This document shows positions 1-64,000 of a DNA stretch of 64,000 nt, in pieces. A program made the translations under genes and the position numbers. A model generated the notes under the pieces. That model made no database searches. It saw only the letters and a program-made list of their open reading frames with translations, and was not told the origin of the DNA. Position 1 is the first letter of the stretch. Every line of letters starts with the position of its first letter. This DNA is from an uncultured Gammaproteobacteria bacterium (GTDB lineage Bacteria; Pseudomonadota; Gammaproteobacteria; Steroidobacterales; Woeseiaceae). The DNA lies in the NCBI GenBank assembly GCA_963711285.1, contig CAVQDJ010000018.1:190325-254324 (forward strand), written 5' to 3'.

Positions 1-145
1 AGGCAGGCCCGGCGTCAAACTCCTGCCTGATGGCTGGACCGTCGTCACGAAGGATCACAGCCTGTCGGCGCAATGGGAGCACACCGTACTTGTCACCGAG
101 AATGGCTACGAAGTTCTCACGCTGGGCGCTGCCCGTGATAACTAG
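1..145 (+). CDS. map: methionine aminopeptidase, C-terminal fragment (5' end lies outside the window)
   Basis: The open frame from the window edge reads ...[40 protein letters not shown] with the stop at 143-145. This is a typical type I MetAP C-terminus. The map-glnD-dapD order is the classic gammaproteobacterial arrangement. Confidence 0.85.
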
Positions 146-164
146 GTTATCTACCAATTAAACA

Positions 165-2843
165 ATGACTTACACGTCTATTGAGTGGGCCGAGTCGTTC
201 ACCGACGACGAGGCCCTGGGCATTCTTCGAGAAGCGCTCGCTCACGATTTGCCAGGCTCCAGCCGTGCCGGGCTGCAGGCCGCGAGTGAAAACCTCAAAC
301 AGCGATTTCTCGACGGCGAATCCGTTGTGTCGCTGGTGCATCTGCGAGCGAGGCTCGTCGACGATTTGCTCATTCACCTCTGGCATAGATATGCCGGCGA
401 CTGTGCGCAAGTCGCGGCGCTGGTCGCGGTTGGCGGCTACGGTCGGGCCGAGCTTCATCCGTCATCGGATGTCGACATCATGCTGTTAGTTGCCGACGAC
501 CTGCCAGCGAGCAGCGAGAGCCAGCTTTCAGACTTCGTGACAGCGCTGTGGGACGTCGGCCTCGAGATCGGCCACAGCGTGCGCACAGTGGCCCAGTGCT
601 TCGAAGAAGCAAAGAGAGACCTGACTGTTGCAACCACATTACTCGAATCGCGCAAGCTGATCGGTCCGGACGCGTTATACGAGCAAATGCAGGCAGCTGT
701 CGCGGCCGACAAGGTGTGGCCACCGACCGAGTACTTTGTCGAAAAACGCAAGGAGCAAATCGCCCGTCACCATCGATACGGCGACACAGCGTACAACCTC
801 GAGCCCAACGTAAAAGGCAGTCCAGGTGGCCTGCGCGATATCCAGATGATCGGCTGGGTCGCAAAACGCCATTTCGGTGTCGAGACCTTTGATGAACTCG
901 TTGCGCATAAATTCCTGACGCCCGGACAGGTGCAGCGGCTGCATGACGGCCAGGAATTTCTTTGGCGCGTACGCTTTGGCCTGCATATTCTGACCGGGCG
1001 GCGCGAAGACCGGATTCTGTTCGATCATCAGATCAAGCTCGCAGAGATGCTCGGTTATGAGGATGCGACCTATACGCTTGCCGTCGAGCAGCTCATGCAG
1101 CGCTACTACCGCACGGTGATGGAGCTTAGCCGCGTCAACGAGATGCTCCTGCAGCTGTTCGAGGAGGCGATCCTGATGGATCCCGACGCTCCTCCCGAGC
1201 CGCTCAACAAACGTTTTCAGGTCAAAAACGGGTTCTTGCAAACCGTCAATAACCGCGTATTTGCCCGGGACCCATCGGCGTTACTCGAACTGTTTCTGTT
1301 GTTGCAGCAGAATCCGGAAATTCGCGGCGTGAGTGCCTACACAATCGGCCTGATCAAGCGAAGCCTGCACCTGATCGATGAGGAGTTTCGCCAGAATCCG
1401 CGCAATCACCGTCTGTTCCTGTCAATCCTGCGCGCTCCGGAGGGGGTGACCCACGAACTCCGGCGCATGAATCTCTACGGCGTACTGGGCCTCTACATTC
1501 CGTCGTTTGGTCGTATTGTCGGCCGCATGCAGTACGACTTGTTTCACGCCTACACCGTCGACGAACACACGCTCTTCGTCGTCAGCAATCTGCGACGATT
1601 CGCGTTGTCGCGATTCGATCACGAATACCCGCATTGCAGCCGCGTTATGCAGGAATTTGAGAAGCCTGAAATTGCCTACCTGAGCGGCCTGTTTCACGAC
1701 ATCGCCAAAGGCCGTGGCGGCGACCATTCCGAACTCGGTGCGGTCGATGCTGAATCATTTTGTCTCGAGCACGGCCTCAGTAAATACGAGGCGCGCATGG
1801 TTGCCTGGCTCGTTCGCCATCACCTCATTCTTTCGACCACTGCGCAGAAAAAGGACATTGGCGACCCAGATGTGGTCAACGAGTTCGCATCGCTGGTGCG
1901 CGACCCGCTACACCTCGACTACCTCTATGTCCTGACGATTGCGGATGTGCGCGGTACGAATCCGAAGCTCTGGAATTCCTGGAAAGCCACATTGTTTCGC
2001 GATCTGTATGAACTCACGCATCGTGCACTGCGGCACGGGCTCGAAAATCCGATCGACGGTGAGCAGCTTATCCTCGAAAAACAGTCGCAGGCACGCGAGA
2101 TGCTGCAAGCAAAGAATATCGGCGACGATCGCATCGATGCTGTGTGGCGCCTGTTGGACGACACGTATTTTCTGCGCCATCGTTCCGATGAAATCGTCTG
2201 GCACACGGAATGGCTTGCTGATTCGGATACCGAGTCCGGGGTCGGCTTGCTCGACGTTCGGCGCCAGGCAAAAGGAGACGGCATAGAGGCGGTCATCTAC
2301 ACGCCACAAACGCGGCGTACATTTGCGCATGCGACTGCAATCCTCGATGAACTTGGCATGACAATCGTAGATGCGCGGATTGTGCCGATCGAGAACGGTT
2401 GCAGTATTGACACATTCATATTTATGGAACTTGACAAGCGCATCGATATTGACGAAGCAAGATTAAGCAAGATTCGGCGCTCTTTGACCCGCGTGCTTAC
2501 CGCGAGTGACGACAGTGTCGCGCGGGTCACGCGCGCGGCGCCGCGCCAGGTGCGCGTATTCAAGACGAAAACCCGCGTCGATTTTACGCAAAATACGACG
2601 GATGGCAGCACCATCATGGAGTTGGTAGCTGCCGATCGTCCGGGGCTCCTGAGTAAGATCGGTCAGGCATTTATCGCGCAGGACGTAGATATCGCGGCGG
2701 CCAAAATCATGACGATTGGCGAGCGCGCGGAAGATGTCTTCTACATCAGCGATATTCGCGGTTTGCCGTTAGGTGAAGAAGTCAGGGAAAAATTACGCCA
2801 CGAACTGATCGCCAAATTAGATGATAATAGCCCTGCAACCTAG
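165..2843 (+). CDS. glnD: [protein-PII] uridylyltransferase / uridylyl-removing enzyme
   Basis: 892-aa ORF. It has an N-terminal nucleotidyltransferase region ([19 protein letters not shown]), an HD domain ([17 protein letters not shown]) and two C-terminal ACT-like segments. It sits between map and dapD. Confidence 0.95.
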
Positions 2844-2875
2844 GCGAACCACGAATCACGAATCACGAATCACGG
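2844..2875. repeat. heptanucleotide microsatellite (ACGAATC x3 plus flanking partial copies) in the glnD-dapD spacer
   Basis: Direct reading gives gcgaacc-acgaatc-acgaatc-acgaatc-acgg, ending 9 nt before the dapD ATG at 2884. Confidence 0.8.
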
Positions 2876-2883
2876 AAATTAGC

Positions 2884-3708
2884 ATGCAAGACCTGATTGA
2901 GATCATTGAACGCGGATTCGATCAAAGCGGCCGCATGGAAGACGCAGCCGATCACGAGAGGCTTACCGGTGCTGTGCAGCAGGCTATCGCTTTGCTCGAT
3001 AGCGGAGAAGCACGCGTTGCCGAGAAGATCGATGGCGACTGGCATGTCAATCAGTGGCTCAAAAAGGCTGTCCTGCTTAGCTTCCGGCTCGCAGACAACG
3101 GTGTTATCGAAGGTGCACACAGCAAATTCTACGACAAGGTGCCGATGAAGTACGCCGACTATTCGGCGGAGGACTTCAAACGGGACGGTGTTCGAGTCGT
3201 CCCCGATGCGATCGTCCGTCGCGGCGCGTTCGTTGCTTCGGACGTCGTGCTGATGCCTAGCTACGTCAACGTCGGCGCATTCGTCGAGTCGGGGACCATG
3301 GTCGACACCTGGGCCACTGTGGGTAGCTGCGCTCAGATTGGCAGGAATGTGCATTTGTCAGGCGGTGTTGGTATTGGCGGGGTGCTCGAGCCCGTGCAGG
3401 CCGGACCGACGATAATTGAGGACGACTGCTTTATCGGCGCTCGATCGGAAATCGTCGAGGGTGTCATTGTCGAACATGGGTCGGTTGTATCGATGGGCGT
3501 CTACATTGGTCAGAGTACCCGCATCTACGATCGGCAAACGGAGAAGATTTCCTATGGACGAATTCCGGCCGGGTCGGTCGTCGTTCCGGGCAACCTGCCC
3601 TCTGCTGACGGCAAGTATTCACTTTACTGTGCCGTTATCGTAAAACATGTTGATGAAAAGACTCGCTCGAAGACGAGTTTGAATGATTTGTTGCGCAACA
3701 CGGATTGA
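2884..3708 (+). CDS. dapD: 2,3,4,5-tetrahydropyridine-2,6-dicarboxylate N-succinyltransferase
   Basis: [12 protein letters not shown]... followed by a hexapeptide-repeat left-handed beta-helix region ([40 protein letters not shown]). I chose the internal ATG at 2884 because the longer ORF (2821) overlaps the glnD stop. Confidence 0.93.
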
Positions 3709-3720
3709 CGAGGCGAACAC

Positions 3721-4086
3721 GTGCTAACGGTCTATGGCATCAGAAGCTGCGACACTTGCAGAAAAGCGAGGAAGTACCTCGACGCGCACAATATCGAGCA
3801 CAGGTTTCACGACCTGCGCGAGGACGGTCTGGACATTCAGACGCTCGAACGCTGGACACAACGTTTAGGCTGGGAGAAGCTGCTGAACAAGCAGAGCCTG
3901 ACGTGGCGCAAAATCCCCGAGGTCGATCGCAACGATATGACACGTGACAAAGCGCTTGCGGCGATGATCGACAGCCCAACGCTGGTCAAGCGCCCGGTGC
4001 TCGAAGCCGACAACTTCATCGCGGTAGGCTTTTCGGAGAAGCGCTTCGGTTCCGAACTTCTGTGGACGAAGACTGACGATTGCTAG
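3721..4086 (+). CDS. ArsC/Spx/YffB-family thioredoxin-fold protein
   Basis: 121 aa with a GTG start. [32 protein letters not shown]... carries the CxxC-type motif and has the length typical of YffB-like ArsC-family proteins. Confidence 0.8.
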
Positions 4087-5059
4087 AGGAAGCGCGCATA
4101 GCGAGCCCGTCGGTGGCATGCGGACTTACCCGATGCGATCCGGTTATGTAGTCTTCGGTGAGCTTGTGCTGCGGATTCGTGAACATCCTGTCGGTTTCGT
4201 CGACCTCGATCAGCAAACCGAGGTGAAAGTACGCAACTCGTTTTGATACACGTGCTGCCTGCTGCATCGAATGCGTGACGATGACGATCGCATAGTCCTC
4301 TGACAGCTCGTCCATCAGGTCCTCGATGCGCGCGGTTGCTATGGGATCGAGCGCCGAACACGGCTCGTCCATCAAAATAACTTCGGGATTGACGGCAATC
4401 GTTCGTGCGATACAGAGTCGCTGCTGCTGGCCGCCCGACAATCCGGTGCCGGGCTCTTCCAGCCGGTCTTTTACTTCTTTCAGTAATCCCGCCCTTTCGA
4501 GACTCGTGTGCACGATGTCATCAAGTTCGGCACGGTCAGTGGCCAGGCCATGTATGCGCGGGCCGTAGGCGACATTGTCGTAAATGCTCTTAGGAAACGG
4601 ATTCGGCTTCTGGAATACCATGCCGACACGCGCACGAAGCGCCACTGGATCGAGATCTTTTCCGTAGATATCCTGCCCGCCGAGTGTAATCTCCCCGGTA
4701 ACCCGGGCAGACTCGATCGTATCGTTCATACGATTCAGGCAACGCAGAAATGTCGACTTGCCGCAACCGGATGGCCCGATCAGCGCAATGACCTCTTTCT
4801 TGCTTATCTCGAGCGTGACGTTCTTGATCGCATGATTGTCGCCATAGTGAACATTGACGTTCTCAGCGATGACATACGGATTCTCGCAACGGAAGTCACC
4901 GATCGTCTGGCCCACGTCGGTAAGCTGATTGACGACAGGTTCGGGATACTCACGATTCGCGCCATGCTCTGGCGTCGGCATTTCCGCGACGCCGGGCCCG
5001 GCACTACCCGGCAGTTGATCATCAGACACGTTTGCTTCCGTCATTTGAGCCATTGTCAT
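4016..5059 (-). CDS. pstB: phosphate ABC transporter ATP-binding protein PstB, with an apparent frameshift at the 3' end
   Basis: Walker A ([12 protein letters not shown]), ABC signature ([13 protein letters not shown]) and Walker B ([11 protein letters not shown]) are all present. I chose the ATG at 5059 because an AAGGA Shine-Dalgarno lies 8 nt upstream. The canonical ending ...TEDYITGRIG* (stop 4126-4128) is restored by skipping one base near 4139. As read, the frame runs on to 4016 and overlaps the neighbouring gene. Confidence 0.93.
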
Positions 5060-5086
5060 ACAGCTATCCTTCGACCTCAATCGAGA

Positions 5087-6364
5087 TCACCACTTCTTTT
5101 CCATTCGTTTCCGAATTATTACGGCGGTCAGGTTCATCAACAGCAAAAAACCGAGCAGCACGACAATCGCCGCAGACGTCCGTTCTGCGAAGGCGCGTTC
5201 CGGACTATCGGCCCACAAGTAGATCTGCACCGGCAGGGCTGTCGCGGGATCAGAAAATCCGCCCGGAACGTCGACGATGAACGCAACCATGCCAATCATC
5301 AACAGTGGTGCCGACTCACCCAGCGCCCGGCTCATGCCGATAATCGTGCCGGTGAGCATGCCCGGCAGGGCCAGCGGCATCACGTGATGAAACACCACCT
5401 GCATTTTCGATGCACCAAGCCCGAGCGCCGCCTCCCTGATCGAGGGCGGCACGGCTTTGATTGCAGCGCGCGACGCGATGATGATCACAGGTAACGTCAA
5501 TAACGAGAGCACGAGGCCGCCGACAAGTGGCGCAGATCGGGGGATCCCCACCCAGTTGATGAACACGGCAAGTCCCAACAGGCCGAAGACTATGGAAGGA
5601 ACCGCGGCGAGATTATTGATGTTCACCTCGATCAGATCGGACCAGCGACTCCGCGGAGCGAATTCCTCTAGGTATATCGCCGCGGCGACGCCAATTGGAA
5701 AAGCGAGCAGGACCGTAACGATCAGCATGTAGAAAGAGCCCATCAGGGCACCCTTGATGCCGGCAAGTTCAGGTTCGCGCGAGTCTCCGTTCGAAAACAG
5801 CGCGTAGTTGAACCTGGTTTCGAGGCGGCCCGCATCCTGCAATTTCCGAATCCATGACAATTGCCTGTCGGACAGCGGTCGCAGCGCCTCGTCGAGAGAG
5901 GCGTCGATATTGCCTTTAACATACATATCGACGACTGACGATGCGGGCACCCAAAGCGACTCTCGGGCGCCGAGCAGTTCAGGATCGGCTTCGATCATGT
6001 CCTGCATTTGATAGCCGGCGCCGATACTAACGAGCTTGTTCAACTCGCGTCGCTCGCTCCGTCCGGAGACGCCAGGAAATTCCGACCGCATCGCGCTTCG
6101 CACAAGGCCATCGAAGTCCGCATAGGTCAGATCCCATTCTCCGCCGGGCGCGATAACGTTCTCGCTGAATTCGACATCCAGCTTGACAAAGGTCTGTACA
6201 AACGCGGTCGAACTCTTCACAAACAGGTCGGCAAAGAAGACGCCCAGGAAGACGATGCCGACTGTGGTTGCGAGCATTCCCGACAGCTGAAAAAGGAATT
6301 CGCGACGCCGCCTTCGGGGCAGACCGGCTTCCACTTTGCGACGTGTAATCTGAGACGATTCCAT
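5087..6364 (-). CDS. pstA: phosphate ABC transporter permease PstA (long form)
   Basis: Multi-TM permease with an EAA-like loop (SIREAALGLGASKMQVVFHHVMPLALPGMLTG). It lies between pstC and pstB. I chose the ATG at 6364 to avoid overlap with pstC. Confidence 0.9.
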   Translation of the reverse strand: MESSQITRRKVEAGLPRRRRREFLFQLSGMLATTVGIVFLGVFFADLFVKSSTAFVQTFVKLDVEFSENVIAPGGEWDLTYADFDGLVRSAMRSEFPGVSGRSERRELNKLVSIGAGYQMQDMIEADPELLGARESLWVPASSVVDMYVKGNIDASLDEALRPLSDRQLSWIRKLQDAGRLETRFNYALFSNGDSREPELAGIKGALMGSFYMLIVTVLLAFPIGVAAAIYLEEFAPRSRWSDLIEVNINNLAAVPSIVFGLLGLAVFINWVGIPRSAPLVGGLVLSLLTLPVIIIASRAAIKAVPPSIREAALGLGASKMQVVFHHVMPLALPGMLTGTIIGMSRALGESAPLLMIGMVAFIVDVPGGFSDPATALPVQIYLWADSPERAFAERTSAAIVVLLGFLLLMNLTAVIIRKRMEKKW

Positions 6365-6381
6365 GGATTCAGCTCTAAGGG

Positions 6382-7770
6382 CTAGTCGTACTGTTCGCGG
6401 TATTTGCGCACGAATTGAAGACCAACGACGTTCAAACACAGCGTGACGACGAAGAGCATCAGGCCCAATGCGAATGCCGCCAGCGTCTTCGCACTGTCGA
6501 ACTCCTGGTCGCCTACCAGCAGTGTAACGATCTGCACCGTCACGGTTGTCACTGCCTCAAACGGGTTGGCTGTCAGGTTCGCAGCAAGTCCCGCTGCCAT
6601 GACGACAATCATCGTCTCACCGATCGCGCGCGATACGGCCAGCAGAATGCCACCGACGATGCCTGGCAGTGCCGCCGGAAGTATGACCCGGGTCATGGTT
6701 TCGGATCGGGTCGAGCCCAGTCCGAGGGCCCCGTCGCGCATTGCAACCGGAACCGCATTGATTGCATCGTCGGCGAGCGACGAAACGAGCGGGATGATCA
6801 TGATCCCCATGACGAGTCCGGCCGCCAGCGCACTTTCTGATGCAACGTCGATGCCGAGAGATTCCCCTGTGCGTCGCACCCAGGGCGCCACGGTCAAGGC
6901 GGCGAAAAACCCGTAAACAACCGTCGGAATACCCGCCAGCACCTCGAGCAGTGGCTTGGCGACGTCCCGGATTCTCTGTGACGAGTACTCGGCCAGGAAG
7001 ATGGCGGTCATTAGCCCGACCGGGACCGCGACGAACATCGCGATGGCCGTAATCAACATCGTGCCGGTAAAAAGCGGCACAGCACCGAAGCTTCCCGATG
7101 AGCCGACCTGGTCGGCGCGAATCGCCGTCTGCGGGCTCCAGTTCAGGCCGAACAAAAACTCGGTGGCCGGTACCTTCTGAAAAAAGCGAATCGCTTCGAA
7201 CAGGACCGAGAGCACGATTCCTATTGTCGTGAATATCGCGATGCTGGACGCGGCGATCAGCCCCAGCAGAATGATCTGCTCCACCCGATTCCGCGCCCTG
7301 AGGTCCGGCCGAATGCGTCGCCAGGCGATGGTGCCGCCCAGCCCGCCGAGTCCCAGTGCAAGCGTCGCGAGTATGCGGCGACTGGTGGCCGTGTATTCGA
7401 GAAAACGCGCGGCTGCATCGCGGAGAACTATATCGGATTCACCGCTGATGGCATCGCCGGCAGCGAGATTCTGGATATTGTTCACGAACAGGTTGAGTTC
7501 GCCCGCCGACAAGGATTGGTACGTTTCGGGCAATCCCCGAACGACAAGCGCCACGATAACCGTCGGCTCGAGGAACATCCAAAGCAGCAGCACGCCGAGT
7601 GCCGGCAACAGCAACCAGATCGCGGTGAAGTAGCCATAGTAGCCCGGCAGAGAATGCAGGACCGAACCTTGCCGTGGACCGCCCACGAGAGCTACCGAGC
7701 GACGGCGCCCCACATAGAAGGCGACAACCGACATCGCAGCGAGTATCAGTATCAGCGTCGTACTTTGCAC
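6382..7770 (-). CDS. pstC: phosphate ABC transporter permease PstC (long form)
   Basis: 462-aa multi-TM permease (AMRDGALGLGSTRSETMTRVILPAALPGIVGG), placed immediately downstream of the binding-protein gene. Confidence 0.9.
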   Translation of the reverse strand: MQSTTLILILAAMSVVAFYVGRRRSVALVGGPRQGSVLHSLPGYYGYFTAIWLLLPALGVLLLWMFLEPTVIVALVVRGLPETYQSLSAGELNLFVNNIQNLAAGDAISGESDIVLRDAAARFLEYTATSRRILATLALGLGGLGGTIAWRRIRPDLRARNRVEQIILLGLIAASSIAIFTTIGIVLSVLFEAIRFFQKVPATEFLFGLNWSPQTAIRADQVGSSGSFGAVPLFTGTMLITAIAMFVAVPVGLMTAIFLAEYSSQRIRDVAKPLLEVLAGIPTVVYGFFAALTVAPWVRRTGESLGIDVASESALAAGLVMGIMIIPLVSSLADDAINAVPVAMRDGALGLGSTRSETMTRVILPAALPGIVGGILLAVSRAIGETMIVVMAAGLAANLTANPFEAVTTVTVQIVTLLVGDQEFDSAKTLAAFALGLMLFVVTLCLNVVGLQFVRKYREQYD

Positions 7771-7849
7771 GTTAGTTCGCGGCTCCCGATTTACACGAAA
7801 CAGCGGCGGTCAGGTGAGGACCGCCGCGGTCTGTCACTTGCGCCGTGGG

Positions 7850-10203
<2,354 letters not shown>

Positions 10204-10226
<23 letters not shown>

Positions 10227-10716
10227 GGGCCTTGCGCAGGTTGTTCCAAATACCCGCGATACCGAGTCCGGCCATGCAGATGAACACCCACGCCGGCATG
10301 GACAGACCAAGGAAGCTCCAGACGACTTCGGCACATTCTCCCGAACCCTCGAAGACCATGCGCAGGGCTTCGCCGAGCGGGAAGTTGTCGAGCATGTAGT
10401 CGAGGCCCGGGCCGCAGGACGGGACCTCGCTCGGCGGCAGATTCTGCAGCCGCCAGTGCCATCCGGCAATCGTCGCGCCGTCGCCCGCGAACAACAGCAT
10501 CAGTATCGCGTAGACGCGCCGCCCCCAACCGCTCGGGTCATGCAGGGCTGCAACCAGGAATACGATACCCAGTCCAATCACCGCAACCCGTTGCAGGACA
10601 CACAGCGGACACGGGTCGAGCAGCAACACGTGCTGGGCGTAAAGTGCGAAACCCATCATGCCGACACAGCACAAAAAGCCGGCGAAGTTAAGAATGCGCG
10701 GTCCGGGAATATTCAT
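10204..10716 (-). CDS. dsbB: disulfide bond formation protein B
   Basis: 170-aa four-TM protein with a CxxC motif (LLDPCPLCVLQR) and a second periplasmic Cys pair (SEVPSCGPG...GECAEV). Confidence 0.85.
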
Positions 10717-10722
10717 TGCTCG

Positions 10723-11436
10723 TTATTCAGATTCGAGATCGGCTGCGTCGGAAATGCCAGTATGACGGACGTCCCTGCCCTTCACCATGTAGATGACATA
10801 CTCGCAGATGTTCTTCGCGTGGTCACCGATACGTTCCAACGAGCGGGCCGTCCAGGTGACATTCATGACGCGTTTGATACTGCGCGGATCTTCCATCATG
10901 AACGTGATGCACTGACGCTGAATCGCATTGTATTCTTCGTCGACCTGCTCGTCTTCACGCACGACCTCGAACGCATCATCGACATCGAGACGCGCGAAAG
11001 CATTCATCGCGTCCCGCAACATGTGTGAGACATGCGTACCGAGCGACTTCAATTCGCGATAGGAATCCGACGGCCGGTCCATGCCCGCCAGTTTCGAAGC
11101 CAGGAATCCGATCTTTTCGGCCTCGTCACCGATGCGCTCCAGGTCCGTGATCGTTTTGATGATCGCGACGATCAGACGAAGGTCGCCAGCCGCAGGCGAT
11201 CGCGTGGCCAGGATGCGGCTGCATTCCTCGTCAATATTGACTTCGAGGTCGTTGACCTTGTAGTCGTCTTTCGCGACCTTGAGTCCCAGTTCGCTGTCGC
11301 CGCTGACGATTGCCGATATTGCAAGCGCCAGCTGCGCCTCGACGAGGCCGCCCATTGCTAAAACACTATTCCTCAGATCTTCAATATCCTTATTGAAGCG
11401 CCGTGAAATATGATCTGTCAGATCGGATGCTTCCAT
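10723..11436 (-). CDS. phoU: phosphate signalling complex protein PhoU
   Basis: 237 aa with the duplicated PhoU repeats, each carrying the E(R)IGD motif (DLERIGDEAEKI and SLERIGDHAKNI). Confidence 0.95.
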   Translation of the reverse strand: MEASDLTDHISRRFNKDIEDLRNSVLAMGGLVEAQLALAISAIVSGDSELGLKVAKDDYKVNDLEVNIDEECSRILATRSPAAGDLRLIVAIIKTITDLERIGDEAEKIGFLASKLAGMDRPSDSYRELKSLGTHVSHMLRDAMNAFARLDVDDAFEVVREDEQVDEEYNAIQRQCITFMMEDPRSIKRVMNVTWTARSLERIGDHAKNICEYVIYMVKGRDVRHTGISDAADLESE

Positions 11437-11515
11437 GTTATACGTCGCCTCCGCTATTGGCTGCGGTGCCTATGTCACTTGAATTTGAACCCGACGTCAA
11501 GGCCGCACACACCCG

Positions 11516-12817
11516 CTACTTCCATTTCCATTGGGTGTCGAGCATGAGCCGGTTGTAGTCGCTCTTGCTGCCTGAGCTGATGTCGGCTTCGTTAATGAAG
11601 TAGTGAGCACCGATCGACCAGCTCTTGCTGATCCCGTAGTTCAGCTGCAGCAAGTGACCTTTGTTGTCAGTTCCGCCTCCGGCAAAATCCGAGTCTGTCA
11701 ACAAGCCGAGCACAGAATCGGCTTCCTTGTCCGCGTAAAGATAGGCGAACTCGACCTGGCCTCGATCTTTCGCCTGTCCTACCCGCGTACCGACAGCCCA
11801 TGCCGTATCGTTGTCAGACGGATCGCTGTTATTCACGTAATCAAGAAAGACGACGGTCGGCCAGTCGCCCAGATCGAATGAAGCTTCAGCAAAAACCTCG
11901 GTCAACAAGTAGTCGTAGAGATATGTGCAGCTCGTGTCGGGCGTACTGCCGCAGGGCAGTCCTCCAGCCTCGACAGCAGAATTGCCGAAATAGTCGCCTG
12001 CGTCGGCGGGATCACCGAATGCCGTGCCCTCGCCCTTGGTCTTAATCGAGTAATAGCCGATGCCGCCCTTGACCGTCGCGCCGCCGATCTCGCCCGACGC
12101 ACCGAGTTGCCCGCCCCAACTGAAGTTGCTGTTGCTCTTCCCGGTGTCGCTCTCGAGGTAAGTACCGATCGCGTTCGCGAAGAACCAGTCACGCTTGTAC
12201 GTCAGTGCGAGCCCCTCTGGCGTCCAGTCGCCGTCCCAGAGCAGCTGCTGTTTACCGACGCGCATTAACGGGTTCTTGTATTTGCCACCCATCAAATGCA
12301 GGCCATCAGTCACTTCCCAGTCCACATACGCCAGACTCAAAACGACGCCCTTCGACGAACCGCCACCACCCAGAGTCTGGTTTGCCGACACTGGGTCATC
12401 ACTGCCCGTGGACAGGCTGAAACCCACTTCGACATCATCTGACAGGTCCGCTCGAATATTTGCACGGGCGCGAATCCGGTTGCGATTGCGCGCCGGGCTG
12501 CCCTCAACGTCGATGTTCTCGTAGCGATAACGAAAATCCCCGTCCAGCCTGATTCGGTCTGGCCATGACTCGGCAGCCGTGGCGGCACCCGTCGCCTGAA
12601 CTTGCGCAATACTCGTTTGCGCGTCAGCAATGGTCGTGGCCGTCTGCGCCTGAGAACGTTTTAGCTCCGCATTTTCGGCGGCGAGTTCGTCAAGCCGTTG
12701 CGACACGGCCGCAAGCTGCCTGCGCAGCTGCTCGAAGTCTTCGTCGCTGACCTCGCCAAACGCCGTGGACCATGCGAATACATTGACCATCAACAACAGG
12801 ATGAGCTTTCGCTTCAT
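11516..12817 (-). CDS. putative outer-membrane porin with an N-terminal coiled coil (likely Pho-regulated)
   Basis: It has a signal peptide (MKRKLILLLMVNVFAWSTAFG) and a coiled-coil segment (EQLRRQLAAVSQRLDELAAENAELKR). This is followed by alternating beta-strand-like sequence ending ...LDTQWKWK. A GGAG Shine-Dalgarno precedes the ATG at 12817, and a Pho box lies upstream. Confidence 0.6.
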   Translation of the reverse strand: MKRKLILLLMVNVFAWSTAFGEVSDEDFEQLRRQLAAVSQRLDELAAENAELKRSQAQTATTIADAQTSIAQVQATGAATAAESWPDRIRLDGDFRYRYENIDVEGSPARNRNRIRARANIRADLSDDVEVGFSLSTGSDDPVSANQTLGGGGSSKGVVLSLAYVDWEVTDGLHLMGGKYKNPLMRVGKQQLLWDGDWTPEGLALTYKRDWFFANAIGTYLESDTGKSNSNFSWGGQLGASGEIGGATVKGGIGYYSIKTKGEGTAFGDPADAGDYFGNSAVEAGGLPCGSTPDTSCTYLYDYLLTEVFAEASFDLGDWPTVVFLDYVNNSDPSDNDTAWAVGTRVGQAKDRGQVEFAYLYADKEADSVLGLLTDSDFAGGGTDNKGHLLQLNYGISKSWSIGAHYFINEADISSGSKSDYNRLMLDTQWKWK

Positions 12818-12891
12818 TTTGTACTCCAGGGGTAATAGTGAGAAGTTGCACAACCCACTCGCTTGCAGGAAGAGGATTCTGCCTCGGGTTC

Positions 12892-12920
12892 TTTACAGAA
12901 TTGTTACAGTAACGTAACCG
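12892..12920 (-). promoter_or_regulatory. putative Pho box (three phased half-sites) upstream of the porin gene
   Basis: The minus strand reads CGGTTAC-GTTA-CTGTAAC-AATT-CTGTAAA with 11-bp phasing. It is followed 10 nt later by CAGAAT. It closely matches the E. coli-type consensus CTGTCAT-AAAA-CTGTCAT. Confidence 0.6.
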
Positions 12921-12938
12921 AATCTTGACGCACGCAAT

Positions 12939-14261
12939 TCAGGCGCTTTGACTGCCCCCGGCGAGCGGAACCGGCGGATCGACGACGACACGTGCCGCCG
13001 GAAAGTGACACCGGAATTCGCTGCCAGCGCCGACGTCGCTGCTGATGTGCAGCTCTGCATCGTGACGCATGAGAACATGCTTGACGATTGCAAGTCCGAG
13101 GCCCACGCCGCCGTCGGTCCGCGCACGGCCGCGGTCGACGCGGAAGAAACGCTCCGTCAGCCGGGGAATGTGCTCTTCGGCTATGCCTTCACCGGTATCG
13201 CTGACAACGAGATCGGCACCGTCCGGACCTGATCGCCAGGCGAGTGTTACGCGACCCTCGGCGGGCGTATGACGATGCGCGTTCGACAGCAGATTGCCAA
13301 TTACCGATTCGATCTCACCGCTTTTACCGCGCAACTGAGCCTTGGACTCACACTCGATCTCGATCGCCGCTGTGTTTTTCCTGCCCTGAAATGCCTTGCG
13401 GCTGAGGGCAAGCATCCCGCAAATGTCGATTATTTCTTCAGTCGTGGCGCGACCAGCGCCTTCGAGTCGCGACAGCTCGAGCAACTCTGAAACGATGTGC
13501 GCCATGCGGCTGGCCTGAACTCTCATCTGCGCTACCGGTTGCTCCCAGGTCGCAGGGACCTCGTCGTCTTCGTTCAGCGCGTCCAGATAACCGGATATAA
13601 CTGTCAATGGGGAGCGCAATTCGTGCGACGCATTCGCAACAAAATCGCGCCGCATTTTGCTCAGAACCATGCGGTCGGTCACGTCACGCAATAACAACAG
13701 CTTCTCGCTGGCACCATACGGCACAACACGGCAATTCAGCCACGCGCCATCTTTAACCGGTGACGCGATATCGGTGCTTTGCTTCGGGTCGTTCGCGCGC
13801 AGTAGCTTCGCAACACCGGGGTCGCGAAGGATGTTGTCCACACGCTGGCCGCGATCCTTCTTGCGCTTGAGGCCGGCGAGCGCCTTGGCCGCGCGATTGC
13901 AGACGATAATCTCGTTCTCGGAATCGATGATTACGGCGCCATCGGGCATTGCGTTAGTCGATTTGCGAATCTCCTTGAGCAGCCTGCGATGTTCGCTCTT
14001 GTAGCGGCTGCCTCGTTCATGCTCGTAGCTGAATCGCGAAAAAATCTGCTGCCAAATGCCCTCACCGACCCGGAACGCATCGAAATCACCAGTCCGCATG
14101 GCACGTTCAAACGTCAGCAATTGCCGGACCTGCCAAACCAGTGCAAGCAGAGCAGCCACGAGCAAGCCGATCTCGGCTCGACCATATAGCCAGCCAATCA
14201 GTGCCCCTCCGCCGAGCAGTAACAGCAACCCCAAAACAAATTTTCGCCCTGAATCCAGCAT
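12939..14261 (-). CDS. phoR: phosphate regulon sensor histidine kinase PhoR
   Basis: It has an N-terminal TM segment, a PAS-like region, an H-box (FVANASHELRSPLT) and HATPase N/G boxes (LLSNAHRHTP, DTGEGI, GGVGLGLAIVKH). It lies directly downstream of phoB. I chose the ATG at 14261. Confidence 0.9.
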   Translation of the reverse strand: MLDSGRKFVLGLLLLLGGGALIGWLYGRAEIGLLVAALLALVWQVRQLLTFERAMRTGDFDAFRVGEGIWQQIFSRFSYEHERGSRYKSEHRRLLKEIRKSTNAMPDGAVIIDSENEIIVCNRAAKALAGLKRKKDRGQRVDNILRDPGVAKLLRANDPKQSTDIASPVKDGAWLNCRVVPYGASEKLLLLRDVTDRMVLSKMRRDFVANASHELRSPLTVISGYLDALNEDDEVPATWEQPVAQMRVQASRMAHIVSELLELSRLEGAGRATTEEIIDICGMLALSRKAFQGRKNTAAIEIECESKAQLRGKSGEIESVIGNLLSNAHRHTPAEGRVTLAWRSGPDGADLVVSDTGEGIAEEHIPRLTERFFRVDRGRARTDGGVGLGLAIVKHVLMRHDAELHISSDVGAGSEFRCHFPAARVVVDPPVPLAGGSQSA

Positions 14262-14265
14262 AGGC

Positions 14266-14958
14266 TCAATGACCGCGGGCCGAGAATCGATATCCGGATC
14301 CGCGGACTGTTTGAATATAATTGTCAGCGGCTTCTGCGCCCAGCGCTTTGCGAAGGCGACGCACGTGAACATCGACGGTGCGCTCTTCGACATACACGTT
14401 GGCACCCCAGACGCGATCAAGCAGCTGCGTTCGGCTGTATACGCGATCCGGATGTGTCATGAGGAACTTGAGCAGCCGGTACTCTGTGGGCCCGAGGCGA
14501 ATCTCGCGGCTATTCGCGGAGACGCGGTGCCCTGCCGTGTCGATTTCCAGGACACCGGCTGACACGGTCTCGCCGTCGCTTGCTGCCGCGCGCCGCAACA
14601 CAGCCTGAATACGCGCTACCAGTTCGCGTGGAGAAAAAGGCTTGGTGATGTAATCGTCCGCGCCGCTTTCAAGGCCGGAAACTTTGTCGTGCTCGTCAGC
14701 TTTGGCCGTCAGCATGATGATCGCGAGATCGTCGTTTTGCGAATCACGCTTGAGCATGCGGGTCAGCTCGAGGCCGCTCATGTCGGGCAGCATCCAGTCG
14801 ATCAGCGCGAGATCCGGCCGTTCGTCGGCGAGCAGTTCTCGCGCGACCTGACAGTTCGGGGCCTCCAGCGTTTCGTAACCGGCACGTGCAAGGTGGAATA
14901 CGATCATCTCCCGGATCGGAGTCTCGTCCTCGACAATGAGTATTTTGCTGGCGGTCAT
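14266..14958 (-). CDS. phoB: phosphate regulon response regulator PhoB
   Basis: It combines a REC domain (KILIVEDETPIREM...DLALIDWMLPDMSG) with an OmpR/PhoB winged helix (VYSRTQLLDRVWG...TVDVHVRRLRKAL). Confidence 0.95.
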   Translation of the reverse strand: MTASKILIVEDETPIREMIVFHLARAGYETLEAPNCQVARELLADERPDLALIDWMLPDMSGLELTRMLKRDSQNDDLAIIMLTAKADEHDKVSGLESGADDYITKPFSPRELVARIQAVLRRAAASDGETVSAGVLEIDTAGHRVSANSREIRLGPTEYRLLKFLMTHPDRVYSRTQLLDRVWGANVYVEERTVDVHVRRLRKALGAEAADNYIQTVRGSGYRFSARGH

Positions 14959-14986
14959 GGTAGCAGCGCGATTAGATCAGCCCAAT

Positions 14987-15004
14987 ATTACATTTCTGTT
15001 ACGG
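14987..15004 (-). promoter_or_regulatory. putative Pho box upstream of phoB
   Basis: The minus strand reads CCGTAAC-AGAA-ATGTAAT, followed 10 nt later by TCTAAT. It overlaps the tsaB stop codon. The distance to the phoB ATG is short (29 nt), so the leader would be very short. Confidence 0.4.
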
Positions 15005-15691
15005 CGAGCCGGCAGGTTTTGCCGCGACTTTTTGCCTGAGGTAGGCGGGCGATACGTCCCGGGGATCGATTGCCCGGCTGCTCGCTAATCCGGCGGCGCC
15101 CAAACGAAGCAGATGGCGTGCCCGCGGATGCAGCACATCCACGACGGCGTCGAATCGATCCTGATTTGCCGCAAGCAGCTCCGGATAACGCCGCCAGCCG
15201 AATCCCGCCGCAATGCAAGGCCCGGCCGGTTTCTCATCGCCAGGACCGATTGCAGCGATATCGTGTAAGCGCTCGGGGAAAACTGGCGTCGCCATGTCAT
15301 TTTGCTGCCGATACACGCCAAGGTATACCTCATGCATATGCGCGTCCTGGCTCACGACAACCTCGGCAGCGTCATGCTGGGCGAATACCTGCTCGGCGAC
15401 CGCGGCCAGGGACGACACGGGCACGATGCGCAAGCCGGACGCGAATGCGAGACCTTGAGCGACTGACGCCGCGATGCGCATACCGATGAACGAACCAGGT
15501 CCGTTGCCAAGCACAATCGCATCGAGATCAGCAGTCGATGCACCGGCAGTTTGCAGTACAGAATCGATCATGGGCATAAGTATCGCCGTGTGCTTGCGGG
15601 GCTGTTCTTCATGCAGTTCGGTCACGGCTCCATCGATCTGCAGAGCTACTGAGCAGGCAATCGAGGACGTATCCAGGGCGAGAAGATTCAC
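14999..15691 (-). CDS. tsaB: tRNA N6-threonylcarbamoyladenosine biosynthesis protein TsaB
   Basis: MNLLALDTSSIACSVAL... and ...AIVLGNGPGSFIGMRIA are typical of the YeaZ/TsaB family. Length is 230 aa. Confidence 0.85.
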   Translation of the reverse strand: MNLLALDTSSIACSVALQIDGAVTELHEEQPRKHTAILMPMIDSVLQTAGASTADLDAIVLGNGPGSFIGMRIAASVAQGLAFASGLRIVPVSSLAAVAEQVFAQHDAAEVVVSQDAHMHEVYLGVYRQQNDMATPVFPERLHDIAAIGPGDEKPAGPCIAAGFGWRRYPELLAANQDRFDAVVDVLHPRARHLLRLGAAGLASSRAIDPRDVSPAYLRQKVAAKPAGSP

Positions 15692-17604
15692 GCAACGGCC
15701 CCCGCGCGTTCATGGGAGTTAAAGAACTTCGCAACATCATCGATGGATGATGTCGATGGCATGGGTTCGAAGCTCTTAAGGAACATCCGGCCGTAACTCT
15801 TCGACGTAATACGCGGATCGCATAGCACGATGACGCCGTAGTCGTTTTGATCTCTGAGCAGCCGCCCGGCCCCCTGCTTCATTGCCAGCACCGCCTGCGG
15901 CAGCTGATGCTGGGTAAAGCCGTTACCGCCTTCGCGACGAATGAACTCCAGGCGCGCCATCATCAATGGATCGGCCGGTGATGCGAACGGCAACTTATCG
16001 ATCGCGACGACGGTCAGTGCCTTCCCGCGCACGTCGACGCCTTCCCAGAAGCTGCCCGTACCGAGCAAGACGGCGTTCCCGGCCTCGCGAAAACGCCGCA
16101 ACAAATCATCACGCGGAGCGCTGCCTTGCGTGAGCAACTTGCGCCCGGCGAGGAATTTCTTGTTCGAGCGAAACCATTTCTTTGCTGAATTCAGCGCCCG
16201 GTGGCTCGTGAACAGGCAGAACATGCCGCCCGACGTCATGTCGAGCAGTGGCACGACGGCTTCGAGTACGGCATCGGTGTGCCCGAATTCCGATGGCTGC
16301 GGCAGGTTTGGCGGCAAATAGACGAGCCCGTTCCGCTCCACGGTGTAGGGACTGGGAAACGTCAGTCCGCTGACGTCTTTGAGACCCATTCGCGACGCGA
16401 AGTGGGAAAAGTCCTCGGCGACGGCCAGAGTTGCGCTCGTGAAGATCCAGGCCTGATGTCCGTTGTCGATAAGACCGTTGAGCGTTGCCGAGACGTCGAG
16501 CGGCGTCAGATTGATCCGCAGGCTTCGTGGGTTGATCTCGAGCCATCGCAGCCCGTCCCAGGCGTCATCGCTCGCCAGCAGCGATAAACGTTCGGCCGCG
16601 CTGCTGAGTTGTTCGTGCAGCTTGTCGAGTTCAAGCGATGCATCCGCCATTTCCGCGATTGCCGTGTTCAGCGCTCCAAGCGCAAGCTGAAGTCCATCCA
16701 GCGGCGCGCGAATGTCAGCGATCACTTCTTCAAGCTGATGCCTGCCCTCCTGCTGCGGCGCCTCGGCACGCAATACCCGGATCGCCGTCTGCAGCGCATC
16801 GATGCGCCGCTGCAACTCGGGCTGCCGCAATGGCGCCGTTTCCACTCGAATTTCGTCGACCATTCGCTCGAGTTCCCGTGATCCCAGCGCGACGCCAAAG
16901 AACTGCACGGCGAGGTCGGGAATCTGGTGTGCTTCATCCAGAATGATGGCTTCGGCCCCTGGCAAGAACTCGACGAAGCCTTCTTCCTTCATCGCAAGGT
17001 CCGCCAGCAACAGGTGGTGATTGACGACGACGAGATCCGCTTCCTGCGCCGCGCGCCGCGCTTTTACGACGTGACACGATGAATACTCGGGACACTTCTG
17101 TCCAAGGCAGTTGTCCACCGTCGATGTCACGAACGGCCAGACCTTCGAGTCTTCGCTGACCTCGGTGAGCTCGGCGCGATCCCCGCTTTCGGTCCGGTGC
17201 CGCCATTCGCGCACCGCGATCAGATCATCGATGACGGACTCGGTGGCTTCTGCATGGTCGAGCCGCTCCAGGCAAAGGTAGTTGGCGCGTCCTTTCAGAA
17301 GCGCCGTCGTAACCGGGCGGCCGACGGCTTTGCCGATCAGCGGCAGGTCGCGATGATAAAGCTGGTCCTGCAGCGCCTTGGTGCCGGTCGAGATAATCGT
17401 CTTGCGCCCGCTAAGCATGGCCGGCAACAAATACGCAAAGGTCTTTCCCGTACCGGTTCCTGCTTCGACGACGAGCTTGTCGAGGTTGGCAATGGTCTCG
17501 GCAACGGCCTCGGCCATCCATGCCTGACCGGCCCGGGGCTGGAATCCGGGCAGGAAATTTTTCAGCGGGCTATTGTCGCCAAAGAATTCGGAGAGATCTG
17601 TCAC
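15688..17604 (-). CDS. dinG: ATP-dependent DNA helicase, DinG/YoaA family (Fe-S helicase)
   Basis: Walker A (EAGTGTGKTFAYLLP), a DEAH box (ILDEAHQ) and a Cys cluster (CLGQKCPEYSSCH) are present, along with C-terminal helicase motifs (GSFWEGVD). The start is uncertain. I chose the GTG at 17604 because the longer ORF overlaps the upstream gene. Confidence 0.85.
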   Translation of the reverse strand: MTDLSEFFGDNSPLKNFLPGFQPRAGQAWMAEAVAETIANLDKLVVEAGTGTGKTFAYLLPAMLSGRKTIISTGTKALQDQLYHRDLPLIGKAVGRPVTTALLKGRANYLCLERLDHAEATESVIDDLIAVREWRHRTESGDRAELTEVSEDSKVWPFVTSTVDNCLGQKCPEYSSCHVVKARRAAQEADLVVVNHHLLLADLAMKEEGFVEFLPGAEAIILDEAHQIPDLAVQFFGVALGSRELERMVDEIRVETAPLRQPELQRRIDALQTAIRVLRAEAPQQEGRHQLEEVIADIRAPLDGLQLALGALNTAIAEMADASLELDKLHEQLSSAAERLSLLASDDAWDGLRWLEINPRSLRINLTPLDVSATLNGLIDNGHQAWIFTSATLAVAEDFSHFASRMGLKDVSGLTFPSPYTVERNGLVYLPPNLPQPSEFGHTDAVLEAVVPLLDMTSGGMFCLFTSHRALNSAKKWFRSNKKFLAGRKLLTQGSAPRDDLLRRFREAGNAVLLGTGSFWEGVDVRGKALTVVAIDKLPFASPADPLMMARLEFIRREGGNGFTQHQLPQAVLAMKQGAGRLLRDQNDYGVIVLCDPRITSKSYGRMFLKSFEPMPSTSSIDDVAKFFNSHERAGAVA

Positions 17605-17668
17605 CGTGCCAAGGTTACACGGTTCGTTTCCGATTAAAAGGACCGCTAGATAGGCTCGGTGTCGGTGC

Positions 17669-18724
17669 CTAATCCTTTGAGAACGAAACGCGGTCCCGTC
17701 CGACATCCTTGCTGATATAGAGCGCTTTATCCGCTCTTTCAATCAGCTGTTCCGCGGAAACGTCATCACCCTTGTCGCGCATTGCAATGCCGATGCTTAT
17801 CGTCGTCGGCACATCCTGCTGCCGGGTCCGGATAGGCAGTTCGCGAATATTCGCGCAGATGCGATTGGCGATCGCGAAACATGCCCGTGCATCCACATCG
17901 CGAATGATGATCATGAACTCCTCGCCACCATAGCGGCAGACGACGTCTTGCGGCCGAACCGTGGCAACCATGGCACTCGCCACTTTGCGCAAGACCTGAT
18001 CGCCAACCGAGTGGCCGAACTGGTCATTGACCTTCTTGAAAAAATCGATATCGGCAAGACACAGGCCCAGCGTATGGTCGAATTTGGCAGATTCCTGCAT
18101 TGCTGCTTTGAGCAGGTCCATGCCGCCGCGCCGGTTCCACAGACGGGTCAGGGAATCGAACATGGCCTGCCGGCGGGATTCGCCGAGCTTTGTAATGAGC
18201 GCCGACTGTGCATTATTCAGTTCCGACGCGAAAAGCTCGCTTTGCGCCATGTGGCCGAGATCTGCGAGCACGGCGCTGAACTGGTCATCCGTATCTCGTG
18301 GCTTGACGTCCATGACACAGAAGGTACCGATCGTGTCTCCGCCCGAGTCCTTGATCGCACACCCGGCGTAAAATCGAAACTTCGGGCCGTTACAGACGAG
18401 CGAATTGCTCATCAGGTAGAGGTCATCCAACGTGTCGTTAACGATGATCTGCTCGCCCTTCTTTATGACCTCGCCGCAAAGGCTCTTGGACACTTCGAGC
18501 TCGGTGACCTGCCAGCCCCTGACCGATTTGAACCACTGGCGCCCATCCTTGACGATCGTAATCGCTGCTACCGGTACGTTGAGAGCCCGGCGCGCAAGGC
18601 GAGTGATACGTTCGAAGCGCTCCTCGAGCGGCGTGTAAAAAGGGTTGAGTGAGTGCAGTGATGCCAGCTTGAGCGTAGCTGTGCTCGCTATGTCACTGCT
18701 CAGCGGAATCGGGTCGTCACTCAT
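17669..18724 (-). CDS. GAF domain-containing diguanylate cyclase
   Basis: An N-terminal GAF domain (ERFERITRLARRALNVPVAAITIV...FRFYAGCAI) is followed by a GGDEF domain with an intact active site (RYGGEEF) and DSLTRLWNRRG. Confidence 0.85.
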   Translation of the reverse strand: MSDDPIPLSSDIASTATLKLASLHSLNPFYTPLEERFERITRLARRALNVPVAAITIVKDGRQWFKSVRGWQVTELEVSKSLCGEVIKKGEQIIVNDTLDDLYLMSNSLVCNGPKFRFYAGCAIKDSGGDTIGTFCVMDVKPRDTDDQFSAVLADLGHMAQSELFASELNNAQSALITKLGESRRQAMFDSLTRLWNRRGGMDLLKAAMQESAKFDHTLGLCLADIDFFKKVNDQFGHSVGDQVLRKVASAMVATVRPQDVVCRYGGEEFMIIIRDVDARACFAIANRICANIRELPIRTRQQDVPTTISIGIAMRDKGDDVSAEQLIERADKALYISKDVGRDRVSFSKD

Positions 18725-18863
18725 TGTTACGCCCTGGCCCCTTGTAGAGTGAGACCGTGAATGAATCGTTGCGTTGCGAATATTGACCGCTGCATTTCGT
18801 TAAGCCGGTATTCGGAAACAAGTTAGTGTAAGAAGGTGACAGTCGTGAAATGCGGACCCCCCG

Positions 18864-19619
18864 TCACCATTCACCGACCATTGCACGCAGTCGCAGCATC
18901 GCCTGCCCGTGAATCTGACAGACTCGTGACTCTGTGACATCGAGAACTTCGCCGATCTCCTTGAGATTCAGCTCACGCTCGTAATATAACGATAAGACGA
19001 GGTTCTCCCGTTCGGGAAGACTATCGATCGCTTCGGCGAGCTTCTCCTGAAACTGTGACCGGTTGACTTGCTGATCCGGTGTCGACGTACTCGAAGCCGG
19101 CAGACCCCGGTGCCAAAACGGTTCTTCGAGGGTTTCCTCGAGACTGAACAAGCGGCTGCAGGTGCTATCGGCCAGGATCTTGTGGTACTCGCCGAGCGAT
19201 ATGCCGAGCCGCGAGGCTATTTCGTCGGAATTTGCGGGACGCCCGACCTCGGATTCGATCGAACTGATCGCCTCGGCAACCTTGCGGTACTTGTGGTGCA
19301 CGGACCGCGGTGTCCAATCGTGTTTACGGATGTCGTCCAGCATCGACCCGCGGATGCGGATACCGGCATAGGTCGCGAAGCAGGCACCGCGCGAGGGATC
19401 GAAATTATTCGCCGCCTCGAGAAGACCGACCATACCTGACTGCATCAGATCATCGATATCCACGGTCGGCGGCAGACGCGCCGCGAGATGCTTCGCGATA
19501 CGCTTGACGAGGTCGACGTGCAATACGATCAATTGCTCGTCGGAACAGCCAGCGTCTGTCGCGCCGCCGCTACTGGAGCTGACCCTGCTACTGGAGCTGA
19601 CGCTGCCGTAGGTATTCAT
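18864..19619 (-). CDS. fliA: RNA polymerase sigma factor FliA (sigma-28)
   Basis: It aligns strongly with the FliA pattern (LVKRIAKHLAARLP...DLMQSGMVGLLEAANNFD...FATYAGIRIRGSMLDDIRKHDWTPRSVH...LYYERELNLKEIGEVLDVTESRVCQIHGQA). I chose the ATG at 19619. Confidence 0.9.
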   Translation of the reverse strand: MNTYGSVSSSSRVSSSSGGATDAGCSDEQLIVLHVDLVKRIAKHLAARLPPTVDIDDLMQSGMVGLLEAANNFDPSRGACFATYAGIRIRGSMLDDIRKHDWTPRSVHHKYRKVAEAISSIESEVGRPANSDEIASRLGISLGEYHKILADSTCSRLFSLEETLEEPFWHRGLPASSTSTPDQQVNRSQFQEKLAEAIDSLPERENLVLSLYYERELNLKEIGEVLDVTESRVCQIHGQAMLRLRAMVGEW

Positions 19620-20105
19620 GCGAGTTTCCCATTCGCGGCCTGGCCGGCAAGTAGCTTCATAACTGCCTTGACGAGCCTGAGGCTCAAGAGCCGTTGTAGA
19701 TCCGCGCGTTTTGAGTTCCTGCTCATTAACCACACTCGATGTCCTTGCTTACGAGGACAAGCATAGTCGGGCGGCACAGCAGTGGTCGTGATTCAGGTCA
19801 CAAATATCCACATACTTAACTTAATGGCGGGGTGAACGGAGCGGCGCGCGGTGGCGAGGGTTGGGACTCGCGGCAATGCCCGAAGGCAGTCAGATCATGG
19901 GTTGCGCGCAGACGGGCCGCATCGCGGCCCTGGCCAGCGAATTAAACATAATGTTGACCCGCAACGCATTGGCGCATAGGGTCAAACATCGCCGCACTCC
20001 CGGCGAGAAACGGAGTTCTCGCCGAAACGACGACGGTATCGTACGATGATTCGAGGCAAACGAGCTTTTTGTCAGTAAAACGGGCCATTTGCCGGACGCA
20101 GAGCC

Positions 20106-20132
20106 TTAATTATCGCCGCCGGCGGCCGATAC
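20106..20132 (+). promoter_or_regulatory. candidate sigma-28 (FliA-dependent) promoter for flgM
   Basis: The sequence is TTAA-N15-GCCGATAC, against the consensus TAAA-N15-GCCGATAA. It lies about 37 nt upstream of the flgM ATG. Confidence 0.4.
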
Positions 20133-20168
20133 ATAACCTGATAACGATATTTTTTGAGGTTCCACAGC

Positions 20169-20474
20169 ATGGCGAGCAGGAATGGTCCGTCAAATCAGGG
20201 CCTAAACGGCAAGGCAGGCAAGAAAGTCGACGAGGCGAGCGACATCGGCGCTATAGTGCGCGAGTCCGGCCCCGCCTCGACTAACGAGAGTATTGAGCCT
20301 GCCTTCAGCGCCGAACTGCTCGAACGCCTGGAAAAGTCGCTGTCATCTCTGCCAACCGTCGACAGCATTCGCGTCGCGGAAGTCAAAGCCGCCATCGCGA
20401 AAGGCGAATACGAGACCGACCCTGACGCTATTGCGGAAGCGATGATCCGTTTTGAACGCTCATTGGGCGAGTAG
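20169..20474 (+). CDS. flgM: anti-sigma-28 factor FlgM
   Basis: A small protein of about 101 aa with a disordered N-terminus. Its C-terminus is FlgM-like (VDSIRVAEVKAAIAKGEYETDPDAIAEAMIRFE). It is divergent from fliA. Confidence 0.8.
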   Translation: MASRNGPSNQGLNGKAGKKVDEASDIGAIVRESGPASTNESIEPAFSAELLERLEKSLSSLPTVDSIRVAEVKAAIAKGEYETDPDAIAEAMIRFERSLGE

Positions 20475-20630
20475 TCGTTTCTCGCGCCAAAGCGCGCGCA
20501 TCATTATGCCGATCAGGCACAAAATCCTACTGCTTAAGCCGCTGCAATCAGTATAATTACGTTCCGCCAGCAAGGTGTTCTGGTATTGCTGGGCACCATC
20601 ACTACATTTGCTATTGCCGAGAACAAATTG

Positions 20631-22370
20631 ATGACAACCAACCTTTCGACACTCCAGCAATGGGTGGATGAAGTCGCCAACTGTACGAAACCAGACGCTA
20701 TACACTGGTGTACCGGCAGCGAAAAGGAGTACCAGCAGCTAATCTCGAAGATGACAGCCGATGGCGTGCTGTCACCCCTGAACCAGGAAAAATACCCGAA
20801 TTGCTACCTACACTTGTCCGATCCAACCGATGTCGCCCGCGTCGAACACTTGACCTACATCTGCACTCCTGACGAAGAAGACGCCGGACCCAACAACAAC
20901 TGGATGAGTCCGGCCGACGGCCACGCCAAGGTCGACCCGCTGTTCGACGGCGCCATGCAGGGGCGAACGATGTACGTCATCCCTTACTGCATGGGGCCCA
21001 TCGACTCGCCCTACTCTCGCTGCGGCGTCGAGGTAACCGACAGCCCGTATGTGGTTGCGAATATGAAGCTAATGACACGCATGGGCTCTGCGGCGCTCAA
21101 ACGTATCGAACGCGAAGGGACATTTGTCAAAGGCCAGCACTCGACCGGTGACCTGGATCCGGAGCGCCGCTTTATCATGCACTTTCCGGAGGAACTGTCC
21201 ATCAAGAGCATCGGCTCCGGTTACGGCGGCAATGCGTTACTCGGCAAGAAGTGCCACGCGCTGCGCATCGCCAGTTACCAGGCCCGCACAGAAGGCTGGC
21301 TTGCCGAGCACATGTTGATCATGGGTCTGGAAAGCCCGGAAGGCGAGTCACATTACATCGCCTGCGCTTTCCCTTCCGCCTGTGGCAAGACCAATCTGGC
21401 GATGTTGATTCCGCCACATTCACTACCCGGGTGGAAGATCTGGACACTGGGTGACGACATCGCATGGCTGCACATCGACCCGGAGGGTCAACTGCGCGCG
21501 ATTAATCCCGAATCGGGCTACTTCGGCGTCGTCCCCGGCACGAACGCCAAGACCAATCAGAATGCGTTCGACATGATTCACAACGACGCGATATTCACCA
21601 ACGTAGGCCGTACGGCCGACAACGAACCGTGGTGGGAGGACAAGAAGGTCGGCGAGCCCGCTTTCGACTGGCAAGGGCGAAAATACGATCCTGAGAACGG
21701 ACCGGCGGCCCATCCGAACTCGCGTTTCACGGTCGCGGCAACAAACAACCCGAGTTATTCAGCCTTGGCTGACGCTGCCGAGGGAGTTCCGATCTCCGCG
21801 ATTGTGTTTGGCGGCCGGCGTGCCAAGGTTGCGCCGCTCGTCTTCGAGGCAAAAGACTGGCAGCACGGGGTGCTGGTCGGCGCGAGCGTCGGTTCGAAAA
21901 TGACCGCCGCAGCATTTGGTGACGTTGGCAAGATCCGCCGCGATCCCATGGCGATGAAGCCGTTTTGTGGCTACAACTTTGCCGACTATTGGACGCACTG
22001 GCTGTCCTTCCCCGAGCGCACCAAGAAGTTGCCCAAGATTTTTCACGTCAACTGGTTTCGCCAGGACGACGATGGCAATTTCCTTTGGCCGGGCTTCGGC
22101 GAGAACCTGCGGGTATTGCGCTGGATTATCGACCGCTGCGAGAATCGCGTTGGTGCCAGGGAAACTCCGGTCGGTTACCTGCCCAACGAGGGCGATATCG
22201 ATACGAGCGAACTCGATATCAGTGCCGATACAATGCGCGAGCTGTTATCGATCGACGTCGAGCACTGGAGAACCGAGAATGAGCATTTCGCGGATTACCT
22301 CGATGAGTACGGCGACCGAGTACCCGACCAACTTCGCGCCGAACAGCGACGACTGGCCGCAGAACTGTAG
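20631..22370 (+). CDS. pckG: phosphoenolpyruvate carboxykinase (GTP)
   Basis: About 580 aa with GTP-PEPCK signatures (FPSACGKTNLAML, WLAEHMLI, NWFRQDDDGNFLWPGFGENLRVLRWI). I chose the ATG at 20631. Confidence 0.93.
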   Translation: MTTNLSTLQQWVDEVANCTKPDAIHWCTGSEKEYQQLISKMTADGVLSPLNQEKYPNCYLHLSDPTDVARVEHLTYICTPDEEDAGPNNNWMSPADGHAKVDPLFDGAMQGRTMYVIPYCMGPIDSPYSRCGVEVTDSPYVVANMKLMTRMGSAALKRIEREGTFVKGQHSTGDLDPERRFIMHFPEELSIKSIGSGYGGNALLGKKCHALRIASYQARTEGWLAEHMLIMGLESPEGESHYIACAFPSACGKTNLAMLIPPHSLPGWKIWTLGDDIAWLHIDPEGQLRAINPESGYFGVVPGTNAKTNQNAFDMIHNDAIFTNVGRTADNEPWWEDKKVGEPAFDWQGRKYDPENGPAAHPNSRFTVAATNNPSYSALADAAEGVPISAIVFGGRRAKVAPLVFEAKDWQHGVLVGASVGSKMTAAAFGDVGKIRRDPMAMKPFCGYNFADYWTHWLSFPERTKKLPKIFHVNWFRQDDDGNFLWPGFGENLRVLRWIIDRCENRVGARETPVGYLPNEGDIDTSELDISADTMRELLSIDVEHWRTENEHFADYLDEYGDRVPDQLRAEQRRLAAEL

Positions 22371-22423
22371 CAGAACTTTGAGAGGCCGCAGCGCCCTGAC
22401 GATGCGGGTGATCGCCTCGCCGG

Positions 22424-23321
22424 CTACTCCACTGTCTTGAAGTGAATCGCGAGGCTTGAGGCCGGACCCTCGGCGCGCCCGAGCCCGATCGTGCCATCGC
22501 CCACGGATCTCGGTAGAGTCGCGGCGCACGAACGTTTCTTCGCCCATAGAGCTTTGCACAAACGTGCCGTTCGTGCTCTGGTCGACAAGAATGAACTTGC
22601 CGCGGCGCATTTCCAGCTTGGCGTGAATACGTGAAATCAGATTGCCTTTGATGACGAGATCATTGTCATCGGCTCGGCCCATGATGGCGCCTTTGCGTTT
22701 ATCGCTGACCTCCACTTCCTGGTCACGAAAACTGAGCACCAGCTTTGTGCCTTTGCGTGCCGATGTCTCCCAGTCGATTGTCGGCAACATGCTCGTCGCT
22801 TCTTCGGGGTTCCAAAGCAGCTCGTAGAGTGCGACTTCGTCGATTTTACCGCGCACTGTCGCAACGTCGATCTGGCGCGTCTGTTTCTTGAGATCCGGAT
22901 TCATTCTGTCGACCGTGCCACCTGAAATTACAATCTGCCGCGCCTTGGCCTGTGACGTCATGCGATTGGCAGTGTGCACCGCAGCGCCGAAAATATCGTT
23001 CTGCTCCTGAACCACGGGGCCGAAGTGACAACCGATGCGGATGGTGACAGGGATGCGGCCGTCCTGCTTGTTATCGGCCGAGATGCGCTTCTGCATCATA
23101 ACGGCCGCGCCCATTGCCTCTTCCACCGTCGCGAACGTCGACATGACCTCGTCACCTATCGTCTTGATGACCGTGCCGTTGTACTGGTGCGTCGCATCTT
23201 TCATGACGTCCAGGCACAGAGCGACCGTCTCGCTGGCTTTGGTATCGCCGAACTTGTCGTAAAGCTGGGTGCTGCCGACAACGTCGGCAAACACGATCGC
23301 GACTTCAAGGTCCTTTGCCAT
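22424..23321 (-). CDS. class III adenylate/guanylate cyclase with a C-terminal FHA domain (apparent frameshift near 22500-22502)
   Basis: The N-terminal cyclase domain reads VAIVFADVVGSTQLYDKFGD...IKTIGDEVMSTF. The FHA domain reads GRADDNDLVIKGNLISRIHAKLEMRRGKFILVDQSTNGTFV. Skipping one G of a GGG run restores ...EIRGDGTIGLGRAEGPASSLAIHFKTVE* (stop 22424-22426). As read, the ORF runs to 22245 and overlaps pckG. Confidence 0.8.
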
Positions 23322-23373
23322 AATGTGCCCGCAACTATCTAAAATAGAAGCTATTTTTTACCCAAAACAGAAG

Positions 23374-24198
23374 CTATTTTTCGGCAACAATATACGCTAT
23401 CCAGGCGAGATCTGCCTCACCCTTTTCGTCAGGCGTGAACTCGCCGTTGCCTTCGCCGTCCTCGTCTTCACCCTCCCAATAGACAGTGATATTGCGAAAA
23501 CCGGCCTCGAGGAGCATATCGCGCAGTTCCGGCGCGGTATAGAGCCGCCAGGAATAGCTGAACGCCCTTTTGATCTTTGATCCGTCCGGGAACCGGAAGT
23601 GGATATAGCACTGCATATGGTTGGTCACCGGGTGGAACTTGGCCTGATGCCAAACATAGGTGAACCCGTCTTGCTTGGTCTTTTCCTTGGTTTCTTCGAA
23701 GGACTCCGGTCCACCGAACATATCCATGAAGAGGAGCCCATCGTCCTTGAGTGCGTCGTAGCAACGGCGCATGTACGCGACCATTTGCGCCCGCTCTTCG
23801 AAAATCCAGTAACTGAAATTGAATGCCGCGAGCGCATCGACTTTCGGCGTCTCGACGGTCTGCACGTCCGATTCGATGAGGCTGACGCGTGCCTGATCCT
23901 CGGAGTCGAGGCGGCCTACGCGATTTTTCCGTCCCCACTCGAGTACCGACGCATCGATATCCACACCGATCGCCGAATACTCGGTACCCTGTTTCACCCA
24001 CTCGCTGGCGAGACTGGCCGTGCCGCAAAAATCTTCGCGAAAAATATAAGCCGTTCGTCCCGTTCGCTCCCTGAAAGTCGTGCTCAGGAAGTTGACCTCG
24101 TTTTCGACGTTTTGCACGGATTCTTCGTAAAGCTCGTGAATGTCGGCCCGCTCAGCCATTGTCGGCTTCTTGCCTTTCTTCCCGGATTTGGCGCCCAT
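23374..24198 (-). CDS. class I SAM-dependent methyltransferase (predicted)
   Basis: 274 aa with a Rossmann-like motif I region (EDFCGTASLASEW), an acidic post-I residue (AIGVDID), and a size and pattern typical of small-molecule methyltransferases. Confidence 0.55.
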   Translation of the reverse strand: MGAKSGKKGKKPTMAERADIHELYEESVQNVENEVNFLSTTFRERTGRTAYIFREDFCGTASLASEWVKQGTEYSAIGVDIDASVLEWGRKNRVGRLDSEDQARVSLIESDVQTVETPKVDALAAFNFSYWIFEERAQMVAYMRRCYDALKDDGLLFMDMFGGPESFEETKEKTKQDGFTYVWHQAKFHPVTNHMQCYIHFRFPDGSKIKRAFSYSWRLYTAPELRDMLLEAGFRNITVYWEGEDEDGEGNGEFTPDEKGEADLAWIAYIVAEK

Positions 24199-24238
24199 AG
24201 ATAATTTACGCTCTTATAGTCAGTGCTGATCGCACATT

Positions 24239-25219
24239 CTATGCCGCAACCGGCATTGCATCCAGCGCTTCGAGAATAACCTCGACTCCGGCCCCGTCAC
24301 GGTGTGCGTTTTCGCTGATGTGTCGCCGCCACGCGCGTGCACCGGGCATGCCTGCAAACAGTCCGATCATGTGCCGCGTTATTCTGCCAAGCCGTTCGCC
24401 TTGCCGCAGTTCGTTCTCGATATAAAGGATCATATTGTCGATAACGTCGCGGCGTCGCGGCAAAACCCACTCAGAATCGAGGTGGCGCTGGAGCTCGGCC
24501 AGGAAATAGGGATGATGATAGGCCTGGCGGCCGATCATGACGCCATCGACTTGCGTCAGGAACTCATCGACCTGACTGATTTCAGTAATGCCGCCGTTTA
24601 GTACGATCTCGAGCTCCGGATGCGCCTTTTTGAGCCTGAAGACACGGTCGTAATTCAACGGTGGCACCGTGCGATTGTCCTTTGGGCTCAGCCCCTCCAG
24701 GATCGCGATTCGGGCATGCACGACAAACTTGCGGCAGCCTGCACCGGCCAACTCTTCGACGAATTCGAACAGAAACGCGTCGCTGTCCAGATTGTCGATG
24801 CCGATGCGGGTCTTGACCGTTACCGGCACATCGACTTCGGCCTGCATGGCTCTAAAACAATCGGCAACGGTCTGCGGCTGCTTCATCAAACACGCGCCAA
24901 ACTGGCCGCTTTGCACGCGGTCGCTGGGGCAACCGACGTTGATATTGATCTCGTCGTAGCCGGCATCGGCGGCAAGTCGTGCTGCCTCTGCCATCAAGGC
25001 CGGATCACTGCCGCCCAGCTGCACGGCAATCGGGTGTTCCGCGCGATCGTAGCGCAGCAACTTGCCAGCGTCGCCGTGATGAATCGCCGCAGCTGTAATC
25101 ATTTCGGTATACAGCAGCGCGCCTGGACTCAGCAAGCGCATGAAATAGCGACAGTGACGGTCGGTCCAGTCCATCATCGGTGCGACGGAGAAAATCGCGG
25201 AATTTGAAGTTTGCCTCAC
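24239..25219 (-). CDS. dusA: tRNA dihydrouridine(20/20a) synthase DusA
   Basis: FSVAPMMDWTDRHCRYFMRLLS...YTEM...INVGCPSDRV...VKTRIG matches the DusA family TIM barrel. Length is 326 aa. Confidence 0.9.
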   Translation of the reverse strand: MRQTSNSAIFSVAPMMDWTDRHCRYFMRLLSPGALLYTEMITAAAIHHGDAGKLLRYDRAEHPIAVQLGGSDPALMAEAARLAADAGYDEININVGCPSDRVQSGQFGACLMKQPQTVADCFRAMQAEVDVPVTVKTRIGIDNLDSDAFLFEFVEELAGAGCRKFVVHARIAILEGLSPKDNRTVPPLNYDRVFRLKKAHPELEIVLNGGITEISQVDEFLTQVDGVMIGRQAYHHPYFLAELQRHLDSEWVLPRRRDVIDNMILYIENELRQGERLGRITRHMIGLFAGMPGARAWRRHISENAHRDGAGVEVILEALDAMPVAA

Positions 25220-25250
25220 CGCGACATCTTCTCAACAGCGCGCACTGACA

Positions 25251-27134
25251 TCAATCTCCCGCAAAGCTGAGCTTGCCGAGTCGGGCTGTCTTCTTATATT
25301 GGAGACCCTGCATGCGGCGCAATATATTGTCGAGCATGCGGATCGCCGCGAGTATATGCGGCCCTTTGTTGAGCATGACGCAGTCAGCCCGCTGCGACAT
25401 CGCGGCGTCCGAAATCTCGGCGCGCGACGGCTCTCCCTTCTTCGCCTTGTGCTCCAGTACCTGCGTTGCCCAGATCACGGGCAGCTGCGCTGCCTCACAT
25501 AACCACAGTATTTCTTCCTGTAACTCTGCAAGTCGTTCCCAGCCGCACTCGACGGCCAGGTCCCCGCGCGCGATCATGACTGCCACCGGATAGCGACGCA
25601 TGGCGGTCAGCAAAAGTTGGGGCAGATTCTTGAAGCCTTTCTTCGTTTCGATCTTAATAATGACGCCCAGGGCAGCGGCGCCCAGCTTGTCCATTTCATC
25701 ATGAAGACCGGTGATGTCCGCGGGTTCGTTTACGAATGACAGGCCCACTGCGTCGGCGTGTTTGACGATAAATTCAAGATTCGCCTTGTCAGCCGTCGAA
25801 AACCCCGGAAGCCTGATGTCGCTGTTCGGAAAATTTATGCCGCGATCGCCGCGTAACCTGCTGCCGGTCGGCTTAGCCTTGCGAACCTCGATTTCAAGCT
25901 GATTATCGCTTGCCGAACGAACGACTCCCGCGATCTTGCCGTCATTCAGCGACACGCGATCGCCGGCGGCGACGAATCCGAAGACCTCGGGTTGTCGGCA
26001 CGATATGTGCGCAGGCTCCACGATATTACCGTCTGCATCCTCGACCGCCGGGGCGCCGGCGGCTCCGTTACCGTTCAGAATCAGCGTGTCCCCCGGCCGT
26101 AGCAGAATGGGCTGTTCCATCGATGGCAGTTCGCCGATGCGATACTCCAGCTTCTCACCTTCGTCGTGAGGAATCAGGCTCAATTTGATGCCTGTGGCTA
26201 TGTATGCACCTTTGTGCGTTTCGGCCACGATTCCTTTGTCATCCTTTTTGATGATGCTGAATGTTCTTTTTTTGCCGCGTGTGTCTTCAAAACGAATGTC
26301 GTCTCCCTCGCGCGCGAATTCGATGCACTCTCGCGGCACTGGAATCACAGCCGCTTTTGTACCGCCCCACACCACATCATCGGGGATGAAGCGGACGCGC
26401 CGTGGCGCAACAATCCGGCCCAGCGGATCACGGCGTGGCTTGATATGAACGACGCGAGGACCCGGCTGCAGATCGCCGGTGCGGATTTTAGGCCCCGCCA
26501 GATCCATGACCACTCTGCAGCCCAAGCCCGTTTCCTGCCTGGCCTTGTTCAGGTTGTCTATCATTCGGGTCCACACACGCGTGTCATCATGGACACAATT
26601 AATACGCGCAACGTTCATCCCGGCAGCCATCATCTCGCATACAAGTCCGCAGTTTTCGGCGGCCTGGGCAGGCAGCGTAACCATGATGCTGACATCACGA
26701 TCGTCCGGGCTGGCGCCGAGCATGGCTCTTTTATTCGAGCCGGCGCGGCGATTCTTGAGTTCGAGTGCTTCCCTCTCCGGACTCAGCGCGGCGTCTGCAC
26801 CAGTCGAATACCGCTGCAACGCTGCATGGACGGCACGAACCGAGCCCATCACGTTGCGCTCGGCGCGACCCAGCGACGACAGACCCAGAACAGCAAGGTC
26901 CTCTTGCAGTTCACGTATGTCCGTCTCGCGCAACGCGAGGTAGTGCACGAGATTTCTCGCGCTGCCACGAAACTCCGGGTGGACAGCAAGCAGTTCCTCG
27001 GCAAAGTCGGTCTCGAAGTCGCGGGCCCGATCGCTGATCGCCCGCAGCTGGGCGCCTACGCGCGCAATATCAACAGTGTTAGCCACAAGTGCTCCTTCCT
27101 GTCCCTTTGTAGAACATTTCTGAGGCTGTGGCAC
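25251..27134 (-). CDS. pyruvate kinase-family protein (atypical long form)
   Basis: Pyruvate kinase barrel motifs are present (MNVARINCVHDD, DLAGPKIRTG, IKIETKKG, MIARGDLAVE, ATQVLE...PSRAEISDAA...DCVMLNKG). It has an N-terminal extension of about 150 aa and no recognisable C-terminal allosteric domain. Confidence 0.75.
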   Translation of the reverse strand: MPQPQKCSTKGQEGALVANTVDIARVGAQLRAISDRARDFETDFAEELLAVHPEFRGSARNLVHYLALRETDIRELQEDLAVLGLSSLGRAERNVMGSVRAVHAALQRYSTGADAALSPEREALELKNRRAGSNKRAMLGASPDDRDVSIMVTLPAQAAENCGLVCEMMAAGMNVARINCVHDDTRVWTRMIDNLNKARQETGLGCRVVMDLAGPKIRTGDLQPGPRVVHIKPRRDPLGRIVAPRRVRFIPDDVVWGGTKAAVIPVPRECIEFAREGDDIRFEDTRGKKRTFSIIKKDDKGIVAETHKGAYIATGIKLSLIPHDEGEKLEYRIGELPSMEQPILLRPGDTLILNGNGAAGAPAVEDADGNIVEPAHISCRQPEVFGFVAAGDRVSLNDGKIAGVVRSASDNQLEIEVRKAKPTGSRLRGDRGINFPNSDIRLPGFSTADKANLEFIVKHADAVGLSFVNEPADITGLHDEMDKLGAAALGVIIKIETKKGFKNLPQLLLTAMRRYPVAVMIARGDLAVECGWERLAELQEEILWLCEAAQLPVIWATQVLEHKAKKGEPSRAEISDAAMSQRADCVMLNKGPHILAAIRMLDNILRRMQGLQYKKTARLGKLSFAGD

Positions 27135-27222
27135 TCATGGATTCCACCTATGCACGGCGGGTGCTCCGGCTGATCGCTGCATCCCGCTATTGGCACTGGC
27201 CCGACGCCGCATGGTTTCGCGC

Positions 27223-29256
27223 TTACCAGGCGCGGCGAACGTTCAGAGAGAGGTTACGCCCAGGCTCGTCGAGTCCGGAACCATGACTCCGGTATCGTTT
27301 ATCGAATAAGTTCTCGATACTAGCGCTGATCTGCCACCCGCCACCCGGACTCCACTGGGCGCTCGCCCCGACGGTTCCCCATCCGGCTGTTCCCATAGGG
27401 TCGATGCGGGCGTCGCGAATATCACGGGCGCTCAGGCGATTCTGCCTTGCGGCGCTCGCTATCCAGCTTTCGAGTTTCCAGGCACCGCCATGATCCAACG
27501 TCAGACTAAGTCGGCCATTCAGTGGCGGGATGCGGTCTGCCGGTTCCCGATTTTCTCCGACGATGCGCTGCTCGCCCCGGGCGTAGTTCAAAATCGCATG
27601 CGCACTGACAGCTGCAGTCACGTTGAAGGTAAACCCCGCCTCGACGCCGCGGATCGACGAATTGGCCGCATTGATGCTCTGCACAATATCGCGACCCTCT
27701 GGCGTGACGTCGCCCGTCAGTACCGACGTAATTCGATCTTCGTAGCGCAGCGAGAAGAGAACAATCGAAAATTGGCGTCGATCCGAGATGAAACGAACAC
27801 CAATATCGCCCTGCAGCACGTGCTCTGAATCAAGAGCCGTGTTTGGAATATTGAAACGATTGCCCGGGCGGACGCCCAGCGTACCAAGGTCGAAGACATT
27901 CGGTGCCCGAAAGCCGACGCCGAGGTTCGCAACAAACTGCCAGCGGTCGCTCGCATTGTAGATCCAGCCGAGATCACCACTCGGATTGCTGACGCTGAGC
28001 GATTCTGCGCTGGTGACTCCGGTGCCGGGCAAGCTGACATTTACGCTACTGAATCGCAGCCCGCCGCTGACTATATGTTTCGCCGATAACCTTCGGTCCA
28101 AACTGCCGTAGATAGCTGACTGCGTAACGGTGGAGCCATCCGGAAATCGCGACGGCACAGGCTGGCGCTCTCCCGTTGTCGTGTCTTCCTCGTTGCGTTT
28201 GCTGCGGACCTGGTCGTGGTAGATCTCGGCACCGACAATCCACGAGGTGCCACTGCTCTCACCGCTGGCGCTTACCGTCAACCCGGTCAAGTCGCTACGG
28301 TTCGATTCACGGAGCCTCTCCGGGGCGGCAAAGTCTCGAGTAACACGATCGTCGACGATGCGCTGCCAGGCGGCATCGAACCGCCAGTCGAGCCCAAGAG
28401 CAGTGTCGCTCCTTGTATGTTGCGCGTGCGCGAACAATCTCTGGTTTGGCGCAAAAAAGAACTCGGACGACGATGGCTGCGTCTGGCCAAAGCCGGGCAC
28501 GAGTTCATCGACTCGCGGCGTCATCGGCTGTTCGAGCATCTGCACGTCGAGCAGCCATGAGTGCTGGTCCGTCGGCGTGGCAACAAACACTGCTCTCGCC
28601 GACTTTGAGTCGAAACCGCTCGGTGAAATTCGCTCGCCACCGCCCGTGCGGCGATTACCGGTTTGCAGATACTGAGCGCTGAATGATGACGCAAAATTCT
28701 TCGTACCGGCGTCGATAACTGCGCTCAGCGACTTTTGCAGCTCCGCCGTATCGAGCGATGCCTGAAACTCGCGTCGAACTTTCGTCGTCGGGGAATCGAA
28801 AACAGGAATTCGCGACACGACCTGCACCACGCCGCCGACGGCTTCGCTGCCATAAAGTGCTGCTGGTATCCCGCGGATAACTTCGATGCGATCAACAGCC
28901 GATGTGGGTACGAGCGCCAGATACTGCGTGGGCGCGCTGCGAAATATGGCGTTGTTCAGTCGCATGCCGTCGACCAGGTGCAGAATGGACGATCCCCTTA
29001 AGCCGCGAATAATGGCTGCGCCCTGACCCGGCGTCGTCTGCTGAACGAAAACACCAACCAGTGACCTCAGTGCGTCTGTCGTCAGCTGTTGCTTTTGCAC
29101 CGTCTGCCCGTCAACGAGACTCGATGCCGACGATATTTGACTCGTGCTCGTTGGGCGGCGTGTCGCCGTCACAAAAATTTCGTCGATCGGATCGTGGACT
29201 GCCGACGCCAAGCCTGGCGAAGTAACAATCAGAACTGTCAGTATCAATGGTCGCAA
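27223..29256 (-). CDS. TonB-dependent outer-membrane receptor
   Basis: It has a signal peptide and a plug-domain region (IFVTATRRPTS...DALRSLVGVFVQQ...IRGLRG...VIRGIPAALYGSEAVGGVV). A long barrel region follows, with a C-terminal aromatic residue (...LNVRRAW). Confidence 0.85.
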   Translation of the reverse strand: MRPLILTVLIVTSPGLASAVHDPIDEIFVTATRRPTSTSQISSASSLVDGQTVQKQQLTTDALRSLVGVFVQQTTPGQGAAIIRGLRGSSILHLVDGMRLNNAIFRSAPTQYLALVPTSAVDRIEVIRGIPAALYGSEAVGGVVQVVSRIPVFDSPTTKVRREFQASLDTAELQKSLSAVIDAGTKNFASSFSAQYLQTGNRRTGGGERISPSGFDSKSARAVFVATPTDQHSWLLDVQMLEQPMTPRVDELVPGFGQTQPSSSEFFFAPNQRLFAHAQHTRSDTALGLDWRFDAAWQRIVDDRVTRDFAAPERLRESNRSDLTGLTVSASGESSGTSWIVGAEIYHDQVRSKRNEEDTTTGERQPVPSRFPDGSTVTQSAIYGSLDRRLSAKHIVSGGLRFSSVNVSLPGTGVTSAESLSVSNPSGDLGWIYNASDRWQFVANLGVGFRAPNVFDLGTLGVRPGNRFNIPNTALDSEHVLQGDIGVRFISDRRQFSIVLFSLRYEDRITSVLTGDVTPEGRDIVQSINAANSSIRGVEAGFTFNVTAAVSAHAILNYARGEQRIVGENREPADRIPPLNGRLSLTLDHGGAWKLESWIASAARQNRLSARDIRDARIDPMGTAGWGTVGASAQWSPGGGWQISASIENLFDKRYRSHGSGLDEPGRNLSLNVRRAW

Positions 29257-29379
29257 GATCGAAAGCCGGATTCCGGACGGGCTGCAAAGAATAGCAAACG
29301 AGCCATCAAAAACCTTGTGTCATGCTAGACTTCAGGCGATTTTGCCCTGGGCGTTCGAATCCCGACATTCAGCCAGACA

Positions 29380-31542
29380 ATGCCGAACCTTTTCAGAGAA
29401 TTACGACGTAGAGAGGTCTTCCGTACCGCGGGCCTCTATGTCGGTGTGGCGTGGATTCTGATCGAGGGCGCCAGCGTATTCCTACCGGCATTCGACGCGC
29501 CGGAATGGGCACTTCGCGCCTTGATTATTGCCGCGATCGTGGGTCTCCCGATCACGATCGTCCTGGCCTGGATTTATGACATCACCGACAAAGGGATCGA
29601 GGTTCAGGGTGATCCAACGGACACGGTGGTGGTCCCAATAGGCAGCCGCAAGATGGACTTTATGGTCATCGGCGTTTTGTCCGTAGCTCTGATCTTTTCT
29701 CTTTATCTGGTCTTCACGGGCACCGGCACAGCAGTCATTGAAGAGATCGAACCGATCTCGGTATTGATTGCAGATTTCGATAACAGGACCGGGGACGAGC
29801 TCTTCGACGGCACGCTCGAGCAAGCACTGCAGATCGGCATTGAGAGCGCATCGTTCATAACGGGCTACCGCAGGGATGAAGCAAAAAGAGTGGCAACGAA
29901 GATGAAGTGGGCGAGCGATACGCTCAATGAAGAAACGGCGCGACTCGTGTCGGTTCGTGAGGGCATCAAGCTTGTCATGGCGGGTGCGATCGAAGAAAAG
30001 AGCGGCAGCTACACCCTGTACGTCAGAGCCGTTGATCCCAAGGGTGGCGAGGTACTGGCTTCCGTCGAGGTGGATGCCAAGAGCAAACTTGAGGTACTCG
30101 CCGCTGTCGGCACGCTCGCCGGTGACCTGCGCGAGGAACTGGGCGACGATTCGCTGGATCGCGAAAAACTCGTGGCGTCTGAGACATTCACCGCGAAATC
30201 GCTGGAGGCTGCACAGGCGTATGCGAGAGCGCAATCCCTGCAGTACAACGGCAAGTACGAAGAAGCAATGCAGTACTACCAGGAGGCGCTCGAGCGCGAT
30301 CCGGATTTCGGCCGGGCCTACTCGGGCCTGGCATTGAGCGCCAGCAGCCTCGGACGTGTGGACGAGGCCAGCGAGTTGTGGGGTAAAAGCCTGCAGCACC
30401 TGGACACGATGACCGAGCGCGAGCGGCTGCGGACGCTCGGCTTGTACTACTCACGCGTAACTCGAAACCGCGAGAAGGCGATCGAGAGCTATCGCGCGCT
30501 TGTCGAAAAATATCCGGCAGATGATGCCGCGCACAATGGCCTGGCGATCCAGTATTTTTATACGCTGGATTTTCAGAACGCGCTGCAAGCCGGTCAGGCA
30601 ATGCTCGAAATCTATCCGAATAGTGTGATGGGCCGCTCCAACTATGCGCTGTATGCGATGTACGCGAGCGATTTCGATACCGCGGTTGCAGAAGCGGAGA
30701 AGGTGCGTGAGTTGGACCCTTCGTACTTCAAGGGCTGGCTACCCGTTGCAGCAAAGGCGCTTGCCGACGACGATATCGAAGCTGCGAAGCAGGCCTATAC
30801 GAAGATGTCGCAAACGGGCGCGCGCGGTGCGTTGACCGGCACGCTCGGTCTCGCTGACGTCGCCTTGTATGCCGGGGAGTTCAACTATGCAGGCAACCTG
30901 CTCAAACAAAGCATCGAACAGGCGGAGGCTGCAGGCAGTCAGTATTACCTCGCAACCAATTACATTGCCCTGGCGGAAACGTATTGGCTGGCGAGCGACA
31001 CAACGGCTGCGCTCGAGGCAATTGCAACGGGGATGAAGTTTTCAGGTGGGCTGTCCCGGCAAGTTCCCGCAGCCCTGATGTATCTGACCACAGGGGACAT
31101 AGCGAAGGTGCAGGCGATTGCCGATCAATTAGGACAAAGCCTCCAGCCGCAGAGCCGTGCCTATGCGCGGCTGTTGGAGGGACTGGTTGCGCTCGACAAA
31201 GGCGAGAAGGTCGAAGCCATCAACCTGATTTCGGCCGGATCCCGACTCAGCAACCTCTGGCTGTTGCGGTTTTACCTGGGCAAGGCTTACTTCGAGGCCG
31301 GTTTCTATGCCGAGGCGCTCGATGAGTTCACCGCATGCTGGGACCGTCGGGGCGAAGCAATATCGATCTTTCTCGACGACCTGCCGACTTATCGCTACAT
31401 GGCGACGTTGCCGTATTGGCTGGGACGCGCACAGGAAGAGCTCGGCATGCAGGAAGTTGCGCAGCAAAACTACACGGCGTTTGTCGCTCGGCGTCCCGCC
31501 GGCGACCCGCTGGCGGATGATGCCCGCCAGCGGCTGCCCTGA
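29380..31542 (+). CDS. membrane-anchored tetratricopeptide-repeat protein
   Basis: An N-terminal RRREVFRTAGLYVGVAWILIEGASVFLP motif is followed by two TM segments. Multiple TPR-like units follow (YEEAMQYYQEALERDPDFGRAY...). Confidence 0.7.
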   Translation: MPNLFRELRRREVFRTAGLYVGVAWILIEGASVFLPAFDAPEWALRALIIAAIVGLPITIVLAWIYDITDKGIEVQGDPTDTVVVPIGSRKMDFMVIGVLSVALIFSLYLVFTGTGTAVIEEIEPISVLIADFDNRTGDELFDGTLEQALQIGIESASFITGYRRDEAKRVATKMKWASDTLNEETARLVSVREGIKLVMAGAIEEKSGSYTLYVRAVDPKGGEVLASVEVDAKSKLEVLAAVGTLAGDLREELGDDSLDREKLVASETFTAKSLEAAQAYARAQSLQYNGKYEEAMQYYQEALERDPDFGRAYSGLALSASSLGRVDEASELWGKSLQHLDTMTERERLRTLGLYYSRVTRNREKAIESYRALVEKYPADDAAHNGLAIQYFYTLDFQNALQAGQAMLEIYPNSVMGRSNYALYAMYASDFDTAVAEAEKVRELDPSYFKGWLPVAAKALADDDIEAAKQAYTKMSQTGARGALTGTLGLADVALYAGEFNYAGNLLKQSIEQAEAAGSQYYLATNYIALAETYWLASDTTAALEAIATGMKFSGGLSRQVPAALMYLTTGDIAKVQAIADQLGQSLQPQSRAYARLLEGLVALDKGEKVEAINLISAGSRLSNLWLLRFYLGKAYFEAGFYAEALDEFTACWDRRGEAISIFLDDLPTYRYMATLPYWLGRAQEELGMQEVAQQNYTAFVARRPAGDPLADDARQRLP

Positions 31543-31560
31543 TAAATTAAGAAGCCTCGC

Positions 31561-34500
31561 CTATCGCACCGTTATCGGCGGTGATACCTGAACCTGGCCA
31601 GTCAGGCTGCTCTGCACGATGGCACAGTAATCGCCGGGCGGAACGTCTGTCTCCCAGTTAAACTGCCAGTAATTGTTGGCTTTATAGCGGAAGCCGCTCG
31701 CGCCCGGATCTCCCGCCATCTGCAGTACGATCACGCCGGACGAACATTCTTTTATCTGCAGCATCTGCATGTCGCCAGAGCTGTTAACTGCGCTGCCGTT
31801 GGCATTAAGCCACGCCCACAATAACGGATCCGAACTTCCTCGGTTCACAACGGTCTTTCGCGGATCTATACCCGTGAAGCCTGCATACATAAACTCGACG
31901 ATGACAGTACGTGTAATCTCCGTCGTGTTGCCCGAGCTGTCCGTCGCAGAAATGTAGACTGTGTATGTACCCGCCGCTGTTGTGTCCACGGCGCTCGCAT
32001 CAATAGTCACGCCGATCGGCCCGTCGGCATTGTCTTCTGCCGTGGCCCCGGCATCGACGTACGGTCCCGGGCCAGACTCGATGGTAATGGTTGTATCACC
32101 GTTCAGCGTGATGACAGGTGGCGTATCGTCAATTATGGTCACGACAAACGAACCCATGGCACTGTTGTTGCCGGAATCGGTCGCCGTGCACTCGACGGTT
32201 GTCGTTCCAACCGTGAAGTCGTGGACGAAAACGTACAGACCATTGGGTACGTCGGAAAGCGCCGGGTCAAGCGTGCCGACCGAACAGAACACGGTCGGTG
32301 CAGCATCGGCATCCTCCACGTTAAACGGACCCCAGAACAGCTGAAACGAACTCGCGTCGTCAGCAAGCACGAATGGCTCATTCTGGTCGAACAGCGGCGG
32401 GCTTATGCCGCTGATCGTCGGTGCGCTGGTGTCCTGTACGGTCACATCGAAGCTTGCGAAGTCCTGATTAAAGCTGTCGTCAGTCGCTGTACACGTGACT
32501 GTCGTCGGTTGCGGAGCACTCAGTGGGAAAGTGCTGCCGGAGGCCGGGCTGCATGCAACCTCGACGTCGGTATCGACGCCGAACTCGTCCGTCGCGTTCG
32601 GCGTCGCAAACACGTACGGCGCTCCGGCCGGACTGGTCGCCTCGATCGTGACGTTCGCCGGCACACTGGCTGAATCAATCGTCGGCGGGCGAGTATCGAG
32701 AACGCTCACGAGCAGGTCGACCGAGACGACCTCGCCGTCGTCGAGCGCCTCGCATGACAATGGCGTCGGTCCCGGATCAGGCGTGTTGTCGATGTCGAGC
32801 CCGACAAAGCTGCCGAGGGCCGGCGTGCACGTAACCGGCACCAGGTCCGAGCCCCTGAAGGCCTGAACGAAATCGGTCGGCAGGAAGGTACCGCCCGCGG
32901 CCGAGGCTTCGAGCGTGCCCGTATCGCCGGTCTCGAAGTTGAAGACCACCGGAATATTGATAATCAGTTCCTGATCGTTGTTCAGGTTCGTGGACAGCGT
33001 ATTGGCAACCTGCGACGAGAACACGATAAGCAATCTTGTCGCTCGTCAGTCGAGGCGCGATTTCTTCCATCAAGGAGCGCGGCGCAATGAACCGCAGCGT
33101 GTTCTGCAGCACGTCACCCGGACCAATAACGTAGGTCAGAATGCCTAAACGGTTGTCGTTGATATTCGGAATTTCCAGTGTCGCCAGATCCGGATTATTT
33201 ACCGCGGCGACCACCCGATTCTCGCTGATGATTCTCGGTGCGCAAAACTGCACGTCGTCAATCTTCTTGTCCTGCCACGCGATAAGCTGTGTGACCAGCT
33301 CGCCGCTCTCGAGCAGCGCAAGTATCACAGGATCGGTGACCGCGAAGTCAACGGTGTACGGAGTAATCGTGTTACCAATGTTCTGCACGCCGTAGTTGAT
33401 GTCGAGCTTGACGACGAGGCCGTCGATCGCGCCGAGGTCCGGGTCCGGGATCTCGGGATTGTCGAGTTTCGACGGGTCCGTCAGCGGCGAATTGAATTCG
33501 TCCGGGTTGAACTCGTCGGGATTGAACTCGTCCGGATTGAACTCGTCGGGATTGAACTCGTCGGGATTGAACTCGTCGGGATTGAACTCGTCCGGATTGA
33601 ACTCGTCCGGATTGAACTCGTCGGGATTGAATTCATCGGGCGTGTAAAGGTCGGGATTGAATTCATCGGGATTGTATTCATCCGGGTTGAACTCATCGGG
33701 GTTGAATTCGTCGGGCGTGTAAACCTTCGGATTGTGAATCTCGAAATCGTTGAGCGAGCCGTTGGCATTCAGCAACGGTCCCGATTCGACGGCGCCGTTG
33801 ACGGTAATCGTGTTGATCAGCACTTCCGGACCGCTGGCTGGCACTTCGAACACGTTTACTGACACCGGGTTCACGTTTGCCGTCGAATAGACGAACAGGG
33901 CCGTCGCCTCGCTGGAGCGCGGCCCGACAAAGATCGTCTCAGTTTCGTTCGGGGGTGTCGTCGCGAAGTCGGGGTATGTCGGATCCAGCGGCAGTTGGTC
34001 CCAGGAAGCGCGCGCGTCGGCCGGAAAGCCTGTCGGCTGATTGGCGATCGCCAACCGGAATGTCTTGGTCAACGTGCTCGCGTTTTCCACCACGATCGAG
34101 TACGAGCGCTGGATCGAACCCAGCGTCTTGTTCGGATTGAATGAAAACGCTGTAGCCTGGTCCTCGATAAGCGCACCGTATATGTCGAAATCCTTGGTTC
34201 GGTTGTTGAGTGCATCGAACACGACACCGGCACCCGGGTTGTTTACGGGTGCGCAGAATCCGGCGCCAGGATTGAAATCCTCGACACTGAGAGCGAGTCG
34301 GGTTTCTTCATCGTTCACCAGCGGGATTGGCGCATCACTGCCCGATTTCGCCGCCGTCGTCGCGCCCGGCGTTCGCGCATAGGGCACCAGATCCGTCGGC
34401 TGCGCAGTGTAGATGTCGCCGCTAACATTGCGTGAGGTGACAAACGACATCCAGAACACTGGCTCTTTACTCGGGTTCTGCACGTCGTATGACGAATTGT

Positions 34501-36199
34501 CCTCCCAGAACGGTGGGTTCTCCGGAATCGACGGGTCGAAGACGAGCCGCTGCCTGACTGACGTCATGCCGCTGTAATCGCCCATGAACGGTTTGCTTCT
34601 CGTCTTGTAGGCCTTGATATTCCAGCCATCGCCTTCGATCTCCCTGACGGTGCCGTCTATGAGCGCCTTGCGATAGCGGGACACGACGGCAGGCGGATCG
34701 TCGGTCGCGACAGGCTGCCCGCTATCGATCAGGACCCTGGTCGTCAATACCCGCGCGGTGCGCCGAAACTGGATAACGGAATTCGGCCCGGCGTTGAAGT
34801 TGAAATCGGCGAGCACAGGGTAATTCAGGAAAGCGTTCAGTGCGGCGGGGGCAGCCGGGCTCACGCTGACGTTTTCGAGGTAGTTGCGAACACGAAGCGT
34901 GTCGAAGCGGCTGTCCCACCAGCCGACCTGGCACACGCCGAGCGAGCAGTCGATGACGGGCTTGAACTGGAAGCCGTGATCGGCGTTCGGCGCGATCTCG
35001 ACCGGTTCGCTCCAGTTCTTGCCGTTGGCCGAACCGACCACGGCCTTGATACGCGAATCCGTGGGCTGGTCGAACGTCGTAAAACATCCTCCATCCGAGC
35101 TCAGCTTGCGCTCCGAATACACGAGGATGAACTTTTCGCCGTTATTGCTGACCGATGGAAAATCGTTGTTGCGCGACGCCACCGCGTTTTGAATGGTGTC
35201 GTTCGGAAGAGTCGGCACGTCGTACGCACAGAGTGGTGACACGATGTCGAACGGCTTGCCAATTCTTTGCCCGCCATCGTTGGAGATGGCGCCGCGCATC
35301 GCGGAAGGCTGACCCTCTTCGGCAAAGACACGAAACACATAGAGCACCTTGTCGCCCATAGCCGTAACGCTGACACCCTGGTCGCGGCCGGAGGTCACGG
35401 CCACCTGCTTCGGATTGCTGAACGAGCCACCGTAATTGTCGGTGTACACCGAGAGAATCTCGATGTCGTTCTTGCTCGGATTAAACAGGGCAAAAGTGAC
35501 CAGGATGCGGGCCTTCGGCCATTGCCGCGTGATTGTCTCGACAGAGCCGTCGGGTCGTTCAACCTGCATGGTGACGTCGATCGTGCCCGGATTGCTCTCG
35601 TCGAGGATGTACGTGCCGTTGACTTTGTCCGCGAACTTGCTGCCGGTCGTGCGGTAGACCTGCACGGGGGTTGGTTCAAGGCTCTTGCGAAAGCCGGCCT
35701 CGGAGTTGAGATCCATCATGCGCTGCATGTAGATGCCGCCGCCGGTGCCGCCGGCCGGGCCACGGTCGGCGCCAATGTGCAGAATGCCACAGCCGCCGGG
35801 CCAGCAAAGCGTAATCGGATCTGCTGTAAATCCGACGCCCAGGCTTGTCGCGGGGTTCAACCGCGTGCCGTTGATATAGCGATTGAAAAAAGTTTTGCCG
35901 CCATCGAGGGTCTCGGACATGCGGATGGCAGTGTCGCCCGGACCAGCCGGGTCATCGGAACCACCACTGGCATTCCAGGCACAGATAATATTGCGCGCAA
36001 GCAACGGATTGATCGCGCAGCTCGGTTCATTGTCCTGCATCGCCGGGATACCGCGGTACTGGCCCGGTGCCGTTCTACCGACAACGTCCGAATTCAGTTC
36101 AACCGATGAAAATTGGGCCGACGCCGGGCCGCCGGCAAACGAAATCACCAGTAGCCCGAGACAAGCCAAGACGTAAATACGACTCACTTTCATGTGCAC
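31561..36199 (-). CDS. very large secreted or surface protein: Asp-box/BNR-like N-domain, PDEFN repeat linker, HYR and Ig-like domains (apparent frameshift near 33030-33036)
   Basis: - Signal peptide: MKVSRIYVLACLGLLVISFAGGPASAQ.
- Asp-box-like motifs: SETLDGGKTF, SNDGGQRIG.
- 15 PDEFN pentapeptides.
- HYR-like units: ...TRPPTIDSASVP...ATDEFG...VACSPASGSTFPL..TTVTCTATDDSFN...FDVTVQDTSAPTI.
- An Ig-like unit: DTPPVITLNGD...YVDAGATAEDNADG.
- The two ORFs (32777-36199 and 31561-33033) join as ...LTSDK/LLIVFSSQVANTL... when one base is skipped. Confidence 0.7.
33491..33715 (-). repeat. 15-bp in-frame tandem repeat x15, encoding (PDEFN)n
   Basis: The plus-strand units are ATTGAAYTCRTCSGG. The translation is PDEFN PDEFN PDEYN PDEFN PDLYT then PDEFN x10. 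Variation among units is mainly at wobble positions. Confidence 0.95.
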
Positions 36200-36372
36200 C
36201 CCTCGAATGGGAACGTGACCGACGGAGCGTAATCACCGCCTCCACAATTTTATTTATTACTTTAATGTGTACGATTGTTTTTCTAAATTATGTCGCCTGC
36301 TCATTATAGAGCATGGTGCGACCGTTTCATCAGGTACAGCCAAGATATACTCACTTACATTATGTCAATGAT

Positions 36373-37392
36373 TTATCGGGGTTTTCCGAGCACATAGAGC
36401 TGCCAAAGGTCCTTGCGCGTCATGTGCAGGAAAGGCCGCAGGGCGAGTACCCCGGTCTTGCCGATACTGTCTTCGAGGTAGTCCATCTCGGCGAATTTTT
36501 CCCGCGTGCGCTCGCCGATCGGTGCATCGAGACCGTTTTCCCGCATCATCAGCACACCTTTCGCACGCAGCGCGAGCTCCGTGTACAGGCGCAGATAGCA
36601 AAGCATGTCGACAACGACAGGACCTTCGAATTTGCTGCGAAGGTCGTTAAGAAATCGACCGATCTTGGATTCGGCGAACTCTCCCGAACTGATCTGCTGC
36701 AGCAGGCGCGCGTCTGCGTCGAAATCCAGTTCGAGCCATTCGTGCAAGTGTTCGGCACTCTTCCGGAATACAACAGCCAGCAACGGTGGCAATAGAATCA
36801 GATAGCTCATGGTCATCAGGATCGGTGGCAGCACGAAATGATTGAAGAACGAATGAAACGTGATCGCGGCGACGAGCCCGGGCAAATAGAACAACGGATT
36901 GATCTTCATGTTTCGTTCGGTCAGGGCCTGCGACATGATTGCAAAGATGGCCGTTACACCGCCATGCATGATGGCGGTGCCGAAACCGCGGACAATCCAG
37001 ACCGCGACGTGCGCGTCACCGGCCGATTGTAAGTAGTAGAAATTCTCGACGACAGCGAATCCGGTTCCGACGGCAAAACCCATGATGGCGCTATCAACAA
37101 GAAAACCGATCCGATTCATGCGAAATAGCCAGACGATGACGATGGCTTTGAGCGATTCTTCGGTAAGCGGCGACACGTAGCGCGTGAAACTCCTGAAATC
37201 GGTCTGCAACTGCTCGAGCAGAAAGCCGTTGACGAAGTACGCGACAACTGTTGCCAGCGCGCCGGCAAAGATTACCCACAAGACGGTCTTCAGGCTGACC
37301 AGCTTGTAGCTGTCCATGTACATCAGAATGATCAGAAAGATCAGGACCGGCAACAATCCGACCGGCGCGCGGATGAGTAGATCCGTGGACAT
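36373..37392 (-). CDS. PrsW-family intramembrane metalloprotease with a C-terminal soluble extension
   Basis: Multi-TM protein with the PrsW signatures EExxK (PLTEESLKAI), GFAVGTGFAVVENFYY and AIMHGGVTAIFA. Its ATG lies 7 nt after the upstream gene's stop. Confidence 0.7.
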   Translation of the reverse strand: MSTDLLIRAPVGLLPVLIFLIILMYMDSYKLVSLKTVLWVIFAGALATVVAYFVNGFLLEQLQTDFRSFTRYVSPLTEESLKAIVIVWLFRMNRIGFLVDSAIMGFAVGTGFAVVENFYYLQSAGDAHVAVWIVRGFGTAIMHGGVTAIFAIMSQALTERNMKINPLFYLPGLVAAITFHSFFNHFVLPPILMTMSYLILLPPLLAVVFRKSAEHLHEWLELDFDADARLLQQISSGEFAESKIGRFLNDLRSKFEGPVVVDMLCYLRLYTELALRAKGVLMMRENGLDAPIGERTREKFAEMDYLEDSIGKTGVLALRPFLHMTRKDLWQLYVLGKPR

Positions 37393-37399
37393 CAGCCCA

Positions 37400-40342
37400 T
37401 CATAGTATTTTTAGCGAAATCATCCACTCATCGCTTAGCCTGTCGCCGCTCTCATACCCTGCCGCGTAGCCCACCGAGAGAGTCATTGGCAAGCGATGTG
37501 CCAACGTGAATTCGAGATCGAGCTGTGCGCCGAGCGTCGTGACGGTGCGTTCAGCAAGGTCGCCGATATCAGTTCTCAATCCACCGAAGAATATCGCGGG
37601 CCGGATGTGTTTCAAAAAGAAGCTCGGGATGCCGACCTCGCGGAAGCGGATCGGCGGCAAATTCCACTCCGCCATCGATTTGACGAAGTCGTTACCGGAC
37701 ACTTCGTCAATCTCGAAGCCCGGGAAGCTGTAGTACTCCCGATAGCGCTTTACCTCACCGTTATCCACGTAGTTGTTGCCGAAACCGCCGAAATAGAAAT
37801 TGCCGAGCGGATCCAGCGGACTGCCATTGCTTCTGCCCGCGGCGTTATAGAACCAGATCGACGAGTGCTTCCAGGGGAGCGCGAAGCCGAAGTCGAAGCC
37901 AACATGCGGTTTCGTTATCGTATCGAAGTCGGTTTCGTCGACCTCCAGATTGATGTCCCAACGAAATCCTTTCTCGTCGTCTACGGCGCCGATCGACTTG
38001 CGCGTATTGGTGTAGTGCAGTCCTAAGTCTGCAGACAGAATGTCCTCAAATAAAAACGTCGACACGTTTTGATTGTTCGGCAGGGTATCCAGACCACTGT
38101 AGTAGGCCAGCCGGGCGGAGAAATCCAGTTGCCGGGGCGTATCAAAAACAAGCGCCCGATCGTACCCGACGATGTACGCATCACCTTTGCGGCCGCGTTG
38201 TGTAGGACCGAATAGATCATAGAAATCAGCGTAGTTGTGCCAGTACCGGAAGTACCAGTTCAGCGCGTTGTACTCCAGGTTGACATGCACGCGTTCGTCG
38301 CTTGGAAGCTCGTCGTCCCAGGAGTAACTCGCCGTCAACTCGAAATTGTGCAGCTGCGCGGGATCCGACGTACGGAAGTGCCAACCGATGGCTTCGGTGT
38401 CACGATAGCCTTCAATAACGGGATACCCGGAGTCAAAACCGTGCTCCCGATAAGGACGATACTTGCCTTCGGTAGTGATCAGGTCTTCGTGATCAACCTC
38501 ATCCAGCGTATCGACGACGTTCCAGTCTTTAACGATGGGGTACTTGGCGGCGACCTGCGCACCCAGAAGCGTGATCGCACTGACGTCTTCGAGCGGCACC
38601 GGATCGATAACCGTCGGTACGAAGCCCTGCCCCGTATACTCAGAAACCAACAGCGTACCGTCGCTCAGTGGAATCGGTCGAAATAGTCCAGTCTCGGCAT
38701 TGCTGACGGCCTCGAGCTCCCCGGTCTCGATCTCAAAGCGGAAAATGTTGGATACACCGGTATAGAAGGAGCTACCGAAAAGGAACTTCGCGTCAGGAGA
38801 AAAGACAAAGCCCTCCGGAGCAGCCGGCGTGAGTTCAAGCTCTGCCACAGGCTGCGCCTGCTCTTCCAGCAGATCAGCAATGTTGAAAACCCTGAGATAT
38901 TGCCTGCCATCAATTTCTCCGACGGACGCCGACAATAGAGATCCGTCAGGCGAGATGTCCATTTCGTAGGCAACACTGCCATACGGCCAGGCGTACACGA
39001 GACTCCACTCAGTGTAGGGATAGGAAATTCGAACCAACGACACATAGCCGTTCAGATGTCGCAGGCCCCAAATTGAACGGTCTGATTTGTTGAAGACAAT
39101 ATCGCCAATGCGCGCGTCTTTAAGCAGCATCCGCTCTTTACCCGTGTCGACGTCAACCGCCATCAGATCACGATATGCCTGGTTATCTGCGGTATAGAAA
39201 AACGTTCGGCTGTCCGGATCGAATGCCGATGAGGTTACCCGATACGTCATGGGACCCTTGATATCGACTACACGCTCAACGCTGCCGTCGCGTAAGGAAA
39301 ACTTGCCAACGTGCGCCACAACTCCGGGATAACGGAACGCCCCGATCATCTCCCCCCGCTGCTCGTCAACATAGCTGCGAGAAATCGAACCGAGCGCCTG
39401 CTGCGTCAGTGGCTCTGTCGGCGTGAGCGGAAATTCTCTGACGGCCTCAAGGTTGGCCGTCTGAAATTCATGCTCGAATGCAATCCAGTCGTTCCATGCT
39501 TCTTCGAGCGGCTTTTCAAATATTTTCGCGAACTGCTTGGAATAATATTTCTCACTATCTTCGCCGCGTTGCAACCATTCGATGACATGCTCGGGTGAAT
39601 ATTGAAAGGCCAGATAGCTGATGAAGCGCGTGCCGTAAAGATAGGCGTTGACGCCCGCCTGAAAATCGACGCTTACACCCTCCGAGACAATGCCCAGGTT
39701 ACTGTAGAAGTATGCGTCGTCACGCACCATCGAGCGAAAGACCATTTCATCAAAGGCGCCCTGCGCACGTCCAACGCCACCCGACATCCAGGTTTCCATG
39801 AAGACAGCAGCGCCTTCGAGATACCAGCGGGGTGCGCTGAGCCGCGGCACAGTAAGGTAGTTATAGACAATGGACTCGGGATGTTTATCCGTTTGCCGTG
39901 GTTTGCCGCCGAAGAACTTTCGCCAGCGCAAGTCCTGCGAATTTGCGACGTCCATGTTGGCGACGTGCACGAGCTCATGATTCATGATCATGAATATTCG
40001 TTCGCTGCTCGGCATGGTTTCGAGCGTGCGACTGGCTGGCGCGACAAAAACGGAAACGCCGTTATATGGAGATGCTGCCGCGCCCGCGTTACCGTAGTCA
40101 CTGAGGTCCGTCAGGATGATGGTCGCCTTCTCTTGGGGCGTCCATGCAAAGATTTGTTTCTGGAAATCCAGAGAATTGTGAAAATTTCGAATAACGTGCG
40201 GGACAAGGTAGGTCTGGAACGGATCGAAATAAAGCAGCCGGACTTCGTCTGTCTCGACCACGTCCATCTCGAATGCATCTGCCGTTGCGCGACCCGCGAA
40301 CGACAGAAATCCTATCAGTGCGATTAACGCAATCGCGCGAAT
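37400..40342 (-). CDS. putative envelope zinc metalloprotease (HExxH) fused to a PD40/TolB-like beta-propeller and a C-terminal beta-barrel-like region
   Basis: - HELVH is embedded in IFMIMNHELVHVANMD.
- Propeller-like repeats are present: MDISPDGSLLSAS, FVFSPDAKFLFGSS.
- The C-terminus has alternating hydrophobic strands.
- The first canonical start is the ATG at 40267.
- The in-frame upstream codons encode a signal peptide (I)RAIALIALIGFLSFAGRATA/DAFE.
- An ATT lies at 40342, 8 nt after a GGAGG. Confidence 0.6.
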   Translation of the reverse strand: MRAIALIALIGFLSFAGRATADAFEMDVVETDEVRLLYFDPFQTYLVPHVIRNFHNSLDFQKQIFAWTPQEKATIILTDLSDYGNAGAAASPYNGVSVFVAPASRTLETMPSSERIFMIMNHELVHVANMDVANSQDLRWRKFFGGKPRQTDKHPESIVYNYLTVPRLSAPRWYLEGAAVFMETWMSGGVGRAQGAFDEMVFRSMVRDDAYFYSNLGIVSEGVSVDFQAGVNAYLYGTRFISYLAFQYSPEHVIEWLQRGEDSEKYYSKQFAKIFEKPLEEAWNDWIAFEHEFQTANLEAVREFPLTPTEPLTQQALGSISRSYVDEQRGEMIGAFRYPGVVAHVGKFSLRDGSVERVVDIKGPMTYRVTSSAFDPDSRTFFYTADNQAYRDLMAVDVDTGKERMLLKDARIGDIVFNKSDRSIWGLRHLNGYVSLVRISYPYTEWSLVYAWPYGSVAYEMDISPDGSLLSASVGEIDGRQYLRVFNIADLLEEQAQPVAELELTPAAPEGFVFSPDAKFLFGSSFYTGVSNIFRFEIETGELEAVSNAETGLFRPIPLSDGTLLVSEYTGQGFVPTVIDPVPLEDVSAITLLGAQVAAKYPIVKDWNVVDTLDEVDHEDLITTEGKYRPYREHGFDSGYPVIEGYRDTEAIGWHFRTSDPAQLHNFELTASYSWDDELPSDERVHVNLEYNALNWYFRYWHNYADFYDLFGPTQRGRKGDAYIVGYDRALVFDTPRQLDFSARLAYYSGLDTLPNNQNVSTFLFEDILSADLGLHYTNTRKSIGAVDDEKGFRWDINLEVDETDFDTITKPHVGFDFGFALPWKHSSIWFYNAAGRSNGSPLDPLGNFYFGGFGNNYVDNGEVKRYREYYSFPGFEIDEVSGNDFVKSMAEWNLPPIRFREVGIPSFFLKHIRPAIFFGGLRTDIGDLAERTVTTLGAQLDLEFTLAHRLPMTLSVGYAAGYESGDRLSDEWMISLKIL

Positions 40343-40398
40343 ATCGATTCCCTCCCCCGTTCTTATTATTATTTCCTCGATAATACTCTGATTGTAAG

Positions 40399-40438
40399 GA
40401 CGCGCACCCGCAGGCTAATCGCAATACGGGCGCGCGTC
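40399..40438 (-). other. intercistronic stem-loop (12-bp stem) between the repeat-protein gene and the metalloprotease gene
   Basis: The minus-strand RNA pairs GACGCGCGCCCG with CGGGUGCGCGUC, with one G-U pair and a 16-nt loop. On the plus strand the same position is an A-C mismatch, so the hairpin is better in the sense transcript. No U-tract follows. Confidence 0.4.
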
Positions 40439-40468
40439 GAGCAGTTGGCTGTAGGAGCGGTACCTCGC

Positions 40469-41704
40469 CTAGTTCACGCTGCTGCGCTGTACATTCATCA
40501 TTACATCAGAACGCAGCGCTTCGCGGAACACGTCGCTGCTAAGTGCCTGACGGAACACGTCATTACTCAGCGCCTGACGGAACACATCGTTGCTTAGTGC
40601 CTCGCGGAACACGTCATTGCTCAGCGCTTGACGGAACACATCGTTGCTTAGTGCCTGGCGGAATACGTCGTTACTCAGCGCCTGACGGAATACGTCGTTA
40701 CTCAGTGCCTGACGGAATACGTCGTTACTGAGTGCCTGACGGAAAACGTCGTTGCTGAGCGCCTGACGGAATACGTCGTTACTCAGCGCCTGACGGAATA
40801 CGTCATTGCTCAACACCTGACGGAATACGTCGTTACTCAGCGCCTGACGGAATACGTCGTTGCTGAGTGCCTGACGAAAGACGTCGTTGCTCAGAACCTG
40901 GCGAAATGCGTCGCTTGCAAATGCGTCTTGCAAAGCTGCATCCCTGGCCAGAACATCCGCCAGCGCCGCATCACTTCTAAGGACATCGCTCAGTTCCGCA
41001 TCGCTGCGCAGTGCCTGACGGAATACGTCGTTGCTCAGCGCCTGACGAAATACGTCGTTGCTCAGCGCCTGACGGAACATATCGTTGCTCAATGCCTGGC
41101 GAAATACGTCGTTACTGAGCGCCTGACGGAATACGTCGTTACTCAGCGCCTGACGGAATACGTCGTTACTGAGTGCCTGACGAAACACGTCGTTGCTCAG
41201 CGCCTGACGGAATACGTCATTACTCAATGCCTGGCGGAACACCTCATTGCTCTGTGCCTCACGAAACACCTCATTGCTCTGTGCTTCACGGAACACTTCA
41301 TTGTTCAGGGCCGCGCGGAATACATCATTGCTCAACGCCTGACGAAACACGTCGTTACTCAGGACCTCACGAAACAAGTCGTTGCTCAGCGCCTGTTGGA
41401 ACACGTCGTTGCTGAGTGCTTGACGAAATGCATCAGTCTGCATTGCTTCTGCAAAAGACGCGTCGCTGACGATCATCTGATATACGTCGGTTTGCATGAC
41501 CTGCGCCATGGTCTCGTCATCCAGAGTAACGTCATCGCCGCTTATTTGCTCACCGCGGTAACGTTCCGCCGGAGCGACTGTTCCAGCCGCATCATCGCCT
41601 GGGACAGTGTACTTGACTCCGACATAGGCAACGACTGCAATCGCAATTACAAATGCGACGATCATCGTTGTCCTTCGGGACTTGGTCTGTTCCATACTGC
41701 TCAT
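40469..41704 (-). CDS. single-pass membrane protein made almost entirely of DVFRQALSN nonapeptide repeats
   Basis: An AGGAG Shine-Dalgarno lies 7 nt before the ATG at 41704 (MSSMEQTKSRRTT). A TM segment follows (MIVAFVIAIAVVAYVGV), then 16 and 15 nine-residue units separated by three degenerate 10-residue units. A longer ORF starts at 41761 and abuts the anti-sigma stop. Confidence 0.75.
   Translation of the reverse strand: MSSMEQTKSRRTTMIVAFVIAIAVVAYVGVKYTVPGDDAAGTVAPAERYRGEQISGDDVTLDDETMAQVMQTDVYQMIVSDASFAEAMQTDAFRQALSNDVFQQALSNDLFREVLSNDVFRQALSNDVFRAALNNEVFREAQSNEVFREAQSNEVFRQALSNDVFRQALSNDVFRQALSNDVFRQALSNDVFRQALSNDVFRQALSNDMFRQALSNDVFRQALSNDVFRQALRSDAELSDVLRSDAALADVLARDAALQDAFASDAFRQVLSNDVFRQALSNDVFRQALSNDVFRQVLSNDVFRQALSNDVFRQALSNDVFRQALSNDVFRQALSNDVFRQALSNDVFRQALSNDVFRQALSNDVFREALSNDVFRQALSNDVFRQALSSDVFREALRSDVMMNVQRSSVN
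40508..41434 (-). repeat. 27-bp in-frame tandem repeat array (about 31 units plus 3 degenerate 30-bp units)
   Basis: The 27-nt periodicity is visible directly (plus strand: ...gcctgacggaaYacRtcRttRctYagYgc...). The units differ mostly at synonymous positions. The encoded peptide is nearly invariant: (D/E)VFR(Q/E)ALSN. Confidence 0.95.
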
Positions 41705-41761
41705 TGTCTTACTCCTATTGTCTGAACTCTGCGTCACCGATTTCGGGTAACCGCCGTTCAT

Positions 41762-42538
41762 TTACCAGGTTGCCTGCAGCAAACCACGCTCCAGCAACCT
41801 GCCATTACTTGAAAACTCAAGTTCGATCTTTGCCTGACCTTCAAACGTCGCATCACCAACATGGCTCAACAGCACCGTCAGCCTGCGTTCTCCGCTCGCC
41901 CGCACCTGCAGGGCGGAATCAGCAATAGCAATAGACTCGAAACTGTCTTTGAGTTGCGCCAGCGCGCCCGGCCAGATTCCGGCCGGCGAAATAGTCACGG
42001 AGATATCGAGCGGCTGATCCGCTTCAATCTGGATATCCAGGTACAGATTGCCGTCCCGGCGCTGCAGCTGTGCCAGAGACGCGAACCCATCCTTGCGAAA
42101 GTCATACACGTCGACAATGTCGGCCTCGGCAACCACACGATCCGGCGCCATCGTGCCGACCAATTTAGAGAAATCCGGCGTGCCGGTTAAGATCACCTGG
42201 CTCTCGTAAAGGCTTACAGCGAGCAGCACCCCTGCCGCCGCTGCCAGCCCATAGCGAAACAGTGCGCCGAGATCCGGCGGACGCTGCCACCCGCGACCGG
42301 AAGGCTGCGGCGATGCGCCGGGCAAGTCGATGCTATCCACGATGCGCGCGTGCAGCGAGCCCGGCACATCCAGTGCCTGAGAATCGAGCAGGATCGCATC
42401 CATCTGCTCGAGGTGGGCCGCAAACTCGCGCGCTTCTGATGAACTCTCGAGCAGTCGTTCCAATTCGGTCTGCTCGTCCGCCGTGAGCTGGCCATCCGCG
42501 GCAGCACTGATCAACTGCATGGTACGTTCATCAGTCAT
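41762..42538 (-). CDS. putative anti-sigma factor (single TM, periplasmic C-terminal domain)
   Basis: Its start overlaps the sigma-factor stop as ATGA. The N-terminus is anti-sigma-like (MQLISAAADGQLTADEQTELERLL...AHLEQ). A TM segment follows (LFRYGLAAAAGVLLAVSLY), then a C-terminal domain of about 140 aa. Confidence 0.65.
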   Translation of the reverse strand: MTDERTMQLISAAADGQLTADEQTELERLLESSSEAREFAAHLEQMDAILLDSQALDVPGSLHARIVDSIDLPGASPQPSGRGWQRPPDLGALFRYGLAAAAGVLLAVSLYESQVILTGTPDFSKLVGTMAPDRVVAEADIVDVYDFRKDGFASLAQLQRRDGNLYLDIQIEADQPLDISVTISPAGIWPGALAQLKDSFESIAIADSALQVRASGERRLTVLLSHVGDATFEGQAKIELEFSSNGRLLERGLLQATW

Positions 42539-43080
42539 GATGAAAACACTCCGTGTTGGCACAGCTTGTCGCGCATATGTCGACGTGCCTCGAAAAGTCT
42601 GGATTTCACTGTTTTTTCGGGCAATCGCAGAATCTCGCCGATTTCCCGATAGCTGCAATCACTGAAATAGCGCAAGGCAATAACGGCTCGTTGATCCTCA
42701 TTCAGCTCCATCAGTGTCGCCTGAACTTCGTCTCGCAGCTGTGAGGTTTCGACATTGTCCTGCGGCATGTCGGCATCCGAATGCGCCGTATCGGCAAGCG
42801 GCTGCGTGCGTTTGCGCCGCTTCAGCTGGTCGATGGACTCGTTGAGTGCAACGCGATAGGTCCAGCTGAAGAGTCTGCGGCTGGGGTCAAAGCGTTGAAT
42901 ATTCTCGAAAACCTTCAAAAACGTCACCTGCGTGACGTCCGCCGCCTCATCGGGGTTACCCAACATGCGATAAGCGGCGTTGTAGACGGGTTTTTCCAGT
43001 TGTCTCACGAGCGTATCCAATGCTTTTTTATCGCCTTTCTGGCAGGCCATAACCAAGTTTGTTTCCTGGTCCCTATTCAT
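42535..43080 (-). CDS. ECF-family RNA polymerase sigma factor
   Basis: 181 aa. Region 2 reads YNAAYRMLGNPDEAADVTQVTFLKVFENIQRFD...FSWTYRVALNESID. Region 4 reads QRAVIALRYFSDCSYREIGEILRLPEKTVKSRLFEARRHM. Confidence 0.9.
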   Translation of the reverse strand: MNRDQETNLVMACQKGDKKALDTLVRQLEKPVYNAAYRMLGNPDEAADVTQVTFLKVFENIQRFDPSRRLFSWTYRVALNESIDQLKRRKRTQPLADTAHSDADMPQDNVETSQLRDEVQATLMELNEDQRAVIALRYFSDCSYREIGEILRLPEKTVKSRLFEARRHMRDKLCQHGVFSS

Positions 43081-43128
43081 AAGTACTCCGCAGGCCCGGA
43101 AAAGTTGGTGAATTCATATCTGAGGCCT

Positions 43129-43431
43129 TCATTGCGATGATTCCCCGGTCTCGATCTGGAACAGCTTGTCAAAGCCCGAGTACATGAATATGTCATTGAT
43201 GTGATGATTGACGTTTACAAGTCTGAGGCCGTGATTTCCCTCCATCAGGCGCTTATGGGTGCGCAACAGCACGCCCAGACCCGCGCTGGAGATGTATTCC
43301 AGCTTGCGCAGATCGAGGACGCAGTCCCCGGCCACCGCGTCCAGAAACTCCTGCGCGTGCGGCGCCTGAGCCGCATCCAGCCGGCCCTCGGCTATGATGT
43401 TTCCCAAGTCATCAAATCCGATTTGAAACAT
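43129..43431 (-). CDS. STAS-domain anti-sigma-factor antagonist (RsbV/SpoIIAA-like)
   Basis: 100 aa. LDLRKLEYISSAGLGVLLRTHKRL contains the conserved phosphorylatable Ser context (D/E-x-I-S-S-x-G-L). Confidence 0.85.
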   Translation of the reverse strand: MFQIGFDDLGNIIAEGRLDAAQAPHAQEFLDAVAGDCVLDLRKLEYISSAGLGVLLRTHKRLMEGNHGLRLVNVNHHINDIFMYSGFDKLFQIETGESSQ

Positions 43432-43434
43432 GTT

Positions 43435-43836
43435 TTATTTCCGATCCGCGATAAAAGTGATCTTGCTTTTTCGATCCCGGTACTCGTAGTGAATCGAACT
43501 CACCATCTTGAGTACGAGGTAAAGCCCCAGTCCGCCGGGAGTTCGTTGCTCGAGCGGCGCATCAACGTCCACGGGATCAACCTCGCGCGGATCGAAGCGC
43601 TTCACGCCAAAACTGGTCAGACTGACCTCGACACCGCGTTCATGGGGCTGCATTTCGATCAGGACGTCCGTCTTGGTCTCCGTGTCATAGGTCACCATAT
43701 TGACGAACAGTTCCTCGACGCAGAGATCGACGATGTAGCGGACAGACTGGTCGATATCGTGCTCGGCAAAAAAACTGTCCGTAAATCCCACGATGTTCTT
43801 GAGTTCGTTGAGGCTTCTTCTGAATTCTCGTTGCAT
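43435..43836 (-). CDS. RsbW/SpoIIAB-like anti-sigma serine kinase (HATPase_c_2)
   Basis: About 133 aa with an N-box-like region (VDLCVEELFVNMVTY) and a G-box (TPGGLGLYLVLKMV). I chose the ATG at 43836, with a GGGGGA Shine-Dalgarno upstream. Its stop lies 3 nt before the STAS start. Confidence 0.8.
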   Translation of the reverse strand: MQREFRRSLNELKNIVGFTDSFFAEHDIDQSVRYIVDLCVEELFVNMVTYDTETKTDVLIEMQPHERGVEVSLTSFGVKRFDPREVDPVDVDAPLEQRTPGGLGLYLVLKMVSSIHYEYRDRKSKITFIADRK

Positions 43837-43852
43837 TATCCTATTCCCCCGA

Positions 43853-45064
43853 TCAGGGCCGCTTGTCTGGCAGCCGTCGCACCAGAACAAGAGTAATGTC
43901 ATCGGCCTGCGGCGCGTCGCCGCCAAATTCGAAGGCGGCATCCACGAGATTTTGGCTCAGTTCTGCCATTGAAAGCTCATGTGATTGTGCAAATACGTCT
44001 GCCACACGCTGCTCTCCGAACTGCGAGCCATCCGCGTTCGCGTATTCATAGACTCCGTCGGAAATCAGAGCGAGCACATCGCCTGGAGCCAGCTCGAGCC
44101 TCTTGGCGCGCGCCGTACCGTCGAGTTCCATGATTCCGACCGGAAAGCTCGTGGGCTTGAACCACTCGCACTCGTTGTTGGCGGCTCGATAGACCATTAT
44201 CGGGCCCTGGCCGCCGGAGTGGTATTCCACCAAGTGCGTTTCGGGGTCGAGAAAACCCATGAAAGCTGTGATGAAGCGGTCGTCAGGCAGGTCTTCGTTA
44301 AGCTGATTGTTCACATGCATGTAGGCGCTGTCGAGATCGGCACCTAGCCGGAATGCGACGCGTAGCATCGCCTGCATCTGAGTGGCCGAAAGGGCCGGTC
44401 CGAAGCCGTGACCCGTCGCGTCACCAAGCAGTATGAAAAGCCGCCCATCAAGAACGACGAGATCGTACAGATCGCCGCCCGTGTGGTCCGTCGGCAGGAA
44501 CTGGCCGTGTAAGTCATAGCCTGCAACATGCGGCATCGCATCGGGAAGCGTGCTTATTTGGATTTCGCGCGCAACGGCAACTTCCTGGCTCAGAATGGCG
44601 TTGGCGAGCAGCTCGCTCGTCATTTCCGAATGCTGGATAGCGATAGCCGCCTCTGCTGCCAGTGCCGGTGCGATCCATTTGTCGTGTTTATCAAACTGCC
44701 GAGGATACTGACCCAGCCACTGCATGACACCCAGCAGCTGATCTTCCTGGCCCAGTATCGGCACGCTTAGCAGCGAGCGTGTTTCGAACTCGTCGAGCTG
44801 GACCGGTGCGGCCCCGAAGCGCTCATCATCACGGCACTCGTGAATGTTGTCGATTTCCAATGTCGCGGCGCATTGGCCGGCAAGCCCATCACCAAGCTTT
44901 TGCCGGACGGGCTTGTCACCTGTGGGGATGACCCTTACGAGCTCGCCTGACGGTCTGTCAAACAGCCACAGCACGCCGGCTTCGGCGACGATCGCAACCT
45001 TGCCGACTTCGATGATTTCCCGCAAGAGTTCGGGCAGCGCTTCGGGCGCCGCCAGCCGGTACAT
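43853..45064 (-). CDS. GAF domain-containing PP2C (SpoIIE/RsbU-type) serine phosphatase
   Basis: An N-terminal GAF-like half (LLREIIEVGKVAIVAEAGVLWLFD...) is followed by the SpoIIE signature (REIQISTLP...GGDLYDLV...LGDATGHGFGPALSATQM...ISDGVYE). Confidence 0.85.
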   Translation of the reverse strand: MYRLAAPEALPELLREIIEVGKVAIVAEAGVLWLFDRPSGELVRVIPTGDKPVRQKLGDGLAGQCAATLEIDNIHECRDDERFGAAPVQLDEFETRSLLSVPILGQEDQLLGVMQWLGQYPRQFDKHDKWIAPALAAEAAIAIQHSEMTSELLANAILSQEVAVAREIQISTLPDAMPHVAGYDLHGQFLPTDHTGGDLYDLVVLDGRLFILLGDATGHGFGPALSATQMQAMLRVAFRLGADLDSAYMHVNNQLNEDLPDDRFITAFMGFLDPETHLVEYHSGGQGPIMVYRAANNECEWFKPTSFPVGIMELDGTARAKRLELAPGDVLALISDGVYEYANADGSQFGEQRVADVFAQSHELSMAELSQNLVDAAFEFGGDAPQADDITLVLVRRLPDKRP

Positions 45065-45248
45065 GATCTCCAGGATCTTGACCAGCGATTCACGCGTAAT
45101 CTCGCTTGGATTCTGCTCGTGCAGAGGTACGGACAGAGTATGCTCCTTCCTCTTTTCTCGTTAGTTTTCTTATATTTAGCCGCCACACGACGGCTACGCT
45201 CGGTAACCCCAGATCGATGATGGCACAGATTTGAAAAAGAGTCCTTGC

Positions 45249-46103
45249 TTACTGCAGGGAGCGCTCGAGCAGTGCCGCCAAACGGAGGCCGGCCTGCTGG
45301 AGCCTCTTGGACACAATTGCCTTGTGCTGCCGGAGATAGTCGTCCGAAATTGCCATCCGTCGCCGCGGTTCGCCCGCACTCAAGAATCTTGTCTCCCCGC
45401 TATACCAGCAGGCATCCTGTCTGCGGACGCAATACCCGACCGATGGCGCCATGGTCAGTTGATACGACTCATTCGCCCACGCGACAATCGAGTCATCGTG
45501 CCAGTCGACTCGCTGCCAGTCGGAGATCGAGCGGCGCAGGTCAGCGGCAATGCTCAGGTAATCCCCCCCCAGGTTTGCGGCAATGATGCTGTGGTCCCAG
45601 ACACCGTGCAGGTTTGCGTCCGGCATATCGAGATCGACCTCGATGTAGTTAGCGCCCCGGTCATCCTGATAAGAGATATGCAGGGGCTGGTGGATGTCAC
45701 CGACCCAATGCCCCAGTAGTTTCAGCGCCAGCAGCTTGTCGGCATCGCTCGACGCAGGGTCCTCGAGAACGGCCACGTCACCCCGGATCGCCGAAAGCAC
45801 GCAGGTGTCTGCGAGCGGGCATTCATCCGTCGCGACTGCTCTGAATGACCGCGGCACGTTCATGAAATGATCAAACATACGAATCCGTTCGGGAATGTCC
45901 GCAAAAAGACACGACTCCGCAAAATCGTCAAATTCCGGGTCCAGGCTAAGCAGGTACTCGATTTCGCCCCTCGCCGTTTCCGTCAACTCCTCAAACGCAA
46001 TCTGGCACACGACCCGATGGCCCGTATCTCCCCAGGCAAACACGGCCGCGGGCAGTGCGACGGCGAATACCGCCAGAAGTCTCAATATCTTTCTCAAAAT
46101 CAC
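45249..46103 (-). CDS. S1/P1-family secreted nuclease
   Basis: A signal peptide is followed by WGDTGHRVV, the mature N-terminal Trp zinc ligand. Further motifs are LGHWVGDIHQPLH and NLHGVWDHSII. Confidence 0.8.
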   Translation of the reverse strand: MILRKILRLLAVFAVALPAAVFAWGDTGHRVVCQIAFEELTETARGEIEYLLSLDPEFDDFAESCLFADIPERIRMFDHFMNVPRSFRAVATDECPLADTCVLSAIRGDVAVLEDPASSDADKLLALKLLGHWVGDIHQPLHISYQDDRGANYIEVDLDMPDANLHGVWDHSIIAANLGGDYLSIAADLRRSISDWQRVDWHDDSIVAWANESYQLTMAPSVGYCVRRQDACWYSGETRFLSAGEPRRRMAISDDYLRQHKAIVSKRLQQAGLRLAALLERSLQ

Positions 46104-46178
46104 CCGCCGTATAGCCTAAAGTTATGTCAAATCGTGCCGATAACAGTGCTATGAACCATACCCAATGGTAGGCACGTT

Positions 46179-47162
46179 ATGATCAAACCACCAACCCCCG
46201 TCGATGAGTTGCTGCGTCTGGAGACGCTACGCAATCTCAAGATTCTCGATACCGACCCCGAGGAGCGGTTCGATCGGGTTACGCGCCTCGCCAAACGAAT
46301 ATTCGGCACACCGATCGCACTGGTCAGCCTTGTGGATAATGATCGGCAATGGTTCAAGTCCAGACAAGGCCTCGATGCGACAGAAACGCCACGCGACATC
46401 TCTTTTTGCGGCCATGCAATAGTCGAAAGCGAAACGTTCATTGTGAACGACACGCACACTGACGAGCGCTTTTCCGACAACCCGTTGGTTATCAATGATC
46501 CGGGCATTCGTTTTTATGCCGGCTGTCCACTTAGTGCTCCCGACGGCAAGAACGTCGGCACACTGTGCATCATTGACCGGGAGCCGCGTGAATTGAGCCA
46601 GGCGGATGTCGGGTTGCTACAAGAGCTGGGCCAGATGGTCGAAGAAGAACTTGTAGTCGCAGACATAGTGCACAACGACCCCGTCACGGGAATGTCCAAC
46701 GCCTCCGGGTTCAATTCGATTGCGGATTATCTGCTCGCAATGTGCAGACGCACCAAATCGCCTGCGTCTCTACTGCTGTTTCACTTCACGAACCAGCATC
46801 TGATCGAAGGCTTCATGGGGCGGGACGAAAGTGACCGTGCTGCGATCGAACTGGCGCAGCTGTTAATGGCGAGCTTTCGCGACTCCGATGTCGTTGGCCG
46901 TATTACGGAAAACACGTTCGTCGTCTTGCTCGCCGGCTCTCAAACGGACGAGGTCGAGCCAGCGGGTCGACGCCTGATGGAGCGACTCGCAGCTCGCGCA
47001 GAAAAAAGCGACTCAGAGTACGCGCTCGAGGTGGAACCGTACGCTGTCGACTATGACCCTGAGCGTCACGGCGACGCGGCAACTCTGATTCGCGATGCGG
47101 AAAACCTCATGCAGTCACACGACACCGATTCGGATCCGGGCGAACAGCAGAAATCAGCATAG
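46179..47162 (+). CDS. GAF domain protein with a degenerate GGDEF domain
   Basis: The GAF domain is closely related to that of the 17669-18724 protein (ERFDRVTRLAKRIFGTPIALVSLV...IRFYAGCPL). The GGDEF-like domain has its active-site motif replaced (GRITENTF instead of GGDEF). Confidence 0.7.
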   Translation: MIKPPTPVDELLRLETLRNLKILDTDPEERFDRVTRLAKRIFGTPIALVSLVDNDRQWFKSRQGLDATETPRDISFCGHAIVESETFIVNDTHTDERFSDNPLVINDPGIRFYAGCPLSAPDGKNVGTLCIIDREPRELSQADVGLLQELGQMVEEELVVADIVHNDPVTGMSNASGFNSIADYLLAMCRRTKSPASLLLFHFTNQHLIEGFMGRDESDRAAIELAQLLMASFRDSDVVGRITENTFVVLLAGSQTDEVEPAGRRLMERLAARAEKSDSEYALEVEPYAVDYDPERHGDAATLIRDAENLMQSHDTDSDPGEQQKSA

Positions 47163-47323
47163 TCCAACTGAAAGACTGCACCTTGTGTCTTATTGACACC
47201 AAGTTGGCAGCCAGTCCGATGACGCCAAGACCATGCCAAGAGACTTTGCAAAGCTGGTCGAAGACGAGATTAAGGTGCAGCGTCGTTTGACAGCTAGCTG
47301 AGGCGTCGTGTATCAGCAGGTGC

Positions 47324-48242
47324 ATGACCGGCAAACGACACCGAGATAAGGCCCTCACTGAGCAGCACATCGCCGACTTCATAACGTCACGTGAGTTGCC
47401 GCACGCGTTTCGCAGCCTGATTTCTGATCACTATTTGCCGTTGGTTTCGTGGCTGGTTGATCGCAAGGCATCCGGCGAAACAATGTTTCTCGGTATCAAC
47501 GGTGCTCAGGGCACGGGCAAGTCGACACTGGCTGATTTTCTGCAACTCGCACTTGAGTCGCGGCACCGTTGGCGCGTGGCCGTGCTGTCGATAGATGACT
47601 TCTACCTGACGAAGTCCGAACGTCGTGACCTCGCAGAACAGGTGCACCCGCTGCTCGCGACCCGGGGCGTACCCGGCACTCACGATTTGGGCATGTTGTC
47701 GCGGTGCCTCGACGATCTCGGAAATCTCGAGGGATGGTGAGCAGTATCGTTTGCCGCGCTTCGATAAAGCGCAGGACGATCGCGCTCCCGCTGCCACCTG
47801 GCCCCAGGTCAAAGGGCCCATCGACCTGATCATCCTCGAGGGCTGGTGCGTTGGCAGCGTCGCACAAGCTGATGCGGAACTCGCTGCGAGTGTCAATGAC
47901 CTCGAACGCGACAGAGATCCGGACTGCACCTGGCGCAAGTATGTAAACGGGCATCTCGACTCTGACTATGCGCAGTTATTTTCCGCGCTCGACGCGCTGG
48001 CATTCCTGCAAGCGCCGAGCTTCGAAGCGATATACGAATGGCGGCTCGAACAGGAACAAAAACTCGCCGCCTCAGCGCCAGCGGCTGCGCCCGGAATTAT
48101 GAACAGCGCTCAAATCGCTGAATTCATACAATCGTATGAACGAATCACCCGCTGCAATCTGGCTCGATTACCCGAGCATGCCGACGTCGTGCTCGTTCTC
48201 GGCGAGGATCACACCGTAGTTGCAAGCGAGTACCACAGCTGA
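47324..48242 (+). CDS. P-loop kinase of the uridine kinase/PRK superfamily, D-glycerate 3-kinase-like (apparent frameshift at the GGG run 47731-47733)
   Basis: Walker A is present (INGAQGTGKSTLADFL), along with SIDDFYLTKSER...ATRGVPGTHD. The second ORF continues ...GEQYRLPRFDKA...LILEGWCVG. The two frames join as LGNLE(D)GEQYRLP if one G is removed. Confidence 0.55.
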
Positions 48243-48460
48243 ATTCCCTGCGGTTCAGACACTATCCTATAAAAATCAATAATTTATGATCGACTCAATT
48301 AACGAAGCGCGCAGCTATCCGGGCGCGCGGCATCGTTGCGGGACGCAGTCAGGGCTGTTGCCGCGAATGTGCTGTGAGTGCCGCCGGTGCGGGCCCCTGT
48401 GCCAATGCTGTGGTAGGCTCGCCCGAAAAGAAGCGGGTAAGAAAAGCGGGGGACCATCGT

Positions 48461-50182
48461 TTGAACTCGTCAGCAAATAGTGTCAAGGCCTATCCCGAGC
48501 TAACCTGGGTTGCCGTCATCGTCGGCTGGATACTCGGCGTCGTCATCGCGGTCTCGATCGGCTATGCCGCATTGATTCTGGGCTTTTCGATCGAAGGCTC
48601 CGAACTGGCTGCCATCCTCGGTTTCGGCATTCTGCGCGGCATGCTGCGGCGCAAGAGCATCATCGAAAACAACATCGTGCAGACGATCGCGAGCGGCGTG
48701 AACGGTGCCTCGTCGGGCATGATGTTTTCGGTGCCCGCAATCTTCCTGCTCGGTTACGGCGACCGCTTCGATCCGGTCATACTGACGTTCGGCTGCATTG
48801 CCGGCGCATTTCTCGGCATCGCGTTCATCATTCCGCTTCGAAAGCACATGATCGACTTCGAGCGCTTGACCTACCCTGGCGGTGTCGCTGTTGCGACCAT
48901 TCTGAAGTCGCCCGGCGCCGGGGTCCGTAAGGCCATTATCCTGGTAGCTGCGGCCCTGATCAGTGCAACCGTGCACGCGATCACAATCAAAACGGGCGTG
49001 TCGAACTGGGATCTCGGTACGCTGATCGGCATGCCAGAGTTCATGAACGGCATCTGGTACCTGTCGCTGATGACCATCGGTGTCGGGTTTATTGCCGGGC
49101 GCGGCGGCATCGCGTTCATCATCGGCGGCTTCGTCGCGTACTGGTTCCTTTCGCCAATGCTTGCGGCCACCGGTAGCTTCCCGCTCGACGAGGCCGGTGA
49201 AATAATCAGCTCGCCCGAACCGCTGCGCCTGTTGCTGTACCGCCCGCTGGGCATCGGCATGCTGATCGGCGGCGCGATTATGGGCGTCATCCTCGCAGCC
49301 CCCTTGATCATGAGCGCGATCAAATCCATGCAGAAAGCAGCGCAGGTCGAGACGAGCACCGCGGGTGAGGAGATGCCGATCAAGCTGCTCTATTTCGCCG
49401 TCGGTGGCGCAGTGATACTGCTCGGCGTCATGGCCGTTACCGCCGTCGAATCGATGACGCTCTGGGGCGGCATCGCGATGGCCATACTCGGCACGCTCTG
49501 GGTCTGGATGGCCGGCATTATCCTGTCCGAGGCTATCGGGCGTACGAACTGGTCACCATTGTCCGGCATGACGCTTGTCGGCATCACGCTGCTTATCGTG
49601 CTGACGCAGGCCCTTGGCATGGATCGCGCCGACTCGATTATCGCCGCGATCATGGTCGGCGCGGCGATGTGCGTCGCCATGTCACAGGCGACCGACCTGA
49701 TGCTCGACCTCAAGACCGGCTACCTCGTCGGCGCAACGCCGCGAATGCAGCAGTTCGGTCAGTTCATCGGCGCGTGGCTCGGACCGATCGTCGTTATCTT
49801 CGTCATCTTTGCGCTGAACGAGGCGTATGAGCTCGGTAGCGCGCGCCTGCCGGCGCCCCAGGCCCAGGCGCTCGCAAGCACGGTAGACGGCATCATGGGC
49901 GGCGACGTGCCGGCGCAGAAATACGCGGCCGGCGCAATTCTCGGTGGCGTTCTCTCGGCGCTCATGGGCGGCCTCGGCATCACGGTCGGCCTCGGCTTCT
50001 ACCTGCCGTTCAACATCGTCCTGACGTATTCGCTGGGCACGCTGGGACGGGAAATTTCCGATCGCGTTAAAGGCAAGGACTGGAGCGACAGCGTCGGCAT
50101 TCCGATCGCGGCGGGTTTCATCGTCGGTGAGGCGCTCGTCGGCGTTGGCGACGCGATCAAGCACGTTTTAGGGGGGCTTTGA
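48461..50182 (+). CDS. OPT-family oligopeptide transporter
   Basis: Polytopic membrane protein of about 570 aa with an OPT-like N-terminus (ELTWVAVIVGWILGVVIAVSIGYAALILGFSIEGSELAAILGFGILR). The start is uncertain: the TTG at 48461 has a GGGGGA upstream, and the longest ORF begins at 48374. Confidence 0.65.
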   Translation: MNSSANSVKAYPELTWVAVIVGWILGVVIAVSIGYAALILGFSIEGSELAAILGFGILRGMLRRKSIIENNIVQTIASGVNGASSGMMFSVPAIFLLGYGDRFDPVILTFGCIAGAFLGIAFIIPLRKHMIDFERLTYPGGVAVATILKSPGAGVRKAIILVAAALISATVHAITIKTGVSNWDLGTLIGMPEFMNGIWYLSLMTIGVGFIAGRGGIAFIIGGFVAYWFLSPMLAATGSFPLDEAGEIISSPEPLRLLLYRPLGIGMLIGGAIMGVILAAPLIMSAIKSMQKAAQVETSTAGEEMPIKLLYFAVGGAVILLGVMAVTAVESMTLWGGIAMAILGTLWVWMAGIILSEAIGRTNWSPLSGMTLVGITLLIVLTQALGMDRADSIIAAIMVGAAMCVAMSQATDLMLDLKTGYLVGATPRMQQFGQFIGAWLGPIVVIFVIFALNEAYELGSARLPAPQAQALASTVDGIMGGDVPAQKYAAGAILGGVLSALMGGLGITVGLGFYLPFNIVLTYSLGTLGREISDRVKGKDWSDSVGIPIAAGFIVGEALVGVGDAIKHVLGGL

Positions 50183-50183
50183 C

Positions 50184-50711
50184 ATGAAGAAAATTGCTTA
50201 CGTACTTATCTGCGGTGGTTTTCTTTTCGGTGCGTACACGACTGCCCTCCACATCAATGACGTCGACTGGATGCTGTTCGGCGTCGCAGCTATTGCAGCC
50301 ATTGCCGGCGTCATCATGGCAAAGCGCACGGATCGTGCGCAGGCAACGTCGGGAGACGTCCTGGAGACCAACCGCAACGAACTCAATGAGTCCATCGCGA
50401 ACATCGTGCGGGATCTGGGGGAGATGGCCGACGGCGACATTGCGAAGGGTGAGCAGCTGCGCGACTGGATAGATCAAAAACTGCGTCCGGACCTGCGGCG
50501 CTTTGTCGATGCCCGGGCGAGCATGGTGCACCTGTTCGGTCTGCAGACCTATGCGGATATCATGAGTGAATTCGCCGCCGGCGAGCGCTATATCAACAGA
50601 GTGTGGTCATCGTCAGCGGACGGCTACGATCACGAAGCCGACTCCTATGTACGCAAGGCGGCCGAGCAGTTCCGGCATGCGCAGGCACAGCTAGCTCAAG
50701 CAAGCCGCTAG
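50184..50711 (+). CDS. hypothetical two-TM membrane protein
   Basis: 175-aa ORF starting 1 nt after the OPT stop, which suggests translational coupling. Two N-terminal hydrophobic helices are followed by a charged helical tail. I do not recognise the family. Confidence 0.5.
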   Translation: MKKIAYVLICGGFLFGAYTTALHINDVDWMLFGVAAIAAIAGVIMAKRTDRAQATSGDVLETNRNELNESIANIVRDLGEMADGDIAKGEQLRDWIDQKLRPDLRRFVDARASMVHLFGLQTYADIMSEFAAGERYINRVWSSSADGYDHEADSYVRKAAEQFRHAQAQLAQASR

Positions 50712-52809
<2,098 letters not shown>

Positions 52810-52906
52810 TGCGCATCCAGTTGTCGAAAAGAGACGGAGATAGCGTAGTTTACTTAAGGACGTCGCTCCGACGCGAATCCTCTAATTCTGGTAGCATCCA
52901 GTCATC

Positions 52907-53288
52907 ATGTACGGCCAACTCATCGAACAGGCGGAGAAGTACCTCAAGTCGCTGTATGCGCAGGACAACTACGCCGCGCAGCTAAAGCGCAAACTGGCGG
53001 AATTGCTCGCTGCGGGTGAGCGCCAGCGCCGATGATGCCTGCCGGGCGCTGAAACTCAGCCGCCGCACGCTGCAGCGCCGACTCAAGGCCGAGAAAACGA
53101 GCTTCCAGAAAGTGCTGCAGGAAGTGCGTGCCGTGCTCGCCGTCAACTACCTGAGTGATGAACGTCTGAAAGCGCTCGAGGTCGCGATGCTGCTCGGTTA
53201 CTCGAGCATCAGTTCGTTCACGACTGCGTTCAAGTCCTGGTACGACATGCCGCCCGCCGAGTACCGGCAGAAGTTTCTCGCCGCATAA
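52907..53288 (+). pseudogene. AraC-family HTH regulator remnant (DNA-binding domain only, frameshifted at the GGG run 53014-53016)
   Basis: The 90-aa ORF is a complete AraC dual-HTH domain (ACRALKLSRRTLQRRLKAEKTSFQKVL...VAMLLGYSSISSFTTAFKSWYDMPPAEYR). Only about 37 codons of upstream reading frame (MYGQLIEQAEKYL...LAELLAAG) exist, and they are in another frame. No ligand or dimerisation domain is present. Confidence 0.55.
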
Positions 53289-53342
53289 TCTGCAGGATCC
53301 CGCTCGCGTCGAGCGGAATCCGGAAATGCGGTCGACCGAAGA

Positions 53343-54642
53343 CTAGCTTGCCTTGCGCATCTCGCCCGTCAGCCGGTTGATAACCCCGCCGACCACGTCG
53401 AGCGCCTCGTCCAGCAACTCTGGCTCGATCGTGAGCGGCGGCAGGAAACGGATCACGTTGCCGCGCACACCGCAGGTCAGCAGCATTACGCCTTCGTTCA
53501 GGGCTGCATCTGAAACTGATTGGGTCAGTTCCGGATCCGGGCGATCGGCATCGCCATCGTGCACGAACTCGATCGCACTCATCGCCCCTGTCGTGCGGAC
53601 ATCGCCGATTGCATTGTTAGCAGCCTGCAGTGCCGTTGCCCAGACGCTGATCTTCTCGCCGATGGCCTTCGCTTTATCGCACAGCCCTTCTTCTTCGATG
53701 ATATCGAGCACTGCGTGACCTGCAGCGCAGGAGAGCGGCGGCCCACCGTAGGTGCTGCCCACGCCGCCCGGCGGAATCGAATCCATAATCTCGGCCTTGC
53801 CGATGACACCAGACAACGGCAGGCCGCCGGCGATGCTTTTGGCCACCGGCATGAGGTCCGGTTCGATACCGCTCTGCTCGCACGCGAACATCGTACCGGT
53901 GCGGCCGAAGCCCGACTGCACCTCGTCAACGATCAGAACGATGCCGTGCTCGTCACACACGCGCCGCAGCGACGCGAGGAAACCTGCCGGTGCCGGATAG
54001 AAACCACCTTCGCCCTGCACGGGCTCGATAATAATTGCCGCCACGCGGGACGGTTCTATATCCGCCTTGAATAGCCTGTCGAGAGCATCGAGCGAGTCTT
54101 CGGCCGACACGCCGTGGTACCCGATCGGGTACGGCACGTGATAAATCTCGGGAGGGAACGGGCCAAAGCCCTGCTTGTAGGGCAGCCATTTTGCCCGTCA
54201 GCGCCATGGCGAGCATCGTGCGGCCGTGAAACGCGCCCGTGAACGCGATGATGCCGCTGCGGCCCGTGTGCAGACGAGCGATTTTTGCTGCATTTTCAAC
54301 GGCTTCTGCACCAGATACAAAAAAGACTGTCTTCTTCCGCGAGTTGCCCGGTGCCGCCTTGTTGAGACGCTCCGCGAGTCGGACATACACGTCGTACGGC
54401 GAGACGACGAAACAGGTATGGCTAAAGCGGTCGAGTTGCGCCTTGATCGCCGCGACCACCCGGGGATGATTATGTCCAACGTTGGTGACGGCAATGCCGG
54501 CGGACAGATCGATATAACGCTTGCCCTCCACGTCCCACAGTTCGGCATTTCTGGCCTTGTCGGTGAATATCTCGTGCAGCACCACGATGCCCTGTGGCGT
54601 CTCGCTGTCGCGGATCTTCAGCAACTCTTTGTTGGTCGTCAT
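53343..54642 (-). CDS. gabT: 4-aminobutyrate--2-oxoglutarate transaminase (class III PLP aminotransferase), apparent frameshift in the A/T run 54189-54192
   Basis: Motifs: DVEGKRYIDLSAGIAVTNVGHNHP, SGAEAVENAAKIAR, IIIEPVQGEGGF, LIVDEVQSGFGRTG. Skipping one A of AAAA restores ...LTGK/WLPYKQGFGPFPPEIYHVPYPIGYHGVS... Confidence 0.88.
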
Positions 54643-54725
54643 GGTCTATCTCCAAAGCCCCTGCGGGACAGGCTACACGAGCCGTTTTAGGATATCATTT
54701 GCCGCCCGCTCAGTGAGGACTATTG

Positions 54726-56168
54726 ATGCGCGAAATGCTGCAGTTTTACATAGACGGCAAATGGGTCGACCCCGTTACCCCGAATACGCTGGACGTTGTC
54801 AATCCGGCCACTGAGGAAGTCTGCGGACGGATCAGTCTCGGCTCGAAAGCCGATGTCGACCTCGCCGTCGCGGCGGCGAAAAAAGCTTTCGCAACGTATT
54901 CGCAAACCACGCGCACTGAGCGCGTGGACCTGTTGCAATCGATACTCGATGAGTTCACTAAGCGTCACGATGATATCGCTGAAGCAATCATGGATGAGAT
55001 GGGGGCGCCGTGGAGCCTTGCAAGAAACGCTCAGGCGGCCAGCGGCCCGCAACACATCAAAGCATCGCTCAGGGCGCTGAAAAATTTCGAATTCGAAGAG
55101 CGCAACCGCACCACGCTGATTGTGAAAGAACCGATCGGCGTGTGTGGTCTGATCACGCCTTGGAACTGGCCGATCAACCAGATTGCGGTCAAGGTGGCGC
55201 CCGCCCTCGCAGCGGGCTGCACGATGGTGTTGAAGCCGAGCGAGATTGCGCCGTTTGACGCGATGATTTTCGCCGAAGTTCTCGACGCGGCAGGCGTACC
55301 AGCAGGTGTCTTTAACCTCGTCAATGGCGATGGTCCTGGTGTTGGTACTGCACTGAGCCAGCACCCGGACGTAGACATGATGTCGTTCACGGGCTCGACC
55401 CGCGCAGGTGTCGCGGTTGCCCGGAATGCGGCGCCGTCTGTCAAACGCGTTGCTCAGGAACTCGGCGGCAAGTCCGCGAACATCATACTTGCCGATGCAG
55501 ATTTTGAGAAAGCAGTCAGGAGCGGCGCCGAAGATTGCTTCCAGAACACAGGGCAGTCCTGCGATGCGCCGACCCGCATGCTGGTGCCCAAGGACCGCAT
55601 CGACGAAGCCGCGGAACTTGCCGCGTCGGTCGCGGCGGCAACCGTAGTCGGTGACCCGCGCGACGAAAGCACCGAAGTTGGGCCGCTCGTGTCCGAGGCG
55701 CAGTGGAACAAAGTGCAGACGCTGATCCAGAAAGGACTAGATGAGGGCGCGACGCTCGTCGCCGGCGGAACCGGGCGGCCAACAGGTCTCGACAAAGGCT
55801 ATTTCGCAAAGCCAACCGTTTTTGCCAACGTGAGCAACGACATGACGATCGCACGGGAAGAGATATTCGGCCCGGTCCTCTCGATCATCCCATACGAAGA
55901 CGACGACGATGCTGTGCGTATCGCCAATGACACGCCCTATGGGCTCTCGGGCTATGTTTCGTCATCCAGCCTCGATCATGCTCGCCGCGTCGCCGCACGA
56001 TTGCGTACCGGAATGGTCCATATCAATGGCGCACATCTCGATTCGGCCGCACCTTTCGGCGGTTACAAGCAATCGGGTAACGGCCGCGAATGGGGTGCGC
56101 ATGGCATGGACGAGTTTCTCGAAATCAAATCGATCTACGGCTTCGAAGCCAATAATCAGTCTAACTAA
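54726..56168 (+). CDS. NAD(P)-dependent aldehyde dehydrogenase
   Basis: ALDH signatures are present (ITPWNWP, FTGSTRAG, ELGGKSANII, FQNTGQSCDAPTRM, EEIFGPV, PFGGYKQSG). Length is 480 aa. Confidence 0.9.
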   Translation: MREMLQFYIDGKWVDPVTPNTLDVVNPATEEVCGRISLGSKADVDLAVAAAKKAFATYSQTTRTERVDLLQSILDEFTKRHDDIAEAIMDEMGAPWSLARNAQAASGPQHIKASLRALKNFEFEERNRTTLIVKEPIGVCGLITPWNWPINQIAVKVAPALAAGCTMVLKPSEIAPFDAMIFAEVLDAAGVPAGVFNLVNGDGPGVGTALSQHPDVDMMSFTGSTRAGVAVARNAAPSVKRVAQELGGKSANIILADADFEKAVRSGAEDCFQNTGQSCDAPTRMLVPKDRIDEAAELAASVAAATVVGDPRDESTEVGPLVSEAQWNKVQTLIQKGLDEGATLVAGGTGRPTGLDKGYFAKPTVFANVSNDMTIAREEIFGPVLSIIPYEDDDDAVRIANDTPYGLSGYVSSSSLDHARRVAARLRTGMVHINGAHLDSAAPFGGYKQSGNGREWGAHGMDEFLEIKSIYGFEANNQSN

Positions 56169-56181
56169 GCGGAATTCCTGA

Positions 56182-57536
56182 ATGAAGCGTTATCTTATCC
56201 TCGCCATTTGCGTGGCTGCAGTCTGTTTCGGCGCCTGCAGTAATGAATCCAAGTTACCCGTTGCTACCGGCGACGCGAACATTCGGGCAATCAACGCAAT
56301 CCCTACGGCACCTGCGTTTTCATTCCTGATCGAAGAGCGGCTTATCGGGTCGGCGGAGTACCGGGCAGCGACGCCGAACGCCAGTTACGATGACCTGGAA
56401 TACACGTTCAACTTCGAAGTACTGTTAGCGGGAGGTTCGGCTCGCACCCGCGTCGCCAGCCAGTTCCTGGATGTCGAAGCAGACAAGGATTACACGTTCG
56501 TTATAAGCGGCACGATCGCGGCCCCTGTTATCACCCTGTGGGAAGACGCTTCGCGCGAATGGGCCGGTGACGAAACTACGTTCGAAGCACGCTTCGCAAA
56601 CACGGCCGCAACGCTCGGCGACGTAGACGTCTATTTTGCCGAGGCAATGGACCCGCCAACCGCGCCAGTTGCCGGTGCGGCTACCGGCACGCTGGCCTCT
56701 GGTGAAATTATGCCGACCGCCGAATTCGCCGCAGGCGAGTATATTCTGACGGTCACTCCGACCGGCGATGAAACAACGATCCTGTTTCAGTCCGAGCCGT
56801 TTGCGCCGATAGCTCAGAGCTCGATTATCCTGAGTGTGTTCGACAGTAGTCCGAATGACCTGGCACCGGCTTTCGTAAGTGTGATCAGCGTGGGCCTCGG
56901 CAGCAGCGGCGCGCTGCTCGACTCGAGATTTGACCCTACCATTCGGTTTTTCCATGCTTCGATCAATTCGGGTGACGTCGACGTCTATATCGATGATCCA
57001 CTTGGCACCGCGATCGTCTCGGACCACATGTTCCTGAACGTCACCGGCGACATCGAGATCCCGGCCGGCGACCTGCCACTCACCTATACGACAGCCGGAG
57101 GTGTGGGATCGATCCTGATCGATGATGACAGAACGGTTATCGCGGGTACTCGCAGCAACTACTACCTTGTGCAGAATGCAGCCGGCGACACCGCTATCGT
57201 CGCAGCCAACCTTGACCGTCGATCAGTCGAGACGTTCGCGCAGCTGAGTTTCATCAATACGGCTTCAAACCACGTCTCGGTCGATGTGTATATCGTCGAA
57301 GCCGACGAACTTATCGACGAGGCCTCTCCGGCCATACCGGGCCTGACGGTTGGCAGTTCGCCCGCTGACTCACCTTTCCCTGCTGGCAGCTATGATATTT
57401 ATGTCACGCCGCTCGACGAGAAGGATGTCATTGTCGGGCCGGTGCGGCTCGACACGGCGACCGGCGATATCATCGATACCGTCATTTACGACAACGTCGA
57501 TCCGGCGATCGCTGACCTGGTCTTTATTCCACAGCC

Positions 57537-57540
<4 letters not shown>
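56182..57540 (+). CDS. lipoprotein with repeated DUF4397-like modules
   Basis: A lipobox is present (LAICVAAVCFGAC). The pattern typical of DUF4397 proteins recurs (IRAINAIPTAP, GDVDVYF, GDVDVYIDD, VSVDVYIVE). Confidence 0.55.
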
Positions 57541-58644
<1,104 letters not shown>

Positions 58645-58652
<8 letters not shown>

Positions 58653-59085
58653 TTTTTTCTGTCCGGTTCTCCTCGTCGAGCCGGTTGATCAAGTCTTCGA
58701 CACGCTGCCGGATGTCATCGCGGCTCGCTCGGAATACTGCCAGTACTTCATCCGCTGACCCCGTTGCTTTGGCTGGATCACTAAGGGGCCAATGTTCCTT
58801 CCGTATTCCTACGGGCAGGACGGGACAATTGTCATCCGCGTTGGCGCACACTGTCACTACGTAGTTAGCGACGGCCAGCATCTCGTTGGTGAGCGTCGTG
58901 GACTCCTGCTGGGAGATATCCAGGCCCGCCTCTCTCATCACTTCGATCGCGACCGGGTTCTTGCCGTGTGACTCAATGCCAGCGGATTGCACCGCAATCC
59001 TGTTGCCTCCGAGGTGGCGGGCCCAGCCTTCCGCGATTTGTGAGCGACAGGAGTTACCGGTACACAGGAAGAGCACGTCAGGCAC
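58645..59085 (-). CDS. arsC: arsenate reductase (LMW-PTPase / thioredoxin-coupled type)
   Basis: The catalytic P-loop VLFLCTGNSCRSQIAEGW is present, with downstream Cys residues (VTVCANADDNCP). The start is uncertain: a GTG at 59085 or a GTG at 59130. Confidence 0.85.
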
Positions 59086-59212
59086 AGCAGCGTGATTCCC
59101 GCTTCGGCTTTGATCCTTGCTCCGGTACACGATCGTCGCCGAACAGTGTTCGATAGAACGCTATCGACTGGTCGAGATCCGCGACCGAAACGTTGACGTG
59201 AAATCGCCTCAT
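59078..59212 (-). pseudogene. remnant of a glyoxalase/VOC-family (ArsI/CadI-like) gene
   Basis: A good GAGGAG Shine-Dalgarno precedes the ATG at 59212. It encodes MRRFHVNVSVADLDQSIAFYRTLFG, the conserved first beta-alpha unit of VOC proteins. Similarity is then lost and a stop follows after 44 codons, overlapping the arsC start region. Confidence 0.4.
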
Positions 59213-59222
59213 GTGAGACTCC

Positions 59223-59549
59223 TCAGCATATGATGGACGCCGCGATGGGATCGCAGAGCTGCGCGCTGCCACCGCAGCAGTCCTTCATCAGATAGACGAT
59301 CAGGCCGCCGAGCGCATCGAAGTCAGCCCGATAAATAATGTGGCGGCCATCACGCTGGCTCGTGACCATTCCGGCCCTATGCAGCTTGGCAAGATGACTG
59401 GACATCGTATTCTGCCGCGCGTCCATACGCTCGGCGATGTCACCGGCCGACAGCCCCTCGGGTCCGGCCTGCACGAGCAAACGAAACACACCGAGCCGCG
59501 TTTCATGGGCGAGCGCCTCGAGCGCCGATACAGCGGTGTCCAATTGCAT
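59223..59549 (-). CDS. arsR: ArsR/SmtB-family metalloregulator
   Basis: The winged HTH reads LEALAHETRLGVFRLL...LSAGDIAERMDARQNTMSSHLAKLHRAGMV. The C-terminus is Cys-rich (MKDCCGGSAQLCD). The ATG at 59549 is preferred. An alternative GTG lies at 59591. Confidence 0.85.
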   Translation of the reverse strand: MQLDTAVSALEALAHETRLGVFRLLVQAGPEGLSAGDIAERMDARQNTMSSHLAKLHRAGMVTSQRDGRHIIYRADFDALGGLIVYLMKDCCGGSAQLCDPIAASIIC

Positions 59550-59562
59550 ATTTCGATTATTC

Positions 59563-59574
59563 TCGATATATCGA
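59563..59574. promoter_or_regulatory. perfect 12-bp palindrome TCGATATATCGA; candidate ArsR operator
   Basis: It lies 14-25 nt upstream of the arsR ATG (59549), within a stretch containing three TCGAT motifs (tTCGATtattcTCGATataTCGATtaat). Confidence 0.35.
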
Positions 59575-59712
59575 TTAATTGCAAGCGTCACCTGGTCGGG
59601 ATGTTGCCTATCGGAAGTAAAGCTCAGCGTAGCGAGCTCCCGTCAGGCGGGATCGAGACATGAAGATAAGCAACATGCCGGACGCGGGGCGGTTGCTCCA
59701 ATATTCAGCGAG

Positions 59713-61638
59713 CTATGATGCGGTGGCGGCCTCAACGTAGGCGGCAGGGTCGTTGGCCGCATCACCGTTCTGCGACAGTGACTTGGCGTTGTACATGGCC
59801 TGGTCGGCGACGCTGACCAGGTGCCAGAGTTCTTCGCCGTGTTTCGGCATCAGAGCAATGCCGACACTCGCCGTGCATTGAATTTCCTGGCCTTGAATGA
59901 TGTAGGCCTCCGATGCCGTCTTCACGACACGCTCGGCAACATGCTTGGCATCTGTAACGCTTACACCCGGCAAGACTATCGCAAATTCGTCGCCGCCTAG
60001 CCGCCCCAGGACGTCTTCAGGCCTGAGGCAATACTCGAGGCGGTGGCCAAATGCTTTGAGCAGAGCATCGCCGGCATGGTGGCCAAAACGGTCGTTGATG
60101 GTCTTGAAGTGGTTGAGATCGAGATACAACACGGCACCTGTTTTGTTCGCACGCACGCATGTGGCGCCCTCTTTCTCGAATCCGCGACGATTTAACGCAT
60201 TCGTCAGCGGGTCGCGCAACGCATCCGCCAGCATTTTGTCTTCATTTCGCTTGCGCTGCGTGATATCGACCAAAGTAATCGAAAAGTCATCACCGACCGG
60301 CTCGCCGACAACGCGAAGCCAACCCTCACCATTACCCCGCTCCGAGCGCGTTTCGAAACTCAGGGTCGAAATTTCGCCTACTTCATCATTGAAATGTGCA
60401 GTCAGTCGTTCGGGATCAAGTTGCGAGAGCTTGTGTAGCGGCATTCCAACCAGCGTTCCCGTGCCAGAGCTCAGGTAGTTTTCAGCCGCACGATTGGCGA
60501 ATACGCAGCGAAATCGCAGTCCCTTTTCGTTGCGATCACGCGCAAAGCGCAGGATCCCGTTCGACGAGGTTTCGATCAATGTACGAATAAGGTGTTCACT
60601 GTCGACAAGCTGATGTTGCGCCTTGCGTCGCTCTGTAACGTTGCGGCAAACGACGACCATGCCGAGACTTTGACCTTTCGGGCTCTTGAGCGGGGCGACA
60701 CTGAGTTCGTAGATATGATTCTTGTCGAATTTGAGTGTCTGCGTCAGGTCCAGTTCGTTGGCCTGCTTGAGGATCGCCTTCGCTTCCGGGAAGTCTTCCC
60801 ATAACCGCTGACCGATCAGCTCTCTTTCCGTGCCATTGAGAAGATCTTCTGCGCTTTTGTTGGCACATACGATTCGCTCATCGTGATCAAGCACAATAAT
60901 CGGATCGCGCACGTGATCGAATAAAGTCTGATAGCCAACCGGACTGAATTCATAAAAGCGCATCGACATGGAAACGTACGCAAACAGTGGCAGCAGCAGC
61001 ACAAGCGTCAGCGAAGTAAATGGAAAATCAGCCGAGCCGATCCCAAACAGGCGATTCGCAACGTTGACGGCAAACGGTAGCAGCGTGCAGCCGAGCAGCA
61101 TCAGCACCGTGCGACGGTGCGCCAGTGCGATCGTCGGTAATCGGGCCGCAAGAGCGGCTATCGTGAAGCCGATCAACCCATACATGAATGGCGCATGCAC
61201 ACGATTGAACCAGTAGTGTTCGGTAATGTCCGTAAAACGAATACCTGCCTCTGTCTCGACGACCGCCCAGATGATGTTGTGCATGGGATTCGTCAGAGCA
61301 AGCAGTGTCGTCGCGATGGGAACGACACAGAGCAATGCAATGAACAGGGCGCTGGGCGCGCCGACCGTGTATTCACGGTAGATGACGTAGAACGCGACCG
61401 GCAAGAAACCGGATGCGAAGAACGCCAGGGTTCGACCGATGCCATAGATATTCGGGTCGTTGGTTCCGTAAGAGAATGCGCTACCTGCCACCAGCGCACC
61501 GACCAAAAAGAATATGAACGCGACGGCGCTGTTCGCATGTTGTGGCGACGATCGCGTAACGCGAACAGCCAGTACGAGATAGGCAACCGCAGCAATGGCG
61601 AGGAGTGGCCGCACAAACAAATCGAGTGTCTCGATCAT
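59713..61638 (-). CDS. membrane sensor diguanylate cyclase (multi-TM N-domain, PAS, GGDEF)
   Basis: About 7 N-terminal TM helices are followed by PAS-like segments (DPIIVLDHDERIVCANKSAEDLL...) and a GGDEF domain with an intact motif (LGRLGGDEFAIVL). Confidence 0.85.
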   Translation of the reverse strand: MIETLDLFVRPLLAIAAVAYLVLAVRVTRSSPQHANSAVAFIFFLVGALVAGSAFSYGTNDPNIYGIGRTLAFFASGFLPVAFYVIYREYTVGAPSALFIALLCVVPIATTLLALTNPMHNIIWAVVETEAGIRFTDITEHYWFNRVHAPFMYGLIGFTIAALAARLPTIALAHRRTVLMLLGCTLLPFAVNVANRLFGIGSADFPFTSLTLVLLLPLFAYVSMSMRFYEFSPVGYQTLFDHVRDPIIVLDHDERIVCANKSAEDLLNGTERELIGQRLWEDFPEAKAILKQANELDLTQTLKFDKNHIYELSVAPLKSPKGQSLGMVVVCRNVTERRKAQHQLVDSEHLIRTLIETSSNGILRFARDRNEKGLRFRCVFANRAAENYLSSGTGTLVGMPLHKLSQLDPERLTAHFNDEVGEISTLSFETRSERGNGEGWLRVVGEPVGDDFSITLVDITQRKRNEDKMLADALRDPLTNALNRRGFEKEGATCVRANKTGAVLYLDLNHFKTINDRFGHHAGDALLKAFGHRLEYCLRPEDVLGRLGGDEFAIVLPGVSVTDAKHVAERVVKTASEAYIIQGQEIQCTASVGIALMPKHGEELWHLVSVADQAMYNAKSLSQNGDAANDPAAYVEAATAS

Positions 61639-61740
61639 GCGTGGACCTCACGCGCAACTTGGTCAATTATGCATTGCATCCCGTGATGCTAGCCGGGATC
61701 GGGGAGACATAATGCGACCTGTGCCCCATTATCAAAAAGG

Positions 61741-62877
61741 TCACAGGCCGTCGGCAGTGTCCTTGATTAGCCTGTCGACAACAGCCTTGAGCGCGTCTTC
61801 ATTGCTCGCTCCGCCAGCGCGCTCCAGCTCGTATTTCTTCAGTTGTCGATGGGCGCTCGTCCCGCGCTGCAGAATGTGATGGAGCGAATTTATCTCCTCG
61901 GTGCAACCAAGTGCCATGGCGTCCTCGGCAACCAGCGATAACAACTCGTCAAGCAACGTCTCGAACGGCACAACGACGCCTTTTGCGAGATCGATCAGGC
62001 CTTCGTCGAAACTGTAGCGCATCGCCCGCCAGCGATTCTCACGAATCAGCATTGGCGTGTAAAGACGCCAGCGCTGATTGTTCCTCCTCAGCCGATACAG
62101 CATGCGCAGAATACAGACCAGCAACGCCGTCAGCGAAACCGCATCGTCCAGACGCGTGCAAACATCCATGACACGAGTCTCGAGCGTCGGGAATTTCGCA
62201 CTCGGACGCAAGTCCCACCAGATTCGAGTCGAGTCTTCGATGAGCCCCGCGTCCATCAGAATACGCACGTGACGTTGGTACTCCGCATAGCTCGCAAATC
62301 GCTCCGGGATACCCGTGCGCGGCAGCGCATCGAAGACTGTCAAACGATAGCTCTTTAGTCCGGTATCGCGCCCCTCCCAGAATGGTGAGGAACACGACAA
62401 CGCCAGCAAGTGCGGCAGGAAATACGACATCTGGTTCATCAGGTCGATACGCAGCTCGTCATCTTCGATGCCGACGTGCACGTGCATACCGCAAATCAAA
62501 AGCCGCCTTGCGGCGCCCTGCATCTCGATCGTCAACCGGTCGTAGCGTTCCTTACGCGTATGTTTTTGATCGTGCCAGAGACTGAACGGGTGAGTGGATG
62601 CCGCAATGAACTCAAGCCCGTGACTGTTCGCAACGTGCTTGATGCCGCGACGCAAGCGCACCAGATCTTCACGTGCTTCCTGAACGTTTCTGCAAACCTT
62701 GGTGCCGATCTCGACCTGCGAACGCAAGAGCTCGGATGTCACCTGAGTGCCGAGGCGCTCCTCACATTCCTTCATCAAAGTCTTGGGCGGGTCGGCAACC
62801 AGAGCGCGAGTATCCGGGTCGACCAACAGGTACTCTTCCTCGACGCCGAGCGTGAATTTCGGTCCGGAGTTATTCAT
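61741..62877 (-). CDS. ybdK: carboxylate-amine ligase, YbdK / glutamate-cysteine ligase family 2
   Basis: FTLGVEEEYLLVDPDTRAL...EIGT...GMHVHVGI...SSPFWEG are GCS2 hallmarks. I chose the ATG at 62877 because the longer ORF overlaps the upstream gene. Confidence 0.85.
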   Translation of the reverse strand: MNNSGPKFTLGVEEEYLLVDPDTRALVADPPKTLMKECEERLGTQVTSELLRSQVEIGTKVCRNVQEAREDLVRLRRGIKHVANSHGLEFIAASTHPFSLWHDQKHTRKERYDRLTIEMQGAARRLLICGMHVHVGIEDDELRIDLMNQMSYFLPHLLALSCSSPFWEGRDTGLKSYRLTVFDALPRTGIPERFASYAEYQRHVRILMDAGLIEDSTRIWWDLRPSAKFPTLETRVMDVCTRLDDAVSLTALLVCILRMLYRLRRNNQRWRLYTPMLIRENRWRAMRYSFDEGLIDLAKGVVVPFETLLDELLSLVAEDAMALGCTEEINSLHHILQRGTSAHRQLKKYELERAGGASNEDALKAVVDRLIKDTADGL

Positions 62878-62914
62878 ATTGTTGTTCCCCGTCTGACTAA
62901 TCGCTTTGTTTTTT

Positions 62915-63727
62915 TTAAGCCGGAATTCTGTCCTGTTTGAGACCAATTTTCTCCGGAATCGATTCGATTGTGCGGTGCATGACCGGCGCAATCTCTTCAA
63001 TACCGGCGATATCGTCAATCATATCCTGACGAATCTCAATGCCGACGTGCGGAAGCCCTTCCCCTTCAGCATGGTGGTCAATCGTGAAATCCTGCGGCGC
63101 TTTGCCGGAATAAGGCTCGTTGTCGCCAGCCAGGAATCCCGCCGCACGGAAGTCCTCGAGGAAAATATCAGACAGGCTCGAATCCTTGTCCCACAAGACG
63201 CCCGTCTGCACGGCGCGCGACACCCCGTTCAAGACTGGCGTAAAGCTGTGTACGGAAATGAACGCCGGACTTGGCCCTATCGCCCTGAGCCGCTTGATTT
63301 GCTCGTCGATTGCCTTGTGGTAGGGCCAGTAAATTGCGTTGGCGCGGGCGTCCTTGTCTGCCTGCGTGATATTGCGATTACCCGGAACCACAATGCCGTC
63401 GCCGTACGCCAGAAATGCGCCCGGATCCATGAGCTCCCGGTTGCAGTCGACCACCAGTCGCGAATACTGGGCGATCACAGCGGTTACACCCAGGCCCTTC
63501 GCGAGAGTCTCGGTCAGCTTGCCGGCGCCGATATCGATCGCCAGATGACAGCGGCGCGCAAACGGGTCCAGGCCCATGTCGCCAAGCGCCCGCGGAATGC
63601 GACAGCTTGCATGGTCACAGACGAGCAGGATCGGCGCTCTTGCAAGCGGGTTTACAACATAGAAGGGAGACGGCTCACTTGAGGTCAGCAGTGAATTATC
63701 AGTGTTATTGTGCGAGCCGGCCGACAT
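62915..63727 (-). CDS. N-formylglutamate amidohydrolase family protein
   Basis: 270 aa with ILLVCDHASCRIP..., DCNR, SVHSFTP and IEIRQD, which is the FGase family pattern. Confidence 0.8.
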   Translation of the reverse strand: MSAGSHNNTDNSLLTSSEPSPFYVVNPLARAPILLVCDHASCRIPRALGDMGLDPFARRCHLAIDIGAGKLTETLAKGLGVTAVIAQYSRLVVDCNRELMDPGAFLAYGDGIVVPGNRNITQADKDARANAIYWPYHKAIDEQIKRLRAIGPSPAFISVHSFTPVLNGVSRAVQTGVLWDKDSSLSDIFLEDFRAAGFLAGDNEPYSGKAPQDFTIDHHAEGEGLPHVGIEIRQDMIDDIAGIEEIAPVMHRTIESIPEKIGLKQDRIPA

Positions 63728-63807
63728 AGATCAAGACGCTGGAATTATTAGCGCCCGAGTGTACCGCATCGCGCCCGCCGCGACATCGGTACAAGGCCGA
63801 TATGTGG

Positions 63808-64000
63808 GCCAGCAATTACGCCTGGGCGGCTGAGAAGCGGTGGTCGCTCCAGGGTTCGAATGAGCGCACCGATGCCGGCCGTGCAATGTAGTAGCCCTGG
63901 GCAAACTCGATACCGAGCGAACCGAGTTTATCGAGCACCTGCTTGGTCTCCACTCGCTCTGCAATCGTCTCTATGCCCATGGCGTGACCGACCTGCGAGA
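63808..64000 (-). CDS. EAL-domain (c-di-GMP phosphodiesterase) protein, C-terminal fragment (5' end lies outside the window)
   Basis: The minus-strand frame that is open to the window edge reads ...SQVGHAMGIETIAERVETKQVLDKLGSLGIEFAQGYYIARP...*. This is the conserved end of EAL domains. The stop is at 63808-63810. Confidence 0.7.

Follow-up and report, generated by a model that had tools for sequence, protein, structure and literature searches.

Introduction

The sigmaW pathway of Bacillus subtilis includes a single-pass membrane anti-sigma factor, RsiW, which is cleaved by PrsW and RasP (PMC4598750), and sigmaW promoters have the form tGAAACnTTTt ... CGTA (PMC5758882). In the sigmaE (RseA/RseB/DegS/RseP) and FecA/FecR/FecI systems of Escherichia coli, a single-pass anti-sigma factor is cut at site 1 and then at site 2 in response to an envelope signal, and the first cut is gated by a periplasmic co-regulator (RseB) or by an outer-membrane partner (PMC4598750). 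Partner switches such as RsbU/RsbV/RsbW and SpoIIE/SpoIIAA/SpoIIAB classically control the group-3 sigma factors sigmaB and sigmaF (PMC4598750). The btr locus of Bordetella places the gene for an ECF sigma factor, BtrS, beside those for a PP2C/kinase/STAS switch (BtrU/BtrV/BtrW); the system regulates type III secretion, and the switch is non-canonical in that phosphorylation promotes BtrV–BtrW binding and none of the three proteins is a negative regulator (PMC8256260). Besides btr, no other described proteobacterial locus with an ECF sigma factor and a PP2C/kinase/STAS switch was found in the literature.

Here we analyze a 64-kb window of DNA (the whole stretch, 64,000 nucleotides) from a Woeseiaceae-like gammaproteobacterium, in which sequence comparison identifies a conserved eight-gene envelope-signaling module on the minus strand, extending from position 45136 to position 36373 (Table 1). 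The component families are already known, and no published description of this eight-gene combination was found in the literature. Like the sigmaW pathway, the module has a single-pass membrane anti-sigma factor and a PrsW-family protease (PMC4598750), and like btr it has an ECF sigma gene beside the three switch genes (PMC8256260), whereas btr lacks PrsW, a membrane anti-sigma factor, and the genes for the two envelope proteins that we call REP and the HExxH protein. Relative to the B. subtilis pathway, the module adds an RsbUVW-type switch and two conserved partners, REP and the outer-membrane protein with its peptidase, propeller, and barrel parts. Furthermore, the host is Gram-negative and prsW lies within the sigma operon, whereas in B. 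subtilis prsW is unlinked to the sigma operon.

Table 1. Features of the locus, listed in the direction of transcription (positions refer to the window).
Feature	Position	Strand	Basis or remark
GAF-PP2C (SpoIIE/RsbU-type) serine phosphatase	43853..45136	-	Pfam SpoIIE 1.8e-42, GAF 9.3e-12
RsbW-type serine kinase / putative anti-sigma, 133 aa	43435..43836	-	Pfam HATPase_c_2 8.7e-16
STAS anti-sigma-factor antagonist, 100 aa	43129..43431	-	STAS_2 2.5e-11
Predicted ECF (sigmaW-like) promoter CCAACTTTTCCGGGCCTGCGGAGTACTT	43079..43111	-	conserved upstream of sigma in sigma-bearing loci
ECF sigma factor, SigW-like, 181 aa	42535..43080	-	Sigma70_r2 1.5e-17, r4_2 2.5e-16
Single-pass anti-sigma factor, 258 aa	41762..42538	-	ATGA overlap with sigma gene; one hydrophobic segment
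REP, inner-membrane-anchored, 29 nine-residue repeats (ALSNDVFRQ)	40469..41704	-	TM 10-36; strict repeat register
HExxH secreted outer-membrane protein	37400..40342	-	likely start ATT 40342-40340; AF2, Foldseek, conserved residues
PrsW-family intramembrane protease, 339 aa	36373..37392	-	Pfam PrsW-protease 2.5e-20
HYR/Ig-like giant secreted protein gene, outside module	31561..36193	-	two overlapping ORFs; one-base insertion ~33027

Results

Gene order and start sites

The genes follow one another, 5′ to 3′, in the order GAF-PP2C phosphatase, RsbW-type kinase, STAS protein, ECF sigma factor, anti-sigma factor, REP, HExxH protein, and PrsW. Synteny was assessed in 82 related loci (L001–L082), and upstream order was counted in the 37 whose upstream flank is 5.5 kb or longer. 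Because the same eight-gene order recurs in 23 of these 37, the arrangement is far beyond chance, and the proposal in a preliminary description of this DNA that these genes belong together as a conserved functional unit is supported by the neighborhood comparison. Pfam searches likewise recovered all of the families named there (SpoIIE-type PP2C, RsbW-type, STAS, ECF sigma, PrsW, and HYR), all encoded on the minus strand.

The near-zero spacing originally reported was found at most junctions. The stated distances of 16 nt between the phosphatase stop codon and the kinase ATG, 3 nt between kinase and STAS, and 7 nt between the HExxH protein and PrsW were reproduced, as were the ATGA overlap of the sigma and anti-sigma genes at 42538–42535 and the anti-sigma stop codon TAA with its immediately following ATG (41764–41759). 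The description does not fit the gaps between STAS and sigma (48 nt), REP and HExxH (126 nt), and PrsW and the giant gene (173 nt). The AGGAG-backed ATG at 41704 was retained as the REP start, and two other start sites had been misplaced. That of the HExxH protein was moved upstream to the ATT at 40342 because the signal peptide is otherwise left out, and its homologues start with ATT, ATC, GTG, or ATG. For the phosphatase, whose first ATG is at 45064, translation most likely begins 24 codons further upstream at the CTG at 45136–45134, which is preceded by a Shine-Dalgarno sequence (AGGAAGGAG) at 6 nt and by an in-frame TAA at 9 codons. Across loci, the protein sequence encoded by the 24 codons ahead of the ATG is conserved, and the homologous start codon is CTG, TTG, or GTG.

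A putative partner switch upstream of an ECF sigma factor

All components of a partner switch are present, namely a PP2C phosphatase, a HATPase_c_2 kinase, and a STAS protein with a conserved phospho-acceptor serine. The Asp motifs that bind metal are preserved in 25 of 26 phosphatase orthologues, the ExxxN and GGLGL boxes in 27 of 28 kinase orthologues, and the motif [IV]SSAGLG in every one of 28 STAS orthologues. The STAS protein scores 63.6 bits against TIGR00377 (cut-off 53.45), whereas the kinase matches the NCBIfam RsbW equivalog models only weakly (1e-3, 18 bits versus cut-offs of 145–155). The set thus resembles RsbU/RsbV/RsbW and SpoIIE/SpoIIAA/SpoIIAB in its three components, phospho-acceptor serine, and catalytic boxes. 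It differs in that the adjacent sigma factor is of the ECF type and already has a membrane anti-sigma factor, and in that the phosphatase has a GAF domain as its sensor.

With sigma2 and sigma4 domains only, the sigma factor belongs to the ECF class (group 4), and it scores 115.6 bits against TIGR02937 (cut-off 42.9). SigW is its best match in NCBIfam, and the top structure in the PDB is that of B. subtilis SigW (5wuq, 1.2e-27). Assignment as a SigW equivalog was rejected, as PRK09641 and TIGR02948 give scores of 129.5 and 121.1 versus cut-offs of 209 and 243.1, respectively.

The partner of this sigma factor has the layout of a putative N-terminal anti-sigma domain, a transmembrane segment at about residues 90–117, and a periplasmic C-domain. 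Its context is that of a class I anti-sigma factor: the gene overlaps that for sigma, the protein has a single transmembrane segment, and the pairing is conserved across sigma-bearing loci. The anti-sigma gene comes next after sigma in nearly all of these loci, and the exceptions are fusions to REP (L059, L060, and L067). Matches to NF052375 ("antisigma"; 2.2e-7, 31.1 bits) and zf-HC2 (0.0057, 17.2 bits) fall below the cut-offs of 100 and 22.2. Unlike RsiW, the protein lacks the HxxxCxxC zinc motif of the ZAS subclass, has no Cys at all, and shows no detectable similarity to RsiW, findings that count against the reading we favor below.

A predicted sigmaW-like promoter at the sigma gene

Within the STAS–sigma spacer lies a predicted promoter, CCAACTTTT-N13-(C/G)GTA, that is conserved across loci (with near-consensus variants in five) and agrees with the sigmaW-type consensus at ECF spacing. 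As in B. subtilis sigmaW promoters, there is an AAC, a T-tract, an AAC-to-GTA distance of 17 nt, and a (C/G)GTA -10 element (PMC5758882). It is the sole strong site in the window, scoring 36.8 bits, whereas the next site scores 9.0 and shuffled sequences reach maxima of 4.4–13.6. The end of the -10 element and the sigma ATG are 3 nt apart, and mRNA derived from this promoter is therefore expected to be leaderless or nearly so. In the window's lineage, this distance of the GTA from the ATG is shorter than usual for a start at the A, which counts against the favored reading. Autoregulation of the sigma factor is very probable.

In lineages with spaced or rearranged genes, the same motif is repeated upstream of REP. 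A weight matrix trained on 35 sigma-proximal promoter sites only was used to scan 1.14 Mb and found 29 further sites, 21 of them directly upstream of REP (versus 0–2 in shuffles), including eight loci in which the sigma gene is downstream of the HExxH gene. Because the motif thus also occurs upstream of REP in other lineages, assignment of the REP, HExxH, and PrsW genes to the predicted sigma regulon is supported, and with it the earlier proposal that the genes for the repeat and HExxH proteins are under control of the sigma factor. In the window's lineage, the transcript from the sigma promoter is predicted to continue into the three envelope genes.

The location of this promoter also bears on whether the switch acts on the sigma factor at all. 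A tentative and rather unlikely alternative is that it does not, and that the STAS protein or the kinase targets secretion, c-di-GMP signaling, or translation, like BtrU/V/W of Bordetella or SypE/SypA of Vibrio, with the genes simply sharing a neighborhood with the ECF unit. Because sigma has its own promoter in the STAS–sigma spacer, the switch genes would form a separate transcription unit. Moreover, L043 and Steroidobacteraceae-type loci have sigma/anti-sigma pairs and no switch, STAS systems that depart from the canonical scheme have been described (PMC8256260), and in the window a GAF-GGDEF gene lies just upstream. However, in all 23 switch-bearing loci, the switch immediately precedes the sigma gene and is read in the same direction, an arrangement held across lineages down to ~47% phosphatase identity, and among these loci the switch genes were never seen without a sigma gene. 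We infer that the kinase/STAS pair may target the sigma factor.

The envelope proteins REP, HExxH, and PrsW

The nonapeptide repeats noted in the preliminary description are genuine and are encoded in two arrays of 27-nt units (40524–40918 and 41001–41425). Repeat sequence varies by lineage and the nine-residue period is kept. The repeat domain is assigned to the periplasm, and the best-conserved part of REP is a juxtamembrane region, AGTVAPAERYR...MQTD.

The HExxH protein consists of a signal peptide, an HExxH (gluzincin-like) domain, a TolB-like beta-propeller, and a C-terminal beta-barrel of about 16–18 strands in the AF2 model (pLDDT 80.8, pTM 0.75). Across homologues down to 23% identity, residues H97, E98, H101, and E151 reach 90% conservation or more, which suggests a candidate gluzincin-like (MA-clan) metallopeptidase domain. 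A distant member, P0140, matches Peptidase_MA_2 at 1.7e-5 (25.1 bits, below the cut-off of 32.4). For the isolated N-domain, the model is of low quality (pLDDT 57) and no significant structural match was obtained, which counts against the favored reading; Foldseek matches of this model to M9 and M1 peptidases are non-significant. The barrel matches Omp85_2 weakly (0.002, 16–18 bits, below the cut-off of 23.1). The propeller matches TolB (1crz) by Foldseek at 2.8e-8, and TolB membership was rejected (TIGR02800, 16.7 bits versus a cut-off of 343), the propeller fold alone being common to both.

PrsW scores 73.3 bits against PF13367 (gathering threshold 23.5), has a C-terminal tail of ~130 aa, and keeps the EExxK and HxxxN motifs in 61 of 62 orthologues. 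Assignment to the equivalog NF033739, the RsiW site-1 protease, was rejected (32.1 bits versus a cut-off of 225). The gene adjoins that for the HExxH protein in 56 of 71 loci; 12 of the 15 exceptions are Steroidobacteraceae-type loci, and in the two of these 12 that were inspected a divergent PrsW-like gene is on the opposite strand (L022, by Pfam; L020, by motif). An adjacent PrsW gene is absent in three sigma-bearing loci (L008, L012, and L043), which weighs against the favored reading.

Genes for REP, the HExxH protein, and PrsW are inseparable across Gamma- and Alphaproteobacteria, and REP is directly upstream of the HExxH gene in all 50 loci with flank. At the alphaproteobacterial loci, no sigma/anti-sigma pair is present within 10 kb and no sigmaW-like motif was found. 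Because PrsW is kept with REP and the HExxH protein in these Alphaproteobacteria, it need not act on an anti-sigma factor, and its primary partner may be REP instead. A possible, although doubtful, reading is that the three proteins form an autonomous trans-envelope proteolytic or tethering system in which PrsW processes REP, REP is a TolA-like membrane-anchored spanning element, and the TolB-like propeller sits on the outer-membrane barrel; in Gammaproteobacteria, the only role of sigma would be to allow induction of the trio by stress, and degradation of the anti-sigma factor would fall to other proteases. This reading draws on the invariable adjacency of REP, on its conserved juxtamembrane stretch, on the TolB-like propeller, and on the alphaproteobacterial loci, which have no switch nearby and have unrelated flanks and a different upstream motif, GTACCATTGAC. 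On the other hand, ASD–REP fusions (the three loci named above, and also P0275–P0277 and P0284) link REP directly to sigma control, and the sigma factor is SigW-like, PrsW being a known protease of the SigW pathway (PMC4598750). The autonomous reading and the favored one are mutually compatible.

A giant HYR gene outside the module

The preliminary description had counted nine genes, the ninth encoding a secreted protein of ~1545 aa. Rather than one ORF, we find two that overlap (32777–36199, 1140 aa; 31561–33033, 490 aa), together 4639 nt, which is not divisible by 3. At ~33027 there is a one-base insertion, GCTTATCGTG versus GCTT-TCGTG in L002, the closest relative, whose gene (1513/1541 aa) is intact. 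The HYR (2.8e-11) and Bact_surface_Ig-like (5.4e-15) domains found by Pfam are in the downstream frame of the split gene and not in an intact protein. The gene also encodes 15 PDEFN pentapeptide repeats (33491–33715).

That this gene is part of the regulon output of a nine-gene surface-remodeling or adhesion module now seems very improbable. It is on the same strand, no terminator-like site was seen in the 173-nt spacer between it and PrsW, so that read-through is possible, and L002 keeps the gene at the same place. The spacer is AT-rich, as first described (41% G+C versus 57.6% for the window). However, of the 82 related loci just one carries the giant gene, and L001 has a TIR/FGE-sulfatase gene in its place. 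The region's best sigma70-like promoter (36330–36303) is in the spacer ahead of the giant gene, the window scan found no ECF-type motif for it, and its G+C content differs (58–60% versus 54–55%). No ninth gene conserved across the related loci was seen. The nine-gene reading is thus largely refuted by the comparative data, the module is reduced to eight genes, and the giant protein is removed from the proposed sigma regulon; on sequence grounds, its gene is a broken, unrelated neighbor. The label "surface-remodeling or adhesion module" had leaned mainly on this gene.

Discussion

The reading toward which we lean, by a narrow measure, is that the SigW-like sigma/anti-sigma pair drives the three envelope genes, with PrsW proteolysis and the partner switch as proposed inputs. 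A link between PrsW and the sigma factor is plausible because SigW is the best NCBIfam and PDB match and because the promoter resembles sigmaW promoters (PMC5758882). Against this, both the sigma factor and PrsW fall far below the NCBIfam cut-offs for equivalogs of their B. subtilis counterparts, and the non-canonical nature of the Bordetella btr switch counts against the partner-switch input.

The proposed mechanism shares its logic with E. coli sigmaE and FecA/FecR/FecI. The site-1 candidate is the intramembrane protease PrsW rather than DegS or Prc, the putative co-regulator is a nonapeptide-repeat protein rather than RseB, and the outer-membrane partner is a peptidase-propeller-barrel protein rather than a TonB-dependent transducer. 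Likeness to Tol-Pal, by analogy only, is seen in the TolA-like layout of REP, where a long, repetitive stretch in the periplasm comes after an N-terminal anchor, and in the propeller, which unlike that of TolB shares one protein with a peptidase domain and a beta-barrel.

In the favored reading, an envelope signal would be sensed via the outer-membrane HExxH protein and/or REP. This would allow PrsW, by analogy with its site-1 role on B. subtilis RsiW, to cleave the anti-sigma factor and/or REP on the periplasmic side, after which a site-2 protease with a housekeeping role would release the sigma factor. The phosphatase, kinase, and STAS protein would provide a second, cytoplasmic input by partner switching, in which the kinase may serve as a second anti-sigma factor. 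Once released, the sigma factor would boost its own expression and that of REP, the HExxH protein, and PrsW.

Gene content of the cluster and its junctions

Pfam and NCBIfam searches recovered on the minus strand every gene family named in the preliminary description, each where it had been placed (see table). The junctions also held as described, with gaps of 16 nt between the phosphatase and kinase genes, 3 nt between the kinase and STAS genes, and 7 nt between the HExxH and PrsW genes, a 173-nt AT-rich spacer (41% G+C) before the giant HYR gene, an ATGA overlap of the sigma and anti-sigma genes, and an anti-sigma TAA codon followed immediately by ATG. The nine-residue repeats of the inner-membrane-anchored repeat protein, hereafter REP, were confirmed as two 27-nt arrays by Tandem Repeats Finder and as 29 repeats in perfect register. 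An Rfam search of positions 30000–47500 returned no RNA family.

Two genes lie just upstream of the module, encoding an S1/P1 nuclease and a GAF-GGDEF diguanylate cyclase; of the two related loci with annotated flanks, they occupy the same position in L002, the closest relative, and not in L001. The G+C content is 54 to 55.5% across 36001–44000, where most of the eight-gene module lies, and 58 to 60% both in 32001–36000 (giant gene) and in the 44001–46000 block, which contains the nuclease gene and the bulk of the phosphatase gene.

Coordinates of features in the window and in related loci (L numbers)
Feature	Location	Strand	Remark
GAF-GGDEF diguanylate cyclase gene	46179–47162	plus
S1/P1 nuclease gene	45249–46103	minus
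GAF-SpoIIE/PP2C phosphatase		minus
CTG 45136, first conserved phosphatase codon	45134–45136	minus
Phosphatase ATG	45064	minus
HATPase_c_2 kinase		minus
STAS protein		minus	TIGR00377 above cut-off
ECF sigma factor		minus
Sigma/anti-sigma ATGA overlap	42538–42535	minus
Anti-sigma factor		minus	258 aa; weak anti-sigma matches
Anti-sigma TAA and adjoining ATG	41764–41759	minus
Nonapeptide-repeat protein (REP), ATG	41704	minus	backed by AGGAG
CCAAC-N15-CGTA	40425–40448		rejected promoter candidate
HExxH protein		minus	955 aa
ATT 40342, candidate HExxH start	40340–40342	minus
PrsW protease		minus
PrsW C-terminal extension	36373–36765	minus	residues about 210–339
Giant gene (HYR/Ig-like domains), ORF 1	32777–36199	minus
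Giant gene, ORF 2	31561–33033	minus
Pentapeptide-repeat stretch of giant gene	33491–33715	minus	fifteen tandem 15-nt units
L001, TIR_2/FGE-sulfatase protein	13993–16596		867 aa
L039, third ECF motif copy	14068–14100
L055, Halieaceae REP orthologue	8695–9744
L059, anti-sigma/REP fusion	8420–9751
L060, anti-sigma/REP fusion	1111–2058
L067, anti-sigma/REP fusion	3–1166

An eight-gene unit with a three-gene core

Gene neighborhoods were compared by two methods, tblastn with the window proteins and jackhmmer over all ORFs of 82 loci surrounding HExxH homologues. The eight-gene unit is conserved, with the full phosphatase-to-PrsW order present in 23 of the 37 loci that extend at least 5.5 kb upstream. 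Within it, REP, the HExxH protein, and PrsW form a core trio: REP lies immediately upstream of the HExxH gene in all 50 loci whose upstream sequence reaches 1.5 kb or more, and PrsW lies immediately downstream in 56 of the 71 that have 1.2 kb or more on that side. Steroidobacteraceae-type loci account for 12 of the 15 that lack an adjacent PrsW, and both of those that were read carry a divergent PrsW of ~570 aa on the opposite strand (L022, Pfam 2.6e-11; L020, EExxK motif). Among the same 37 loci, the sigma/anti-sigma pair is located downstream of the HExxH gene in five, upstream but without the phosphatase/kinase/STAS switch in one (L043), and in neither arrangement in eight, seven of them alphaproteobacterial. 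The flanks of the alphaproteobacterial loci bear no relation to one another. No conserved ninth gene was found downstream of PrsW, where the largest cluster comprised 5 of 92. From these counts, the architecture is best described as layered, with a REP-HExxH-PrsW core to which sigma/anti-sigma is added in Gammaproteobacteria and the partner switch in a subset.

The catalytic and phospho-acceptor motifs of the phosphatase, kinase, STAS protein, and PrsW are intact in essentially all orthologues. Among NCBIfam models, those of SigW match the sigma factor best, with scores below cut-off, and the top PDB sequence is likewise SigW (5wuq, 1.2e-27). The anti-sigma factor has a single TM segment, zero Cys residues, and only sub-threshold family matches. 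PrsW carries a soluble C-terminal extension of ~130 residues outside the Pfam PrsW model; it is also present in the homologues read (L002 and L039), and orthologue lengths of ~320 to 400 aa fit.

The sigma gene has a sigmaW-like promoter, as does REP in many lineages

The 48-nt spacer between the STAS and sigma genes contains CCAACTTTTCCGGGCCTGCGGAGTACTT directly ahead of the sigma ATG, and this motif and its spacing are kept in sigma-bearing loci. It fits the sigmaW promoter pattern of B. subtilis, tGAAACnTTTt ... CGTA (PMC5758882). The distance from GTA to ATG is 3 nt in the window lineage and 6 to 7 nt in other clades, and the sigma N-terminus is conserved from the ATG adjoining the promoter. 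Because no space for a leader exists between GTA and ATG, sigma mRNA made from this promoter is predicted to be leaderless or nearly so; a distance of 3 nt is, however, unusually short.

Candidate ECF promoters had been expected upstream of the sigma gene (43080), REP, and the giant gene. In the window, a motif scan found the first of these and no second ECF promoter ahead of the phosphatase gene, REP, the HExxH gene, or the giant gene. The sigma-proximal site is the single strong ECF site in the 64-kb window (36.8 bits; next best 9.0; maxima in shuffled sequence 4.4–13.6). A CCAAC-N15-CGTA sequence was rejected as an ECF promoter, having the wrong spacing and a score at chance level. REP starts 57 nt after the anti-sigma gene in the window and is presumably cotranscribed with it in this lineage.

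Across related loci, the claim that the sigma regulon takes in the repeat protein and the envelope protease gained support. A matrix trained on 35 sigma-proximal sites only was used to scan 1.14 Mb on both strands with a threshold of 15 bits, and it located 29 further sites, of which 21 lie directly upstream of REP, five upstream of sigma genes, and three elsewhere; shuffled sequence yielded zero to two. The REP-upstream sites include those of eight Steroidobacteraceae-type loci that have their sigma gene apart, downstream of the HExxH gene. These REP sites are the strongest evidence for control of the envelope genes by the sigma factor.

A third strong motif copy (36.2 bits) was observed in L039 just downstream of prsW, facing away from any obvious plus-strand gene. 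Five alphaproteobacterial loci (L057, L066, L072, L073, and L075) lack the sigmaW-like motif upstream of REP. Three of them (L057, L066, and L072) have GTACCATTGAC in common and L073 and L075 only its (A/G)TTGAC core, in each case ~60 to 90 nt before REP; this element could be a different promoter or operator.

The HExxH protein is a likely envelope peptidase

An AF2 model of the HExxH protein (pLDDT 80.8, pTM 0.75) has three parts: an alpha/beta HExxH domain (residues 1–280), a beta-propeller (290–555) with TolB as top Foldseek match (2.8e-8), and a C-terminal barrel (600–955) with a weak Omp85_2 match. Conservation of residues H97, E98, H101, and E151 is 90% or higher in 26 full-length members, down to 23% identity, and a distant family member matches Peptidase_MA_2 (1.7e-5); the HExxH domain is likely an active gluzincin-like peptidase. 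Foldseek with the whole protein returned propeller matches only, modeling the N-domain separately with AF2 gave a poor structure (pLDDT 57) that had no significant fold match, and profile searches of PDB sequences with full-length and N-domain alignments yielded nothing useful.

Longer homologues carry a signal peptide whose AxA end lies just ahead of a conserved FEMDVVETD, and the in-frame sequence upstream of the window gene encodes such a peptide, (M)RAIALIALIGFLSFAGRATA, followed by DAFE. No ATG, GTG, or TTG is available there as a start; a candidate ATT codon lies 7 nt downstream of GGGGGAGGG. At the homologous position, Woeseiaceae-like loci have ATT or ATC, and other loci have GTG or ATG. 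Similarly, 24 codons ahead of the phosphatase ATG are conserved as protein, the first being a CTG behind AGGAAGGAG; the homologous codon is CTG in Woeseiaceae-like loci and TTG or GTG in others. Both genes appear to use non-canonical starts behind good Shine-Dalgarno sites, which suggests deliberately weak or regulated translation initiation.

REP is fused to an anti-sigma domain in some lineages

The head of REP is conserved, comprising a TM segment and AGT[IV]APAERYR...MQTD. Its repeats, with a period of ~9, are lineage-specific (ALSNDVFRQ in the window, SDERFRKLA in Halieaceae, and Ala-rich QAFAAMARxP in Alphaproteobacteria). All Pfam and NCBIfam matches to REP were spurious and of low complexity, and PHROGs gave nothing meaningful. 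The Halieaceae orthologue in L055 matches Pfam DUF3106 (1.3e-8), which may tie REP to a broader class of repeat proteins.

In L059, L060, and L067, an anti-sigma domain is fused in frame to REP. The fusion ORF overlaps the sigma stop codon and runs from the anti-sigma domain through a linker to the REP TM segment, GTIAPAQRYQ, and the repeats, and the usual anti-sigma periplasmic domain is missing. Independent database proteins at 35 to 58% identity have a matching layout (P0275 from Rudaea, P0276, P0277, and P0284). As judged from these fusions, REP is the extracytoplasmic part of the anti-sigma factor in those lineages. Also encoded in frame by the fusion linker is the second ECF promoter motif (PTNLFGAGPYT), which could allow REP to be expressed on its own as well.

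The sequence G-T-[MIV]-A-P is common to the window anti-sigma factor (LVGTMAPDR, about residues 127–131) and REP (AAGTVAPAER, 41–45), in each case ~10 to 20 residues past the single TM segment. As a test of whether this reflects homology, a REP N-terminal HMM was run against anti-sigma factors; it reached no more than 10.7 bits (controls, 4.3 at most) and 0.0 on the window's own, a weak signal. The motif may serve both proteins as a recognition or cleavage site; its statistical support is weak.

We propose that PrsW would make the site-1 cut in the anti-sigma factor and/or REP, with the outer-membrane peptidase-propeller-barrel protein and REP sensing or gating the signal, a housekeeping site-2 protease finishing sigma release, and the GAF-PP2C/kinase/STAS switch contributing cytoplasmic input. 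The main competing explanation, which the alphaproteobacterial loci favor, holds that the core trio is an autonomous envelope machine in which PrsW acts on REP and the sigma factor gives only inducible expression. However, the anti-sigma/REP fusions and the likeness to SigW favor proteolytic sigma release instead, and both readings can be true.

The giant HYR gene is not a module member

The giant secreted protein had been described as a single ORF within the cluster, and neither point held. Two overlapping ORFs are present instead, split by one extra base near 33027 (GCTTATCGTG versus GCTT-TCGTG in an alignment to the intact L002 gene, which has 81% DNA identity over this gene). The split reflects either a pseudogene or an assembly error; programmed frameshifting was ruled out because a slippery sequence is absent and the relative's gene is intact. 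Among the 82 loci, the giant gene is present only in L002. In L001, a 4.7-Mb relative, a TIR_2/FGE-sulfatase protein sits where it would be.

The spacer ahead of the giant gene contains the top sigma70-like promoter in the region (ATGAAA-16-TATAAT). A search of this spacer for terminator-like sites was negative, and read-through into the gene may therefore occur. The N-terminal 1051 aa of the protein had no match in Pfam, NCBIfam, or PDB. The tandem 15-nt units within the gene encode PDEFN-type pentapeptide repeats.

Distribution and significance

Woeseiaceae rank among the most abundant marine-sediment bacteria. Relatives of the HExxH protein number in the thousands, the closest being named Woeseiaceae or Woeseia; when 50%-identity representatives were searched exhaustively, 3054 matched at E ≤ 1e-3 and 568 at E ≤ 1e-30, with full-length members as low as about 25% identity. 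The module is widespread: the HExxH protein is encoded on at least 581 stretches (contigs, one genome per species), and hence in at least 581 species-level genomes. The best 80 of these at least 581 loci come from Woeseiaceae, Steroidobacteraceae, 'Lysobacterales', Halieaceae, Elongatibacter, and several alphaproteobacterial families. The eight-gene form is complete in Woeseiaceae and Halieaceae. Among the best 80, Halieaceae include the cultured isolates Haliea sp. E17 and Halieaceae bacterium WMMBA7, which carry the full cluster, and the model is therefore testable.

Every regulatory part falls in an established family, and ECF sigma release triggered by PrsW is known from Firmicutes (PMC4598750). 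The combination is new, as are the proteobacterial PrsW link and two unannotated envelope families. Consistent with the earlier view that this gene set was undescribed, no description of it was found in the literature searched on PrsW with ECF and partner switching, ECF reclassification, or non-canonical ECF regulation. The literature search also returned no proteobacterial PrsW-triggered ECF release, no precedent for control of an ECF sigma factor by an RsbW-type kinase, and, short of the detailed ECF group descriptions, no ECF group with PrsW or STAS neighbors. The only ECF-plus-RsbUVW locus that we found described, Bordetella btr, resembles the module in pairing an ECF sigma factor with the switch, which there is non-canonical (PMC8256260).

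A bolder possibility, which we consider rather unlikely, is that the module constitutes the first Gram-negative PrsW-dependent regulated-proteolysis pathway and is built as a two-compartment AND gate. In the envelope arm, the outer-membrane peptidase-propeller-barrel protein and a periplasm-spanning REP would gate PrsW cleavage of the anti-sigma factor, and in some lineages the repeat protein would itself be the anti-sigma factor. In the cytoplasmic arm, the RsbW-type kinase, controlled by the GAF-PP2C/STAS switch, would provide this ECF sigma factor with a second anti-sigma factor.

How an RsbUVW-type switch connects to an ECF sigma factor is a question that the cluster brings up, and the natural fusion of anti-sigma domain and REP provides a functional clue. 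REP and the ~980-aa peptidase-propeller-barrel protein, two large unannotated families, thereby gain a concrete, testable context.
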